Positions 1 to 64,000 of a stretch of DNA of 64,000 bases are shown here, one piece after another. How positions within the stretch are numbered: the stretch's first letter is position 1; each line of letters opens with the position of its first letter. This stretch comes from Cyanidioschyzon merolae. Its lineage: Eukaryota. The translations under genes and the position numbers were made by a program. The notes beneath the pieces were generated by a model, which ran no database searches, had not been told where the DNA came from, and was given only the letters and a program-made list of their open reading frames with translations. The stretch lies in NCBI GenBank assembly GCA_000091205.1, contig AP006494.2; one strand, 5' to 3'.

Positions 1-1304
1 GTTTCATTTCGAGCGCCGCAGCATGCACAGACACTTCCCTCTTCGCATATGACACGTCTTTGACAAGTACAGAAGGCCACCCTTGACACCCTTCTCCGTT
101 TTCGCTCCCAGTATCTGGAACCGCGACTACGGCTCTTCTGCTGATCAATCCCGGGCGATGTGAGCATCGCCCGCTGTGCACGAAACCGCATGCTGTTCCA
201 TTCGATGGAGGATGAAAGAACAGAAACTAACCACTGACTAGCAACTCGATAACAGTTTCTTTAGACCTTGACAGTACGCGTTGAAATGGGGAAAAGCTTC
301 CATATCTTCCAAATTTTACCTTCTAGGCGGAAGGTCCCGCGAGCCGGACGAGTCTGCGGTGCTAGCTAGTGCTTCATGCTTCCTCCAGTGGCAGGTGCAG
401 TGGCGAGACCTGCACAAGTCGTCCGCAACGCATTTCATCTAGGACTAGACGCAGCAAAGCTACATCTGGGCGTCGCCCTGGTCGCAGTGGACTCCCAGTA
501 TATCGCTTCGCGCTGCTGCAGACTCCTAGAATGCTGATGTTCGGGGACCCCGCGTCCGATGAACCACGCCTCGAGCCGACGCCCTCAGTGGTATGCCACA
601 GCTATTCTGTCGCCATGCAGCACCTGCTTCAGCGGTGGAAGCGCTACGGCGGGTGCTCACGGCAGACTAGGTGCACGATAGAACATACAAAACGACCAGC
701 ACATCCGAAAGGAATTACAAATCATGAAACTCGGTGGCAGGTGTAGCAGTGCAATGAACGCTCGCCCGAAAGCCAATACCCACCATCAATCCGTGATCCA
801 TGGTCAATGCAGACGTGTTGCCATCGGCAAAAATCGCCTGCATGATGCGCAAAGCGCCACCCGCTCTGGGGGCATTCAAGCGCATCCATCTTTGTCGCAA
901 ATTAAGGATCCCACTGCCCGCACGGCGGCGCCAGCAACTGCGCCATCGCGGATCGACGGCGCGAACGCGCGGCGCCGAGTCGGCCATTCGCCAAGAACAG
1001 CAGCGATCTTGGAACGCTTGCTAGGGCGCGCGCCCTGCACCAGGGCGGCCCAAAGTGCGCGGGCACGATGGCGTGCCTCGCAGCCGAGGCAAACACTGCG
1101 CACGGCGGGTCGGGGCACTCTGACCCAGTCGCTGCTGTTGTTGATCACAGGACCGAGGCTAGATGCACGACCTCCAACCGAAGCGGTATACGCTCAACGG
1201 ATGGCTATGGTTTGTCGTTGTGCATAGCGTGACGCAGCTACTCGACTCTGCGTACTTACTACGGATTGCCATTCATTCTTCACGTTTGATACCGCATTTA
1301 AATC

Positions 1305-1916
1305 ATGAAGAAAGCGCTGGCATTACTTCTTGTTGGTATGATGGCCACTGCTGGTGTGGCACAGGCATCTGAGGTCATGGAAAACGAAGGTGCTGTCTTC
1401 GAGGAAGCTCCACTGGAAACGACGGAGCATATGTACTATCAGGATAATAAGAAGCCCTTCTACGTCAACAACCAGCCGTCATATAAGCCGAAATACAAGA
1501 ACTACTACCAGAAGAAGAACTTTTATCAGAAGCAGACCTACATCTACACGAAGCAGCCTATCTACACCAAGCAGCCTATCTACACGAAGCAGCCTATTGA
1601 GACGAAGCAGCCCATCTACAAGAAGCAACCTATCTACACGAAGCAGCCCATCTACACGAAGCAGCCGCAATATGAAAAGTCGTACCAGCCGCAGTACAAG
1701 CAGAAAGAAGTGAAGACGTACATTCCTCTGAAAGAACAGAAGCAACAGCAAGTATACCAAAAGCAAAACAACTACCAAGCAGAGAAAGAGTACTATGCGC
1801 TGAAGAAGCAGTACAAGGGCGAGCAACAGAAAAAATATCAGAATGAGAAGAAAAAGCCGTACCTTTCGAAGAAAAAGTTCTACGGCGAGGAGAATAACAA
1901 TCAGTACTACTGGTAA
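1305..1916 (+). CDS. Secreted low-complexity Tyr/Lys/Gln-rich protein with tandem hexapeptide repeats (YTKQPI)n
   Basis: 203-aa ORF. The N-terminus MKKALALLLVGMMATAGVAQA is a classical signal peptide. The central part is 18-nt tandem repeats encoding KQPIYT about 8 times. The C-terminus is rich in K, Q and Y. Third codon positions stay G/C-biased like neighbouring genes, consistent with a native gene. Confidence 0.5.
   Translation: MKKALALLLVGMMATAGVAQASEVMENEGAVFEEAPLETTEHMYYQDNKKPFYVNNQPSYKPKYKNYYQKKNFYQKQTYIYTKQPIYTKQPIYTKQPIETKQPIYKKQPIYTKQPIYTKQPQYEKSYQPQYKQKEVKTYIPLKEQKQQQVYQKQNNYQAEKEYYALKKQYKGEQQKKYQNEKKKPYLSKKKFYGEENNNQYYW
1544..1668 (+). repeat. 18-bp tandem repeat (aagcagcc[t/c]atctacacg)n, about 7 copies, coding
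   Basis: Direct reading of the sequence. It produces shadow ORFs in the other frames (1354..1713 +, 1479..1826 -). Confidence 0.8.
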
Positions 1917-3059
1917 GCTAGCTAGCTAGCTGCTGACGGGACGCCGATGGAATCGCGTGCGGGCGGGTGTTCGGCTTCCTGCACAACCGAAGCACCGCAT
2001 CGTTCCAGACTACAGCGGGCGCAGGTCCACTACTGGCGAAGGGTTCACAGCTGGAAATCCGATTGCATTGTGGTCCGCGGGCGCGACTAGGCAGCATTCT
2101 CTGAGGAGGCTCGTTGTAAAATGGACAGGAACCTGTTACGAATCCACTCACATACCAGGCAACACTGAGTTCAGCATTCAGTGGAACAGGTCGTCGAATT
2201 CGGGCGGGAACGCTCGAGCTCCGGTCGCTTCTCTGTGGCATCATCAGCGCCAGCCTCTGCGGGACTGCTCAGTGACTGCTTCCGTTTCCCCTCTCTGATG
2301 TCCGGCTTGCAATACGCCAGTCTCTCTTGTCTCCAAAGCTCCGATATTAGTAGTCGTTGAGGAATTTTGATGGCAGCGTTCCAGTCCCGATTTCACCGCT
2401 TGTGGATGTTTTCAACGCATTTCATTCACAGGCGGAAGATGCGATCTGCGATTCGCAACCCATTGTCATCGTCTTTGAACGCAGCGTCGGTGCACCGTTC
2501 GCGGTGGTTATACACGCGCATGGTTAGTTGTTCCCATATGCTCACCACAGAGACTCGAGCACTTTCGAGCGCCGCCCTGTGGTCCGTGAACACCTGCTTC
2601 ACCGCTCGGCAGCTACCCGAGATGGGCACGGAAGGCTGCACCCGATGCCAAACCTTCGGTTCGGGGGCTTCTCTGGTCGATGCCCTCGGCGAGTACGCCG
2701 TCCGCTGCAAACGCTAGCGCACGCAGTTCCTTTCGATGGAAGATTTCTGGAACGCTGTGTTGCATATGATAAAACACGTACCGGAAGCACAACCCAGGGC
2801 GGAGAACACGTCGAGAAACTTCGGTCCGTCTGCGCTGCCTTGGTGCGCAGCTGTGACGGACACTCCACTGGGAGCGATCGCTGCGATGATTCCGGTTCAA
2901 TTCCAAGACCCTTAGCCAGGAGTCCAGAGCACACAGGACCGTGTTTTACGCATATCCGGTGAGACGTTTCGTGCTGGTGTAGAATACCAGGACGTCGATG
3001 GCCACAGAAAGATGAGGATTTGTCTGTTGAACGGATTCGATCATTGGCCGTGATCAGTT

Positions 3060-3290
3060 CAGTGGGCGTGCAGCCTGGTCTAATGAGCAAGTCGTCGAGT
3101 ATGTTTCGTCATCAATCCAGTGCAGCGAATCGTTGCGCCCATGATTCGCTTTGGAGCAGAGAGATCGAAGCATTGGAAGATGTATGATTTTAGCATGCCG
3201 TGCGTATGGAAAGGAGAACAGTGGTGGCTTCTTCGTACGCATTGAAAGATGATATTGGTTATTCAACGAACTCATTTCCAAGAGTGTCGC
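3060..3290 (-). repeat. Fragment of the distal end of the dispersed ~1.2-kb repeat family ('WIDDET' segment)
   Basis: The reverse complement contains tggattgatgacgaaaca. About 100 bp of flank is alignable to 18000-18050 and 40540-40590. Confidence 0.4.
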
Positions 3291-3530
3291 GAATCATCTT
3301 CATTCCGGTAATGTCATGAGTTTCGGTGGCAACGCGTCAACGGAGCTACCTCTGATGCACGATCAAGCATCCCAAAGCGACGTATGGATCTGTATGCCCT
3401 TATTGCTGCTCTTGGAATGATGACGCTGTACATCTAGGTAAAAGCCCCGAGAAAGATTCGAAAGGCAGGAATAGAGCAATCCGTTCAGTATTCCATTTAC
3501 ATCTGACACGAGCGGAGCCATCAGCACCGA

Positions 3531-6500
3531 TTACCTGCCAGCAGGCTCGAACATGCTGCGCAGATCGGCGAGCGTCAGAGCATGTGTATCGAGCATGTCG
3601 GCTGGGGGACGTGCTCGACACTGCCCTGTAGACTGGTGCTGCTGCTGCTGCTGCTGCTGCTGCCAGACATGACTCGCGCTGATCGCCTGTACCTGCTCCT
3701 CGACGGTACCCTGCACCACATAGCGATGAACATACGTGCAACACGTCTGACCGATACGATGAACACGACCTATTGCTTGCAGCTCGGCCGCAGGGTCCAA
3801 CAGCGGCTCCAGTAAAAACACATGCCGTGCTTCGACGAGGTTCAAACCATTGGCTCCGATGCGAATCGGCAAGAGCAGCGCGCACATTGGCTCACGACGC
3901 CCGCGAAAAGCCTCAACATCACCGATAACGTGCGGGATATTGTTGCGCTCGAGCGCCGCACTCAAGATCTGTAACAGCTCTGACCACAGCGAAAACACGA
4001 CGCATCGATGGGTTGCATCGGGAACAGGCCCTCGCTCCGCAACCTGTCTTGTCGCGTATTCTTGGATGAACAGCAGATCGCGCACGACTGCTTCGATTTT
4101 GGCGCCAAAGCTTCCTTTAATGGGTGCCATCGCGCTCTGCGAACTCGCTGCTCCCGTCTGAATGAACGAGACCTCTCGTGTGTTGCAGACCTCACGGCAA
4201 AGTGGACACGGCAGCGAGCGGCTGTGTTGTCGATAGACGCGCGCCTCGAGGTAGCTCGACGTGCATTCGATACAGAAACAGTGGCCACACGGCAGGAGGA
4301 CAAGCTCGGAACCCAGCTGTCGATAGCAAATCGGACAGGGCTCCTGACGCTTCGCTGCGAGATCCTCTACACAGGAGCTTTTCAGGCGTTGCAAGTAGAC
4401 CAGCTGGCCTTTCTTGCGATCTGACTGTTCTTCAGCGAGGCGGCGATCTAACTCTAGCGCAAGCGCTGTAGACTCGATTTCCGCCTCTAGGATTCGATAG
4501 CGGCGCTCTGACTCGCTGACTTGCTCGCCAGGTGCTCGGAGCGTGATGCGTGTTGCCGCCATAATGAGTTCATCCAGGGCGCCCAGATAGTCTTTCTGAG
4601 CGCGGAAATAGACATGTGCATGCGTAAATTCCTTTTTCAGCAGGGCGAAGCGCTCCCACTCTTTCGCCGCTGATTCTCCGAGAACCCCAGTATCTGCATC
4701 TGCGTCCAAGCGTCTTAGTGCAGCTGCAATGAAGCGCAGGGCACGTTCCAGCTCGCTGGCCAGACGGACACCACCGTCGCCCTCGGTGATCACCGCCGCT
4801 GCACGACGCAGACGATCCCCAGTGGTTGCGTCGGGGGCTTTGCTCGCGTTCACCAGCCTGGTGCGCACGGCAAAGAGGCATCGCTCGTAGGCATCAAAGA
4901 GGTCCTCTGATTCGCAGTGTCGACAGGGCTCTCCCAGCATGTCCTCCCGGCACTGTCTACAGGTCCCGGAAGCACGCACCTCGGCTTCGCTCGGTTCTGC
5001 ATCGCCATTGCCTGGCAGTGACAGGAGCCGATCCAGCAGGGTGCGTCGACTCTGCTCAAGGGCATCGAAGCTTCGTACCAGAGCGTAACGGAGCGCCTTC
5101 AGCGAGAGCGTCTGCGTTCCGCCGAGCAGCTGTCGAACGATGCCGTCCTCCTCGAGTCGATCCAGAAGCCACTGTCCACAATCGGCTCGTTCGATGGCGT
5201 CCAGCGCCGTCATCCACCAGAGACGCACGGGCGCTGCATGCGCACAGCGTTCCAGTTCGGAACTGAGACGCTGCAACTGCCGTCTCGCGTTTTGCACCTG
5301 CTCGCGTCGCTCCCGTAAATACGCCTCGCGTAAAGCGTCGGCATCCGAGCGCAGACAATCGTCTCGGAGCGTTACCCCAAAATCTAAGCGTTCAGCGGGG
5401 TGCTTCTCCAGCACTTGTGCCAAATTAACCAGTACATGGTATCGCTGTAGCGGATCGATTTCGACAAAATTGGCTTGTTTCGGCTCCTGTGCACGCTGCA
5501 GCACTGCGCGGTACAGGCGAACTGCATCGGCTGGTTGACCACGCAACCACGCGATGGCAGCGAGTCCATTCAAAGATGCCACCAGCGAGCGTTGTGCCTC
5601 CTCGCATTCGAGTCGTGCTCGTTGAATGAGGACATCCAGTACCTGATCCATGGTCATCATGTTCGCCTCGAGCCCAGTCCCTGTGGAGCTACCACCGAAA
5701 CCTCCCGGGGCCAGACGTGGATGACAACACGCCTGCCTTAGCACTTTCAGATGATGCAGCACCGAGCGAACCAGGCCGTATCCGCGTCGAGACGCAGACT
5801 TGAGCAGCGAACCCGGTTCCTCCAGGTATTTCGCAACCCGTGCGTTTAATAGATGCTGCACAAAACTGACACAGGTCTCGTGCTGGCGGTTGTAATAGTG
5901 TCGCTCGACGGGGCCGAGGCTGAGGTTCTGCATGATTTCAAACTGCGGCGGAAGGTTGAGCTCCATCCAGACGTCGGCTTTCTGGGAGCGCCAGGCAAGC
6001 GCTCGTATCAGCTGCGCTAGTCGCAAGCTCGCACCGCTGCCGTTCCGCTCGCAGGGTCGTATCAACCATTTGCGCCAGATTTCCGGTTCGCAGAAGGGTT
6101 CAAACCTCAGGAAACGCACAAGGCTTTCCAGGTCGTCCACAGATCGGCGTACTGGGGTACCGGTGATGCACCAACGCTTGTGCGCGTGCAGCTGCAGCGC
6201 CATCGCTGCTGCCGCGGCAACACCACCACGGATCATTTGCGCTTCATCGAGACATACCCGCTCCCACTCTATGCGAGTCAAAGGGGTTGGTGCAACTCGA
6301 TAGCGCTTCTCGTATCGAAGACTTCTCGGCCGAAGAATGTTCTCGTGTGCCCGGTTGACGTCTGCGCGCAGGGCATCGTACGTGGTGAGCACCACATCCG
6401 CTCGCCTCAGGCGTCTCAGACGCTGATAGGTCTCGCGGTGCAGGCCCTGGTACACGACAACATCCAGGGAGGCATCCTCGACGTGCTTTCGTATCTCGCT

Positions 6501-7928
6501 TTCCCATTGACGAAGGATAATGCTCGGACAAACGATGAGCGTCGACTTGCTTGGTAGGGGCGTATCAGAATGAAGCAGCTCGGCGCAATCCTCGCAGAAA
6601 TAGCGTTTGCGAGCGCGGCCCACGATGAGCGCGTGAACAAGTGGCTTGTTTTGAAACCGACCGCACTCGCAGCATACTCTCTTGCTTTGACGAACGCACC
6701 CATCTTCCGGAATATGATCATCGGATTGTCCAGAGGCATTTCCGGCGACTGGTCGCTGCGCACGCTCCAGAAGGATGCAAGCCAGCAGCTCGACGGTCTT
6801 GCCGAGGCCCATCTCGTCACAAAGCATGCCACCGTATACGAGGTGCTCGGGTATGGTATCGATTCCCGATGTCGAGGCCGCGGTTGCAACCGACTCGAGC
6901 GCATGGAAAAGCAGCGGCGCGTACTCGCCACCACCTCGCGTATCCGGGATGCAAACCGGTGCCAGTGACTCCCAAGCAATCCCGTGACGTTCCCTTTCGA
7001 GCATCCAGGTGACGGCGCGGCACTGATAGGGGCGCAGCCGCGGCCGCAAACCAGGAACCTCCGGCGACACCAGAGGCCTGCTCGCGGCACCATGGGGTGC
7101 TCCGGGCGACGCTTCAGGTACAGCGTCGACATCCGACGGCAAGCGGCGCATGGCCTCATAGACCCAGGGCGCTTCGCCCCATAACGATCGCTCATCGGCA
7201 GCTCGAGGGGCGACTTGTACGTTCACCACGCCGCGAGCCGAGCGGAAGCACCAGCCCACATTCGCTGGTGCGTAAGCTGCAGTTGGCTGCAGCCGGGCTT
7301 CAGCTAGCGCCACCTGGGGATGCCACCAGCTGAGTACCTGGTGCAGGTCCCGCCGCAGCACCTCCTGTCGTAAAGACGCCGCGAGGCATCGCTCCCGATG
7401 CACAAGGACAAGGAAGCTCGGGATCGGCTCCGGAATAGGTGCAAGCGTCAGGATCTTCCTCTGGCACAGCCGCGTAACGCTTTCAACCAGCGCCGCTGGC
7501 ACTGGGCCCAGGCTCACTGCTTCCGGTTGTTCGGCGTCGTCGGGCGCTTTCCGCTTCCTTGCCCTCATTGGTGGCTTGCAGTCCGCGCCCGCACACCCCG
7601 TTGAGACGAAGCGGAGTGACCAGCACGTTTGTGATCCGGACAATGCAGGAACGTTTTCCGAGGCACGCAAGTGCAGCACGGCGCTGTCCGTAAACGTTTC
7701 CACCTGGTGTTGCCCGAGCCCGTCCAGCATACCCACAGCGAACCAGTTCGAGTCTGCGGCTGCTGCAGGCTCGATGTCCAACCAGGTTTCAGTGCAGGCT
7801 TGAGCGGGTGCCAAGGAGCGTGGGCGCTTCGCTTCAAGCCTTCTTGGAGCTACCTGCGTTGTCTCAGTTTGCACGACGCCTTCATTTGTGTATGGTCGGC
7901 GACGAGGTCGTGCTTGTTTAGTGCGCAT
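3531..7928 (-). CDS. SNF2-family DNA helicase with embedded C3HC4 RING finger, SHPRH-like (Rad5/Rad16/HLTF class), polyQ near C-terminus
   Basis: 1465-aa ORF. SNF2 motif I (LCDEMGLGKTVELL) is followed by a Cys-rich PHD-like insert (CCECGRF...YFCEDCAELL) before motif Ia (LIVCPSIILRQW). DEAQ box, motif III (WCITGTP). RING: CPICYRQ...LPCGHCFCIECT...CPLCR. Helicase-C: LNLVEARHVFLLEP...AIGRVHRIGQ. C-terminal QQQQQQQQHQ. Confidence 0.8.
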   Translation of the reverse strand: MRTKQARPRRRPYTNEGVVQTETTQVAPRRLEAKRPRSLAPAQACTETWLDIEPAAAADSNWFAVGMLDGLGQHQVETFTDSAVLHLRASENVPALSGSQTCWSLRFVSTGCAGADCKPPMRARKRKAPDDAEQPEAVSLGPVPAALVESVTRLCQRKILTLAPIPEPIPSFLVLVHRERCLAASLRQEVLRRDLHQVLSWWHPQVALAEARLQPTAAYAPANVGWCFRSARGVVNVQVAPRAADERSLWGEAPWVYEAMRRLPSDVDAVPEASPGAPHGAASRPLVSPEVPGLRPRLRPYQCRAVTWMLERERHGIAWESLAPVCIPDTRGGGEYAPLLFHALESVATAASTSGIDTIPEHLVYGGMLCDEMGLGKTVELLACILLERAQRPVAGNASGQSDDHIPEDGCVRQSKRVCCECGRFQNKPLVHALIVGRARKRYFCEDCAELLHSDTPLPSKSTLIVCPSIILRQWESEIRKHVEDASLDVVVYQGLHRETYQRLRRLRRADVVLTTYDALRADVNRAHENILRPRSLRYEKRYRVAPTPLTRIEWERVCLDEAQMIRGGVAAAAAMALQLHAHKRWCITGTPVRRSVDDLESLVRFLRFEPFCEPEIWRKWLIRPCERNGSGASLRLAQLIRALAWRSQKADVWMELNLPPQFEIMQNLSLGPVERHYYNRQHETCVSFVQHLLNARVAKYLEEPGSLLKSASRRGYGLVRSVLHHLKVLRQACCHPRLAPGGFGGSSTGTGLEANMMTMDQVLDVLIQRARLECEEAQRSLVASLNGLAAIAWLRGQPADAVRLYRAVLQRAQEPKQANFVEIDPLQRYHVLVNLAQVLEKHPAERLDFGVTLRDDCLRSDADALREAYLRERREQVQNARRQLQRLSSELERCAHAAPVRLWWMTALDAIERADCGQWLLDRLEEDGIVRQLLGGTQTLSLKALRYALVRSFDALEQSRRTLLDRLLSLPGNGDAEPSEAEVRASGTCRQCREDMLGEPCRHCESEDLFDAYERCLFAVRTRLVNASKAPDATTGDRLRRAAAVITEGDGGVRLASELERALRFIAAALRRLDADADTGVLGESAAKEWERFALLKKEFTHAHVYFRAQKDYLGALDELIMAATRITLRAPGEQVSESERRYRILEAEIESTALALELDRRLAEEQSDRKKGQLVYLQRLKSSCVEDLAAKRQEPCPICYRQLGSELVLLPCGHCFCIECTSSYLEARVYRQHSRSLPCPLCREVCNTREVSFIQTGAASSQSAMAPIKGSFGAKIEAVVRDLLFIQEYATRQVAERGPVPDATHRCVVFSLWSELLQILSAALERNNIPHVIGDVEAFRGRREPMCALLLPIRIGANGLNLVEARHVFLLEPLLDPAAELQAIGRVHRIGQTCCTYVHRYVVQGTVEEQVQAISASHVWQQQQQQQQHQSTGQCRARPPADMLDTHALTLADLRSMFEPAGR
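3635..3662 (-). repeat. (CAG)n microsatellite, about 9 units, encoding the polyQ of the SNF2 protein
   Basis: ctgctgctgctg... on the + strand, inside the 3531..7928 CDS. Confidence 0.9.
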
Positions 7929-8744
7929 TCGCTTCCGCGAGCGTCACGCGGTGTCCAGGCAGGAGCACGAGGCGCTCTGTGAGTGGCAAAACACCCCGCG
8001 CTTTCTTCGAAAGCCGTGAAACTCGAACACCGCACCTCTATCGGTGCTTGTTTCTCAAAGAAATTTAGGTTTAAGCCAAACACGGAGTTTTTCAGCGTGT
8101 GGTCAGGTTAGCGCGCCACCCACCGGCAAGCCAAGGCAACCAGTAACGAGTACAGTTCGTCTCGTTGCTCCGGGTAACACACGAGGGCTACTCTGGGCAG
8201 GGCACCTCGCGCTATACACTTGGACTTGATACTGCCTTCGTTTACTGGAATTTTCAACGAAATATCTCGAGCATGCCCAGGAGACCATACATACTTCTTT
8301 CGAAACTCGCTGGCTATGTGGAGCGCAGATTCCTGCGGCAGACCAGCTAACCGTCCAACAAACGCGCTAGAGAGAGGCGCCTCGGTAGCCGCTGAGGCGT
8401 GCTCGAGTCCTCATGGACGCTTCTCGAGACACCGTCGCGCCTTGTATGGGGTCTTCTCCACGACTTCATCCCGTCGCACGCTTCCTTGACGTCTCTGTGA
8501 AGCGTATAAACCGCTGCTGGTTGTATGCAGGGACATGTACGCTAAACAGCGCGACGAAGCGACCGGTAGCGGCTCGGAAAGCTCGCCCTCGAGTTGCAAG
8601 CAAGAATGCTGCACTCCGGCTCTTCAGGCTTCAAGCATTCGCTGCCGAGAACCATCCGACATTGTTTTCCATACGCCTCCGTGACTCACTACACCAGTAC
8701 GTGTTCGAATCGAACGCTGAACTAGTTGCTTCGTTTCAGCCTTG

Positions 8745-9750
8745 ATTTTTTTCCCCGGACTTTTCTTTTTTCCAAATGTGCAGCCCGGACATTCGAAATG
8801 CGTCATCGAAGGCCTACGGATTCATGGATGGCGATAGGATTCTGGGTCGAATGTTCGGAGCGGCTCCTTCGACGCTCTTCCGATGGAACTCGTAACGTCA
8901 CCGGAAACGTTATGATTCACCAAGTCATGGAACAGTGGTTCGTTCAATATCTGATATTGTCATCCAATTCATACGGACAAGCCTCTGTTTTTCTCCGTTC
9001 CTTACGTGTCGCATGCGCAAATCACGCAGTCCTCAAGTTTTCGATCTTGCTGTTTCAAGGCAACTCGTGGGCGCTGGAATTTGTCCCGCTGGATTGGCGA
9101 TGTAAACAAATAACGACGACAACGTTGTAGGACTTGCTCAAAGAGCTCATGTCGAAACGTCACAGAACCGCACATGACAAATCATCGATTCCGTTCGAAT
9201 GTGGAATCCTGCTCCCTTTGTGTCTATCGAAGAAACGCCATTCCACAGCGGGACGAGAGTGCTCCTGGGCCTTGATCCCAGAGACTCCCGTGGCATCTGT
9301 TTGCATGGGAACAGGTCTTGGACTGGGACCTCGGTCCTGGCAACCGTCGCTTCCGGTGGAGCGTGCACCACCGCTTTGCACGAAGAGAGCGTTGATGGAT
9401 CCAAGTTACTCGACTTGTTTCATCACGAACAACGCCGCGCACAACAAATCCTCTACCGAAATGAACAGCATGCGCTTGCATATGTCTCGGACAGAGCAAT
9501 CGCCAATGGGATCTTCAAGAGGATGCCCCTGATCGTAGGATATTTTGTCGGGCGCGGAAACGAAGCAGGGCATCGAGGAACGCCCTCTGTACCCGTCAAG
9601 GGCATCCGTCGAGCGACGTGGTCAGCAGTCGTGTGGTACAGGGCCGGCCCCCGAAGCACGATACGATGCGATAGACGTATGAGCAAACCTGCCAACATTC
9701 AAGCGTCACCGTTGTGAATGACGCATCGAAGCTGCATACAATCATGAGGA
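8745..9750 (-). mobile_element. Dispersed repeat family, copy C (diverged, inverted relative to copies A and B); probable decayed non-autonomous element
   Basis: Segment 8745-9160 aligns at roughly 70-80% with 34290-34720 and, as reverse complement, with 24020-24400. Segment 9250-9720 aligns as reverse complement with 23560-23830 and 17300-17520. No frame is conserved between copies. Confidence 0.6.
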
Positions 9751-10293
9751 AATCGGCAAGCGATGCGTAGATCGCGACTTGAACGCTACCATCAACAGTC
9801 TTCGACGACAGACCAGTGAGCTGGGCGGAAACGGAGTGACCAGCGTATTCGAAGCTACAGATAAGCGAGAAGAAAAGGAAGCAGTCACAGAAATACTTGC
9901 AAAGGCTGGTGTTGACAATTGTGTGACGAGTCCCCATTTTAGTTTGCGCACCCCGAGTTCAGGAACCTGTTTCATGTTATGCTGACACGGGTCCAGACAC
10001 CGCTACGCTCTACTGATCCCGGACTAGCATTCCTATCAGAGACAGAGACTTGGTCCAGTCAGGGATCTTCAGGTAATCACGGCCTCTCTCGGACGCATAC
10101 TGCGATACCGGATGTGTACCGAGGTTGCCGCAGACGCGGAACTCGCCCTGTGCAGTCGCCGAAAAACGTGCGGCACGTCTTCTGCAGGCGACGCTTCATT
10201 CCGCTACACAAGGCGTATTCCCGCCGCCCGGCGACGAGTCGACAACTGCGAGAGCTGCAGAACATGCGAAGCTTCTCCTGAACTCTGTGCAGA

Positions 10294-11262
10294 ATGTTGG
10301 GCTTTCAAGTTGGATTCGGGAGCGGGATCAGTCTTTTTGAACGCCGCAGAGTACTGGCTGGGCAAGTGCACCGACTCTGGCGCGGTTCCCGGTCGCTTGC
10401 GGTTACCGCATCTCGAAGGCCTTCGGTGTCGGTTAGCTGCAGGCTACGCAATCCTGGCGGGTTTCATTTGCCTCCACGAGTACCGAACGAAGAGCATGAG
10501 CTCCGTAGAGCGATCGAGCTTCTGGGTAATCGAACGCAGCGGCGACTGCGACCGGAGATGAGGGAAGCGCTCGCCGCACTTTTGGGCGAGTACCCGCCTA
10601 CCAAGGAGATCGCCCAACAGTGGAAGTACCGGCTTACGCGAATAGCCCAGGAGGAACAAGTGAGACGAAAGCAAAGCACAAGTGCTCCGCAAGGTGCAGA
10701 TCCTGGCCCAGTTACGCGACGACAGGCACTTCTTCGGGAGATCGAGCAGAACCTTCTCATACCCGAGAGCGACGAGCAGGTGCAGCGGGCGTTTTCGATC
10801 CTAGGCCGAATTATCGAACGTAAGGACAAACCTACTGAAAGCGAAGAAGCAGAACTCCAGCGCCTATTGGGTGTGGTGCCTGGCGGGGTGCTGACCGCCA
10901 AGCGCGCGGTACGGGTGTTGCGGGAGCAGGTTGCGAGTCGTCGGCGTTTTGAACGCTGGCCACCGTTTGTACCGCTGGCCTTGGAGCGCGTTCGTGAAGC
11001 CCGCGTCATCCTTCGCCAGATCGCTATCCAACGCTCGGCTGGTGCGAAAGCTGCTGCTCGCTTGAAAGAACTGCTGGCTGGTGGCTATCCGCGTAATCAA
11101 CGGGTCGCCCGCTCGTGGTGGAAACGCTTTTGCCTCGTGGAGCGCTTGTATGAGAAAAAGGCTTACAAAGCGATGCGTAAGGAACTTGTGGAACGTATAC
11201 GGGCGGAGCGACGAGCACGTGCTGAAAAGCGCCGTCTCCAAGGCGATGCACCACCCGCATGA
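10294..11262 (+). CDS. Hypothetical basic/charged protein with Arg/Ser-rich N-terminus (possible organellar presequence)
   Basis: 322-aa ORF in an otherwise gene-sized gap. K/R/E-rich helical repeats. No family recognised. Confidence 0.35.
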   Translation: MLGFQVGFGSGISLFERRRVLAGQVHRLWRGSRSLAVTASRRPSVSVSCRLRNPGGFHLPPRVPNEEHELRRAIELLGNRTQRRLRPEMREALAALLGEYPPTKEIAQQWKYRLTRIAQEEQVRRKQSTSAPQGADPGPVTRRQALLREIEQNLLIPESDEQVQRAFSILGRIIERKDKPTESEEAELQRLLGVVPGGVLTAKRAVRVLREQVASRRRFERWPPFVPLALERVREARVILRQIAIQRSAGAKAAARLKELLAGGYPRNQRVARSWWKRFCLVERLYEKKAYKAMRKELVERIRAERRARAEKRRLQGDAPPA

Positions 11263-13512
11263 GCGATTGCTGCAGTTGCGCATTTTGTGATCAGAAGCCA
11301 AAAAGCGCTTTTTCTCCAGCGATGGAATGCAAGCTGCCTGTTTTTGCGGTATACGAGCATGGGTGTTTTGGCTGCACAAGGCGTTCGAGAATAGATCTAT
11401 GACCCTATTCGTTCTTTTCATCACGAGCGGGAAGTCGTGGATCGACTGTATCTGGTTCATCAGCGCTTCTGCTTCGGTGTTTGATAGGGCATGACGCATG
11501 ACGCAGCAATGTGCGTGCCCTATGCTGCACTGTTTTTACAGCTCGTGGTTGGTGAATTCGCATCAAGCGAAAACGCTCAACCTCGCTGCCTACATGCGAA
11601 GCTGAACTAGCAACCGGGAATCGCAAGGCCGTATGTACGGGCATCGCACTGCGGCACCAGAAGCATCAGCTTCGAGTTGCCGCTACGGGGTTGGATTCTT
11701 CGAAAAACGCCACCGTCTGTGGCGACTTGGTAAGCGCTGCGCGCTACACCGAGCGCTGCTGCTCGCAGATACGTTACCGACATGCGGCGAGCGCCGCAGA
11801 GGGACTCTACCCGTGCCAGCCACATCGCGCGAGACACGAGTGCTCGTTTCCGTTAACGCTCTGTACATCGCCAGCGACGAGTAACACCATTCTACTGGCG
11901 CTGATCCTTACACTGTGGCGACGCGTTCCTACGCGCTTGAGTTCTGTGGGGACGAGGTGCGCCTCTAGCGTCGTCGTGTGCTGTGTTGTTTACAGCAGGG
12001 CAGCGGCGTCGTCGCAACGGCGCACACGTTGACTGCTTGGAGGCTATTGCATCGCGAAAGGCTATCATGCCACGCGAACAAGCTAGCGCAGCTCCTGGTG
12101 AATTACGACGGCAACAAGCCGTGCTGCCTTTTTCTAGTAGACACCAGACGACAAGACTCCAAATCGCGAGCGATTGACGAAGTCCGACAATCATGGTACG
12201 GCGCTCTACCTCGGAGAGCAACAGAAGCACATCGATCGATGATTTGAGATGCACTTGCCTAAACTGTATGCTCCAGGCGTTTCTAGTAGGAGCCAGGCTT
12301 GCACGTGCACTCTTGAACGATGCTCGTCTCGATCATGTTCCGCTGGGTGCCTGCGGACTATCTTTTTTCAGGTTACAGAATCGATGCATCGAAGTAGAAT
12401 CCCCCCGATCCATGTTTGTGGACTGCACCACGAACAGAGGCAACTGCTCAGCCCTGTACACCACTACGTGGCATGGAGAGCAATGAATTCTAGAACACTT
12501 GTGCCAGCATTCCTTGTTTCTGTTGTTGTTTGTTTTTCTCACAGGCATTCAGCGAAGGGATTGTTCCCTATAGAATTGAGACAAGTCGTGGAAAGACTTG
12601 GTGCTTTCGTTGCCAGCATGCGAGAAACGTTCTGTTTTGCACAAGCCGATGATTCTCCGGTCAGCCGATGGATGACCTACGCTGCTCGTAGTTTGTCCTT
12701 CTGAACGTGGTGTACCCACGACAGAACTCTGCTCCCTCTATGAGAGTGTATGGAGAGTGCAGGGTCCGGTTTTGTACAGTTCCCTTTTTTATTAGTTCAG
12801 GACGACATATACGAAACACGATGACGAGAGCTCGTTGAAAAAAGCAGAGAACAGGAGCGTGAAACAGAGACCAATACACTAGATGATGGATGGTAATCTG
12901 ACTGAACGTGACATGGCGAGGCATGCAATGCTGAGAAGCTTCCCATGGCGTGATTACACGACCAGCCATGCACACAGGCACTTTCCCGAGGGTGACTCGA
13001 ACGCATCGATCAAGACCTGGGAATAGCTTGTGCTTCAGAAGCATCGAAAAGCTATATGCCGAGCGTTGCTATGAGGGCATTTTTTAGTACGCAATGTGCT
13101 CATTGTGCGGAAACGCGAAAGACTTGCGATGAAAACGAATCAGTAGCCAGGCGAAGCGAGAATGGATGTCGTCCGCAGCATGGCACTGGTACGGTGCGGT
13201 TCGGCAATGCAGCTAGCCTGGAGTGCCTCATAGATGCTCAGGGAACGTTTTCCCGGGCGATTCATCAAAGACAATGGTTTCTTTTTCGTTTTGCGGCATT
13301 GCTGAGGATGGACAATTCTCGGATCTGACTTGCCTTGGTGACGCAGGGCTTGATCCATCCAGCCATGTGGAGGGCGCTAAACCTACAGCAGATACCTGCT
13401 TCTGCCGTCCATCACTGCAGCAATCAGCATTTTCTCTATGATGAGGGATCACTGAGATACACCTCAGTCCGCTGAGTGCGCGATACTCATTGACATGCAG
13501 TGAAGCAATGAC

Positions 13513-13562
13513 CACTACACTGCACTGCACTGCACTGCACTGCACTGCACTGCACTGCACAC
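13513..13562. repeat. (CACTG)n pentanucleotide microsatellite, about 10 units
   Basis: cactgcactgcactg... read directly from the sequence. Confidence 0.9.
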
Positions 13563-13873
13563 GCCCTTCAGGTTCACGATACACCAACCCAGATTTGTTT
13601 CGGAGATAAACGTTCATGGATGCGATCCTCTGATACTGGAACCTATGTTGTTCGCCTGCCATGTCATCGAAAGCGCCAATACAAACCACATATAGAGAAA
13701 GGACGGCTTTACCTTCCAGCACAGCGTGCTCCGGTTCGAGGTCTTGTTGCCGCGATCTGCTGGCGCCAGTTCTGCTGGCGACGCGACAAGTTCAGAAACG
13801 CTGCGTTCGCTGGCTATCCACAAAGGAGCCGTTTGCACGAGCGTGCTAAGCTCTACGCTGAGGCTTACTACGC

Positions 13874-14929
13874 ATGACAAGTACCGAACTCAAAACGCCA
13901 GTCCAGCCAAGGCGAGTAGAGTTTGCGAAGCAGCCTCTATCAAACGGAACTGAACTCGACCGACTGCCGCTGGTGGAAGCGCCCGATAGCGCCGAGCGAG
14001 CGCCTTTCGCGACAGCCGTGGGTCCTGCTTCAACAGCGCGAACGTCGCTCGGTGTTGGTATGCAACATGGACATGATGCGAGCACTTTAGGGCTGAGCAG
14101 CTCGCGGACGCCCGCTCGTAACACATCGAATACGAGCGCAGCGGACTGGAGCGTCGAGGGAACACCCTCTGCTCCCGAAACGCGTTCGTGGCACCGGAAC
14201 TGGGGCGGTTATGGGCGCTTTCAGCGACAACGACTGTCTCCGCTAGATAGCGGATACTCCACAGGACCAAGTGTGCGCTCCGCAGGAGGACGCGCCCCGC
14301 CGAATACGTCCTGGCTGGACACAGAGACTCCGGTATCGAGTCGGCTGGGCGCAGGTGCAGAGACCACGGGACCAGCGCTAGCGCGTGGGTTGTTTACGCC
14401 CGGCCTGAGGACAACGCTGGATGCCGATCGCTCCTCGCCTTTGCAAGAGAGTGAGCTGGCGTGTTGGGTGACTGTTTTCGGATTTGCACCCGGACAACAG
14501 TCCCAAGTTTTACGAGAACTGAGGTCTTTTGGACCGGTGCTCGAGCATCGGCTTCGCAAGGGGAACTGGATGCATGTGCGGTATGAGAGCCCGCTGCAGG
14601 CACAGGCTGCATGTAGTCGTTCGAGTCGATTACTGAACGACGTCACCATGATCGGCATCGTACCGTGTACAGAACCCGAGACCATTCTGCATGAGTATGC
14701 TCACAAGGCGTTATCGGATAGGGTGCAAAGCGCGCAGCGAGCGCCAGCGACGACCCTGCTCTCTCAAACGGCTTCTAGTATGGAATCTGGGCAAAAGTCG
14801 TGGATCTCGGCACCAAATCGCTCGCAGTATCCAGAGACAGAACTTGGTACTGGAGACAAGCCAGCGCTGCCGCCCGCGCCCAAACGAAGTCTACTAGGTC
14901 GCCTTGTGGACACGATGCTCAACTGGTGA
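13874..14929 (+). CDS. NUP35: Nucleoporin Nup35/Nup53 homologue (RRM-like MPPN domain)
   Basis: The segment WVTVFGFAPGQQSQVLRELRSFGPVLEHRLRKGNWMHVRYESPLQAQAACSRSSRLLNDVTMIGIVPC closely matches the Nup35 RRM (WVTVFGFP...GNWMHIRY.S.LQA...IMIGVKPC). The C-terminal amphipathic tail is LLGRLVDTMLNW. Confidence 0.8.
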   Translation: MTSTELKTPVQPRRVEFAKQPLSNGTELDRLPLVEAPDSAERAPFATAVGPASTARTSLGVGMQHGHDASTLGLSSSRTPARNTSNTSAADWSVEGTPSAPETRSWHRNWGGYGRFQRQRLSPLDSGYSTGPSVRSAGGRAPPNTSWLDTETPVSSRLGAGAETTGPALARGLFTPGLRTTLDADRSSPLQESELACWVTVFGFAPGQQSQVLRELRSFGPVLEHRLRKGNWMHVRYESPLQAQAACSRSSRLLNDVTMIGIVPCTEPETILHEYAHKALSDRVQSAQRAPATTLLSQTASSMESGQKSWISAPNRSQYPETELGTGDKPALPPAPKRSLLGRLVDTMLNW

Positions 14930-15392
14930 GCAGACGATTCCAGTGCACCTTCGAATCCATGATGCTTTTTGGCATGGATCCGGCGGCATTTTTCTGGAAT
15001 CCAGTGCGCCCTCGAGAAATACTCGCCTAGAAAGCCGTGCCGGCTCTACAGCGTCCGAACGGTGCGCGCCCGCTGAGGAACGCTTCTCCGTCGGGACGCA
15101 TTACATGCCGACGTCATCTGTTACGGAATGTCTATCGCGAGCAGCATGCGCAGACGATTACCGAGGCGCTCGACGCTGGCCATCATCAGAACTACCGTAG
15201 CAGGCCTGTGCTGCAACCGTATCTGCACCGGTGGCGCTCTGAGTCCATGCATCGTTCGCGACGTGCACGCCCGAAAGGTTATGTACGCTATATGCTTGGT
15301 GAACGAGTCGTTTAGAAACAGCTTGGCTTGCTGGTGGGCGCTCCCGCAGTTCGCCGCTCACGTAGATTGCTCGTACCAGGCAGCCCAGGGGT

Positions 15393-16589
15393 TTAGCGCC
15401 ATGGAATTGGCTCGCTGATGACGGGCTGCTGCTGCGTCAGACAGTGGATATTACCTCCTCCTAGAAGTATTTCCCTCGCAACAGGGACCTGTACGACTTG
15501 TATCTGAGGCAGCGCTTTCTGCAAGGCAGCGCGTGCGGCTTCATCGGACTCTGGTAAACCAAAGCCGGGCATGATAATGCCTCCATTCGCTCGATAAAAG
15601 TTGACGTAACTCGCGGCAAGGCGCTCCCCGGCTCTGCGTTGGTAACTATCGCTATCGCTGGCGCCTGGTTCTGATGTATCGGCATGCTCCGGATGCGGCT
15701 GATGAGGCTGTACCTGGGGTACTTCATCTGGCTGCCGGTACAACGCCGGTGGTGCCGGCACCAAGACAACCTCGAGTGACCGTCCCAAGGCGTCCACGCT
15801 CTGCGCCAAAACTCGATGTGCAGCCTGGCAACGGTGGTCTGCAGGGTCCCAGTGGAGCGCCACTTTCGCAGGGGCAATAAATACGGCCATATTGTCTACA
15901 TGGCCGCTGGTGTCTACGTCACCCTCGATGCCATATGGCAGCCAGATTACCTTGGTGATGCCCAAGTACGCACGCAACTGTTTTTCTATATCGTTCTGAG
16001 AATACGTCGGGTTACGATTCGGATTCAGCAAGCACTCTGCAGTGGTGAGGGCCGTTCCCTCACCGTCCACGCTGATGCTACCGCCCTCGAGTACCATAGG
16101 GCACCAGAAGCGCGGCAAACGTTCCAGAAGGAGCATTTTCTTCGCCACCAACTGATCGAGGCTGCAGGCCGCATAACAGTTACCCTGTGCACCACCCCAA
16201 GCGTTAAAATCAAAGTGGACACCAGCTCCTTGCGCAGCATTCTCCGGCTCTGCACCGCACACGAAAACGGCTCCTGTGTCGCGTAGCCAGCAGTCGTCCG
16301 TGCTCAGCTCGACAACGCGAACGGGGTACTGTGCGCATTGACCTGGACTGCTCGGATGGTCCACAAGTAGCGCGCAGGCTTGTATGAAGGCGGATGCGGA
16401 GCACACCACGGTGACTGGCTCCAACTCGGCGATGGCGGCAACGACTTGCGCCACTGCACGCTGCGCCGGAGCAGCGCCCAGACGCCAGTTATCGGGGCGC
16501 TCGGGCCATCCGATCCAGCAGTTTGCGTGGCTGGCCCACTCACCAGGTTGCCGTAGACCGAGATCAAACGGACAGACACCTTCAATCAT
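15393..16589 (-). CDS. Agmatine deiminase (porphyromonas-type peptidyl-arginine deiminase fold)
   Basis: 398-aa ORF. C-terminal hallmark GGGNIHCLTQQQP. Internal segments typical of this family (WLRDTGAVFV, DFNAWGG, EGGSI..DGEGT, VDNMAVF). Confidence 0.85.
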   Translation of the reverse strand: MIEGVCPFDLGLRQPGEWASHANCWIGWPERPDNWRLGAAPAQRAVAQVVAAIAELEPVTVVCSASAFIQACALLVDHPSSPGQCAQYPVRVVELSTDDCWLRDTGAVFVCGAEPENAAQGAGVHFDFNAWGGAQGNCYAACSLDQLVAKKMLLLERLPRFWCPMVLEGGSISVDGEGTALTTAECLLNPNRNPTYSQNDIEKQLRAYLGITKVIWLPYGIEGDVDTSGHVDNMAVFIAPAKVALHWDPADHRCQAAHRVLAQSVDALGRSLEVVLVPAPPALYRQPDEVPQVQPHQPHPEHADTSEPGASDSDSYQRRAGERLAASYVNFYRANGGIIMPGFGLPESDEAARAALQKALPQIQVVQVPVAREILLGGGNIHCLTQQQPVISEPIPWR

Positions 16590-16928
16590 ATACTGATGGC
16601 GAAAACTCCCGGTGCTGCAGTGCTATTGAACAGCTACGGTACCGCGTTTCGCTGGTACCGCCAGCACGTTCGCGAGATTCGCTGCGCAGCGACCTGGGCA
16701 CGGTGGCGGCGCTGCAGCAGCGTCGCCTAGCAGCCGTTGCTACGCGTCTTCGGCTGAGAAGGGGCCGCAACGAGGGCAGGACGCTCGTTCGGATCACTGA
16801 CATCGTCGCTATCCATGTCAGCACAACATAGGACAGGTCCATCTAGCGAACTCGGGTATACACGCTGGAGGCTGGGTATCTGCCCGCGGTCGTTATGATC
16901 ACCAGGCCTGACGGGTTTTCAGTGAATG

Positions 16929-18160
16929 CTTCACTTTATTGTCTAATACCTCACGCCTTGAATATGCCGGACTCGTTCTTTGCTCCAGGTCCATTGTTTA
17001 TCGTTGGAGAATGTTGGTGGCAGCGTCGATGCACAGAAGTCGCAGCTTCCAGCTGTCATCGACGCATGTCGTGAACAGGAGGGAGTCGGTATCAACGCTT
17101 CGCGTACCATGGATATCTGCTTTGTGGACAGCGTCGGTGCGCCTGTTGCAGCGGTAGCTCTTGACTTTGGTCAGTGGTTGCCGTATGTCCACCATACGCT
17201 CTCTTCTGAGCGCCACTCTGTGGTACGAAAAGGTTTGCTTCGTCACTCGATACATGCCGTCGACCGGTACAGAGGGCTGCGCTCGGTGCACCCCCGCGTT
17301 TGGATACCACCAGGTCGTAGCGCATCTTTTGCGCTCCATTCTGCGCGCGACCAGAGAAGCACCAGAACAGTTCAGGGCTGGTGATAGCTGGGAAGGATAT
17401 GGCGAAAAAGAATGAACGGAAGATGGGTGCCAAGGTTGCGACCAACTCGTACTTGGATCCACGAGCGCCAAATTCGCAACGGACAACAGACTATGTGCTA
17501 GGGGCTGAATCTAGCCAAGGTGCAGCTCAACCCCAGTCTGAGTTGCGTACTCCGTGGTCACTCTTGGATGATCGAAATTGACATTGTTTAGGGTCCGCAC
17601 TGAAGCTTGTGGAAGTAGACAACAGGAAGAGTGCGTCCACGCGGCACCGGCTTTTGAACGACCCCGCCTGTTTGGCGACTCGCAGGCCAGCACACGACAG
17701 CAATCCCGCTGGAGCTCGTCTCATCATTCTGTTTGTTTATCGTTTCTTTAAGAACACTGGTTTGCTCTGCTTTGGGTACCCGGACACAAGTCCAACTGTT
17801 CTCCCGAATAAAGACTCATCGAGTGAGATGCAAATTCGTCGCTGCTGATACAAGATCTCGCGTCTGAGAACAAAACCGATCGTGTGTGTATCAACACTCT
17901 ATGGTTCTCCGTACAAGCGAGCATACTTATTCGTTCACCCATATCTTCTCATCACAGCGCGTATCAGAAAGACGGAAAATTCGTATCCTATGGCCTTGTA
18001 AACACTACTCGTAACAGAACGTATGCAATGGAGTGGATTGACGAGCAGACAGTCGCGTGGACGGAGTTCGACACGTTCGACCGGGGCTGCACCACGTTCA
18101 GGAGAACGACTGCCATGAGGGCAGATCATCCACCTGCTGACCTCAGAATAGCTGACTAGA
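16929..18160 (+). mobile_element. Dispersed repeat family, copy A (apparently full length, about 1.23 kb); 5' 374 bp (16929-17302) is about 98% identical to copy B
   Basis: Gapless 374-bp match with about 7 mismatches to 23185-23558. The remainder aligns to 23558-24400 at only about 65-75%, with indels. Lies 340 bp upstream of the agmatine deiminase start. Confidence 0.75.
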
Positions 18161-18471
18161 AGATGTAAAGCTGTCTTTCACACGCTCGCAGTAATCGCAT
18201 CGAGTCTTTCCGCGGTCTCTCTGCCACCTACAAGATACGTGGCCTTCGTTGAATCCCCGCAAAACAACACTCAAAACCAACACAGACGTGTTCATACGGA
18301 TGTTCCGGAACTCACTACCTTAAATGGAACAGGGCGCACGCTGCCTTCTCCTACGCTGATCTCAGATCTGCCAACGTTAAATCACTGCCGCAGATCCAAG
18401 TTTCAAAAACTGGACCAAGCAACCCCCTGCGAAAGGAATAAGATAGAAGCGTGTGCAGGCTCGCTGACTGC

Positions 18472-18852
18472 CTAATCAGTCGCGGAGCGGGTGCGCTCCG
18501 GGTGCGCCCTGGACGGCATCCGGAGAGCGCAACGCGCAGCCGCTAGTTCCCTCATCGTTTGTTGCCAGCCACGTGCCGTATCATCAGTCTTATCGACGCA
18601 AGCAATATCGTATCGTTCATGCAACTGTGAAAGCTCGTCCACCGCTGACTGCCAGCGAAGCACTTCATCGGCAATAGCGGGGGAAGGCGTCGGCATCGAC
18701 GACGGAACGGCTCGCTCACTCAAACTCTCGAAACGCGCTGAGCAATCCTTGAAACATGCTCGCAGCGCCTGCTGACGCACACTGCGGAGTTCACAGTCCC
18801 TAGTTACTTGACGAAGTCGACGGCTCAGCGTGCGGTACAGCTGAGGAAGCAT
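18472..18852 (-). CDS. Small hypothetical protein with N-terminal LYR-like motif (possible Complex1_LYR/LYRM family)
   Basis: 126-aa ORF beginning MLPQLYRTLSRRLRQ...CFKDCSARFE. Placed divergently 465 bp from the mitochondrial-type DnaJ gene. Confidence 0.3.
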   Translation of the reverse strand: MLPQLYRTLSRRLRQVTRDCELRSVRQQALRACFKDCSARFESLSERAVPSSMPTPSPAIADEVLRWQSAVDELSQLHERYDIACVDKTDDTARGWQQTMRELAAARCALRMPSRAHPERTRSATD

Positions 18853-19316
18853 GCTTTCGCCCTCGAGCCGTCAACGCCGAAGCACACCAGGGGTGCGCCA
18901 ATGAAAACTTCTGCTTTTATGAGGCTCGAGTATGTACTGCACAGCCAGATAGCCGTCGCGCTTCAAATCAGTGCCCCAGCTAGGGCCAGCAAATGTACCG
19001 AGCGTTGCCCAGGCGTTTTCGCAACAAATAACCAGTCAGTATAGCGTAACCGATGAGGAATCGACGTCGCTGCTCCGCTCACGCGATGGCTGCGTCCGGC
19101 TGCCGCGCTGCGTTTCCGGTGCCCTCAGAGACGTCGGTGGTGAGCGTGCTCCTCAGGGTTCTGCGAAGAGCGCAGTGGAGTGTAAAAGCAGTCGTCGAGG
19201 GGTGCGGGAACCGCTTGCGGCGTGTGTGGACGTGTTGGTTTTGGGCGCGGATCAGAGTTTCCAAAGCGGCCCTCTGGTAGTGGGTCGTCGCTTGGCGCTT
19301 CGTCGCCTGTGCTGCA

Positions 19317-20807
19317 GTGGCTTTGCTCCTTAGCATGCAGCGACTTGGGCTACGGCTCACCGAAACGCTAGCGAAACAAATCCGCCGCTCCTTTCATTTC
19401 AGTCCAGAGCTGCAATGTTTGAGACAAGTAAGGACGAGTCCGTCGTCGGGCGTTCTACCGTTGGATGCGGTACCAGCTCGGCCCAACGCGGTATGGTCGG
19501 CACCAGTTGGCACCTTACAGTCGCTGCAGAGATGCGCTTGCCAGGGGCGAACGCACACACGAAGCCTCAGTGTCGTGTCAACCTCAGCAGCGGGATCTAC
19601 GGCGGTGGCGGCGGCTCCTCGGGACCCCTACGAGGTGCTCGGCGTACCGCGAAACGCAACGCTTGCCGAAATAAAGAAAGCGTACTATCGATTGGCTAAA
19701 GAACATCACCCTGACTCTGGTGGTGATAAATCCAAATTTGCCGAAATCAACGCAGCATACGAGCTCCTCAGTGACGAAAAGAAGCGCAAACAGTACGATC
19801 GGTACGGTTTCCGCGAGGATGGTGAGGGAGCCTCTGCAAGCGGGTTTGAGTACGCCCCCGGCAGCGGTGCTGAGGACATTCTCCGTCAATTTCGCGAGTT
19901 CTTCGGCAGCATGGCCGATGAGACAGCTTCTGGTGCAGGTCCAATGGGCAGCGGTTTTGGCTTTTTTGCACGCGGCGCGGATGTGGAGGTACCCCTGGTC
20001 CTGTCCTTCATGGAGGCGGCCCGCGGTACCGAGAAAACCGTGCAGGTCTCAGCGGCGGTGGAGTGTCGCGCATGTCGAGGTACTGGTTCCAGCGGTGGTC
20101 GCACGGAATGGAGCCCTTGTGCCCAATGTGGCGGCACAGGACAGGAGAGTTATCAGCGCGGCTTTTTTGCTTTCCAAAGCACCTGCAGACGCTGCGGTGG
20201 TAGCGGCAGGCGCCTGCGGAACCCCTGTTCTACGTGTACCGGCTCTGGCGTGACACCTGGTCTGCGTCGCGTCGCAGTGCGGGTGCCCGCAGGTGTCGAC
20301 AGCGGTTACAGTTTGCGAGTCAGCGGCAAAGGTGAGGCAGCGCCGCACGGCGGCACACCGGGCGATCTATACGTTCGCATCCAGGTCGAAGATGATCCCT
20401 ATTTTCACCGCGAGGGACCTCACTTGCACGTTGTTGCGCCCATTAGCTTCGCGGATGCAGCGCTTGGTGGTGCGGTGCGCGTCCGAACCCTCGACGGCGA
20501 GGCCGAAGTCAAGATTCCTCCGGGTACCCAGCCGGACGATGTGCGTGTAATGCGAGCGAAAGGTCTACCTCGCCCTGGTATTGGGACTGCCGAGCGCGGC
20601 AACCAATACGTCCATTTCCGACTGCGTGTCCCTACGAGCTTAACGAGCAGAGAACGGGAACTCATTGAAGAATTGCGACAAATCGAACAACAGCGACGTG
20701 GCAATCGGCCTTCGGAGGCCGCCTACGACAGCGACGCAAACGAGGAAGCAGGATCTAAGAATTTTTTCCGTCGACTCAAGTCGCTGTTCGCTACCGGTGG
20801 TGCATAG
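19317..20807 (+). CDS. Type I DnaJ/Hsp40 chaperone with N-terminal presequence (mitochondrial Mdj1/DnaJA-like)
   Basis: About 100-aa R/S/L-rich extension. J domain DPYEVLGV...HHPD. G/F-rich linker. Four CxxCxGxG zinc-finger repeats ([32 protein letters not shown]). C-terminal peptide-binding domain. Confidence 0.9.
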
Positions 20808-23184
20808 GGCGTCGTTTGAGGGAACCTATCAGACAGCTACGTCCGCATCAGTCGCGCGCACTGTTCCATGTTCAGGGACGTTCGCTCGTGTGCACAGGCA
20901 TGCTTGCCTTGAGTAGCTAGAGCCGCTGTAGCGGCAGCGACGGTAGTCCTGGAGTCTGCCGCGGACTTGCGAGCACATGCACGAGCAGGCGTGCGTTCAG
21001 CAGCTAGAGCTTTCGTAGCGGCAGAGACTGCGGTGTCGTAAACCGCTATTTCGTCGTCTGCGTTTCGCGAAGCATCTCCTCGGTAATATTGAACGATGGA
21101 ACATCATGATCGTTCACCACTTTCCCAGGAAAATCGTTCCCGATGTAGATATACACCGGTTCAACTTGCTGGATTGCCGAAACGTTTCGTACGAGTGCCT
21201 TGCTCCAAGACGGTTCGAATGCCCTGTTTCCTGGCCATTGATTTGTTTTCTTGGAAACTGGTCAGCGTTTCATCACCGAGGCCACACTGCGTATGAAAGG
21301 ATTCTCTCGAAAAATCGCTTGACACAGAGCCGATGGATGCCCACGAAGCACAAGATATTTCTGGAGTCACTATCTTTTTCTTTCGTACATTCAGCGAGCA
21401 TCCGTGCCAATGTTGCGTATGTGTCGTACTGAACTCATCGATGCGAATCGTGCAGGGCGATTCCTGCACTCGTTGGGCGCTCTCGTCGAAGGAGCAGAAC
21501 TGCGGCCCATGCGCACTACAGCGGGCACAGCGAGATGGGCTACCTCCAGACGACGCAACTTGTCGATCATATCCTTTTCCAGCTCAGTGTACAAGTTGGT
21601 GAATATACGCTTCGGGCCGCGGTCCAACCGAATCCGTTCGCGACTCGTGCAGCGTCTCATGTACGCATGCTAGATATCGTCCTCATGAGCTGTTTGGACG
21701 CTCTTGTAATGTTTCTGAGCAAAGCGTACTAAGCATCCGCTTCTGCTTGATGCCGTGCTCAGCGCAACAGAATCGGTGCTGACGCTGTCATTCGAATTGC
21801 TGGAACGCCTCCTGGTGTTCATCATGCCAGGCTCCTGATAATCGTGCTCTGGAAACGTTGAGCAGCTTCAACTGCTCAACTGCTCGGGTCTTTCGCTCCG
21901 TCCTCTTGATTCAGAGGCCCGGCGAAAGCCGTCATGTGCTTCAATGACGGATGCATGCCCGCAACTTTGTCTTCCTCTCCATCTATCTTGAAGGCTTGAA
22001 AATGAGTCTCATTGCTCCGTTCAGATCTACGTTTCGCAAAGTTCATGCAGATTCATATCCGGTGGCCTCTATCATCCCGATGAAGTGCTTTCAATTTTTG
22101 ATGATTGTAAACGAGAAACCTTGAACAAGCCTCGCCAATGGTCTCCGCAAGATTGTTCGAGTGCTTTATAATTGGTCGTACGGACCAGCGGTAGCACACT
22201 GAGGAAGCCACACTGTATAGTGCAGCATTGTTTACAATGGGTTCGTTGGCCTTGATCTAATCTATGAGGACCACATCGAATAGACGCATGATGAGGCGCG
22301 AGCGCTCCGATTCAGGGAGCGATTCCACTGTGCTCTAGGTGCTCTGTTGAGGAAAACGCAGGATCGTAAGATGCAAGCAGAGCAGCAGTCACGCTTCACC
22401 CATCTTTTGGATACCAGCGCCCTAGATGTGAGGCCCAGAGCGATACCACCTTCTTGGACGATCTGAAGCGCATCCCGCTCTCGTTGCGACATCTCTTCCA
22501 AACTCGTTACAATCTCGATCTTTTCTGCCACCACGAGTTCGCCATATGCCTCCAACGATACTCCAAGACTATGTTCCATGAGTCGCATCTTCTCTTGGCT
22601 GGTGAGGTGAGGGCACAACGCTCACAGCATGCGTCTCGCAAACTGCTCGACATTGATCCGCATTCGTTGATGTGCAGCCGAAAAATAGTTCACGCATGTC
22701 AAGCACGATAGTATCTGGATGCTACGGAATGCTTCGAGCAGAATCCGGGTAGTGTTTGCTGAGATACACCTGCTGCTGCATGGCGTGGAGCCTCACGCAA
22801 GCTGAAAGCAGCTTCCGTTCGCAATGTCATATCATTGGTGCTCCATCGACGTTGCGTTCTCTGGACATGAACATGACCGGCTACTCGAACAGCTCTTTAC
22901 AGTTCACAGCTTCGCAGCCGCAGATTCTGGTTCATTTTCTGATGCAGAAAAGTCTGCGAGCGTATATCATGGGCATTTCATGGACCAAAACACGGTCTGA
23001 ATCACGCGCGAGCGCCACAGGGTCGCGGAGCGCTAAGCTCACTTTTTCACTATTCTGTCATCTGCGCACCCATGTCAGAGTGGAATGGAAGCGGTACAGG
23101 TACCTCACTCGGGCGCATATTCGGGAATACGTGTCTCCTCGAACGGTAATCAACATCTGCATTTGCGGGCTTTCTCTGCGACTT

Positions 23185-34289: not shown

Positions 34290-35300
34290 GTCCTGCCTTT
34301 CGAATCATCATCCGAGCTTTTTATTGGATGCACTACCTATGTATTACAAGTCCAGAGATATGCGCTTACGGATTCATACACTGGTTCAGGATGCTCCGTT
34401 GTCTTTTCGTAATGGCTCCATTGAGTCTATGCCACTTGAAATCGCCACTTCAACGGAATCAAGGTGATTTGCGACGCCCTTGAAGGAGAATTCGCAAAGC
34501 ATCGAACATCTTTATCCGATTGATACGTACAGGGTTCCAATACGCTCCTTACCTGACGTGCAGAACGCTCGAGCCATATATTCTTCAAGTTTTCGATCTT
34601 GCTGTTTCAGAGCAACGCTTGGGCGCAGCAATTCGCCACGCTGGATTGACGAAGACAAACACTCGACGTTGTCAGGTGACAACTGCTTCACGAGCTCACG
34701 TCGAACGTTCCCTGCGCTTGTCACGTCAAACAATCAATCCTGCTCGAAAGATAAATCCGATTCTTCGTACTCGTCGACCACCGAGGGCGTGACACCTGCA
34801 TGTTACCCCCCTAGGGTACACTTCCTGAAATTCCGATTGCTTTTGTTCCCATCGAAGAGGACTTTGAAGTCGGACTTTAGTCATCGGAGCGATCGCTCCC
34901 ATGGAAGCGTGCGTAACCGCTTTCAACGGATCAAGCATAGATGGATTGAACTTTCTCAGCTTGATCTCCAGGCTGGATTCTCCTTCGTGTCCTTGGGTCA
35001 TCTTGCACAACATTGCGTTCCACAAATCCCTATCGCATGGAACAGTGTGCGTTTGGGCGTACAGCGGACAGCATACCCGCTGAAGGTAGCGTCCCGGAGA
35101 AGCCCATGATCATGGTGCACGGCACCGAGCGCAGAAACCGTGGATGGCATCAACGCAAACCTTCTGTACGCGTCGCGGGCATGCACCGAGAGATGCAGCA
35201 AGCGTTCATGCGCCGCTGACGACCGTTGAAGCAGGAGGATGTGTGGCGGATACACAGCAACACCTGGCCACAGTCAAGCACCGTTGCTGCAAAGCGTACT
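34290..35300 (-). mobile_element. Dispersed repeat family, copy D (diverged, same orientation as copy C)
   Basis: 34340-34720 aligns with 8800-9160 (ttcaagttttcgatcttgctgtttcagagcaac against ctcaagttttcgatcttgctgtttcaaggcaac). 34720-35000 aligns with 9160-9420 and, reversed, with copy B (agtcatcggagcgatcgctcccatggaagcgtgcg). Confidence 0.6.
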
Positions 35301-35870
35301 CAGAGGCTCTACGAAAAGGGAATGAAAATGGCACGCGAAGCGTCGGTCGCAACTTTTGCCGGTCCATGAGCTGCTTTGACAACAGCCGGAATCCGCGATA
35401 TCGGGACTTGGACGATGCCATCAACATCCTTCGATTCACGAGGATCGGAGCTTTGAAGCCAAGAGACACCTGCGAATTTAAAGCCCGAGATAAGGCAGAG
35501 GAAAAGGAAGCACTCGCATAAAATGTCCGCACAGTTCTGTGTTGATGACAGTTGGACGATAGCGAGCCTCGGGTGCGCACACTGGACTTGCGGGATCTTC
35601 ACGATCGTTTGCTGCGATGAGGGTATTCTGCGCTGTACGACTTGCTCCTCGCGACTGCTGTACTGCTCCGTCGGCAAAGGGGCGAGTGTGTTCAACTCTT
35701 GCCACTGATGCAGCTGGACGTGAACTCGGTTGTATAGGTTTTCGTTTAGACACGTTTTTGTAGCTTCAGAGGGCGCGCCTGCTGCGTAGGTCGCTCGGGA
35801 GAAGCGCGTTCCTCGTCACGCTCCCGTTGCCGCTGCCAACAGCAAGTTAGGGTGCGCGCTGCTCGCGTCG

Positions 35871-37865
35871 TTGTGCAGGCGAACAGCCACACCTTTCGAC
35901 GCACAGGTTATGTCCCTGGATGGTACAACCGGAGAGTTGTCCTCCGGCGGACAGGCGCACGGCACAGCGCAAGTTCAACCAGTGCACCTGGAGCTGAGTG
36001 CCTACTACGGGCTAGCGCCTCCAGCAACCGGAACCGACACGAGCCAAGCAACGACGCCCGGGGCTGGGCACTCTCCTGGTGGCACTAGGCGCGCTACTGC
36101 TGCGCTGACGACAACCGACGCAAGCCAGCCCTCGAGGCAGCTCGTACAGGAGGTGCTGGCACGCGCTTCTATCGGTGAGCTCCTGTCAGAAGCGCAAGCG
36201 TTTCAGGTGCAGGCGCTCGACGCGGAGACGGCGTTACAGCGAGCGGCTCTGCGTCTCTTCGAGGACTATGATGAAGCGGCTCGCTGGTGTTTTGCGCAGG
36301 GCCAAGTGCTGGCTGAGCTGCGGCGTTCGCTGCAAGAGTCTCAGCGAGGCCTCGAAGTGGTCAGCGACCTATGCAACAAGTTTAGCGACCACTCGGAGGA
36401 CCTCCAGGATGCGTTAGATACACTAGAAAAGAAGCTGCGCTTGCTCCAGCTCATTCGGGTGACCGGCTTCGCCGTGCCCATGTTCCAAGCGCAGCTAGCG
36501 CAAGGCGACATCGAGGCTGTCGCAGAGCGCTACGCCCTGCTTCAGGAAGCGTTGCTTTCGCTGGGCGCTCTGCATAGAGCTTTTGATCGGCTATATTCGC
36601 GGCTGAAGCTGCAGATTGGCTTGCAACTCGAACGAGCATTAAGGGAAGGACTGGAAAAATACGTGCAGCTGCGTTGGACGCAGGTCTGGCAGCGCGCATC
36701 GACCGCTGAGCTGTCAGCGGTTGCAGAAGCCTCCAGCGATGCGACGCTCCTCAGCTGCACGAGGATCGAGGCTGCGCTGCAACGAGCGCACGGACAGCAG
36801 CGAAACAGTCTGGTAGATCAAGTACGAACTCTTCTGTCTCAGGTACTAGGTTTGGAGCGAACTGTACCCGCTTCGCTCTGGGAGCCGGTGATTACCAGCA
36901 TGCTGAACCCGCTGTACGCACTGGTTGAAGAGGCGGACCCAGTCGCTGCACCCGGCCTGGTGTCGGACTGGTTGCCCCGTTGGCTGGAGCGCTTCAGGGA
37001 GACGATAGCACTCGATCCGAGCCCAGCCGCGTTGGAAGCACTCTGCAAGGCGGTAGCCGCGATGCCCTCGGTTTGGAGACGGACGTTGGCGTCGGCACTG
37101 CCTGCGCTTCTGGAGCAAAGCTTGAATGAACGGTTGGCGGCCGAGGTTGTACCGCTCTGGAGAGAGATGCTTTTACTGCTGGCCGAGGTACCCTGGTCAC
37201 CGCCGCTGTATCATCGCATCCAGTCGCAGGGTGAACAGCTCGTGACTTTACTGGAACAGCACCTGGAGCAGGCCCCTGCAAGCTTTCAAGTCTTGTTTGA
37301 GCACTTTGGCGAGGATCCAAGCGAGTCCGCCGCGTCACACCCGCTTGCTGGAGCGACAGCGGAGACTGTGCCTCTCGTTCACCGTTCCGCTGCACCAGCG
37401 GTAGACGCTCTAGCCCAGGCTCTCTACGGGCGCCTTGTTTCGGAGGTATGGCTGAGCGTACAAGGGGGTTCTCCGCTGGCGGTGGCGTTCCTGCTTTTAG
37501 CTGTGCTCGGAGGGCGCTTTCTCGCAGATCCTGCTATCGAGCAGGCCCACATGAACCGGTATATGCGGCTGCGAGCACTTCAGGCGACACATGAGCTCCT
37601 GGAGCATGGCCTTGAATCAACGAAAGTATCTGCGTTGGGGGAGCAACTGGCGAGAGAGTCGGCTGTGGCAAGCGCTCTCGTCACCACTGGTCGGAAGCGG
37701 ACTCGCGCACGACGAACGCCGAGCGACCTCCAGCCCAGGTCACTGGATTTGGCTGTGCCTCCTGAACAGATACGCAAAAGAGTGGAGGCCTGCGTTCGCT
37801 ACTGGCAGCGCTATGCCGTCGTAGCCACGAAGCCGTTCTCGAACGGTTCAGCGGCAGCGGGCTAA
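35871..37865 (+). CDS. Hypothetical alpha-helical/coiled-coil protein
   Basis: 664-aa ORF rich in L, A, Q and E with heptad-like stretches; could be a tethering-complex-like subunit, but no confident family. The start may be internal. Confidence 0.35.
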   Translation: MCRRTATPFDAQVMSLDGTTGELSSGGQAHGTAQVQPVHLELSAYYGLAPPATGTDTSQATTPGAGHSPGGTRRATAALTTTDASQPSRQLVQEVLARASIGELLSEAQAFQVQALDAETALQRAALRLFEDYDEAARWCFAQGQVLAELRRSLQESQRGLEVVSDLCNKFSDHSEDLQDALDTLEKKLRLLQLIRVTGFAVPMFQAQLAQGDIEAVAERYALLQEALLSLGALHRAFDRLYSRLKLQIGLQLERALREGLEKYVQLRWTQVWQRASTAELSAVAEASSDATLLSCTRIEAALQRAHGQQRNSLVDQVRTLLSQVLGLERTVPASLWEPVITSMLNPLYALVEEADPVAAPGLVSDWLPRWLERFRETIALDPSPAALEALCKAVAAMPSVWRRTLASALPALLEQSLNERLAAEVVPLWREMLLLLAEVPWSPPLYHRIQSQGEQLVTLLEQHLEQAPASFQVLFEHFGEDPSESAASHPLAGATAETVPLVHRSAAPAVDALAQALYGRLVSEVWLSVQGGSPLAVAFLLLAVLGGRFLADPAIEQAHMNRYMRLRALQATHELLEHGLESTKVSALGEQLARESAVASALVTTGRKRTRARRTPSDLQPRSLDLAVPPEQIRKRVEACVRYWQRYAVVATKPFSNGSAAAG

Positions 37866-38469
37866 TCAAAGGCAGCAGCTGAGCCAGGATGCTTTGCCCG
37901 CGAACCAGGCTATGCCTGTAAACGGCCTCATCATCTGCGGATCTCAATGGGTATCTGCGAGTGAATGTTCTCGGGATCGATCAAGTCGCAGGTTGCGCTT
38001 TCGTATCCGCTCCGCAGGCTATCATGGGAGCGGCACGTGCCCGCACTCGCTGGGACGTTGACATGTGGACCACATACGATGTACGATGGAATACAGCGGT
38101 CGTGTGGTGCTCTTTACGAAAGGAAACGCGAAGAAAATCATGCGCTTTCCGAGCGGAAAGTCATTGTGGACACTGACTTTCTTATAGTGTCCCCATTGCG
38201 TTTACACGTCGAAGAGCGAGAAGAACAGTGTGGACGTTCTGGATGTAAAAGCAATCGAGTACCACTGGTTGTTCTACACACCGAAGAGCAAGCGTTTTCG
38301 CACAGGAATGAGCAACATGCCTCAGTTACACGCTGTACTGCCGCATCACGGAGCATCCTCGCTGTTCGCCAGCTGCAACGGATAACCGATCCCGGTGTGT
38401 ACAGAGGGCGCTCCCGCCTCGCTGGATGTCTGTTCATCTCATGCCAGTGCGGTGCTCCAGGCGAGAATC

Positions 38470-38471
<2 letters not shown>

Positions 38472-38503
<32 letters not shown>

Positions 38504-38504
38504 C
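38472..38504. repeat. (CTGT)n tetranucleotide microsatellite, about 8 units
   Basis: gtctgtctgtctgtct... read directly from the sequence. Confidence 0.9.
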
Positions 38505-40439
38505 TGGGCAATAATCCTTCTCATCGACAGTCTTTAGCGTTTCAGCACAATACCCCCACTGGGTTCTAAACGATTTGCTAAGAAAAAGTTCGCTCGACAT
38601 AAATCCGACAGACGCTCCGGAATCACGATACATTTCCGAATGTTTATCGATGTGTTCCAGTCTCGGTGCAGAATGCGCTGGTCCGCCCGGTTGCCGGGCG
38701 TTTCACACCATGAAAAGCCTCTCAGCTCCGATTATCTCGCGATTTCACGTCTGGTCAGCTTGGTGTTCACCGCCTCGTGCGTTAGACTCCGTTTCATTCT
38801 CTTCTCTTCCACTAGTTTTGAGCGTGTACCCGTACTTTTGATGCATCTACGTCGTCCTGGAAGCATCGATATGTATCGTACAGAGAATCGATTCCTGCCT
38901 TCCTTGTACGCTGGTTTTGATGGAACAGGACTGCAGCCTTTTCGCGCTACAGCACGTCCAGTGTCAGACGCCAGCACCAAACGACCTCCCGTTTCGGTCA
39001 CTTTCTTTTCCAACGCATTGAAAAAATGGCGAAAGCACGGCGCTTGCCTCCCTGCAGCGGATACCGTTGACGACCCCGGCACAAGCCCATGAAAAACGCC
39101 CGCCAGAGATCATCCGTTTGAGTCCTTTGGACGCTAATGTGCGCTCTGAATGGAGTATACACTGCATCGCCCAGCTTGCTACGGTGCTGAGAGCGTGGAG
39201 ATGTGTCCGGACGCCGTCACTCCACTTGTTGGTATGCCCTCGGGCGCCCATTCAGGCCGAGCCTCGGGCGTTGCAAGCCCTGCCAGATTCGAGCAGCCTC
39301 ATTCGCTCTTCATTCAGCTCTTTGGATTCGTCGTCTTGAATGGGAATTACGCTGACGGCCATAATGTTCATCAACCCGAGATCAACGCCCACTCTGATGT
39401 TGATTCCCCTCATCTACATGGACCTGTTGAGAATTTGTCTCGTGGCGCGACTCAGGCCCAGGTTTCACAAATGATCTGAAGATGGATATGCTGTGGATCT
39501 CCGCCCTCCTCCCAGTCACAAATATTTCCACATCCTCTCTGTAAACGACAAGATCTTGAACGAGATCCGCTGGTTCTCAGCATGATGATATTCGCATGTT
39601 TCATCCTTGGTCGCTGTGGCCAGCTCTTTCTTCTTCGTATCCTTGCACTTGGCAGAGTGGCATCCGTGTGGCCTCCATACTCTATATCCGTTTGTTTCCC
39701 CGTGGTGTTCAGAAGCCCTGGTTGCACGGCGGGGCTGGAACCCAGCTTTTCGATCCGTACGTTTATTGTCTCTGGAGTACCTTTTCGTCGCCTCCTCCGT
39801 CGCGAGAACGCACACGGGCCGAAGACCGTCTTTGCGCTCCCTAGAGCGCACGAGCAGAGAAACTAGAAAACAGCAGTCAAGTGATGATTAAGTTTTCGAG
39901 AGATTTTTCGCAGGCCAGTGTGACGAATGCGAACGACCCGCTTACGTACCCTTGAGCACTAAAATGGCACTGGAAAACAGAAACGTCGTCTTCAACTGGA
40001 CTGAATCAGAGTGCATAGGCTGGCGCGAGGCGCAGCTCAACGCCATGCTCAACTGCGTACTCCTTGGCCGCTTTTGCATGATGGAAAGCGATGTCGTCGA
40101 ATACCCAGACAGAAGCATGTGGGAAGGAGATCCCATCAAGGCTGCTTCGACGAAGGATGAGGTATTGAACGATCCTGTCCGTTGCGCGATGTCTGGGCGA
40201 CCAGTCCACTGGAACGCCGCTGAGGCTGATGTTGTAGGAATGCTCGCGCGTCACCGCTTTGCGAAGAGCAGTTTACCCTCTTTGCGTAACCACGGACACG
40301 TGTACCGTTTCTCTCGAACGCGTTTTCCCCGATCGAGACGAACATCCATGCCGTCCGTCATATACGTTGGCGTCTCGCAACGATTTCCATCATATGCTGC
40401 TCAAAAGCACGATGGTCTCTGTTGGCAGCGTGCTTGTCC

Positions 40440-40680
40440 CGTTGCCCATCCATGCGCCTTCTTCACCGTACGTATGAACCGTGCTTTAACTTCCTATCCT
40501 GTAGCTTCTTTGTAAGGATTTCTCGGAGAGCGCATGGAGTGGAATGGATCGATGATGAGACAGTTAAGTGGACAGATTTTGAAAGGCGCTGTTTTCGATG
40601 CTCGACGTCCAGGAAACGGACTAGAAAGATGATGCTTCAACCATCTGGTGATTCTAGAATGTCTGACGTAGTCATGTACG
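40440..40680 (+). repeat. Fragment of the dispersed repeat family (distal 'WIDDET' segment)
   Basis: The stretch gcatggagtggaatggatcgatgatgagacagttaagtggacagatttt aligns with 18030-18080 and with the reverse complement of about 3080-3140. About 100 bp of upstream flank is also alignable to 17930-18030. Confidence 0.5.
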
Positions 40681-41071
40681 GCATTTCTCGCAATCTACAA
40701 GTCCCAGGATATCGTCCTCCCGTGGCCATCTCTCATCAACATGATACGCTGCTTTTTTTTTGAGTATCTGCCAGAGAACAAACAAGGAAAAAACGGTTTC
40801 ATGGTGCAGGCCTTCCTGGATGCACTTCCCCAGTCATCAGACGCACGTTGGTGCCCGCGGGGTCTCGGGGCTGTCCGCCAGAGACACCCCGGCCCCCTTC
40901 CAGCACAGTACGAAACATATCCAAGTGGCGTACCAGTTGGTGCTCTGCACAGACAGAGGCGCGTTTCTAAAGTTTTTCTAAACGCTGCAGTAGAGCCTGC
41001 TACAGGTTATTGGTCTCTGACGCTATTCGAGGACGCAGAGTGACGCCTGCTGGTGCGTACCCGGCAACGCT

Positions 41072-42487
41072 GTGCACTCGACAGCGCTGGAACGAGGACC
41101 AGGCGCCGGGGTCAGCCGCAGCGGTTTCCCTAGCGACAGCGTTCGTTTTTTGCGGGCACTGCTCACGAAACGGTGCCTCACGGATACACGGGACGCTTCC
41201 TCTTGGAGGAAATCCGGGTTCATGTCGCACTTTCCGAGCGCCACAACGGACGGGAGTCCGCAGCAGCGACCTCGGAGCGGAACTCGCGTCGGGGAGCAGC
41301 CTCCTGCGAACATTTTCCTCTATGCGCCCAGGATGCGAACGGAGTTGCCGGATCCGCCCATGGACCTGAAACTGTTGCCAGTGCTCCGGTCTGAGCGGGT
41401 TCTAGGGACTGCTTCTGCGACAGAGTCGAGCGCTGAATCGATCGGTGCCTCGTCAGAGCCGAGCTCCGCAGCAGCAGCAGCAGCAGCAGCACTGGCGAGT
41501 AAAGCGGTAGAGCTATGGGAAGAGGAGCGAAGCGCCCTGGAGCGACTAGCAGTTTGCGTTGAGGGCATGCGTCCAGCCGGGGGCATGTGGCTCCTGGAAC
41601 TGGCAGCCGCGTTTGCGGACACGCTCGACGTAGCAACAGCGCCTGGCGTGAACCCGCAGACAACGGCGCTTCCGTGGACCTATCGTCCGCTGCAAGGAGC
41701 GGCTGCTGAGCTGGTGCGGAATGAGAGCGCTCTTGCAGCAGTTTACGCACCAGTTGCGTCTGAAAGCAACGAGAACCGCGTTGATCAGTCTTCGCTGGCT
41801 CGATCACTGGAACATGTGGCACTTGGGGCCAACGCTATGGAAGCGGCCCTTCCGGGTCTGAGCGCCAGGAATGCGCAATGGATGCGACCTCCGCAGTACG
41901 ACGAATTCCTTTCCTTGAAAGCCGGTGGCGCTCCCGAGGTCAGCGGTGTCTTGCGGCCAGAGGCCATGGCGCACTCGACAGCAGAGGGCGATGCGAAGGT
42001 TCATGATTCCCTGAATGCCGCAGCGCTTGCGGCAGACGCCCTAGCTATCGAAGCGGAATTTGAAGCAGCCACCCAACTCGATGAAAATTTGGCTGCGCTC
42101 AAGTACCCACACCCAAGTCCAGAAAAACGCGCCAGTGGCGGCGAGCGCCTACGAGCTATCAAAAGCTTTCCGATCGTGCCGGATGAGCAGCTCTGGGAGG
42201 AGCCCTGTGGGTTGCTCAGTTTCCTCGAGGTGCCGATGACCTGGCAAACACACCCCATGACGTACGGTGTTGCGCAAGTCGACAGCACCGTCCCGACCTT
42301 GGTATTCTTCGGGGAGAATCTGACGGATGCAACGGAGGCGCAAACTCCAGTCGATCGATTTGCGTACCAATTAGATACCCCGGAGAGTGCTCGAGAACTG
42401 GCAGGCTTCGTTTGTTTACACTTTTCTGGGAACAGTGCTTGTCTAGCACCCGTTTCCTTCCGCGTTCGGCCACAGTTGCATGCATGA
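41072..42487 (+). CDS. Hypothetical Ala-rich protein
   Basis: 471-aa ORF in a gene-sized gap. Contains a (GCA)n run at about 41470-41493 encoding polyAla. No family recognised. Confidence 0.3.
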   Translation: MHSTALERGPGAGVSRSGFPSDSVRFLRALLTKRCLTDTRDASSWRKSGFMSHFPSATTDGSPQQRPRSGTRVGEQPPANIFLYAPRMRTELPDPPMDLKLLPVLRSERVLGTASATESSAESIGASSEPSSAAAAAAAALASKAVELWEEERSALERLAVCVEGMRPAGGMWLLELAAAFADTLDVATAPGVNPQTTALPWTYRPLQGAAAELVRNESALAAVYAPVASESNENRVDQSSLARSLEHVALGANAMEAALPGLSARNAQWMRPPQYDEFLSLKAGGAPEVSGVLRPEAMAHSTAEGDAKVHDSLNAAALAADALAIEAEFEAATQLDENLAALKYPHPSPEKRASGGERLRAIKSFPIVPDEQLWEEPCGLLSFLEVPMTWQTHPMTYGVAQVDSTVPTLVFFGENLTDATEAQTPVDRFAYQLDTPESARELAGFVCLHFSGNSACLAPVSFRVRPQLHA

Positions 42488-42920
42488 AATGAACGTGTAT
42501 TCGGTCGGCGATGATGCTTCCGGGATACTGTCAGGGCAGGTCTCGCGAATGCCCAGCGCGCTTCCCCAAGTACCCCGATATCTGGTAGTACACACGGTAT
42601 TTTGGAGCAGCATGCATCAATGGCTCTCCATGAAGCGCTCGTCACAGCTTGCAGTGCCCCATGAGGAAAACTCGAGAAGCGTTGTCCTGACCGCCCGATC
42701 ATGCAGCGTTCATACGCTGGCGTTCGACCTGAAGTGCAAACAGCTGGCCGGTAAAGCGACACACCGCCCACACACGCCCGTACAGACGAGTGCTTTACGC
42801 GCCGCCGCGGCACAAGGTTCCCAGTTCGGCAGACAAAACGTTCCCATGCCCGTCCCGTGAGCTCCACTCGCGTCCTAGTGTTGCTCCACTTTCTCGCCGC
42901 GAACAGATAACGTCTGCAGA

Positions 42921-43262
42921 CTACACTCGACTGGGGTAGAGCATGACGCGCACAGCCTTGCCGATAGCGCTCGGGGGGAGGTTTGTTGCGAACTTGGCCC
43001 GCACACAACCACTGCTACCGTGTGGCGCGATGATCCGGCCCCAGATGCAACGGTACCGGGTAACTCGCCCTCGCGTCGTCGTCCGCGCTCGTTTCGCCTT
43101 GTAGACGTAGGCCACGCGTTTGCCCGCATAGAACGTCGTCTCGTCGCGCGTGCGCACGCCTTCAATCTGGATCCGCGTTTGATTCGGGTATTGTCGTCTC
43201 TGTGACCGACGGTAGCCTAATATGACGCCCTTGCAGTACACACGCACGGGTTGTTGTCCCAT
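42921..43262 (-). CDS. RPL35A: 60S ribosomal protein eL33 (L35Ae)
   Basis: MGQQPVRVYCKGVILGYRRSQRRQYPNQTRIQIEGV...GKRVAYVYKAK...GRVTRYRCIWGRIIAPHGSSGCVRAKFATNLPPSAIGKAVRVMLYPSRV matches the L35Ae fold. Start taken at the internal Met (43262), not the ORF-track Met at 43307. Confidence 0.85.
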   Translation of the reverse strand: MGQQPVRVYCKGVILGYRRSQRRQYPNQTRIQIEGVRTRDETTFYAGKRVAYVYKAKRARTTTRGRVTRYRCIWGRIIAPHGSSGCVRAKFATNLPPSAIGKAVRVMLYPSRV

Positions 43263-43664
43263 GGTAGATCGAAGGTCACGCAGGTGGCGTCTTCCTCGAC
43301 GCTCCACGACTCGGACAAAGGAACGCTAGCGTGTTCTGCAAGTGCGAAGCATGCGGAGGAAGGAACAGGCGCACGGGCGCCGATGATCGTCGACGCGCCC
43401 AGGGCCTTCCTATGACAATTAGGGATCAAATGGTCTCCGTCTGCTGCGAGTGACCCGGCTGTGGCGACAATGCGGATGGCATGATTATTCAAACTATGAT
43501 CAAAAAGTTTCCTAAAATTTGAATAAAAGGATATTATATCCAGTTTGCCGTCTTTGGCGTCTCGGCCTGGGCGCGATCCGCGCACACGCTGCTTTTGTAA
43601 GGCGACTCTGTGGACACACTCTACTTTCGCTGCCCGCTCCGGTGCACTGGTACACGCCACCACC
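43263..43664. promoter_or_regulatory. Shared bidirectional promoter region of the divergent RPL35A/RPL27 pair
   Basis: A 402-bp spacer between head-to-head ribosomal protein genes. It contains the only AT-rich patch locally (about 43490-43545, ...aaaatttgaataaaaggatattatatcc...). The RPL27 ATG sits in a caccATGg context. Confidence 0.5.
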
Positions 43665-44102
43665 ATGGTCAAGTTCATCAAGCCGGGCAAGGCCGTGATC
43701 GTTACCTCGGGAAGACAAGCAGGTCATAAGGCCATAATCGTTCGTTGCTATGATGAGGGCGGTAGCACCCGCAAGTTTAACCACGCCCTCGTTGTCGGCG
43801 TCGAGCGGTACCCCCTGAGAGTCACACGTGAGATGAGCGAGAAGCGTATCGCGAAGCGGTGTCGAATTCGACCTTTTGTGAAGTTTGTGAACTACGTGCA
43901 CATGCTGCCGACGCGGTATAATGTGGACTTTTACGACGAGCTCCGTCAGGTGCTACCGGAAACGCTCGGACTGGGCACGGCGGACGACCCCTGGACCACC
44001 CTGGAGAGTCGACGGAGCTGTCGCATCGCGGTGAAGAAGATCCTAGAACAGAAATACCTGACGGGAAAGTATCGATGGTTTTTCACTAAACTCCGGTTCT
44101 AA
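43665..44102 (+). CDS. RPL27: 60S ribosomal protein eL27
   Basis: MVKFIKPGKAVIVTSGRQAGHKAIIV... and C-terminal KYLTGKYRWFFTKLRF match eL27 (KOW-like N-terminus, conserved C-terminal ...WFFQKLRF). Start taken at the internal Met (43665). Confidence 0.85.
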   Translation: MVKFIKPGKAVIVTSGRQAGHKAIIVRCYDEGGSTRKFNHALVVGVERYPLRVTREMSEKRIAKRCRIRPFVKFVNYVHMLPTRYNVDFYDELRQVLPETLGLGTADDPWTTLESRRSCRIAVKKILEQKYLTGKYRWFFTKLRF

Positions 44103-44236
44103 GCTTGCTTGTTTGGACAAGCCGCATCGACGAGTGAACCGACTTGCCTCCGAAGAGCTGGCCGTGCGCTGAGCCTGCCGGTTTGGAGTGGTCAGTACGC
44201 TGCGCTGGACACCGAATAGAAGAAACTTATCCGATT

Positions 44237-44260
44237 TTGATGATGATGATGATGATGATA
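44237..44260. repeat. (GAT)n trinucleotide repeat, about 8 units
   Basis: tgatgatgatgatgatgatga, 3' of RPL27. Confidence 0.85.
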
Positions 44261-46543
44261 CACGGGGAGGTATCGTGTTCAGGAGCACCTCGACGAGCGC
44301 GAGATTCCTGTCTAAACGTGAACGCGAGTATTTTTGGACACGAGGATGTTTGCAGGAAAACTTGATTCCTATGGTTGCAGGACCTATATCCAGCTTCAGG
44401 GAATCGTACCTTGTCCTTCCTTAAAAGTCATGGTGTCTGAGGCGCTCGCGTATGTCTCAGGAAGCAGTTCGAATACGCGGAGAGTGCCCTGTTGCCTAAC
44501 CCAGAAACCCGGGACGCTGCCTTTACCGGTCATTGAGTGCCAGTGAGCGCTGCCTTGAATGCGAGATGACGCTAGCCACGGGGCCGTGCGAGTCGATGCG
44601 AACTTGCCGAAGCGTCGCTTCTGATATGCGACTTGCGCCAAATGCCGCTGGTACTGCATTCGACAGCCGGTCTTTCGTGGTACCGTGAATGCAATCCGGT
44701 TCACAGATGCTAATCGCCGACGTAAACAAATAGAGTTATCAGCCGGAAGCTCTTGTTTCCAATGCGCAGAATAGGATGTGGGCATTGCGTCCCCGATAAC
44801 ATGCGTGAGCGATGCGATTGGTGATCGATCCTGTACGGGAACCTCCCTGGAGAAGACACATCGCTCCATTCGGGATCGGTCCAGCGCGTCAGGTGCACGC
44901 TTCGCGCTTGAAACAGGAGCTGCAGTGTTCTGGTCGCTCCGCTGCAGACAGACGAGCGCACGCTGGCAAGCACCCTGGGGAACGCGCACCGCCGCCCCGA
45001 CGCCATGCCAGCGATGCAACCGGCATCCGAACTTGTCTGCGGTTTACCGGACAAGGACAGGCAAGCGATTGCTAGTGCGTCACTGCTGGAGTATCTGGCG
45101 TCTATGTTCATGGTGTGCTTGCCGCGTTATTCCTCGAGCTCTCCCTGCATCTACGTCGAGATGCTGCCCGTGTCTGTTGAGAGCGAGCGATCTGCGGTCG
45201 ATTGCCTTCCTCTCTGATTCTAAGGGATCAGTGATTGTATCCGGAGGTCGCTCAGCGCACGACTTCGACCCATGTACGGGGAAGCAGTCTTCGCTCAGTT
45301 CGAGAGTCGCTATGTTTCTGGAAATGTGGGCGAGACTTGCCTGCGGGGTCATGGTTCGTTCGAGTGACATTCCTTGCAGTATTGTGGTAGAGACCGAACG
45401 CCTTTGCCGTTTCCTCACATGCCTCAGCATAAGGGCTGAATAGAGACCGTCCCGCTGGTCTCCGAACCGCACCCAAGGGACCGGTGTGCTGCATGACCAG
45501 CCAACCCGCTGACACGTGCCTTGCTACGACGTAGAATCCGTACATCTGGGCAAAAAATCCTGAATGCAAAGTAGCAGTTCTGACTCCCTGCTCAGGTACG
45601 GATGAAGCGAATCAGCAGCGCGCAGTCAGGATGCCAGCGGCTCCAAGGCACTATGGTGAGAACGCCCGTGCGTCCGGAACAACCACGGGGTGTGCTCGCC
45701 CAAAGCGCTCCAGCCTCAGGGAATCAGCGGCGAGGAACAAACTCTCTCTCTCTCTCCGATGCGACTGCTTCCAAAAGACCGCGAACATTCGCAATACAAA
45801 CACACCAGAAACGAACCTGACAAGTGCTCACCCAGTAGAACACGAGCCGGGAGCGCAACGATGCCAGCGCTCGCTCCATGCGCTGCGTTTCTGGCGCTCT
45901 CCCAACAGTGCCTGGCTCCCGGAATCCTCGTTCGAGGTGCCACAGATGCGGCTCTATCCATGCCCCTTGTCCCGTGTTGGAGCGATCTCTGGTCAGCGTC
46001 AGGAGCTCAGAATGCCCCTGGTATGCCACTCTGATCTCATTCATCGACATGAATCATCATTCATGGCATTGCTGCATGGAACTGCAGGCGTATCGAGGCC
46101 CGTCACCCTGCAGCCGCTGCAAGGCCGATTCATGAGCTGTCACGTCCTCGAGCCGACGCCCTCTGTGCTACAGAGAAAAGCCGTTCTGTCACCGTGATGC
46201 ATCCGTACCAACGGTATAAGCGCTTTTGCGGATGATTAGGGCAGGCACTCGGCACACGATAGAACGTATGAAACGACCAGAATACCCGAGAAGAAGTATA
46301 GGCAATGGAACTTGGAAGCACGGGTTTTGACAGATACTTTACCGCACCCTGAAAAACAGACAAACAAACAAAGAGAAAGAAGAGAAAAAACGCACAATCC
46401 AAGAGCGCCGGCCTTCGGAAAAATTGCGTCAAATTGGATAAAAACCAGCTGGCACCAGCGAGCGCGCATCTCATGTTGCCGCGCACTGACCTGCCCTGGA
46501 GCAACGCCCTGGGCAAGCGACAGAGCGTACGCTGCACCTTGAC

Positions 46544-47623
46544 ATGGCTCGGGGCGACGACCACGCCACTCAGCCGTGGGTAGAAAAGTATCGACCAAGG
46601 CGACTGGACGACGTTACACAGCAGCACGAGACCATTCGCGCTTTGAAGCAACTTCTGTATGGATCCGGAGGCTCCAGCTTGACGGAAAAAGTCGCCAGTC
46701 TGCCGCACCTGCTCTTCTATGGACCGCCTGGAACCGGTAAGACCACCACCGCGCTTGCGCTGTGTCGCGAGCTCTTCCAAAACATCACGAATAGGGAAAC
46801 ACTGCAAAATCGCGTTCTAGAACTCAACGCGAGCGATGAGCGCGGTATTCGCGTTGTGCGGGAGAAAATCAAGCGCTTCGCGCAGTCATCCATCGAGGAG
46901 AGCGTCGACGCACAGGTGCCTGGGTTCAAAATCGTTATTCTGGATGAAGCGGATGCTATTACCGCAGACGCCCAGACAGCTCTTCGTCGCACTATTGAAG
47001 TGCACTCGCGGACGACGCGTTTCGTATTGATCTGCAACTATCTGAGTCGCGTGATACCGCCGCTCGCGAGCCGTTGTGCCAAGTTTCGTTTCAAAGCACT
47101 CGAGGATGGTGCAGTGATAGCACGATTAGAGCACATTGCTAGGACCGAGGGCATGGGGCCGCTACCCCCGGAGGCATCGCGTCTCCTGGCCAAGGCTGCA
47201 GCCGGAGACCTCCGGCGCGCCGTGAACCTGCTCCAGAGCTGCGCCGACTGGGCACGCAGTGCAGACGGCTCCCAGCGCGTTCTTGAACCGGAAATGGTAA
47301 GCGAGGCCGCTTGTATGGTCCCTGCTTCTGTAGTAGAACGATTCTACGATATTTGCGTCTCCCGAAACGAGCCAGTAACGGCGTGCTTTGAAGTCTTGCG
47401 CGGCGGATACCCAGTCGATGAATTGCTTCGTCAAACCCTAGAGCTTTTACTGCTGGACAGTGGTACTCCTCCCGCTCAAGTTCAGATGAACGATTTACAG
47501 CGCTCTGCTATCGCCTTGCACATGGCATGCGCTGAGAAGTATCTCTGCGATGGTGCGACTGAGGCTGTCCAGCTACTGGCATTCGTTGCCAACTGCCGAA
47601 GCGTCTTGCAAGCATCTTCGTGA
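46544..47623 (+). CDS. Replication factor C small subunit (RFC2-5 family, closest to RFC4/RFC5 type)
   Basis: QPWVEKYRP box. Walker [18 protein letters not shown]-like ILDEAD. SRC motif SRCAKFRF. Overall length is 359 aa. Confidence 0.85.
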
Positions 47624-48275
47624 GCGTGTCGCTTCGACACTCCTCCGCGCATGCGCCATGGAATCTCGCGGGGGTCTCCACATTTCGGACATGTTGTTGT
47701 GGCGTCGGTTAGCGATTCCAGAGCAAGAATCCGTTCCGCGCGACAACTTGCAACAGGGTCTTGCCCACAGCGCGGCTTCGCGTGCGCTCCATTTCAGGAA
47801 CACGGCCTGCAGACCATTGACCTGGAGCACAGCGCTTACACATGGCCATAACATGGGAGGGTAGCGTATCTGACACGACAATAGCGATCTCGACACAGCG
47901 CCAGCATACGAGTTCTCGCTGAACATGCTGCGATGAATCTTTGAACTGCTATGACATCCTTGCAGCAATGCTTGCATCAGTCTCGCCTGCAGCGTGCTCC
48001 ACCGGTCCACGCAATTGTCTCGTGTAGCGTGCCACTTTGTTGCGTAGATATCGCAGCGCCATGCAGCGTGGTATGCAAGCCAGCTGTCGCCGTGCCCGAA
48101 ACCTGTCTCAGCTCCAGCCTGTACCAGACAGGGATTACGTCATCGCCATCGGACTGCCTCAATGGCCAGTGCTGCAGCAACCGCTACCGCTGCATACAGA
48201 GCATCAGTTAGCCACAGCAGCTGCTGCGGCATATCGTGTGCTTTTCAGCGGACTATGTTCATGTGTTTGCCGCTT

Positions 48276-49064
48276 TCAAGGCTTACGTCGCGGGCGCTCA
48301 GTGTGCGCATCGTCTTTCGTGCTGTCCAGATCGTCGAGGCGTTCCCGGCTGCGTGCCCGCCAGAAAGCATCGATCGTGTTCAGCAAGTTTCTTTGAGCCT
48401 CGTCCCAGCCGAGGAGGGAACCCCTGCGGCCCGCGTCCCACGAGGCACTCATGATTCCATAGGTTAAACCGAATAGCGATACTCCGAAGAGGCCCAGGGT
48501 CGCGTACCCAACCACAGGTGGAATCACGACAACATCGTAACGGTACTTGAGAAAGAAAAAGACTCCGAAAGCGCTCAATCCGAGTAAGAAGGGAACACCC
48601 GCAAACACCACCATTCTGCGCTGCATTCGCTCTGCAACAACCAGAGGCAGCGCTGAGCTTGTGTGCTCCAGTGCCTCCGGCGGGCTGGTCCATTGCGGTG
48701 CGCCGTCCGCCTCGGTACCGTCCTTCACACGCCCGGCAGGTGCCGACCGCCTGCGTGCCTTCGTCTTCGGCTTCTTTTGCATGTATAGTCTCCGTATAGC
48801 GAAATGACAGTGCGTCCCGTTCTGTCGGTTGCGACGCCGTGCCCCGAGTGCACGCGTGTCAAGCGGCTGCACCCTGGCGCGCGTCACTCCGTCACCGGAG
48901 CACTGCACCCACCGCGACAAAAGTTGCGCTTGCAAGACGAAGGCCGACCCAACGCGCTCACGTGCTTCCCGAAGAAGCATGCTTTTGACGTGACGCTTAT
49001 GCTCTGACATTGCCCAAACGTCGCACCAGTGCACTAGCAGCGTTCGTAGGCTACCGTCCACCAA
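48276..49064 (-). CDS. Small two-transmembrane protein, possibly DUF3464/PAM68-like (tentative)
   Basis: Basic N-terminal region, then two hydrophobic helices (MVVFAGVPFLLGLSAFGVFFFL and VGYATLGLFGVSLFGLTYGIMSASW), then GSLLGWDEAQRN. The likely real start is the internal Met at 48782 (MQKKPKTKARRR). The family assignment is from memory only. Confidence 0.4.
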   Translation of the reverse strand: MVDGSLRTLLVHWCDVWAMSEHKRHVKSMLLREARERVGSAFVLQAQLLSRWVQCSGDGVTRARVQPLDTRALGARRRNRQNGTHCHFAIRRLYMQKKPKTKARRRSAPAGRVKDGTEADGAPQWTSPPEALEHTSSALPLVVAERMQRRMVVFAGVPFLLGLSAFGVFFFLKYRYDVVVIPPVVGYATLGLFGVSLFGLTYGIMSASWDAGRRGSLLGWDEAQRNLLNTIDAFWRARSRERLDDLDSTKDDAHTERPRRKP

Positions 49065-49399
49065 CCGTTACCCTGGGTATCTACGCGGATCAGGGGCGCA
49101 CGCGATGAGAGACGCCTGAAACGAGTTTCCATGCTTGTTCCACATTGATCCATATATGTTTCAAAACATGTCGTAAATAGCATTTTATACCGTTTATGTC
49201 TATTTAGATCCAGTTTCGATCACGCGTAGCTTCTGCGTCCCAGGGGACGGCGCAGTGCGCGCTCGACGACCGTCCGCTTTGACTGGGCACTAGTCTGACG
49301 ACGTTTGACCTCTGCAACGACGTCCGCCAGGGTACGGTCGGGGAGTTTCAGCACCTCGACCTCTTCGCTTGTGTTTGCGTAGCGTGTGCAGACCGCAGA

Positions 49400-49957
49400 A
49401 TGAGTGGTGGTGGTGGTGGCGGTGGCGGCGGCGATGCGCCAGATGCTATCGCGGTCGGCAACGAGGCGGCCACCGTGAACCGGGAACGCCTGCTGCGTCT
49501 GCAGCGGCTCTCCGAGCAAGTGCGCATGGGCGGTAAGGGCAGCATGCGAAGGAAAAAGAAGGCAACAGGTGTTCGGCCGGGAGCGACCGACGATAAAAAG
49601 CTACAAGCAGTGATCAAAAGACTGGCGCTTTCACAGATACCCCAGATCGACGAGATCAACATGTTCAAGGATGACGGCACCGTGCTGACGTTTGCTCTCC
49701 CGAAACTGCAGGCAAACATCTCAGCGAACACGTATGTGTTGAGTGGATCAGCACCGCAGCAGCGCCGTCTGGAGGAACTCCTGGATGACGTTGGGGTCTT
49801 ATCACAACTGGGACCGGAGAACCTCGCGCATATTCAGCAGCTGATGCAGCAGCTATCTACGCAAGAGAAACAGAGCGATGATGTACCTCAAGTGCCGGAT
49901 GCGGACTTTGAGGCAGTTGCGACGCAGGCAGCGGACACTACCGCATCCTCGGCTTGA
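49400..49957 (+). CDS. BTF3: Nascent polypeptide-associated complex beta subunit (BTF3-like)
   Basis: NRERLLRLQRLSEQVRMGGKGSMRRKKK...DDKKLQAVIKRLALSQIPQIDEINMFKDDGTVLTFALPKLQANISANTYVLSG matches the NAC domain of BTF3/Egd1. The N-terminus carries a Gly9 run encoded by (GGT/GGC)n. Confidence 0.85.
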   Translation: MSGGGGGGGGGDAPDAIAVGNEAATVNRERLLRLQRLSEQVRMGGKGSMRRKKKATGVRPGATDDKKLQAVIKRLALSQIPQIDEINMFKDDGTVLTFALPKLQANISANTYVLSGSAPQQRRLEELLDDVGVLSQLGPENLAHIQQLMQQLSTQEKQSDDVPQVPDADFEAVATQAADTTASSA

Positions 49958-51679
49958 GAACGGGTGCCATTGCGGTTTGCAGCTGCCTCGCGCACGTCCT
50001 CGAGGCCTCCTGTGGTGGCGGAACCGCTCCAGTTCATTGTCAGCGTTGTTTCAGCGGGGGCCCCATGTACGAGTCTTTGTGCTGTATATGCTGTGCATCG
50101 ACCAGAGTGATGTCAGTGCGCAGCAGTTTCAGGGGACGGCGAGGAGGTTTTGCAGTGGTAGGGCGGCGGCGGCGGCGGCGGCGGCGGCTGTCGACCTGCG
50201 CCACAGGCGTCGTGTTTTTCCCGTCATCGACAGGGGATTTATGGCGACCAGGGACCTTCGATAGCGCGCTTGATGTCAGCGACTGGGAAAGCGTCTACGC
50301 TTCCATGCCCGAGGCCTGCAATTTCCGTGACCCATCGTTGTCCATGCAGATGCTGGACAGTTCGCATGTGCCAGCGGGCGTCGAGCCTAGCCCGGGCGTT
50401 TGCAATTGCGCATCAAGTGCCTGTGTGCCGATGCAGTTCATAGACAGAACAACTTTGCGATACCACTGAGGGCGTCGGCTCGCACGGCACTGTTCATCTG
50501 ACTCGTCGTCAGTTTATGCTCCGACAGTCTCTGTGCGTACCGAGACTTGCCGGCGCGGCACGACGCGTTGGAGAAGCGCACAGTGGTTCGCGAATCCTGG
50601 ACACTGGGTCTGTCCTCCGCTATGATGTATGGAAGACGTCGCCTGTTCATGACGCGGGTCGCTGTTCGGCACCTATCCCTGAGGCGCAGCACGAACTACT
50701 GGGCCCGCGTGCTCATCCGCTCCACGAGATGCACCATGGGCATCTGCTTTGCAGTGTCGTTCGTGCCAGATGTATCTTAGCGCGCCCTGGGTGCAGCCAA
50801 ATGCTCCAGGAAGCCTGATACAGCTTCACGCATGCAAATAGCAAGAATGCGTATGGTTTCCGGCCCCGTGTATGCCTAAACTCGATCGCTTGATTCATCG
50901 CGCGTTGCAGTTTCTCCGCACCGATCACACAACGCCCGATGATGGTGACGTGCTCGTATCCCATCGGTTCCAAGAGGCTTCGGGTTCCGTCTCTGGATGT
51001 TGCGTTGGTTCCTTCAAACGCCCGACAAACCGTTGCTCGACACGATACGGCACCACGCTCGTAACGCTGCGCACCACCGAGACGTCACACTTGAAGCGAC
51101 ACCGCACGCGGCGGCTGTTCGACAGGGACACGCTGGCGAGCGAAAGCCGGTATCAGTGCGAGATGCCGCACTGGACGGTCGTTGTTCCTGACGACGCACC
51201 ACAGCGGATAGGAAGCAACGTCCACACGAGCGCCCTGCGCGGTGGTACACCCCTAAAGCGATGCTTGCTCAGAATGAAGATCCAGGTGGAGCACCACCGA
51301 CGCTATCCTGTCAGTGTTGCTTGCTGCAATGCCGAGGCAGACGCGTGTACGCTGCGTTCCCCGCAGCGTTCGCGGTATACGGCCCAGGTTTAGATCCGAA
51401 TTCGCGAATTCCCTCTACCACAAGGACGAAGTGATTGTATCCGAGCGTTCACTGAACACCAAGCACCAGTGTAGATGCACCAGTCACCGCATTGTTGGTC
51501 GCGATCAGCGGGATGCATCCGATGCGCCCAAATGGAGCGGATCATGTGTGCATCCAGGAATGCCGCCGACCCGCACTTGTTAGTCACCTGGAGCAGTACA
51601 TTGTGTTTTTACCAGTTTGGGTATTCTCGGTGCAGGCCAGTGTTGATGCCGGTAAGCGTTCGCGATTTTTTGCAAAGCA

Positions 51680-53506
51680 TCAAACCATGACACGAATCTC
51701 GATATCATCGTACGGTGCGGCCTGCTGAACAACGATGCGCTGTTGTGTGGCGAGCACGAGGAGTTCCAGCATAGAGCGGGCAATCACGCGGCGAGATGCA
51801 GCTTCAGCATGCCAGAGTTTCTGGATGCTGAGGGCTTCATTTTGTGGTTGCTCGCGACATTTGGCCACCAAATAGTCCAGCAATCGCTCGGTACGATGCG
51901 TCACTATCGACGGTGAAGCTGCGGCAGAAGAATGAGCACCCGGTGTCGACCAGCTGGACAGCAGCTTCGCGGGCGAGGCCATGGCTCGCTCCAGGCGCAG
52001 CGGGCCAACCTCGGCCGCGTCGCCCGGCACGGGAGATGCACCTGCTGACAAAGCCGATAGTCGCGAGATCTCCGTAGTCGGTAGTCCAAACGAAAAGTTA
52101 CTGTCGTCGAGCGTTCCCAGGACAGGGCTTGCGGCTGCTGGCTCCAACGCCGAGGAACGCTGCTCCTCATGTGCATGTGCGAGGGTCGCTGTATCGTTAC
52201 CATCCCTAGGTTCCGCGGTTGCAGCTTGCGATAGATCGGTCCAATATTTCTGGATATGGCTGTGAACCTGTGCACCCTGGCTGGGTACGATTCGTTGCAG
52301 CAGGTCTGTGAGTTTGGAAATGCCATCCAGCTCTGTAGCGGAATCGTCGATGATCGGACGACGGAGGGTATCGGTTGTATCGGCGAGCGCTCGCCGAATC
52401 ACAGCAGTCGCAAGTTCCAGCTGCGAATCCACATGATACTGGGGAGCCAGCGGCCGGCGGCCTGTCGACTTGCGCCGCTTCTGCCGATGCAGCGTGCTCG
52501 TGTTCATGATGCTACCCGTTTCGTCCAAAAACTTCGAGGAGGGCTCTGCGGAATCACGACGTAGCGAAGACGTCGGCACTGCAGTCTCCGCCGCCAAGCT
52601 CCAGTCAAGGGCTGCTGCCGCGTACGTTGCGCCTTCCGGTTGGACGGTCGGAAGTGACAGGTCAAGCGGCGGCGGCTCGGGCAGCGTTAACGGTACCGAG
52701 CGGAATTGTTCCGGTGTCAAGGCTTGATCCTCCGTGGAGGATTTGGGGTATCCTCCGATACCGGCTGCGGGTGGCGAACCCGCGACAGGCGTCGGCGCGC
52801 GCAAGTGTTCGGCCTCTTCATCGCGTCGGACAACTTCTACAGGCCGAGCGCTTGACTGGAACGATTCGTTTCCGAATAGCGGATCGATGGTGATCTGTTG
52901 CGCATCAACGTGAAACGGCGACGGGTTGAGGTCAGCTCCCGCCTCGCTCGCAAACGGCTGTCCAGCAAATGCATCGTTTGCGAGCGTCCCTGCCGAAGCC
53001 GGATAACCGAAACCAAGCAAGCCGTTCCAGTAGTCGCCCAGTAACAGGAGTGCTGAAGCGCTATGCTGTTCACCGGCATCAGCGGAAGCAACCGTGCGAG
53101 TCGCCTCAGCGGCACCGACCACGTGCTCTGAGAAAGTGATGCTTCCGTACGCTGCCGTGGCCGAAGCGCTCGTCAGCGCGGCGCCTACGCCCTGTGAACC
53201 CGACACAGTGCCACCGGCAACGCGGCCGTCTGTCATCTGATAGGTCAGCTGAAGCTTCGTCAACGCATCCGATGCCTCCTCGAGCACGTACCCCGTCTGC
53301 TTCTGGTGGATACGGCTCACACCGAGAAGCAAACATGCACTGAGCCGCAACGCCATAGGGATTTCTGGGGCCGCTATCTGCTGACACGCGTTCACAATGT
53401 CCGTCGTGAAGACCTGAGCCTTTGTGAGTTTGCTTTGAAACGTTGCCGCAAGCCATATTTTCGCGAGGGGCCCTTTACGAGTCAGCACTTGTTGCGCGTA
53501 GAACAT
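51680..53506 (-). CDS. RAD21: Cohesin kleisin subunit Rad21/Scc1 (or Rec8) homologue
   Basis: N-terminus MFYAQQVLTRKGPLAKIWLAATFQSKLTKAQVFTTDIVNACQQIAAPEIPMALRLSACLLLGVSRIH matches the Rad21/Rec8 N-domain. The C-terminus ...SRRVIARSMLELLVLATQQRIVVQQAAPYDDIEI matches the Rad21 C-terminal winged helix. Confidence 0.85.
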   Translation of the reverse strand: MFYAQQVLTRKGPLAKIWLAATFQSKLTKAQVFTTDIVNACQQIAAPEIPMALRLSACLLLGVSRIHQKQTGYVLEEASDALTKLQLTYQMTDGRVAGGTVSGSQGVGAALTSASATAAYGSITFSEHVVGAAEATRTVASADAGEQHSASALLLLGDYWNGLLGFGYPASAGTLANDAFAGQPFASEAGADLNPSPFHVDAQQITIDPLFGNESFQSSARPVEVVRRDEEAEHLRAPTPVAGSPPAAGIGGYPKSSTEDQALTPEQFRSVPLTLPEPPPLDLSLPTVQPEGATYAAAALDWSLAAETAVPTSSLRRDSAEPSSKFLDETGSIMNTSTLHRQKRRKSTGRRPLAPQYHVDSQLELATAVIRRALADTTDTLRRPIIDDSATELDGISKLTDLLQRIVPSQGAQVHSHIQKYWTDLSQAATAEPRDGNDTATLAHAHEEQRSSALEPAAASPVLGTLDDSNFSFGLPTTEISRLSALSAGASPVPGDAAEVGPLRLERAMASPAKLLSSWSTPGAHSSAAASPSIVTHRTERLLDYLVAKCREQPQNEALSIQKLWHAEAASRRVIARSMLELLVLATQQRIVVQQAAPYDDIEIRVMV

Positions 53507-53703
53507 CGCGATTACACCTCCGGTGAACGGACCACTTCAGCCAATTACGACAACTGGTTCGGCGTTGCCAGAGCCCGGGGTGCGCCTCGCGGGAGCAGCC
53601 TAGCGAAGAGACGTCCTGTGCAGTAAGCGTCTCGTTGGGTAAAGCGCGTTGGGTGATTTGGCTTTTCGCCAGCGCAGGGCGCTGCCACGCAACACGTTTT
53701 GGC

Positions 53704-53803
53704 GCGCTCGATCGCCCGATGGCTTCGTGACGCATCGCGCGTTTCGCTTCGCGTGACGCGCTCGATCGCCCTATGGTTTCGTGACGCATCGCGCGTGACG
53801 CGA
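53704..53803. repeat. Imperfect tandem duplication (units of 54 bp and 46 bp) in the Rad21/FANCM divergent intergenic region
   Basis: The units are gcgctcgatcgccc[g/t]atgg[c/t]ttcgtgacgcatcgcgcg(tttcgcttcgcg)tgacgc..., seen as duplicated peptides in shadow ORF 53475..53789. Confidence 0.7.
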
Positions 53804-55647
53804 TCTAGCGGCGCTGGTGGCGTTTGCCCTGGCATTCGGCCGATCGCTGTGCTCTGCTGTGCTGGGTGTTCGTTGCCATTATAGCTGTCAGAGGCGTTCG
53901 CTTCACTGGATGCTGGGCGAATGCATCGACGTGGTCGAGTGTTGATCAATGTTTCGAATTCACATGCCAAAGCGGAATCGTCATCGGGTCGTTGGTGGTC
54001 TGCAAAGAATCGGGCAGTCCGCCGTATCGCATCGGGGGATCCTGACTACGACGAACAGACGCGTTCGCGGTACGCTGGTGTCTTGACGCTCCTCGTGAGA
54101 AGCCTAGGGCGGTTCAGTGCATCTATCTAGGTTACATGAGCAGAAAGACTCCCGGAAAAAGTGACAATTGATTAGCGAATGTAGCAGCGGAGACCGGTGC
54201 CCCTGCCCGTGATCATCAGGTCTGTACGGCAGTGTTGGCAGGGAATCTCGACGTATTGGATACACAAAGATGGAAACACCGGTCTCACAGGATCCTTCGT
54301 TCCCGTTGCAGGTATTTGGTATCCTTTGCGGCGTACGGGCTAAACGAAGAAACAAGTGCGCTTTCCATGCCGCTGTGAGCGCCTCGTTGGATGCCACGTC
54401 GCCGTACCTACACGCCGTGGTACGCCCGCAGCCGCCATGCGCCTCGATCATGCACCGCAATGCAGTGCTGCGCCGAGGCGCTCGCCTCGAGTGCCTCGAA
54501 CGCATCCATGCCATCATGAATGCGACGGATCCTACGCGCATCCAGTCCGGTTGCTTCTGGGGTTTGGCATGGAGCATCCGACCAGTCGTATCTGAAACGC
54601 AACCCTCAACGATATCCAGGGGATCGGTCTCATCTCGACTGCGACTCTACGAGAGACTCGGTGCATCTTGGTTCTAGACGGTCTCCAAACGATGCATCCA
54701 AGCGAACCGCTGGGACCTGCAAACGTCGGCGGTATCCAGGATGCCATGCCGTACACTGAGCCAATGATCAGCGATAGGTGCCTACTGCATCCGCCTCCCG
54801 GTTGCAGCAGCGAGGCAGGCCTCCAGCGACTCCGCCTCTGCCCAGAAGCGGAAGCGAAAGGCGCCCTGACAGCGATTGCGTTTTGGCGCCTCGATCGATT
54901 GCATGATGGTGCTTCACAGTACATTTATGGAACATTAGGTATTAAAATGGTCATAAATATACAAGCGTCTTGCGCATCGAACTCCAAAGCAGGTGTTTGG
55001 CGACGCACCCAGGTGGCTCCAGCGTTGCTTGTGCATAGCGGCTCAGCGGGAACGCTTGCACGGAAAGCCCTCTAATAAACCAGTCTTTTCGCATACTTTG
55101 GTGGAAAGCTTCGGTCGTCCTGAATATCAAGTGCGAGACTGGCTGCCAAAAGAGTCTAGAACTTGGACGAACAGGTTTTTCGCTGAACTGCAGTTCGCCC
55201 TGTACGTGCCGGTGGGAGCGCGCGGGCCTCCCCTGTGCCTGCACGACTGCGGAGGCGCACCTGCCGCTGGTATTGCGGCACTGACTTGGAACTGCGTCCG
55301 TGCGGAGTGCACGTACACTCGGCGGAAGTGAGAAGTGTTCGTGTTATTGCCGGTGCTGGTGCTATTGCTGCAACGCGCTCGCACAGTGTGGTGACAAGCG
55401 GCACAGCGTCGACGAGCGCTGCCGCTCCTCAACGAGAACACGCCACGCAGAAAACGCTCACCGCGGATCGCTATCTACGTGAGCGCGTGTTCCTGAAGCT
55501 TATCCGCGCGCCGGGTTCACGCGCTCGCTGACAAATCGGCAACCAGGTTTTGTCCTGGAAGCAGTAGGTCCCACGCGAGCGTGCTGTCGCTACCGCGCTT
55601 AGCACAAACCTTTCCAAGACGGGGTTTACGCGACTTGGGCCCGAACA

Positions 55648-58600
55648 GTGCTTTTGCCTGCATTTCATTGTAACACGAAGCACATGCTAGATACGGGACC
55701 CCCAGCGCCACCTCAATCCATTTTACATAACTTTTCGGCCTCAGGATACACCGCTGCCGATGATTGCCCCGATGAGCTCTTGCTAGCTGCTCTCGAAAAG
55801 AGCGGTAACCAAGCGTCCACCGCGGTGGGCGTCCCGCAAGCACCGTTCAACAATGAGCGTATCAACGAGACAGCGCTCGAGTTTCCGCTTTGCGCACGGG
55901 ACGAGCGTCCCGCAGCCGTCCCGCAAGCACCGTTCAACAATGAGCGTATCAACGAGACAGCGCTCGAGTTTCCGCTTTGCGCACGGGACGAGCGTCCCGC
56001 AGCCGTCCCGCAAGCACCGTTCAACAATGAGCGTATCAACGAGACAGCGCTCGAGTTTCCGCTTTGCGCACGGGACGAGCGTCCCGCAGCCGTCCCGCAA
56101 GCACCGTTCAACAATGAGCGTATCAACGAGACAGCGCTCGAGTTTCCGCTTTGCGCACGAGACGAGCGTCCCGCAGCCGTCACGCTCGACGAGGAGGCTG
56201 CAAATTCATGGACCTTTCCGGGTGCGTTGCACATTCGGGAGTACCAGTTCAACATTGTCCGCCGAGCGCTCACGCGCAATACCCTGGTCTGCCTCCCAAC
56301 AGGATTGGGTAAGACCCTGATCGCGGCCGTCGTGATGCTGAACTACATGCGCTGGTACCCTGACGGCATCGTCGTTTTTGTAGCGCCAACAAGACCACTC
56401 GTTCACCAGCAAATGAAGGCATGCTATCAGAGCGCAGGTATTGCACCCCAGCTCACAGCTGAGTTGACGGGCCATACGCGTTTGGCTGCCCGTCGAGCGC
56501 TCTGGCATTCCCGCCGGGTCTTCTTCTCAACCCCGCAGGTGATGTTGAACGATGTCCTGCGACACATCTGTCCCGTCCAGCGCATTGTCTGCGTCGTCTT
56601 TGATGAAGCGCACCGGGCAACTGGTCGATACGCTTACTGTGGACTGGTCTCCGAAATAGAACGGAGCACGGGGGGCTGTTTCCGCGTGCTTGCCCTGACG
56701 GCAACGCCAGGAAGCAGCGCGAACGCCATCCAGCAGGTTATCCACAACCTCCGAATAGCACATCTCGAGTTTCGGCAGGAAAGCGACCCGGACGTACTCC
56801 CGTACACGTACGAGCGCCAGGTGCGGGTAGAGCGAGTTCCTCTGGACGCGGCAATCGCTCAAGTCCTCGGTGCTTTTCAGCGGAGCCTTGCGAGCACGCT
56901 ACAGAAGCTCTGTGCACACGGTGCTTTTTATCAGCGCAACCCGGAAAAAGTGCAACACTACCAGCTAGTCATTGCACAGCGGCGTTGGATTGAGGCTTCT
57001 CGACGACAACAGACATCGAACGTCAATGCCAGCAGAACACTTCCCGTGGCGCTCTTTCGTGACTTTGCGCACGCGCTCCTACTCAGTCGATCAGTTGAGC
57101 TTTTGCGCTCTCAGGGACTAGGAACATGTGTTCGGTACCTCGAGCAGGAACGCACCGCTCAAGCAAAAGGCAACCCGCGTTCTCCGAATGAGCTCACCCG
57201 TCGAAGTGAGCTCCAGGAGCTCCACCTCCGAGTCAAACAGCTTCTCGAGCACGGTACGCGCCATCCGAAGATTGAACGATGCAAGGAGCTCGTTGTCCAG
57301 CACTTTCTGCGGCACGGCTCGTCGGCGTCAACACGAGTAATGATTTTCGTCCAGTACCGCGATGTCGTAGCAGAGCTGGAGGCAGCACTTTCCCAAGCGG
57401 CACCGACGGTTCGACCCGCCTCCTTCATCGGCCAAGCAAACAGTGGTATGACACAAGCCGACCAACATCGTATCATGCGCTTATTTCGACAGGGTGCGCT
57501 GAATTGCCTGGTGAGCACCAGTATCGGTGAAGAGGGCCTCGATATCGGGCACGTTGACCTCATCATCAGTTTCGACGCACTCGGATCGCCGATTCGCATG
57601 CTGCAACGGATGGGCAGGACTGCCAGGGCTCGTGCAGGCCAAGTCATTGTCCTTGTTTCGGAGTCGGCGGAATCACAGCGTTTCGAGGAGATGAATCGTC
57701 GAGCGAATGGTATCGCCGAAACGCTCCGCGATAAGTATAGCAAGTTTAAGTTTTTCAAGGAGTCACCGCTCATGCTGCCGGCTGAAGGCCAGCCGATTCG
57801 ATGCCAGGTGCTGCCGCTCACAGCGATGCCCGCGCTAGAGTCGCAGTCCCAGGAGCCTGAACGTCCCCGAGGGGAAGCGGGTTCGACGCAAGCCCCGCCG
57901 CTGTCGCCACGACTCGAGCGTTTGCTGGTGCTCTGCGTCAACTCAAATCGATCTATGGACTGGATGAAACGCCGTCCGTTGCTGGCGCTGAGCGCATCGC
58001 GGGATACATCGACTGAGGCGGCTCAGATTGTCCTCAACGAAAGCAGGTCCATCGAAGCGCAGTATCGGGTACGCTGCACTTCAACCACGTCGATGCTCTG
58101 GATCCGACTTCACCGACTTGTGCAGCACTTCCTTACCGGAATGCAGGCATCAGAGGTACCAATTTGCTTTGAACGGAGGCAGGGCATCGTCGGGCCTGGC
58201 CGCTGCTGTACGGATTGGAGACGCTCCCGCGAGCTCGCGCTCGACGTCCAGCCTGTTCCCTGCAGGGCGTCCGCGGAGCGCGCTCGGGCTCTGCTGGAGA
58301 CAGGGCCTGCTGAGGCCGCTCGGGCGCCTTTGAGCGATTTCCAGCTCACCTCGGATGCGTCGCAAACGGGTCCCCCGCATTCGGAGAGTGCTCATGGAGA
58401 ACCGATCATACCAATGTGTTCAACGAGCGTCCGGATCGACGCGACTGCAAGCGCTCCAGCCGCTGGTACAGGTGCTGTCGCCTCAGCCAGCGCAGTCTAT
58501 TCGTGTTCAGAAAGCGCTCGGTGCGATGCACATTCGGACCCCACATTGGATACAGCGCGTTATGCATCATCGCCCTGGAATGCACTTTTTCCTGAACCAT

Positions 58601-60996
58601 TGTCGACTCCAGCAGATGCCTCTGATCGCGTCGGTGCCCCGCGTGGCTCTCTGGACGCGGCCAGCAACACATCGAGCACCTCTTCGGTGGTGGAGATACC
58701 CACACCCCCGGAGCTGGTGTCGCGAGCACAGCAGGAGTGTCCAGCAGCGATTCCATCTTCAGATTCAAGGTCATCATCATCATCATCATCTGCGTCGTAT
58801 TCACTGTGTATTGCGGGGAGCTGTTCGCCGCACGGCACTCGGGGCGGTCACGAGTCGGTGCGGTCTACGCGAAGCAGCACACCTGCTTGCCGTATTGATG
58901 AATTTATCTCAAATACGGGTTTGTGGCATTCGTCGTCGGTTGCTGTTCAATCATTACAACGCGAAGCGAATGCAACGTTTCGGCCGACTGAGCATCCGGA
59001 TATTCCGAGTGATCACGGTGCATTCAGTGAAGCGCTGCAAGGTGCTGCACACAATGCTAACACTGGCAGCGTGGCGTGTCATGTGTCAGCTGCGCGGGAA
59101 TGCGCTACTCCAGACGTGCCAGAGGAGGTCGCTTCTTCAGATATCTATTGGGATGAGGTACTCTACCGCACTGCCGCTCTCGCGGAAGAGACCATTCATG
59201 GCCAGTCATGTAGATGTCGAGCGTCACCGCAGCAACTGAACGCGCACTCGCCAAAAACGGCACATTTAGGCTCACCTGCTCATGCGAGCGTCCAGCATCG
59301 TGGAGGCGGCACCCAGTCGGCAAGTCCCCAGACGTACGCCCAGCATTGCCCCGGTTACCCCGGTGAGGCGGTGACTCCAGGGGCGCCACCGTCCTTCCTG
59401 GACGACAACGGTAGCCTGAACTCGGTCGGAGCACCAGCTCGGATACCTACCAAGCGACAACGCGCTCACCTACGGCGAGCACAGGCGAGCGATACGGGAA
59501 CACCGGTGCAGTCGCCGAGCGGCGGCAGCCAGTGTGTCTGTACCCGTTCGAGTGCACGCTCGCACCGCGTTGCTGCGTTAGAGCACTCTCCGGCTATTTT
59601 GACGCCATTCTTGCACCACCGCGCCGCAAGAAGGCCACGGCTGGTCCGAATCAGCGACGCTGCCAGTCAGGTTGCACAGGGCACTGCTCTGAGCGACGCG
59701 CTGCCTAGCGGTAGCGCCAGTCGCTGTCTTGAGGTTGCGGAGGCGTCGCCACGAATATCCGCGAGGCTCGGCTCGGTTGCGCAGCGTCCACGCGCGGCTG
59801 GTACCCGAAGCGCACCCAACAAAAGGATCCGACGCAAGCGTCGGCGTGAACTCGTAGCCGCTTTCATCGACGATCAAGCGGAGGTCTCCAGTTCCGAAGG
59901 CAATGCCTCCGTTGATCCAGACGTTGCCGAAGCGCTTCGCGGCACCGACGGCGACTCCACTAGTCCTGATACCGATACGCCGGGCTCCCTGCGAGCATTC
60001 CTCACGAGCCAGGCGACGAGCCAGTCCACCGGTGAACAACGTCGACAGCGGGCGATGTACTGGCGCTCGTTGCGCTCGCCACAGCTCCACTCACCATTAT
60101 CAGCACAAGTGGAGCACAGTTTGACGACAACGACAACGGATCATCGTGCCTCTATCGTCCAGAGTGGAGCCTCTTCAGAAACCACATCACGACACGGTAT
60201 GCTGGCCGGTCTGAATGAGCCCAGCGAAGGCACTGCAACGGAGCCGGTTGCATCGTCTCCAGACACACCGTGTTATCGCTGTGGGCGGAGTCAGGACCCG
60301 GAGCGTACGCTCCTGTGTGACCGCTGCGACATCGAGTGCCATACGTATTGCTGTGATCCACCGTATGCATCTGTTCCCAGTGGATCCTGGTACTGTCCCC
60401 GGTGTGAGGCGTATCAGCGGAATGTACGCATCCTGGTACATTCGCGCAACCTGAACCATCCCCTACTGACCGCAGTTCGGGAGCAACTCGCGCGCTCGTA
60501 TCCATTGTCGGGTCTGGTACCGTGTGCGGGCCTCGAAGCAGACTATGTCGTGTCGCCGCGAGTTGCAGTGTTCTTTCTCGGACCCGAAAGTGGTCGCACA
60601 CCGAATAGAGAACAGTGGTTCGAGCGACTCGAACGAGCAGCTTCCCGTTACACGCGCATCTTCGTGTGTTGGGTATGGACGAGTCCAATTCAGTTGAGTC
60701 CACGAGGTCTCCCGGCCGTGCTCAACACAAATGCAACGCTCCTTCGCTGCAGCGGAATCGCTCAGGCAGCGGAACGCATCACTGACCTTGCGCTTCTCGA
60801 GCACAGAAGCGGTTACGGACTCGCCTGGGTTCCTTTGTCGTGGCCGGATCGCTTTCAAATGGCCTTAGGATTTCTTCAAAAAGCCGCCGATATGTCCTTC
60901 CTACATGCTATGCTGCTTCTGCTTCGCCACGGCAACGGGATGGACGCTCTACGGGACTGGTATCGCCACGAGGGCGCAGCAATGGCGACAACGTGA
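55648..60996 (+). CDS. FANCM: FANCM/Mph1/Hef-family DEAH helicase with N-terminal 29-aa tandem repeats, a C-terminal PHD finger and a degenerate ERCC4-like domain
   Basis: IREYQFNIVRRALTRNTLVCLPTGLGKTLIAAVVMLNYMRWYPDGIVVFVAPTRPLVHQQ...VFFSTPQVMLNDV...VVFDEAHRATGRYAYC...RVLALTATPGS is nearly collinear with the human FANCM helicase core. Helicase-C: ...SIGEEGLDIGHVDLIISFDALGSPIRMLQRMGRTARA. PHD: CYRCGRS...LCDRCDIECHTYCCDPP...WYCPRC (60271-60408). Downstream ADYVVSPRVAVFFLGPE resembles an ERCC4 motif. Confidence 0.8.
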   Translation: MLLPAFHCNTKHMLDTGPPAPPQSILHNFSASGYTAADDCPDELLLAALEKSGNQASTAVGVPQAPFNNERINETALEFPLCARDERPAAVPQAPFNNERINETALEFPLCARDERPAAVPQAPFNNERINETALEFPLCARDERPAAVPQAPFNNERINETALEFPLCARDERPAAVTLDEEAANSWTFPGALHIREYQFNIVRRALTRNTLVCLPTGLGKTLIAAVVMLNYMRWYPDGIVVFVAPTRPLVHQQMKACYQSAGIAPQLTAELTGHTRLAARRALWHSRRVFFSTPQVMLNDVLRHICPVQRIVCVVFDEAHRATGRYAYCGLVSEIERSTGGCFRVLALTATPGSSANAIQQVIHNLRIAHLEFRQESDPDVLPYTYERQVRVERVPLDAAIAQVLGAFQRSLASTLQKLCAHGAFYQRNPEKVQHYQLVIAQRRWIEASRRQQTSNVNASRTLPVALFRDFAHALLLSRSVELLRSQGLGTCVRYLEQERTAQAKGNPRSPNELTRRSELQELHLRVKQLLEHGTRHPKIERCKELVVQHFLRHGSSASTRVMIFVQYRDVVAELEAALSQAAPTVRPASFIGQANSGMTQADQHRIMRLFRQGALNCLVSTSIGEEGLDIGHVDLIISFDALGSPIRMLQRMGRTARARAGQVIVLVSESAESQRFEEMNRRANGIAETLRDKYSKFKFFKESPLMLPAEGQPIRCQVLPLTAMPALESQSQEPERPRGEAGSTQAPPLSPRLERLLVLCVNSNRSMDWMKRRPLLALSASRDTSTEAAQIVLNESRSIEAQYRVRCTSTTSMLWIRLHRLVQHFLTGMQASEVPICFERRQGIVGPGRCCTDWRRSRELALDVQPVPCRASAERARALLETGPAEAARAPLSDFQLTSDASQTGPPHSESAHGEPIIPMCSTSVRIDATASAPAAGTGAVASASAVYSCSESARCDAHSDPTLDTARYASSPWNALFPEPLSTPADASDRVGAPRGSLDAASNTSSTSSVVEIPTPPELVSRAQQECPAAIPSSDSRSSSSSSSASYSLCIAGSCSPHGTRGGHESVRSTRSSTPACRIDEFISNTGLWHSSSVAVQSLQREANATFRPTEHPDIPSDHGAFSEALQGAAHNANTGSVACHVSAARECATPDVPEEVASSDIYWDEVLYRTAALAEETIHGQSCRCRASPQQLNAHSPKTAHLGSPAHASVQHRGGGTQSASPQTYAQHCPGYPGEAVTPGAPPSFLDDNGSLNSVGAPARIPTKRQRAHLRRAQASDTGTPVQSPSGGSQCVCTRSSARSHRVAALEHSPAILTPFLHHRAARRPRLVRISDAASQVAQGTALSDALPSGSASRCLEVAEASPRISARLGSVAQRPRAAGTRSAPNKRIRRKRRRELVAAFIDDQAEVSSSEGNASVDPDVAEALRGTDGDSTSPDTDTPGSLRAFLTSQATSQSTGEQRRQRAMYWRSLRSPQLHSPLSAQVEHSLTTTTTDHRASIVQSGASSETTSRHGMLAGLNEPSEGTATEPVASSPDTPCYRCGRSQDPERTLLCDRCDIECHTYCCDPPYASVPSGSWYCPRCEAYQRNVRILVHSRNLNHPLLTAVREQLARSYPLSGLVPCAGLEADYVVSPRVAVFFLGPESGRTPNREQWFERLERAASRYTRIFVCWVWTSPIQLSPRGLPAVLNTNATLLRCSGIAQAAERITDLALLEHRSGYGLAWVPLSWPDRFQMALGFLQKAADMSFLHAMLLLLRHGNGMDALRDWYRHEGAAMATT
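55831..56178 (+). repeat. Perfect 4x 87-bp in-frame tandem repeat encoding (VPQAPFNNERINETALEFPLCARDERPAA)x4 in the FANCM-like N-terminus
   Basis: Four identical 87-nt units; the last copy has a single g>a change. They generate the repetitive shadow ORFs 55713..56279 (-), 55783..56100 (-) and 55853..56320 (+). Confidence 0.9.
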
Positions 60997-61216
60997 GCCT
61001 TTAGCGCAGCCGCTGCGAATGCTTGGCTGTCGAGTGCCAGCACCGTGGCGAAATCGTCGACACGAACCTGATCTAAAAGCGATAGGAAACGCCGTCTATC
61101 AACAGCATTCTTTCGAAACAGCGCCTCGCTATAGACGACCGGTGATCACGACCTGGCAGGTAAGACCAAGCGCATGAGTGACCCCTGGGGACGCGTGAAT
61201 GCACGTGTTCTTCAGT

Positions 61217-62350
61217 TTAGCGGGCGTTCGCGCGCAAATTCCGAATATGCAAAAGTGAATCTACAGGTGAACGACAGATGGGGCAACGATCGCTACGCAC
61301 GCGCAACAACTGTGCACAGTCTACACAGAGACACAGGTGGCGACACGGCAGCACCGTGGTATCCCGCGGGTCCGTCATGCAAATGATACAGAGATCATCG
61401 TGTTCTGCTTCAGCGGCTGCAGCGTCGGAATCGTCTGCAGAGGCCATGCGCTCCTCGATGCCGTAGATCTCCTGCAACTCGTAAATGGTGCCGTCTACCA
61501 GGATTTTCTGTTGGACGACCTTGACCGGGATCTCGTCAGCGAGCTCGAGTCCTTTCGGTGGCATGCACAGCGTCACGTATGTGGCCTGGAAACGCACGAG
61601 GCTGCCTCCATTGGGGTCTGTGTCCGTCGAGCGCCCCGCAGACTGTTGTACCTGCCTGTGGCCGCTCTTGGCGAGATCTTCGGCGCTCTCAAGGCGCTGC
61701 AGCAGAATCACAATCGGGTATCGATGCTTGGCGAGTTTGGCCGGGTTCTGTTCGAAAAGAAACGACTCGCGATATCGACTGGGCACGAAACCGCGGTGGC
61801 TATTCTGGCGGTACCGCTGGCCCATACCGGCCTCGAATGGGGTAGGTACTGGGGGCACCGGCTCCAGCGGCTCGACATGGAACTGCTCAACGCGCGTTGT
61901 GCGGTTCGTGAGGTCCTTCGCCATGAAGAAGACTGTGCAGAGGCCCGAGCACGTTGCGTCAAAAACAAACTCCAACAAAAACTGCTGTGGATTTTCGGGA
62001 TCTCTAACAAGGCGTACACTCTTCTTCCGAACATTCAAGTCGTTCTTTATGGTGTACGCGTGAACCATGGTCGGAACCGGCTGTGTGGAACGCTCCGCAC
62101 CACCCTGCAGCCAGCGGAGTCCGGAACTCGAGCCCTGATTCACATCGCCGCCAGGTCGTTGCCAGGAAACCGTGCCGGTCGGAGGCAACCCGTCAACGGC
62201 ACCGGGCTGGGGCACGAGGTTGCCGGGGCTCGTTTCCACAGCTGGTACCGGACGAGGCCCCAGCACCCGTGCCTCCGGTGCATCGTTTCCCGGTCCGTCT
62301 CCGAATCGCTGTGCAACGTGTACATCAGCCTGCGAGTTCACGTTTCCCAT
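61217..62350 (-). CDS. MGRN1: MGRN1 (mahogunin)-like RING E3 ubiquitin ligase with N-myristoylation motif
   Basis: N-terminus MGNVNSQ, a Gly2 myristoylation consensus. LVRDPENPQQFLLEFVFDATCSGLCTVFF and KILVDGTIYELQEIYGIEE match the conserved MGRN1 DAR2 region. C-terminal RING: CIICMTDPRDTTVLPCRHLCLCVDCAQLLRVRSDRCPICRSPV. Confidence 0.9.
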   Translation of the reverse strand: MGNVNSQADVHVAQRFGDGPGNDAPEARVLGPRPVPAVETSPGNLVPQPGAVDGLPPTGTVSWQRPGGDVNQGSSSGLRWLQGGAERSTQPVPTMVHAYTIKNDLNVRKKSVRLVRDPENPQQFLLEFVFDATCSGLCTVFFMAKDLTNRTTRVEQFHVEPLEPVPPVPTPFEAGMGQRYRQNSHRGFVPSRYRESFLFEQNPAKLAKHRYPIVILLQRLESAEDLAKSGHRQVQQSAGRSTDTDPNGGSLVRFQATYVTLCMPPKGLELADEIPVKVVQQKILVDGTIYELQEIYGIEERMASADDSDAAAAEAEHDDLCIICMTDPRDTTVLPCRHLCLCVDCAQLLRVRSDRCPICRSPVDSLLHIRNLRANAR

Positions 62351-62425
62351 GAAATGAGCAACGAGTCGGGTGTGCTTCGAGGGCCCGTCTGTACACGGCT
62401 TTTATAGCGAACGCGCTGCGTAACT

Positions 62426-62637
62426 GCTAGGTCGCTAGGTCGCTAGGTTGCTAGGTCGCTAGGTCGCTAGGTCGCTAGGTCGCTAGGTCGCTAGGTCGCT
62501 AGGTCGCTAGATCGCTTGGTCGTTAGGTCGCTAGGTCGCTAGGTCGCTAGGTCGCTAGGTCGCTAGGTCGCTAGGTCGCTAGGTCGCTAGGTCGCTAGGT
62601 CGCTAGGTCGCTAGGTCGCTAGGTCGCTAGGTCGCTA
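62426..62637. repeat. (GGTCGCTA)n minisatellite, about 26 units, with a few variant units
   Basis: gctaggtcgctaggtcgctagg... read directly from the sequence. It lies 76 bp upstream of the MGRN1-like ATG (minus-strand gene). Confidence 0.95.
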
Positions 62638-63882
62638 CCGTTTCTCCGACCTGAGACGTTACCAGAGGCCTGCGGCACGGGCCCGGCGCAGGCAGGCCCT
62701 TGCGCTGCGATGATCGAGCGCGCTGCGCACTGGATACCTCATGAGCAGCTAGCGTTCACGGTTGCATGGAGCGCGGGCTGCTTGGTATCGTGTCCGGTTT
62801 TGCCAAAGGCAAGACGGGTTTGAATCTCGAGGAATGTGGTCGTGCTTTTCGAGTGAGGTATGGTGGTCTGTTTTCTGAAAGTTTAGAGCACGTACGCTTT
62901 CAGTGGAGTCTAGATCGATGCACCTAACGCACCAGGTAGAAGGAAGGCCTGCTTGCGTTGCTTCTCGTGAGGATCGGAAGCGCTTTGCGCACGTGTTTCA
63001 GCACTTGCAGGTATGCATGGGGAACGGTTCGTGGGAACGCGAAACTATTGAAGCCGCGAAAGACTGTGCACACTTTAGTTGTAGCGGTCGATGGTCAGGT
63101 GCGGAAACCTTGGGGTGCGTAGAAGGCGAGCGTTGCGCTCGCCGTTCTGCAGCGCAGAGGCTCGATCAGAAACGATCCGGTATCATAGTTGGGCACGTGC
63201 TTGCAGGGACATTGCTTACCCAGACACGCTTTTCTAAAAATACGGTCTTGTCGTTACGTTTCCTGGTTCGAGCGGGCGCGTCACCAGGTGAGGTCCACAA
63301 AGCACCTCGCTAGCGCGCGCGTTGCGGACGAATCCCAGAGAAATCACAGCGGCAGTCCAGGACTTGTACGACGAATGCAGTATAAGGGCATCATTACGTG
63401 CGGGTTGGAAGCAGTTTACGGAGGGATTTGTTGACTTTCGTCGGATCGGCGTTTGTGCCGGCCTTTGTGCCTCCCAATGAATCTTGCATATGGATTCGCT
63501 CTGGGTAGCGGCGAGGCGCCATTTTGCGCGTCAGCAGCTCTCTCTGTTGCGCTGATGTCGAGTCCGGTCTGGTGACTTTATTTGCTGGCGCATCAGGCAT
63601 GGCGCTCGAGGCATCAGCGCATCGTTACGGGCATTGGCATCCACGCGTACGCTTCCCAGCGCTTGGGTGACAGATTCGATCGCGTGCGCTTCCACTAGTC
63701 AAGCACGTAAACGGTTCCCGCCTTCAAGCGATGAGACGACGGCATACAAAGCAGAGCCTGGAACGCCTACAACGCAGATCGCGGTGCTGCTTCGGATGCC
63801 GACGCTCGCTGCAGCGCGCACGATGGATCGTCGAACGCAGCCGACGTTGCCGCCGGTGAAGTAGAACTGGATGCGTGTGTGG

Positions 63883-63906
63883 ATGCATGCATGCATGCAT
63901 GCATAC
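63883..63906. repeat. (GCAT)n tetranucleotide repeat
   Basis: gatgcatgcatgcatgcatgcata read directly from the sequence. Confidence 0.85.
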
Positions 63907-64000
63907 GTGCGTCCCTGTTGATATGCGTGTCTAGATCGAAGCGCTCAGCGACAGCATCAGCTGCGATCGCGTGTTGCTCGAAGCGGCACTTTGGCTGGCA

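Follow-up and report, generated by a model that had tools for sequence, protein, structure and literature searches.

Plant proline-rich proteins and extensins are insolubilised in the cell wall through tyrosine cross-links, and the eggshell and vitelline proteins of trematodes are quinone-tanned precursors rich in Tyr and Lys. The wall of the Cyanidiophyceae is unusual among algae in that about half of it is protein and it is presumed to act as a proton barrier at pH 1-3. Published work puts its protein content at 50-55% and finds cellulose synthases missing (PMC13353863). According to the same study, the walled diploid phase of these algae builds its wall mostly from protein and without cellulose; diploids are enriched in a secreted lysyl oxidase that occurs in Cyanidioschyzon, Cyanidiococcus and Cyanidium and not in Galdieria, RBOH is diploid-enriched as well, and class III peroxidases are absent from these genera (PMC13353863). 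Tomo et al. proposed that the lysyl oxidase cross-links unknown wall proteins (PMC6508830).

Here we describe a gene encoding a Lys-, Tyr- and Gln-rich protein in a 64-kb stretch of chromosome 12 of the hot-spring red alga Cyanidioschyzon merolae 10D (64,000 nucleotides; hereafter the window). In our favoured reading, to which we give a probability of about one half, this small, secreted, disordered and basic protein serves the non-Galdieria Cyanidiophyceae as a structural precursor of their cell wall or extracellular matrix and is made insoluble via Lys and/or Tyr cross-links.

Results

Gene, neighbourhood and transcript signals

An intact open reading frame on the plus strand (1305..1916) runs from ATG to TAA and encodes 203 amino acids, exactly as the first-pass annotation had described it; the coding assignment, stop codon included, draws on the ORF list, its translation, dN/dS and accession numbering. 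The flanking genes encode HDS/GcpE (CML284C) on one side and a SHPRH-type helicase on the other. Because the accession numbering fits between BAM80863 (GcpE, CML284C) and BAM80865, the ORF is probably the hypothetical protein BAM80864, that is, CML285C or CML286C. The peptide, these accessions and both locus names went without mention in the searchable text of papers, and the gene identifiers are absent from the supplements of PMC11662350. The other genes of the window are housekeeping genes (Nup35, DnaJ, LigT, AAA ATPases, RFC and DEAD/PHD helicases), and no paralog of the protein occurs within its 64 kb. None of them encodes a peroxidase, a tyrosinase or a lysyl oxidase; the check for cross-linking partners of the peroxidase or tyrosinase type nearby, which the first-pass annotation had proposed, found none in the window.

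Transcription is supported indirectly by four chimeric, putatively transcript-derived JGI contigs, which hold fragments of the ORF restricted to window positions 1289-1951. Position 1289 is the upstream limit, beyond which no ORF-bearing chimeric contig reaches; it is the start of contig L001 and defines a minimal 5' untranslated leader of 16 nt before the ATG (1289..1304, plus strand). Downstream, the transcript-like contigs terminate at 1927 and 1951, and Tandem Repeats Finder placed an (AGCT)4 microsatellite (1916..1931, strand unassigned) that touches the stop codon and lies inside the 3' UTR. L013 and L014, both of low GC content (40-41%), are among the chimera partners. Such chimeric contigs are typical of abundant mRNA in metatranscriptome assemblies, the sample type being putative. 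Two Logan contigs (L028 and L029) were set aside as transcript evidence; they are environmental variants that span intergenic DNA and are uninformative on transcription.

These fragments bear on the idea that the protein acts in the haploid or gamete, as a surface or mating protein that coats the wall-less cell or initiates the zygote wall, and not in the vegetative diploid wall. Strain 10D keeps the gene intact, and it is the wall-less haploid of an alga that also has a walled diploid phase (PMC13353863); moreover, 35-50% of the genes for secretory proteins change from one phase to the other, some being higher in haploids and some in diploids (PMC13353863). However, the putative transcript fragments recur in assemblies from natural populations, which are reported to be walled diploids (PMC13353863), and we regard a haploid-specific role as very unlikely.

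Conservation and lineage distribution

Orthologs were found in Cyanidiococcus yangmingshanensis, in a third lineage of Cyanidioschyzonaceae and on a Cyanidium caldarium-type contig. The order GcpE, ORF, SHPRH is shared by the ortholog loci in L015, L016, L017 and L019, and the neighbours in L019, the Cyanidium-type locus, cluster at at least 90% identity with the C. caldarium proteins KAK4537924-26. Comparison of C. merolae, the L016/L017 lineage and Cyanidiococcus gave dN/dS values of 0.09-0.17 at dS of 1.1-2.2; with dS above 1, values this low mark the ORF as a protein-coding gene under purifying selection. The start, the stop, the signal-like N-terminus and a C-terminal motif are kept in four lineages, including an ortholog of 36-44% identity. 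At the level of sequence, the ORF is therefore confirmed as a genuine, conserved gene. Matches from a metagenome scan were exclusively 100% identical proteins, three full-length and two partial through contig truncation; at 99.5% DNA identity, the environmental strains lie too close for a useful dN/dS. All four polymorphic sites among them fall at third codon positions, in a set that was picked by exact-protein look-up and is hence biased.

The window is GC-rich and contains many spurious ORFs of 100-170 aa, so that a chance open frame derived from an A-rich, microsatellite-like tract had to be considered, together with a non-secreted protein bearing a fortuitous hydrophobic N-terminus; the signal peptide discussed below was judged by heuristic assessment. 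A chance frame is at odds with the low dN/dS across genera at saturated synonymous divergence, with the four-lineage conservation of both ends and of the C-terminal motif, and with repeat units that differ only synonymously. The spurious-ORF reading is effectively refuted by the dN/dS and the conservation, and the two possibilities together appear extremely improbable.

The protein has no recognisable domain, as had been noted from the sequence: Pfam-A returned no family at E<=10 for it and no match for the Cyanidium-type ortholog, and a search of PDB sequences gave no match at E<=1. Word-indexed protein searches (one single-sequence query and two profile queries) recovered only chimeric fragments of the same gene and one true distant ortholog, P0145. 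An exhaustive phmmer search of 1.8 billion representatives returned self-fragments and, as the only non-self matches, P0112, P0113 and P0119, which align with the repeat region (E 9e-20 to 1e-7). All members of the family that the protein and contig searches turned up belong to Cyanidioschyzon, to Cyanidiococcus or to Cyanidium-type genomes, in agreement with the initial guess that it may be lineage-specific, and these are the same three genera reported to carry lysyl oxidase. No member was found in Galdieria; this absence is weakly supported, since the collections miss the C. merolae and Cyanidiococcus members too.

Predicted secretion and extreme composition

The N-terminus consists of MKK, a 16-residue hydrophobic core (mean Kyte-Doolittle hydropathy 2.18) and A-x-A, followed by S/T/V-E. 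In C. merolae, residues 1-21 (MKKALALLLVGMMATAGVAQA; 1305..1367, plus strand) form a predicted ER signal peptide with a basic n-region, Ala at -3 and -1 and cleavage before SE. This n/h/c layout of the ER type is common to the orthologs of four lineages, and the heuristic assessment agrees with the signal peptide that had first been proposed. The C-terminus carries no GPI or transmembrane signal, because a hydrophobic tail is missing, and there is no N-glycosylation sequon in the protein. We predict from these features that the protein is secreted without a membrane anchor.

The composition of the protein is extreme and is conserved among orthologs. The mature part contains 19% Lys, 16% Tyr and 15.5% Gln, against 1.8%, 1.9% and 5.1% in neighbouring genes; this upholds the unusual Y/K/Q richness that had drawn attention to the gene, while the Tyr content of roughly 17% given then is corrected to 29 of 203 residues (14.3%) in the precursor and 16.0% in the mature part. 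Together the three residues make up 47% of this ORF, whereas the runner-up among the window's 260 ATG-initiated ORFs of 60 aa or more reaches 19%. Cys is absent, and so is Arg from the mature part (0 of 181 residues, where the neighbouring genes have 9.1%; P ~3e-8). The orthologs have 19-22% Lys, 12-18.5% Tyr, 14-18% Gln, 0-0.6% Arg and no Cys, with the lower Tyr content in the Cyanidium-type sequence.

The predicted product is strongly basic and of ~21 kDa, with a net charge of ~+17 at neutral pH and ~+35 with its carboxylates protonated. Such values, together with the predicted disorder described below and the view of the wall as proton-impermeable (PMC13353863), lend something to the proposal of a non-covalent polycationic coat, which would sit on anionic polysaccharides, glycoproteins or the membrane and act as a Donnan barrier against protons and metal cations. 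Charge alone, however, predicts Arg in a GC-rich, Arg-rich genome; Arg outnumbers Lys ~5:1 there, and yet the basic residues of this protein are nearly all Lys. Moreover, Tyr and Gln are conserved too. We consider a purely electrostatic coat unlikely; as far as composition can tell, the exclusive use of Lys argues for epsilon-amine chemistry and not for charge alone.

The same composition could serve a wet adhesive or biofilm holdfast like the mussel foot proteins, in which pairs of Lys and Tyr (possibly DOPA) would fasten cells in flowing acidic water to rock or to one another and not build a wall. The predicted signal peptide, the tandem repeats and the richness in Tyr, Lys and Pro would suit such a protein, as would its fully cationic state at pH 1-3 and the attachment of Cyanidiophyceae mats to stones in nature (PMC13353863). 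Against this, silica or rock is almost uncharged at pH 1-2, from which a polycation gains less; Tyr content falls in the Cyanidium-type ortholog; Pfam and phmmer revealed no homology to mussel foot proteins; and no candidate partner of the tyrosinase or polyphenol oxidase type came to light, none being encoded in the window. An adhesive function thus seems improbable to much the same degree as the coat.

Domain layout, repeats and predicted structure

The mature protein begins with an acidic segment (aa 22-42, SEVMENEGAVFEEAPLETTEH; 1368..1430, plus strand) identified by charge calculation, a 22-residue window across it having a net charge of ~-7. The segment carries -7 to -9 in three Cyanidioschyzonaceae orthologs and is shorter and almost neutral in the Cyanidium-type ortholog.

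Residues 83-124 (1551..1676, plus strand) form a hexapeptide array that reads KQPIYT four times, then KQPIET, KQPIYK and KQPQYE, as defined from Tandem Repeats Finder (period 18 nt, 6.9 copies, 85% matches, score 194, at 1542-1666) and the codons of each unit. The units are the same as peptide, and their codons vary only at synonymous third positions. Copy number differs by strain: L016 has 5 perfect units, and L017 has 7. The first-pass annotation had described the protein as built from KQPIYT repeats; seven units of this type are present, but the array makes up 42 of ~181 mature residues, or ~23%. The remainder is non-repetitive and has the same composition, with a Tyr every 6-8 residues.

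The Cyanidium-type ortholog, whose units read TKQPIE or TKKPIE, does without the repeat Tyr, which counts against the cross-linked wall reading.

AlphaFold2 predicts an intrinsically disordered protein save for one alpha-helix (aa 142-182; 1728..1850, plus strand), with pLDDT of ~68-78 in the helix, below 50 in the remainder and 49.5 on average. The helix, defined also by invariant columns, holds the best-conserved motif, KEYxALxKQYKGEQ. It is followed by a basic, Tyr-rich C-terminus (KKPYLSKKKFYGEENNNQYYW; 1851..1913, plus strand) that is conserved in the ortholog alignment: the pattern KKPY(L/V/I)(S/N)K(K/E)K(F/Y)YG is kept in all four orthologs, and the NNN-QYY ending only in the three Cyanidioschyzonaceae sequences.

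Discussion

We infer a role as a cross-linkable wall protein from the composition, the use of Lys over Arg and the literature context. The protein would enter the ER, undergo signal cleavage and be exported, and its acidic 21-residue N-terminal segment may act as a charge-masking pro-region that shields the polycationic body while the protein passes through the secretory pathway at neutral pH. Outside the cell, the Lys epsilon-amines and the regularly spaced Tyr residues would be covalently cross-linked, which would render the protein insoluble in the proteinaceous wall of the walled diploid. Three chemistries are candidates: CMN144C, the secreted lysyl oxidase enriched in diploids, could generate allysine; reactive oxygen derived from RBOH (NADPH oxidase) could drive the formation of dityrosine or Tyr-quinone adducts; and Gln-Lys isopeptides could form. 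Lysyl oxidase requires the unprotonated amine, so that an external pH of 1-3 is unfavourable to it; with an acid exterior, cross-linking would therefore have to occur before or at export. The enzymatic dityrosine route is weakened by the reported lack of class III peroxidases (PMC13353863). That strain 10D has retained an intact gene may be explained by its being no more than the haploid stage of an alga whose diploids are walled, but an intact gene in a wall-less strain would also fit a wall-independent role.

A bolder version of this reading holds that the acid-proof, cellulose-free wall of Cyanidioschyzon, Cyanidiococcus and Cyanidium has this protein as its main scaffold, and that the protein is the physiological substrate of their horizontally acquired lysyl oxidase. 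We hold this version to be rather doubtful, at somewhat better odds than the adhesive or the coat. If it is true, a red-algal lineage has independently built an elastin- or byssus-like matrix, cross-linked through Lys and Tyr and switched on in the diploid. In any case, the gene offers a concrete candidate for what the diploid-enriched lysyl oxidase cross-links: it is conserved, orphan, predicted to be secreted, rich in Tyr and Gln, and has Lys as its only basic residue. If the wall idea is wrong, it is still a clean lineage-restricted, low-complexity gene under strong purifying selection.

Comparison with known systems

A close likeness in layout is to the plant proline-rich proteins and extensins (HRGPs), which share with this protein a signal peptide followed by short Lys-x-Pro-(Ile/Val)-Tyr-x tandem repeats and a basic, Tyr-rich, Cys-free composition. 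Even the Tyr-to-Glu change in KQPIET parallels the occurrence of PPVEK beside PPVYK in the plant proteins. In contrast to HRGPs, the units here contain a single Pro, and neither PP nor SPPP occurs in the 203 aa; without Pro-Pro or Ser-Pro(n) motifs there are no obvious sites for hydroxyproline or arabinosylation. The protein also has a very high Gln content and a short array of 7 units, and the host lineage is reported to be without class III peroxidases (PMC13353863). No Pfam family at E<=10 and no plant match in the exhaustive phmmer search pointed to HRGP similarity.

With mussel foot protein 1 (AKPSYPPTYK decapeptides) and the trematode eggshell and vitelline proteins, the protein shares a secreted, disordered type of repeat rich in Lys and Tyr (and Pro), and in those proteins function depends on the chemistry of the Tyr and Lys side chains. 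The repeat here is a hexapeptide and not a decapeptide, the protein is much smaller (~21 kDa) and has 15% Gln, and there is no homology; Pfam, phmmer, word-indexed and PDB searches gave no sign of the Mfp family. Involucrin and SPRR, which transglutaminase cross-links in the cornified envelope, likewise have short tandem repeats rich in Gln and Lys (and Pro), suited to Gln-Lys isopeptides, but they are cytosolic and leaderless, whereas the protein here has a predicted signal peptide, and no homology connects them. No transglutaminase was linked to these algae in the literature examined.

The bacterial and metagenomic proteins P0112, P0113 and P0119 share the x-K-P-(I/V)-Y-x periodicity through arrays of (E/D)(K/R)P(I/V)Y(K/E/T), and in Pfam they give weak beta-roll or repeat matches only. 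They match solely within aa 79-144, range from 237 to 1210 aa, have unrelated flanks and are acidic, not basic. We rejected them as homologs and judge the likeness to be convergent low complexity, given the repeat-only match, the unrelated flanks and the acidity.

Finally, judged by sequence, the protein would belong to the same extracellular, Lys-bearing, largely disordered structural type as the substrates of lysyl oxidase, such as the cross-linking domains of tropoelastin and the telopeptides of collagen. It differs from the animal substrates in having neither Gly-X-Y repeats nor VPGVG-type hydrophobic domains, in its far denser Lys (~1 in 5) and in an extremely acidic setting, which is unfavourable for amine oxidation. 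Features that it shares with them are a predicted signal peptide, 19% Lys in the mature part and predicted disorder, and the genera in which it was found are those reported to have a secreted lysyl oxidase, the absence of the gene from Galdieria being weakly supported. Lysyl oxidase favours cationic substrates, and the strong basicity of this protein fits that preference.

Sequence and composition of the ORF

The ORF at 1305-1916 (+) runs from ATG to TAA through 203 codons without interruption, and its translation reads MKKALALLLVGMMATAGVAQASEVMENEGAVFEEAPLETTEHMYYQDNKKPFYVNNQPSYKPKYKNYYQKKNFYQKQTYIYT-(KQPIYT)2-KQPIET-KQPIYK-(KQPIYT)2-KQPQYE-KSYQPQYKQKEVKTYIPLKEQKQQQVYQKQNNYQAEKEYYALKKQYKGEQQKKYQNEKKKPYLSKKKFYGEENNNQYYW. 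Tandem Repeats Finder detected an 18-nt unit in 6.9 copies at 1542-1666 (score 194). The first-pass annotation, which had described a repeat-bearing ORF here, was borne out with small numerical corrections; its figure of ~17% Tyr proved slightly high, the measured content being 14.3% in the precursor and 16.0% in the mature part. The hexapeptide array comprises just 42 residues, and the rest of the protein has the same composition, with a Tyr every 6-8 residues and spacings of 2, 3 or 5 rare. Lys, Tyr and Gln together make up 47% of the product, compared with 19% for the next-best of the 260 ATG-initiated ORFs (>=60 aa) that the window contains, among which no paralog was found. GC content falls to 45% in the ORF region against 55-65% in the flanks, with a strong AT skew, while GC3 is still 68%. 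An (AGCT)4 microsatellite (1916-1931) begins on the final base of the TAA and is invariant across the environmental contigs examined.

The GcpE/HDS gene (BAM80863), given as CML284C in C. merolae (PMC12649381), lies immediately upstream of the window. Exact look-up identified the genes downstream of the ORF as an SHPRH helicase-like protein (BAM80865, 3531-7928, minus strand), a Nup35-type protein (BAM80866, 13874-14929) and an agmatine deiminase (BAM80867, 15393-16589). A single accession, BAM80864, falls between GcpE and SHPRH. Because no other substantial ORF exists in that interval, the ORF is probably this annotated hypothetical protein, CML285C or CML286C as judged from accession numbering; neither name is mentioned in searchable papers. 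The surrounding genes are housekeeping genes and include no peroxidase, tyrosinase or other oxidase, so that the proposed search for cross-linking partners nearby came back empty.

Two further features of the locus were observed. A 322-aa ORF at 10294-11262 (+), which has no Pfam match and is kept in many environmental contigs (called as 322 or 234 aa), lacks an NCBI accession, being flanked by BAM80865 and BAM80866; strain 10D may thus carry an unannotated gene here. In environmental strains, the SHPRH helicase is 1464 or 1465 aa long, depending on a codon-sized indel (3637-3639) in its poly-Gln tract close to the C-terminus.

Predicted anatomy of the protein

In the predicted signal peptide (residues 1-21), a basic n-region precedes 16 hydrophobic core residues averaging 2.2 on the Kyte-Doolittle scale, and Ala occupies positions -3 and -1. 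This arrangement is kept in all four orthologs (VAQA|SE, VARA|SE, VARA|TE and LASA|VE), in agreement with the signal peptide of the first-pass annotation. No stretch of the mature protein is hydrophobic (19-aa windows reach -0.56 at most), and it lacks both a C-terminal anchor signal and any N-x-S/T sequon.

The leader is followed by an acidic segment (aa 22-42), whose net charge ranges from -7 to -9 among the three Cyanidioschyzonaceae sequences; in the Cyanidium type it is short and near-neutral. The basic body contains 19-22% Lys, 12-18.5% Tyr, 13.5-18% Gln and 7-10% Pro, against a background of 1.8% Lys, 1.9% Tyr and 5.1% Gln in ten neighbouring genes. Arg accounts for 0-0.6% of the body versus 9.1% of the background (P ~3e-8 for zero Arg). 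Cys is absent, and His and Trp are nearly missing. AlphaFold2 predicts disorder (mean pLDDT 49.5) outside a helix at aa 142-182 (pLDDT ~70), which overlaps the best-conserved motif, KEYxALxKQYKGEQ. The C-terminus carries the conserved motif KKPYxxKKK(F/Y)YG...NNNQYY.

Syntenic orthologs and purifying selection

Searches yielded no Pfam family at E<=10, in line with the earlier statement that no domain is recognisable, nor any relative in PDB at E<=1. In an exhaustive search, long proteins with (E/D)(K/R)P(I/V)Y(K/E) hexapeptide arrays matched in the repeat region only; with their unrelated flanks and overall acidic character, we treat them as convergent. Negative searches for this family are unreliable, as its C. 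merolae and Cyanidiococcus members are missing from large protein collections in which all their neighbours are present. No homolog from Galdieria or elsewhere surfaced, and this gap in the collections leaves absence from Galdieria only weakly supported.

The decisive evidence for a real gene comes from syntenic orthologs. At the GcpE loci of relatives, an ORF occupies the same position and orientation, convergent with the SHPRH gene. It encodes 189 and 201 aa on metagenome contigs L016 and L017, both of a third Cyanidioschyzonaceae lineage, and ~200 aa after repair in Cyanidiococcus yangmingshanensis (L015, VWRR01000015). A profile search recovered a 187-aa ortholog, P0145, 36-44% identical, on the Cyanidium caldarium-type contig L019, where the gene order is GcpE-Sof1-FMO-ORF-SHPRH and neighbouring proteins cluster at >=90% identity with Cd. 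caldarium KAK4537924-26. In the Cyanidiococcus array, a single-base gap in a KQPIYT unit (~7170-7200, minus strand) shifts the frame, which past the gap is open to the conserved stop ...KKKYYGEQNNNQYYY; the gap is probably an assembly error rather than the mark of a pseudogene. In the NCBI annotation, an artificial intron appears to bridge it, yielding a product of 190 aa over 602 bp.

Nei-Gojobori estimates gave dN/dS of 0.09-0.17 at dS of 1.1-2.2, and therefore place the gene under strong purifying selection across genera. That the ORF is spurious or its product non-secreted is essentially excluded by these ratios. Perfect KQPIYT units vary in copy number (five in L016, seven in L017) and differ at synonymous positions only (CCT/CCC, ACG/ACC). 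It is the peptide that is maintained, and not merely the DNA tract. Environmental contigs encode an identical protein and say little on selection because their DNA is 99.5% identical; all four variable sites in the ORF (1412, 1484, 1631 and 1658) are third codon positions, a result biased by the choice of part of this set for exact protein identity. Among environmental strains, the intergenic region at 1-1304 has 27 variable sites (2.1%); variability is lower in the ORF (0.65%) and in the intergenic stretch downstream of it (~0.7%).

The intervals also differ in gene content. A Sof1-type WD40 gene separates GcpE from the ORF in Cyanidiococcus (L015, 7999-9441), the L016/L017 lineage (L016, 7765-9276) and the Cyanidium-type contig (L019, 6127-7437). 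It is missing from this interval in C. merolae (1-1304), with no tblastn match in the window or L007, which suggests that C. merolae underwent a local rearrangement. A flavin-monooxygenase-like gene (L019, 7788-9431; cyclohexanone monooxygenase in UniRef) lies directly upstream of the Cyanidium-type ortholog and is not there in the other lineages.

Possible traces of transcription

Protein searches returned short chimeric gene calls that join pieces of the protein to unrelated proteins (P0001-P0004, P0111, P0114, P0116, P0126, P0127 and P0146). Four of the underlying contigs were examined (L013, L014, L001 and L020; JGI samples 3300050363, 3300050364, 3300050370 and 3300050389). The fusion partners are a glutamyl-tRNA reductase gene, a Fer4 (ferredoxin-domain) gene, a Ty3-type gag and a poly(A)-binding protein, the Fer4 and gag partners being on the low-GC contigs L013 and L014 (40-41% GC). 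The ORF-derived parts are confined to 1289-1951, from 16 nt 5' of the ATG to 35 nt 3' of the stop. Such a pattern is expected of an abundant mRNA in metatranscriptome assemblies, and it supports transcription indirectly. For Lemonade Creek, Yellowstone, poly-A and RiboMinus metatranscriptomes dominated by C. merolae are available from JGI (PMC11662350). Gene callers on the four contigs yielded fused "proteins" that contaminate protein databases.

Discussion

Taken together, the gene is real and constrained, and its product combines an ER signal-type leader and no anchor with a conserved, extreme Lys/Tyr/Gln composition from which Arg is excluded. We consider it about an even chance (probability roughly 0.5) that the protein is secreted as a structural precursor of the wall or matrix and becomes cross-linked via its Lys and/or Tyr residues. 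After export, it would be incorporated into the diploid-phase proteinaceous wall or matrix and be rendered insoluble there by covalent side-chain chemistry. The acidic segment could, speculatively, neutralise the polycation during near-neutral transit and release it once its carboxylates are protonated outside.

Strain 10D of Cz. merolae represents the haploid, wall-less stage of a sexual cycle with a walled diploid stage, and natural populations consist of walled diploids (Hirooka et al. 2026, PMC13353863). We regard it as very unlikely that the protein is instead a surface component specific to haploids or to mating. The same study reports that Cyanidiophyceae lack cellulose synthases, that protein makes up ~50-55% of the wall (a figure taken from Bailey and Staehelin 1968), which is thought to be proton-impermeable, and that diploids are enriched in secreted FAS1 proteins, a lysyl oxidase and RBOH. 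A non-covalent polycationic barrier coat would also suit a basic protein; we hold it to be improbable, since Arg outnumbers Lys five to one in the genome and charge alone needs no Lys. The Lys-only basic complement is the strongest internal argument for covalent chemistry, as lysyl-oxidase oxidation, quinone-amine addition and transglutaminase isopeptides all need Lys. The latter two also suit a protein with evenly spaced Tyr and abundant Gln.

Lysyl oxidase is present in Cyanidioschyzon, Cyanidiococcus and Cyanidium and not in Galdieria, and class III peroxidases are found in none of the first three (PMC13353863). The secreted enzyme has been purified (C. merolae homolog CMN144C), and unidentified wall proteins were proposed as its substrates (Tomo et al. 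2018, PMC6508830); Lys/Tyr-rich repeat proteins do not figure in either study. Lysyl oxidase is the most concrete candidate partner because its distribution matches that of our gene, in the same three genera. That the protein is a principal substrate of the enzyme is rather unlikely. Two caveats apply to the proposed mechanism: lysyl-oxidase chemistry is disfavoured at pH 1-3, and Glu replaces the repeat Tyr in the Cyanidium-type ortholog. The first-pass reading of a cross-linkable structural or adhesive protein seems reasonable; an adhesive or holdfast role as such, modelled on mussel foot proteins, is improbable. The family offers a specific, testable link to the newly described diploid wall and its lysyl oxidase.

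The family is an uncharacterised orphan family to which orthologs and evidence of selection are now added. Functionally, the protein resembles plant PPVYK-type proline-rich wall proteins, the Tyr/Lys precursors of mussels and trematodes, lysyl-oxidase substrates and transglutaminase substrates, but it belongs to none of these by sequence or defining motifs. Among secreted, repetitive matrix proteins that can be cross-linked, it is best seen as a lineage-restricted, convergent variant.

Follow-up and report, generated by a model that had tools for sequence, protein, structure and literature searches.

What kind of DNA fills the divergent spacer between the SNF2/SHPRH gene and the 10294 gene of Cyanidioschyzon merolae? 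The window, i.e., the whole 64-kb stretch that was analyzed, belongs to chromosome 12 of C. merolae 10D; its proteins are identical to 10D BAM80866–BAM80882, and its gene ORFs include a 1465-aa SHPRH, LigT, and agmatine deiminase. A sequence-only reading had placed in this spacer, at 8745–9750, an inverted and diverged member of a ~1.2-kb repeat family of non-coding or decayed origin. Our analysis leads us to a more specific answer, to which we assign a probability of roughly 80%: the locus holds a defunct member of a family of chimeric, non-autonomous class II (cut-and-paste) transposons, ~1.38 kb long, that is decaying neutrally.

We assessed the reality and extent of the repeat by comparing positions 8501–10000 with the window by blastn. 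In this comparison, 8837–9401 paired with 24316–23745 (65.5% over 577 nt, E = 5e-30), 8962–9100 with 34514–34652 (72.7%, E = 5e-17), and 8863–9074 with 3346–3135 (68%, E = 1e-12). A four-way MAFFT alignment showed the copies, A to D, to be collinear over ~1.3 kb. A hidden Markov model (HMM) from which the copy in question (copy C) had been excluded recovered 8704–9984 with 663 + 107 bits, while the best of 200 dinucleotide shuffles reached 3.2 bits with the same model. The inverted, diverged family seen in the letters alone is thus real and stands well clear of shuffled controls, and the strings quoted for it are present at 9034–9057 and, as reverse complements, at 8982–8999 and 8861–8879. Its outline was drawn too short, however, since copy C spans about 8692–9993 and the unit is ~1.38 kb long. 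The count of four substantial copies was correct, with two fragments besides:

2161–3514, minus strand: copy A, full length, 75.9% identity to the family consensus
8692–9993, plus strand: copy C, whole element, 75.7% identity to the consensus (nhmmer/hmmalign mapping, leave-one-out HMM, termini compared with the end consensus)
23070–24452, minus strand: copy B, full length, 73.6% identity to the consensus
34247–35624, plus strand: copy D, full length, 74.4% identity to the consensus
16819–17340, minus strand: fragment E, consensus nt ~840/885–1369, Fanzor-derived 3' part
8–213, minus strand: fragment F, consensus nt 775–981

Metagenome DNA was scanned with a 21-nt degenerate pattern taken from the best-conserved block, which matched at least 120 loci; of the 120 listed, roughly two in three were chance matches in unrelated metagenomes and were removed using the family HMM. 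C. merolae-like metagenome contigs contributed at least 11 more independent family loci. The ends and the junction are the same in every full copy. Every pair of copies is only 55–62% identical, which makes the family invisible to standard masking, and the phylogeny is a star, with copies ~74% identical to the consensus and agreement roughly even along the length.

Copy A starts ~17 nt past the SNF2/SHPRH stop codon, in a convergent 3'-3' spacer opposite the 1305–1916 (+) ORF, and copy D ~107 nt past the stop codon of an AAA-ATPase gene; copy B stands head-to-head with CML294C, a LigT-like gene with its ATG at 24682. The proposal that all copies occupy 5' spacers therefore holds for B and C, which are divergent or head-to-head, but not for A and D, which adjoin stop codons. 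Fragment E contains a 387-bp tract ~98% identical to copy B. The protein accessions are consecutive, and the gene numbers deduced from them, CML292C to CML294C, leave no gap at copy B, which would carry no annotated repeat feature if this deduction and the numbering assumption hold. Across the whole window, neither a structured-RNA family (Rfam, gathering score) nor a tRNA (ARAGORN) was found. The family accounts for 9.6% of the 64-kb window; counting CMe-1A/TE-N2 repeats and a second transposase family as well, old DNA-transposon debris covers at least 14% of it.

We then asked what the copies had once been. Direct protein comparison of the ORFs in copies A–D gave weak, frame-inconsistent matches only and, taken alone, would support a non-coding origin. 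This interpretation is overturned by the consensus approach, which restores the coding frames: a 17-locus consensus contains a 263-aa transposase frame and a Fanzor1 C-terminal frame, and matches were found when the consensus was compared with transposon proteins. The near-neutral amino acid identity between copies was rightly observed, but it reflects decay after insertion and not the absence of a coding ancestor. The features of copy C are as follows:

8692–8717, plus strand: left terminal inverted repeat (TIR), degenerate; consensus CACCCGTGTCAGATTAAAATGGAACA, from an end alignment of 12–16 copies
8776–9445, plus strand: IS630/Tc1-mariner-type transposase remnant (tblastn, translation, feature map)
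9446–9453, plus strand: transposase/Fanzor junction, consensus nt ~775–781
9454–9943, plus strand: Fanzor1 C-terminus remnant (tblastn with P0072/P0071, Fanzor part of the consensus, feature map)
9968–9993, plus strand: right TIR or right end, TGTTTCATGTTATGCTGACACGGGTC; consensus ..TGTTCCATTTCATGCTGACATGGGTG

Frame 1 of the 17-locus consensus has no stop for 263 aa, of which the first ~233 comprise a helix-turn-helix (HTH) and a DDE_3 transposase fragment. A corrected 260-aa frame-1 translation of an 11-copy consensus matched Pfam DDE_3 at 34.6 bits, against a cutoff of 28.6 (E = 2e-8), over profile positions 3–117 of 146, with the last part of the match overlapping the Fanzor-homologous region; HTH_Tnp_Tc3_2 gave a weak match in the frame-1 translation of the first consensus (E = 1e-3). 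BLASTP aligned 234 aa of the refined consensus transposase with P0074, an intact transposase that itself has DDE_3 at 85 bits, at 32% identity (E = 3e-33). In tblastn searches of copy C, the consensus transposase was 61% identical over 215 aa (E = 3e-73), and the independent P0074 matched 8776–9360 (E = 6.5e-6). The ancestral ATG lies at 8776 and the HTH at ~8857–8886; the first catalytic-D region is at 9220–9243, with D now E, and the second at 9419–9445, damaged by a 32-nt deletion. A complete catalytic triad is absent from the family: the third catalytic residue is missing, and the consensus runs straight into Fanzor sequence. Homology with P0074 stops at aa 225 of its 298, upstream of its PYSPWFNPIE motif and before the third catalytic residue, which makes the family non-autonomous. 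Frame 0 of the consensus upstream of the Fanzor homology (nt 310–780) was dropped as a meaningful ORF, because antisense ORFs of 150–215 aa show that long chance ORFs are common.

Beyond the junction, the consensus continues with the C-terminal ~180 aa of a Fanzor1 nuclease; 154 aa of this part align with aa 521–670 of the 682-aa protein P0071 at 51% identity (E = 2e-48). P0071 has PF07282 at 34.1 bits, and the consensus reached 25.5 bits (E = 1.5e-5), just below the 26.3-bit cutoff. The Fanzor1 C-terminal signature, described as [TS][TS]-x2-C4 zinc ribbon-x(5,50)-RD (Bao & Jurka 2013, PMC3627910), appears in the consensus as TT-FK-CHRC...CMKC...NRDLNAAINI. In copy C, tblastn aligned P0072 with 9415–9642 (41% identity, E = 1.5e-12) and P0071 with 9388–9642 (E = 6e-7). 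The homology there starts at 9454, with an IVGYGTG block at 9532–9552, a now degenerate first CxxC at 9704–9715, an NRDLNAAINI remnant at 9780–9799, and the ancestral stop region at 9926–9943; the second CxxC has gone with a 45-nt deletion. Homology begins at aa ~521–523 of P0071/P0072, and a complete RuvC (RuvC-I aspartate, 'DPG' motif) and WED/REC are absent; DPGRVN (~aa 460 of P0072) has no counterpart in the family consensus. A profile of P0071, P0072, P0068, the Fanzor of contig L132, and CMe-1 together with the remnant matched the structures 9CF0 (E = 9e-11) and 8GKH (E = 2.6e-9), the remnant's link to solved Fanzor1 structures going through P0071, P0072, and P0068; phmmer with P0071 alone returned no Fanzor from the PDB sequences. 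An IMG/VR scan with P0068 for a viral source returned no relatives. With this family, the red alga C. merolae has two distinct Fanzor1 lineages.

Both components occur side by side in an intact form on contig L132, where a 628-aa Fanzor1 (34% identical to CMe-1, E = 2e-105) lies 63 nt after transposase P0074, and the composite transposase + Fanzor1 architecture is thus present there. In L130 and L131, two intact Fanzor loci, the match to the family HMM does not begin before nt 781–784. Fragment F has the family junction as its precise starting point and lies directly against a full TE-N2_CMe copy (215–826); a search for its missing 5' half past that copy (window 827–2165) found nothing. In fragment F, the Fanzor 3' module has a different 5' partner but the join falls on the same nucleotide, which hints at exchange of this module as a unit; such a join is not predicted by a single random deletion. 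Fragments E (from consensus nt ~840–885) and S (from ~1010) likewise lack 5' parts and retain the 3' end, and a TE-N2-like fragment lies ~100 nt upstream of S.

The family TIRs are ~26 bp long (CACCCRTGTCAGMWTRAAATGGAACA). When the left end was compared with the reverse-complemented right end, the best segment score was 16, which none of 20,000 shuffles reached. The right-end motif also occurs 3' of the stop codon in the intact Fanzor genes of L130, L131, and L125; a left inverted copy was sought in these loci and in L132 and not found. Since L130, L131, and L125 have the motif without a left inverted copy, the right 'TIR' may belong to the Fanzor module and not to the mariner-type backbone. 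In the flanks of 11–16 copies, themselves ~25% decayed, TA (or TG) lies 3' of the right end in most copies, as in L130, L131, and L125; on the left, A alone is common (in 8 of 11 copies). The 3' ends of the family showed neither a poly(A) nor an A-rich tail. Four sequences have in common the right-end motif TGTTCCATTT..ACA.GGTGTA and a stem, TACGCCY/RGGTGTA, of seven pairs, one of them compensatory and one an invariant G-U. Fanzor1 and TnpB systems encode their guide omega-RNA in a stretch that runs from the 3' end of the ORF into the right transposon end, and it is this part that the family retains. The conserved 7-bp stem hints at a putative omega-RNA at the family right end.

Stops and frameshifts are found in each window copy, different ones in each. 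Copy C has three in-frame stops interrupting the transposase remnant, the 32-nt and 45-nt deletions, and a later frameshift. Of its ORFs, 8726–9130 does not follow the ancestral frames, but 9199–9717 (172 aa) is not arbitrary and runs in the ancestral transposase and Fanzor frames, the two remnants being fused in frame by the 32-nt deletion. The two ORFs tested, 23499–24314 and 9199–9717, were not found as NCBI proteins. Between strains L001 and L002, family copies had 11.9 variable sites/kb, compared to 15.3 in other intergenic DNA (p = 0.17) and 5.0 in coding sequence (p = 1e-4), i.e., 2.4 times the coding value. Together, these results bear out the earlier conclusion that this is an old, decayed element family and not a set of living genes. 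Copy C probably has no present function, an argument from polymorphism alone, at ~0.7% strain divergence and with low power for short motifs.

These observations suggest a history for the family. The ancestral element carried ~26-bp TIRs and, from an IS630/Tc1-mariner-type DDE transposase, the initial ~230 codons, including the HTH and the first two catalytic aspartates, joined directly to the last ~180 Fanzor1 codons and then the Fanzor right end. It would have arisen most simply if a composite 'transposase + Fanzor1' transposon had lost an internal segment, comprising the C-terminus of the transposase and ~520 N-terminal residues of Fanzor, by deletion. A full-length parent (complete transposase and ~700-aa Fanzor between the same TIRs) was not found in ~150–200 kb of C. 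merolae-like DNA, and the deletion is therefore an event that we infer; tblastn with P0071 and P0072 against the C. merolae-like DNA examined recovered the C-terminal part only. Since the shortened element could make neither enzyme, its mobilization must have been in trans, presumably by a related full-length transposase acting on the inverted repeats. One old burst of multiplication then gave way to neutral decay, with copies surviving where insertion is tolerated, in intergenic spacers and UTR-proximal DNA.

Could the copies instead be co-opted cis-regulatory or UTR modules (promoter, terminator, 3'-UTR) that have been kept beside genes? Every copy lies within a few hundred bases of a gene end, A and D follow their stop codons (by ~17 and 107 nt) in sense orientation, B and C occupy divergent promoter-like spacers, and published C. 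merolae Fanzor repeats have been reported as transcribed (PMC1955436). However, we consider co-option improbable: orientation and placement relative to genes are inconsistent (A and D lie 3' of a gene, B and C head-to-head with one), the copies diverge as a star and about evenly along their length, with a conserved core of former coding motifs only, strain polymorphism is not significantly different from that of other intergenic DNA, and, with ~45% of the genome coding, an intergenic location is expected from insertion survival anyway. A living or domesticated gene family, encoding a truncated transposase–Fanzor fusion protein, is hardly credible. It could draw on the long, open consensus frames, the single 172-aa ORF holding both remnants in copy C, and the ORFs that metagenome gene callers predict on several copies; yet each copy has stops and frameshifts of its own, catalytic residues have been lost (the first aspartate replaced, the second-D region deleted in C), strains show no excess conservation, and neither tested ORF is an NCBI protein.

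Spread by reverse transcription, as a SINE-/LINE-derived retroposon family like trypanosomatid SIDER, would explain 5'-truncated fragments with a common 3' end such as E, S, and F, and 26 non-LTR retrotransposons are known in C. merolae (PMC1955436). This explanation is already largely refuted and extremely unlikely, given tailless 3' ends, significant inverted repeats, and coding remnants of a DDE transposase and Fanzor rather than RT, EN, or ORF1; the truncations have other causes, with TE-N2_CMe abutting F, a TE-N2-like fragment near S, and a conversion tract in E. It is also very improbable that the family is simply part of the CMe-1A/TE-N2_CMe repeat (Bao & Jurka 2013), even though both come from one genome at copy densities of the same order, both contain a Fanzor1-derived ORF remnant, and the Fanzor1 of WSSV (SWv-1) accounts for the old 'WSV486' similarity. 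The 3169-bp CMe-1A consensus had no blastn match to the family consensus at E ≤ 1e-3, whereas the same query did detect separate TE-N2_CMe/CMe-1A pieces elsewhere in the window. CMe-1 protein and the family Fanzor part are marginally similar (32% over 63 aa, E = 0.004), and CMe-1A, 3.2 kb long, is reported to lack the TIRs that bound the 1.38-kb family with its transposase half. The lack of an annotated repeat across copy B, if the CML numbering argument holds, points the same way.

How, then, does the chimeric transposon family compare with known elements? Mariner-Fanzor1 elements such as PUl-1 and PGv-1 were described by Bao & Jurka (2013, Mobile DNA 4:12, PMC3627910). With PUl-1, PUl-2, PGv-1, and the L132 pair, the family shares a 5' IS630/Tc1-mariner-type DDE transposase and a 3' Fanzor1 on the same strand, and TIRs of about 24–33 bp; its consensus transposase is 32% identical to that of L132 and 22% to that of PUl-1. 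Unlike these, it is a 1.38-kb shortened form without the transposase C-terminus and the N-terminal ~520 Fanzor residues, multicopy and fully decayed, and a TA duplication is not demonstrable. Its Fanzor part is of the P0071/P0072-type lineage, whereas the Fanzor beside P0074 in L132 is CMe-1-like. Published C. merolae Fanzor1 repeats comprise ~150 copies of CMe-1A and ~70 of TE-N2_CMe (Bao & Jurka 2013, PMC3627910) and correspond to the 253 'WSV486-like' interspersed repeats of 3.2 kb, ~5% of the genome, reported by Nozaki et al. 2007 (PMC1955436). They resemble the family in host, Fanzor1 derivation, age, and interspersion in intergenic DNA, but CMe-1A has no transposase part and no DNA similarity to the family, which is shorter, no less frequent in the sampled DNA, and somewhat older (~74% identity to its consensus, compared to ~80%). 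Like internal-deletion derivatives (Ds from Ac, deleted mariner/Tc1 copies preceding MITEs), the family has kept its termini, lost internal coding sequence, and has one breakpoint in all copies, as if amplified from one master copy. Unlike MITE-type derivatives, it retains ~1.25 kb of recognizable former coding sequence in 1.38 kb; a MITE (under ~800 bp, no coding remnant) is ruled out by this length and by ORF remnants over ~90% of it, and a de novo survey listed no MITEs in C. merolae (PMC3964958). The Fanzor remnant aligns to the RuvC-II/zinc-ribbon/RuvC-III C-terminus of the Fanzor1 ribonucleoproteins of Spizellomyces punctatus (SpuFz1, PDB 8GKH) and Parasitella parasitica (9CF0) and of bacterial TnpB/IS200-IS605, but without RuvC-I, WED, and REC no nuclease can be made. 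As judged by sequence, what appears new is thus a family distinct from CMe-1A/TE-N2_CMe, the kind of element being already known. A second C. merolae family was also observed, with a near-complete transposase and only the C-terminal ~100 residues of a CMe-1-type Fanzor.

Rather than a random deletion product, the shortened element might have been a 'guide-end satellite' that retained, as parts needed in cis, TIRs for a mariner-type transposase and the Fanzor 3'/right end in which an omega-RNA would be encoded; it could then have exploited transposase and Fanzor nuclease in trans, by analogy with bacterial non-autonomous IS200/IS605 derivatives. The same-nucleotide join of fragment F to TE-N2_CMe, the composition of the second family, and the right end and small stem, kept in intact Fanzor loci of comparable hot-spring metagenomes, all fit this idea, which we nevertheless regard as doubtful.

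For the SHPRH/10294 spacer, a dead copy of the chimeric transposon means that a transposon relic is all it carries, rather than a gene or RNA yet to be described. C. merolae serves both as the model of the 'simplest' eukaryotic genome and as a chassis for rewriting genomes, and the share of such debris bears on 'neutral' integration sites, homology arms, the reading of H3K27me3 targets, and genome compaction. P0071, P0068, and the transposase + Fanzor pair of L132, all intact relatives found in metagenomes of acidic hot springs, are candidate thermotolerant RNA-guided nucleases. The C. merolae literature quotes 0.7% transposons and one 5% repeat class, and families of this kind may fill far more of the intergenic DNA than these figures convey.

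The sequence-only reading had placed 8745-9750 in a diverged repeat family with three named partners, all of which were recovered when the region was searched against the window by blastn (E 1e-12 to 5e-30); a four-way alignment of copies A-D was collinear across ~1.3 kb. A profile search found six family members in the window:

2161-3514, minus strand: copy A
23070-24452, minus strand: copy B
8692-9993, plus strand: copy C, the feature under study
34247-35624, plus strand: copy D
16819-17340, minus strand: fragment E
8-213, minus strand: fragment F

In a shuffle control of the kind called for in the sequence-only reading, copy C scored 663 + 107 bits against a profile built without it, whereas 200 shuffles of the same stretch (1.9 kb), each preserving dinucleotide content, reached 3.2 bits at most; the repeat is thereby confirmed. 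A degenerate 21-mer taken from the block with the highest conservation was also used to scan metagenome contigs; once the matches had been filtered with the family profile, at least 11 additional independent loci remained on contigs resembling C. merolae.

The family is a non-autonomous chimeric DNA transposon lying between inverted repeats, in which an IS630/Tc1-mariner-type transposase gene, cut down to its first two-thirds to three-quarters, runs into the final quarter of a Fanzor1 gene. The refined consensus (17 loci, 1368 nt) holds an open 263-aa frame starting at nt 74, with an HTH (GVAPSTLCRW) followed by VAIDETAF and FIMDNIAFH. For the first consensus, the corrected translation in frame 1 (260 aa) matched Pfam DDE_3 over the curated cutoff (34.6 bits), and the refined consensus was 32% identical over 234 aa to the intact 298-aa transposase P0074 (E 3e-33). 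Since this similarity ends at P0074 residue 225, immediately ahead of the PYSPWFNPIE motif, the third catalytic residue is missing from the consensus. Another frame takes over at nt ~781 (ILYRMEQRALA...KKPMIVGYGTGRGNGGGHRGEPSVPVKGMY...VWEHLTTFKCHRCEG...FRLCMKCV...NRDLNAAINILRLL); it shares 51% identity (E 2e-48) with P0071, a Fanzor-type protein of 682 aa, across residues 521-670 of the latter. P0071 contains PF07282, the zinc-ribbon domain of TnpB/Cas12f. When these proteins were combined in a profile with the remnant and the published C. merolae Fanzor protein CMe-1, the profile matched the solved Fanzor1 structures 9CF0 and 8GKH. The junction is placed by the intact Fanzor loci on contigs L130 and L131, whose alignment to the family DNA profile begins no earlier than nt 781-784. 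At the termini, the left end CACCCGTGTCAGATTAAAATGGAACA pairs with the reverse complement of the right end ..TGTTCCATTTCATGCTGACATGGGTG, a ~26-bp inverted repeat equalled by 0 of 20000 shuffles; a TA duplication was suggested at the right flank and not shown at the left.

Copy C is a dead transposon copy of an ordinary sort. Translation from its ancestral ATG (8776) meets three in-frame stops; the first catalytic D has become E (FVSIEETPF), the second-D region was removed by a 32-nt deletion and the second CxxC by a 45-nt deletion, and a frameshift lies near 9600. Similarity to two independent intact proteins, P0074 (E 6.5e-6) and the Fanzor-type P0072 (E 1.5e-12), can still be recognised in the copy. 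These lesions bear out the earlier description of a decayed element; the accompanying term non-coding does not hold for the origin of the family, as the consensus encodes transposase and Fanzor1 parts. The ORFs within single copies are, as had been judged, chance-like and match one another poorly; that at 9199-9717 lies within the ancestral frames, where the 32-nt deletion happens to join both remnants.

Both ends are the same in all full copies, conservation is roughly uniform along the element, and identity is 55-62% for every pair and ~74% between a copy and the majority consensus. This star pattern is what results when copies made in a single burst then decay independently. The simplest origin would be an internal deletion within a composite transposase + Fanzor1 transposon; PUl-1 and PGv-1 are known composites of this kind (Bao & Jurka 2013, PMC3627910), of which the family resembles a shortened form. 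Because the junction is common to all copies, it was the shortened element itself that multiplied, and, being unable to make transposase, it would have had to be moved in trans. Family sequence makes up 6.1 kb of the 64 kb (9.6%), and five further copies lie in ~90 kb flanking the pattern-selected copies; extrapolation from this small sample of a type of element that clusters would put the total in the 16.5-Mb genome at several hundred copies or more. A 387-bp tract of fragment E (16916-17302) is ~97-98% identical to copy B (23172-23558), whereas family sequence 3' of it (16798-16915) is only ~50-70% identical; the tract, found in 4 of 4 strain contigs, resembles the outcome of ectopic gene conversion between a pair of old copies separated by 6 kb.

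The long ORFs of the window represent eukaryotic genes that lack introns (SNF2/SHPRH, Nup35, agmatine deiminase, DnaJ, LigT-like, PPPDE and AAA). Nine window ORFs have exact matches in the protein collection, seven being NCBI C. merolae 10D chromosome 12 proteins (BAM80866, 80867, 80871, 80878, 80882, CML292C and CML294C). The locus recurs on JGI metagenome contigs L001-L004 at 99.2-99.4% identity, and these therefore represent other strains. The 322-aa ORF at 10294-11262 (plus strand) is probably a real gene, since it varies between strains as little as known genes (3.1 sites/kb); it has no Pfam match, NCBI holds no protein with this exact start, and metagenome gene callers call a shorter, 234-aa form. 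A 203-aa ORF at 1305-1916 (plus strand; exact sequence absent from the protein collection) is K/Q/Y-rich, with numerous repeats of the YTKQPI type and a start resembling a signal peptide; it explains the strong AT skew at 1001-2000 and makes the spacer holding copy A convergent (3'-3'). Near-perfect tandem repeats occur at 55830-56185 (87-bp period, ~4 units, 98-99% identity, within the 1782-aa ORF 55648-60996) and 62426-62637 (112-bp period, ~2 units, 96%).

When the window is compared with strains L001/L002, variable sites number 11.9/kb in family copies, 15.3/kb in other intergenic DNA (p = 0.17) and 5.0/kb in coding sequence (p = 1e-4); the orientation and position of the copies relative to genes are inconsistent. 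Neither this polymorphism, a comparison with low power for short motifs, nor placement gave any sign of present activity.

Published C. merolae repeats account for other pieces of the window:

12731-13086, plus strand: decayed CMe-1-type Fanzor1 ORF remnant
21392-21840, minus strand: decayed CMe-1-type remnant
38585-39037, minus strand: decayed CMe-1-type remnant (tblastn E 3e-7 to 3e-12 for these three)
22343-22729, minus strand: weak CMe-1-type remnant (tblastn E 0.04)
215-826, minus strand: complete TE-N2_CMe copy, 77% identical to the published consensus
46145-46316, minus strand: TE-N2_CMe fragment
50442-50505, plus strand: TE-N2_CMe fragment (both 83-84% identical)

The Fanzor1 remnants explain the weak intergenic self-BLAST matches 12846-13138, 38515-38807 and 21165-21522, and TE-N2_CMe, which is the 5' 636 bp of CMe-1A (PMC3627910), explains the repeats 551-717, 46141-46298 and 50443-50505. 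Fragment F starts at the exact junction nucleotide (consensus nt 775, ATCCTC...) and adjoins the 3' end of the complete TE-N2_CMe copy, beyond which no family 5' half was found; one breakpoint thus has two different 5' partners, the transposase half and TE-N2_CMe.

A second, P0074-like IS630/Tc1-type transposase remnant family and the closest intact relatives lie at:

17650-18237, minus strand: second-family remnant (E 3e-12)
39919-40146, minus strand: second-family remnant (E 9e-9)
L031:3394-4627, L063:5830-7102 and L096:5657-7027: second family on metagenome contigs
L132:1037-3882: transposase + Fanzor1 pair (Logan SRR31616077, 46% GC)
L130:8001-10381, L131:5569-7285 and L125:8001-9811: intact loci most closely related to the Fanzor part

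On L031, L063 and L096, a near-complete transposase (aa 1-275) precedes a CMe-1-type Fanzor reduced to its C-terminal ~100 residues, so the layout of transposase plus Fanzor tail arises in a second lineage. The family and the intact loci on L130, L131 and L125 have in common a right-end motif, TGTTCCATTT..ACA.GGTGTA, and a 7-bp stem, TACGCCY/RGGTGTA, with one compensatory change; in the intact loci the motif lies 50-120 nt past the called ORF end (overlapping it in L125). Taken with fragment F and the second family, this motif and stem are compatible with, though no proof of, a Fanzor 3' end that is kept or swapped as one functional module.

L132 encodes P0074, an intact DDE_3 transposase, and, 63 nt on along the same strand, an intact 628-aa Fanzor1 (34% identity to CMe-1, E 2e-105); a 16-bp inverted repeat occurs at 802-817 and 5077-5092. 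This may be a composite element that is still live. Genes are densely packed on L130 and L131 (Peptidase_S74, RNA ligase, 2H phosphoesterase, UvrD, 2OG-Fe(II) oxygenase and ATG8), which may therefore come from a giant virus; L125 also bears RNA polymerase II Rpb2. An IMG/VR scan with P0068, the Fanzor-type protein from L131, found nothing.

Earlier work on C. merolae described a 3.2-kb repeat, present in 253 copies, whose truncated ORF has weak similarity to WSV486 of WSSV (Nozaki et al. 2007, PMC1955436); the Fanzor1 of WSSV is SWv-1, and the C. merolae Fanzor repeats are CMe-1A (3169 bp, ~150 copies, no TIRs) and TE-N2_CMe (Bao & Jurka 2013, PMC3627910). The CMe-1A consensus in the published supplement, although it matches other window pieces, has no nucleotide similarity to the family, which, unlike CMe-1A, has inverted repeats and a much shorter consensus; the CMe-1 protein is only marginally similar to the family Fanzor part. 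A MITE survey reported none in C. merolae (PMC3964958), and no description of a mariner/IS630-type family in this alga was found in the papers searched. The family would be new, unless Repbase or Dfam already names it, though of a kind already known. Its relevance, which is modest, is to workers on Fanzor/TnpB elements or the C. merolae genome.

Follow-up and report, generated by a model that had tools for sequence, protein, structure and literature searches.

The N-terminal coding region of a helicase gene in Cyanidioschyzon merolae, within the 64-kb stretch of DNA analyzed here (the window), carries four nearly identical 87-bp units arranged head to tail. The initial annotation read this uniformity as either a very recent expansion or an assembly artifact, and suggested that the unit might present a short linear motif. 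The locus raises the question of whether the units are real, how old they are, and whether their number matters to the protein. Taken together, the data make it very probable that the array is a coding minisatellite, young and in frame, which lies within the disordered N-terminal extension of this alga's FANCM/Mph1 orthologue. Among the papers searched, none tied Cyanidioschyzon to FANCM except in passing, or to the repeat described here.

Tandem Repeats Finder (TRF) recovered a single array at 55830–56185 (score 698; period 87, 4.1 copies, 99% matches, no indels), and no other repeat in the window comes near it in strength; a separate repeat search agreed, with spacings of 87, 87, 87, and 87. 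As assembled, the array comprises four direct, head-to-tail units at 55830–56177 on the plus strand, 348 bp in total. Unit 1 (55830–55916), unit 2 (55917–56003), and unit 3 (56004–56090) share one sequence, here termed type 'g', with CGG at unit positions 68–70; unit 4 (56091–56177), type 'a', differs solely by a G>A change at 56160 (unit position 70), which falls on the wobble position of R159 (CGG>CGA) and is synonymous. TRF and the unit-by-unit comparison bear out the coding 4 × 87-bp repeat, with one G>A in its last copy, that had been annotated; the span originally given, 55831–56178, is the same array in codon phase (V50–A165). Given 261 bp of repeated identity, the array is not a chance event.

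The unit lies within the minisatellite range of roughly 10–100 bp, and its length, 29 codons, is divisible by three. In frame and continuous with the helicase domain, the array preserves the 1770-aa ORF in which it lies, and its reading frame is confirmed by the single ALEFPL motif of orthologues. The 29-residue unit, VPQAPFNNERINETALEFPLCARDERPAA, contains one Cys and five acidic residues, in keeping with the composition first noted. ORFs in other frames at 55853–56320 (plus strand), 55713–56279 (minus strand), and 55783–56100 (minus strand) are by-products of the periodicity, and none runs on into a conserved domain. A 7-nt inverted repeat (CGTCCCG/CGGGACG, unit positions 68–74) is disrupted by the 'a' variant. 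DNA secondary structure was considered as a driver of slippage and set aside; the folding energy of two units, −37.1 kcal/mol (z = −2.2), is a weak signal, and no conclusion was drawn from it.

The host ORF (55684–60996, plus strand; ATG 55684, TGA 60996 in the ORF list) is intronless and encodes 1770 aa plus stop; an exact-sequence look-up matched its product to C. merolae 10D BAM80883.1/XP_005536919.1, encoded on an 859,119-bp contig. The closest in-frame stop upstream of the ATG lies at 55600, and no second in-frame ATG occurs between 55684 and helicase motif I. A trypanosomatid origin, which the long intronless ORF and a GC content of ~57% had first suggested, was discarded in view of the homologues and of the exact match to C. 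merolae 10D. Pfam assigns DEAD (residues 187–346) and Helicase_C (537–649) domains, with E-values of 1.2e-20 and 2.3e-19 for this helicase core, as well as a PHD domain (1530–1574). The SF2 translocase core occupies 56242–57630 on the plus strand (DEAD/ResIII 56242–56721, Helicase_C 57292–57630), directly 3′ of the array. Human FANCM 9el5 is the top PDB match by phmmer (E=6.6e-121, in two stretches across query residues 173–700), and Hef 1wp9 was matched at 3.3e-70 in the PDB sequence search; Foldseek comparison with the 9el5 FANCM translocase domain gives a TM of 0.92, an rmsd of 2.9 Å, and 40% identity. The core is closest to FANCM, inserted Hel2i-type helical domain included, and the catalytic motifs GLGKT, DEAH, and QRMGRTxR are invariant in the homologue alignment (A1). 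These similarities identify the repeat-bearing gene as the FANCM/Mph1 orthologue of C. merolae, and the placement of the repeat at the N-terminus of a FANCM-like helicase holds.

Outside the core, an acidic block (FxDDxAExS...LxxFL...MYxxSLRSP) is alike in mammalian FANCM (residues 1502–1578; BLASTP E=2e-5), and a weak collinear BLASTP match (E=0.11) reaches the mammalian ERCC4-like tail (1794–1989). Pfam searches of the C. merolae protein found no ERCC4 domain at E up to 10 and no FANCM-MHF domain. Among the matches listed, the PHD finger is common to other Cyanidiophyceae and to oomycete homologues, whereas animal and fungal FANCM/Mph1 homologues are without it.

Across the N-terminal 185 aa, Pfam at E up to 10 returned sub-threshold noise only (FN3_7, YfhD, DUF2085). 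An acidic helix motif, DDCPDELLLAALE (residues 26–38; 55759–55797, plus strand; alignment A1), lies 5′ of the array and corresponds to DDDxLLVAxYEAE, a motif found at the N-termini of animal FANCM proteins; AlphaFold2 places a low-confidence helix at residues 30–40 in this region. The array extends the linker from this motif to the helicase core. At its other end, the back part of unit 4 and the unique 3′ flank together form a 26-residue element adjoining the core, FPLCARDERPAAVTLDEEAANSWTFP (residues 154–179; 56143–56220, plus strand), which can be written as FPLCARDERPAA followed by VTLDEEAANSWTFP, with the unit boundary after ...RPAA. Units 1–3 carry only the front half of this element; unit 4 with its 3′ flank restores the whole.

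The element is conserved. Of the 120 homologues among the matches listed, 52 contain its pattern, [FWY]P-x12-[LIVMF][DNE]-x6-W-x-[YF]P, namely 6 Cyanidiophyceae and 46 fungal Mph1-type proteins (those named being ascomycete or MPH1-labelled), and its spacing is the same in all the Cyanidiophyceae matches listed and in ascomycete Mph1 matches. Four Cyanidiophyceae genera conserve ALEFPL itself, and ascomycete Mph1-type matches retain its aromatic-Pro core at the same spacing. The aromatic-Pro...LD...W-x-[YF]-P element has apparently not been characterized before; the solved structure of human FANCM covers residues 82–647, downstream of the element's place (PMC12263834). Inspection of the unit spoke against a PIP-box or APIM, since its QAPFNNER departs from QxxLxxFF.

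The lone copy of the homologues aligns with unit 4. AlphaFold2 pLDDT is <50 at residues 40–140 (units 1–3; ~30), 73 at 151–160, and 90 at 161–170; units 1–3 are accordingly predicted to be disordered, and residues 151–170 are predicted, on pLDDT alone, to be ordered. Because homologues cover unit 4 only, the contrast between unit 4 and units 1–3 in part reflects alignment depth (~1–13 homologue rows per 10-residue block over units 1–3 vs. 24–32 at residues 151–170).

Orthologues in Cyanidiococcus yangmingshanensis, Cyanidium caldarium, Galdieria, and P0003 each contain one copy, with one ALEFPL/WFP element. Among the 119 other homologues listed, ~110 N-termini were read, and each contained the element once, with no duplication seen. 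This distribution indicates that the ancestral state is one copy, and that the array originated recently, after the separation from single-copy sister taxa.

Unit number was compared among related strains, as the initial annotation had proposed. The population sample consisted of metagenome contigs drawn from the 90%-identity cluster of the window protein, or containing the exact 29-nt 5′ junction (a pattern found at 2 loci only across JGI metagenome contigs). The metagenomes include JGI 3300050747, 3300050748, 3300050379, 3300052695, 3300053647, 3300053660, 3300057138, and 3300027863 and ENA ERZ27249350. Together with 10D, the 11 contigs recovered give 12 sequences, with four units in 10D, three in three samples, two in four contigs, and one in four contigs. 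The 10D allele is [g g g a]. The three-unit allele, [g g'' a], was assembled identically in JGI samples L004, L008, and L010; its middle unit bears R>L and a synonymous C>T, so that all three units are mutually distinguishable. Two-unit alleles are [g g'] in L001, where the g' unit is joined straight to the 3′ flank in a junction absent from 10D; [g a'] in L007, with a private D>Y in the last unit; and [g a] in L002 and L003. The one-unit allele is [a] (L005, L006, L009, and L011). Type 'a' is the only unit in 4/4 one-copy contigs and the last unit in 6/7 two- and three-copy contigs (with the extra change in L007). Four kinds of substitution occur within units, and two of them change the amino acid: D>Y, and the R>L of an internal unit; every allele, from one to four copies, keeps the reading frame. 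The full-length contigs are each a distinct haplotype, and 49 sites vary across 5 kb. Over 12 kb, L001, the sole contig compared in this way, matches the window at 99.3–99.4% identity.

The four units are thus not fixed, and copy number varies among C. merolae strains, though assembly collapse could have produced the contigs that are plain [a] or [g a]. With sister genera at one copy and 11 contigs at one to three units, several with private substitutions, the originally proposed recent, copy-number-polymorphic expansion is supported. The identity of the units is itself only weak evidence for extreme youth, since at a strain divergence of ~0.7% two units dating back to the strain split would be expected to differ at just ~0.6 sites.

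It could instead be proposed that all natural C. merolae share one long array and that the contigs with one to three copies are short-read collapses, with no true polymorphism. In a de Bruijn graph of [g g g a], the shortest paths are precisely [a] and [g a]: collapse of a [g...g a] array is expected to give [a] at k<87 and [g a] at 87<k<174, and the apparent copy-number range could in part be an artifact, as these two alleles match that expectation. L008 and L009, which come from samples and projects with close numbers, have three units and one unit, respectively, on nearly the same flanking haplotype, a contrast that fits within-population polymorphism or collapse alike. However, a uniform array does not account for the three-copy allele, whose distinguishable units are identical in three samples, nor for the L001 junction of g' with the 3′ flank or the private D>Y of L007. 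It also sits poorly with the single unit of L006; the name of this contig (k141_) denotes a 141-mer assembly graph, and as a 141-mer spans the 5′ flank, one unit, and the 3′ flank, its single copy should reflect real reads. Collapse of the 10D array could not have yielded the marker-bearing three- and two-unit alleles; at a minimum, these and the four-unit 10D array are structurally different alleles. We consider a uniform array improbable.

A further question is whether the extra copies were selected as a multivalent device, in which ALEFPL-type motifs recruit several partner copies or serve, within the protein, as decoys for the docking element next to the helicase, so that FANCM activity depends on copy number. 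The conservation of ALEFPL and its aromatic-Pro core across the genera and fungal matches described above, the location of the extra copies in predicted disorder—a typical setting for such motifs—and the intact frame of all alleles speak for such a role. The extra copies, however, stop before the second half of the 26-residue element; their number ranges from one to four among ~99.3% identical sequences and is one in sister genera, and so appears unconstrained rather than held by selection. In addition, two of the four substitution kinds alter the protein, and no partner is known for the element. A selected device of this kind is improbable. The suggestion that the unit contains a short linear motif survives insofar as ALEFPL is conserved, but the motif forms the leading half of a longer element next to the helicase core; multivalent presentation of the repeated motif is speculation. 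In a more specific form, which we regard as quite unlikely, the truncated ALEFPLCARDERPAA copies could compete with the native element for a RecA1 docking surface or partner, such that copy number from one to four would tune branch migration/anti-crossover activity; if so, a fast-mutating "dial" in a genome-stability gene would make natural C. merolae lineages unequal in their capacity for recombination or repair.

The array totals merely 348 bp, and the 10D genome was reportedly obtained by Sanger sequencing, with reads that would span it. The reference was revised after 2004, with a 2007 paper announcing a 100%-complete sequence in its title, though resequenced 10D descendants shared 288 SNPs and 81 indels relative to the published sequence, and the reference is thus not error-free (PMC7291098). 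The same paper names public 2 × 125-bp read sets for 10D-T (DRX207478) and GT (DRX207477). Although near-perfect tandem units are a classic site of assembly error and the look-up did not find the identical 1770-aa product on any other assembly, a misassembled reference—a true 10D unit number other than four, or of one—is very unlikely, given that seven metagenome assemblies, independent of one another, contain multi-unit arrays with the same boundaries, that in three of these the array has three units that can be told apart, and that short-read errors shrink such repeats rather than expand them.

The young in-frame minisatellite favored here also has a plausible origin. The octamer CGTCACGC (56178–56185, plus strand), counted by TRF as 0.1 extra copy, matches the unit start CGTCCCGC at 7/8 positions, and in the single-copy form the two lie exactly 87 bp (29 codons) apart; they are a candidate microhomology for seeding the first in-frame duplication. 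A perfect 10-bp pair, GCGTCCCGCA, is also present, 76 bp apart; duplication there would break the frame. The first duplication may have occurred by replication slippage or unequal sister-chromatid exchange between CGTCCCGC and CGTCACGC, and, once two identical units were in place, later gain and loss could proceed through out-of-register pairing. With every extra unit, the disordered linker that separates the helicase core from the DDxxLLxAxxE motif would grow by 29 residues and gain a truncated front-half copy of the conserved element, and the last unit alone, running on into VTLDEEAANSWTFP, would rebuild the functional element. Because only that unit would do so, the extra copies can be seen as tolerated; most likely they represent near-neutral linker-length variation, as their variability suggests, and not a selected multivalent device.

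By itself, the array is an ordinary young coding VNTR. It is usable as a marker for typing C. merolae lineages and confirming laboratory strain identity, through 87-bp gel steps plus unit sequence. The linker from the acidic N-terminal motif to the translocase core of this FANCM evidently tolerates 0–87 extra residues, a guide to placing N-terminal tags and truncations in what is a genetically tractable alga. The array also points to the helicase-proximal 26-residue element shared, with its spacing, by red-algal FANCM and ascomycete Mph1. If copy number does affect function, the alleles would amount to a naturally occurring allelic series of a gene whose counterparts restrict crossovers in other eukaryotes, a topical prospect now that a sexual cycle is reported for Cyanidiophyceae (PMC13353863).

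Beyond the FANCM/Mph1/Fml1/Hef branch-point translocases, to which the host gene belongs, two known systems invite comparison. Like the C. merolae array, yeast FLO1-type VNTRs consist of head-to-tail units of tens of bp, in multiples of three with the ORF kept; inter-unit identity is high, copy number differs between close strains, and slippage or unequal recombination presumably accounts for the units gained and lost. Verstrepen et al. reportedly described, in 2005, such in-frame tandem repeats of yeast cell-wall genes, FLO1 among them, as intragenic minisatellites or VNTRs. In contrast to these, the C. merolae array has only one to four copies, its host is a nuclear DNA-repair translocase rather than a surface protein, its unit is a truncated half of a conserved element and not a self-contained module, and its copy-number change is not known to alter a phenotype. 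The second system consists of the short linear motifs of human FANCM, for which an N-terminal PIP-box is said to have been reported by Rohleder et al. in 2016. The MM1 region of human FANCM binds FANCF (PMC12263834). The linear motifs of human FANCM resemble ALEFPL of C. merolae in being short conserved peptides in disorder, able to dock partners. However, the C. merolae unit has no sequence similarity to MM1, MM2, or the PIP-box (QxxLxxFF), and its motif, unlike those of human FANCM, is ancestrally contiguous with the helicase core, the last copy being predicted to be ordered.

The four head-to-tail 87-bp units at 55830-56177 (+) form the strongest repeat of the window. Tandem Repeats Finder reports 55830-56185 (+) with a period of 87, 4.1 copies, 99% matches, no indels, and a score of 698, and a second repeat search of the window reproduced the 87-bp register. 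The repeat described in the initial annotation at 55831-56178 is therefore real, and is the same array taken in codon phase (V50-A165). Units 1-3 are identical to one another and encode the peptide VPQAPFNNERINETALEFPLCARDERPAA; unit 4 carries a single G>A at unit position 70 (56160), which is synonymous because it converts CGG to CGA in codon R159, both encoding Arg. Within 55830-56177, every unit of the CGG type (hereafter g, as opposed to the CGA type, a) has two occurrences of CGTCCCG and one of its complement CGGGACG (unit positions 1-7, 68-74, and 77-83), a 7-nt inverted repeat that the G>A disrupts by lying within CGGGACG. When the units were compared with shuffled sequence, the DNA secondary structure predicted for them was only mildly stronger (z = −2.2), and nothing here rests on it.

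The array lies in an intronless 1770-aa ORF (+) running from ATG 55684 to TGA 60996, with an upstream in-frame stop at 55600 and no second in-frame ATG ahead of helicase motif I. Exact-sequence look-up identified the product as BAM80883.1/XP_005536919.1 of C. merolae 10D, encoded on an 859,119-bp contig and annotated "similar to ATP-dependent RNA helicase". Pfam places DEAD/ResIII at residues 187-346, Helicase_C at 537-649, and a PHD finger at 1530-1574 (60271-60405), all on the + strand. Among solved structures, 9el5, the translocase domain of human FANCM, matches best (E=6.6e-121), and archaeal Hef (1wp9) comes next. Residues 1-720 as modelled by AlphaFold2 reach a TM of 0.92 when superposed on 9el5, and an acidic block in the C-terminal part aligns with residues 1502-1578 of mammalian FANCM (E=2e-5). 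These matches bear out the earlier designation of a FANCM-like helicase. The ERCC4-like tail matches mammalian FANCM weakly (E=0.11) and is not detected by Pfam. In the Pfam lists, the PHD finger also occurs in the Cyanidiophyceae P0003 and P0004, in the oomycete homologues P0017 and P0086, and in a further homologue, P0074, and is absent from the animal and fungal homologues listed; it may be a lineage-specific chromatin-reading addition. The same ORF contains a (TCA)6TCT serine run at 58771-58791 (residues 1030-1036), with seven Ser in 10D and six or seven in related contigs; its length variation, in steps of one trinucleotide, explains the odd 1-residue differences between protein lengths.

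Comparison of the N-termini of 120 homologues revealed a 26-residue element, [FWY]P-x12-[LIVMF][DNE]-x6-W-x-[YF]P, directly preceding the helicase core. It occurs with identical spacing in 52 of the 120: all six Cyanidiophyceae sequences and 46 fungal Mph1-type matches, of which the named ones are ascomycetes or are labelled MPH1. The element reads FPLCARDERPAAVTLDEEAANSWTFP in C. merolae and WPLANREEPPTHHKLDREALxTWVYP in ascomycetes, and the vertebrate form is shorter (FPG[FL]D-x6-W). Red-algal carriers include homologues P0002-P0006. The unit boundary cuts the element after ...RPAA, so that the whole element exists only where unit 4 runs into the unique flank (56143-56220 (+), residues 154-179), and units 1-3 hold the front half alone. 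AlphaFold2 pLDDT is below 50 at residues 40-140 (units 1-3) but reaches 73 (residues 151-160) and 90 (161-170) in unit 4, despite the same sequence; alignment depth explains part of this contrast, because unit 4 is the only one to which homologues align. In Pfam, no family spans the N-terminal repeat and element region, and we found no published description of the element. In human FANCM the corresponding segment lies upstream of the solved translocase construct, which covers residues 82-647 (PMC12263834).

Orthologues from Cyanidiococcus yangmingshanensis, P0003, Cyanidium caldarium, and Galdieria have one motif copy at the same place, reading ALEFPL, or LWFPS in Galdieria; the expansion is therefore confined to the C. 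merolae lineage. Clustered at 90% identity, the host protein belongs to a group of 37, for the most part derived from JGI and ENA metagenomes, with lengths of 1770, 1741, 1711/1714, and 1682-1685, the 29-residue steps corresponding to four, three, two, and one units. We compared the DNA of eleven cluster-type contigs (L001-L011), typing unit position 70 as CGG (g) or CGA (a). The 10D array is ggga. Three contigs from different JGI samples (L004, L008, L010) are g-g''-a, the middle unit having CGT>CTT (R>L) and synonymous TGC>TGT; L001 is g-g', its last unit having TGT without the a mark; L007 is g-a', with GAC>TAC (D>Y); L002 and L003 are g-a; and L005, L006, L009, and L011 have a single a unit. 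The possibility raised initially that the same four units are fixed is contradicted by these arrays. Arrays of different structure certainly exist, judging from the contig sequences, and a range of one to four units is probable but not proven, as the plain one- and two-copy contigs may be collapses; the proposed copy-number polymorphism is upheld to that extent.

The initial annotation also took unit identity as a sign of youth. L001 and the window are 99.3-99.4% identical across 12 kb, and strain divergence is only ~0.7%; 87-bp units dating from the strain split would be expected to differ at ~0.6 sites, so that a perfect match between units, by itself, argues only weakly for extreme youth. 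Youth itself is retained on stronger arguments, namely that sister genera have one copy and that the alleles vary. Eight sequences, the window and seven contigs, span the 5 kb beyond the 3' end of the array; no two of them have the same haplotype, and 49 sites vary there, in mosaic patterns. The flanking SNPs of L001 and L004-L009, set against 50410-62727, show this mosaic, with common blocks reshuffled among contigs. These patterns fit either natural-population recombination or consensus contigs assembled as chimeras from mixed strains. Variants K39 and T39 each occur with one and with three units.

Short-read assemblers have difficulty with identical 87-bp units. For ggga, the minimal de Bruijn path is a single a unit at k < 87 and g-a at k 87-174, exactly the plain one- and two-copy contigs, so some of these may be collapses; the flanks of L009 (one copy) and L008 (three copies) are also almost the same haplotype, and the two lie close together in sample and project number. 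Nevertheless, collapse is an improbable source of all natural variation in unit number: the three units of the three-copy allele can be told apart and its three assemblies are identical, the g' unit of L001 joins straight to the 3' flank at a junction absent from 10D, and L007 carries a private change. Furthermore, the L006 contig name begins k141_, and a 141-mer that runs from the 5' flank through a single unit into the 3' flank is expected only from true single-copy reads.

The array is most probably a tolerated, near-neutral length polymorphism in which the extra units lengthen, by 29-87 residues, the predicted disordered linker that separates the translocase core from the acidic DDCPDELLLAALE motif upstream of the array (55759-55797 (+)). 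Selection for an array of multivalent or decoy motifs seems unlikely, as the extra copies are truncated, unit number is unconstrained and is one in sister genera, and two of the four kinds of within-unit substitution are non-synonymous; that copy number of decoy half-elements tunes FANCM activity appears less likely still. The 2007 10D reference reportedly derives from Sanger reads long enough to span the array. Although the exact 1770-aa product was not found on a second assembly by exact-sequence look-up, mis-assembly of 10D, the artefact envisaged initially, is very unlikely given that the array is short (348 bp) and that the reference was updated in 2007 in a paper whose title, as cited in PMC7291098, calls the sequence 100%-complete.

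As for the origin of the length polymorphism, in the single-copy form the unit begins CGTCCCGC and the 3' flank, exactly 87 bp downstream, begins CGTCACGC (7/8 match). Slippage or unequal exchange between the two would yield exactly the in-frame 87-bp duplication seen, and we infer this origin from the sequence. A better 10-bp match, GCGTCCCGCA, was rejected as a seed: a duplication over its 76-bp spacing would put the sequence out of frame and be purged by selection.

Other repeats occur in the window. An 8-bp microsatellite, (GCTAGGTC)n, lies at 62426-62637 downstream of the neighbouring RING-finger gene (26.5 copies, 96% identity); its length differs in each related contig reaching that far (L001, L004, L005, L006, L008), making it a second hypervariable marker ~6 kb from the 87-bp array. 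A 203-aa ORF at 1305-1916 (+), encoding a Tyr/Lys/Gln-rich protein with a signal-peptide-like N-terminus, contains ~7 tandem 18-bp repeats (6-aa, PIYTKQ) at 1497-1666 that are more diverged than the 87-bp array (74-85% matches). Two short degenerate repeats of 28-bp units (~3 copies, 60-73% matches) lie at 29760-29846 and 53703-53792.

We found no paper mentioning the 87-bp repeat; its host protein is already public and annotated. The array offers a typing marker in 87-bp steps, as well as evidence that the FANCM N-terminal linker tolerates length change. It does not represent a new class of element. In-frame intragenic minisatellites were reportedly described in yeast surface-protein genes by Verstrepen et al. 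in 2005; this locus behaves like them, showing every feature of the class that could be tested.
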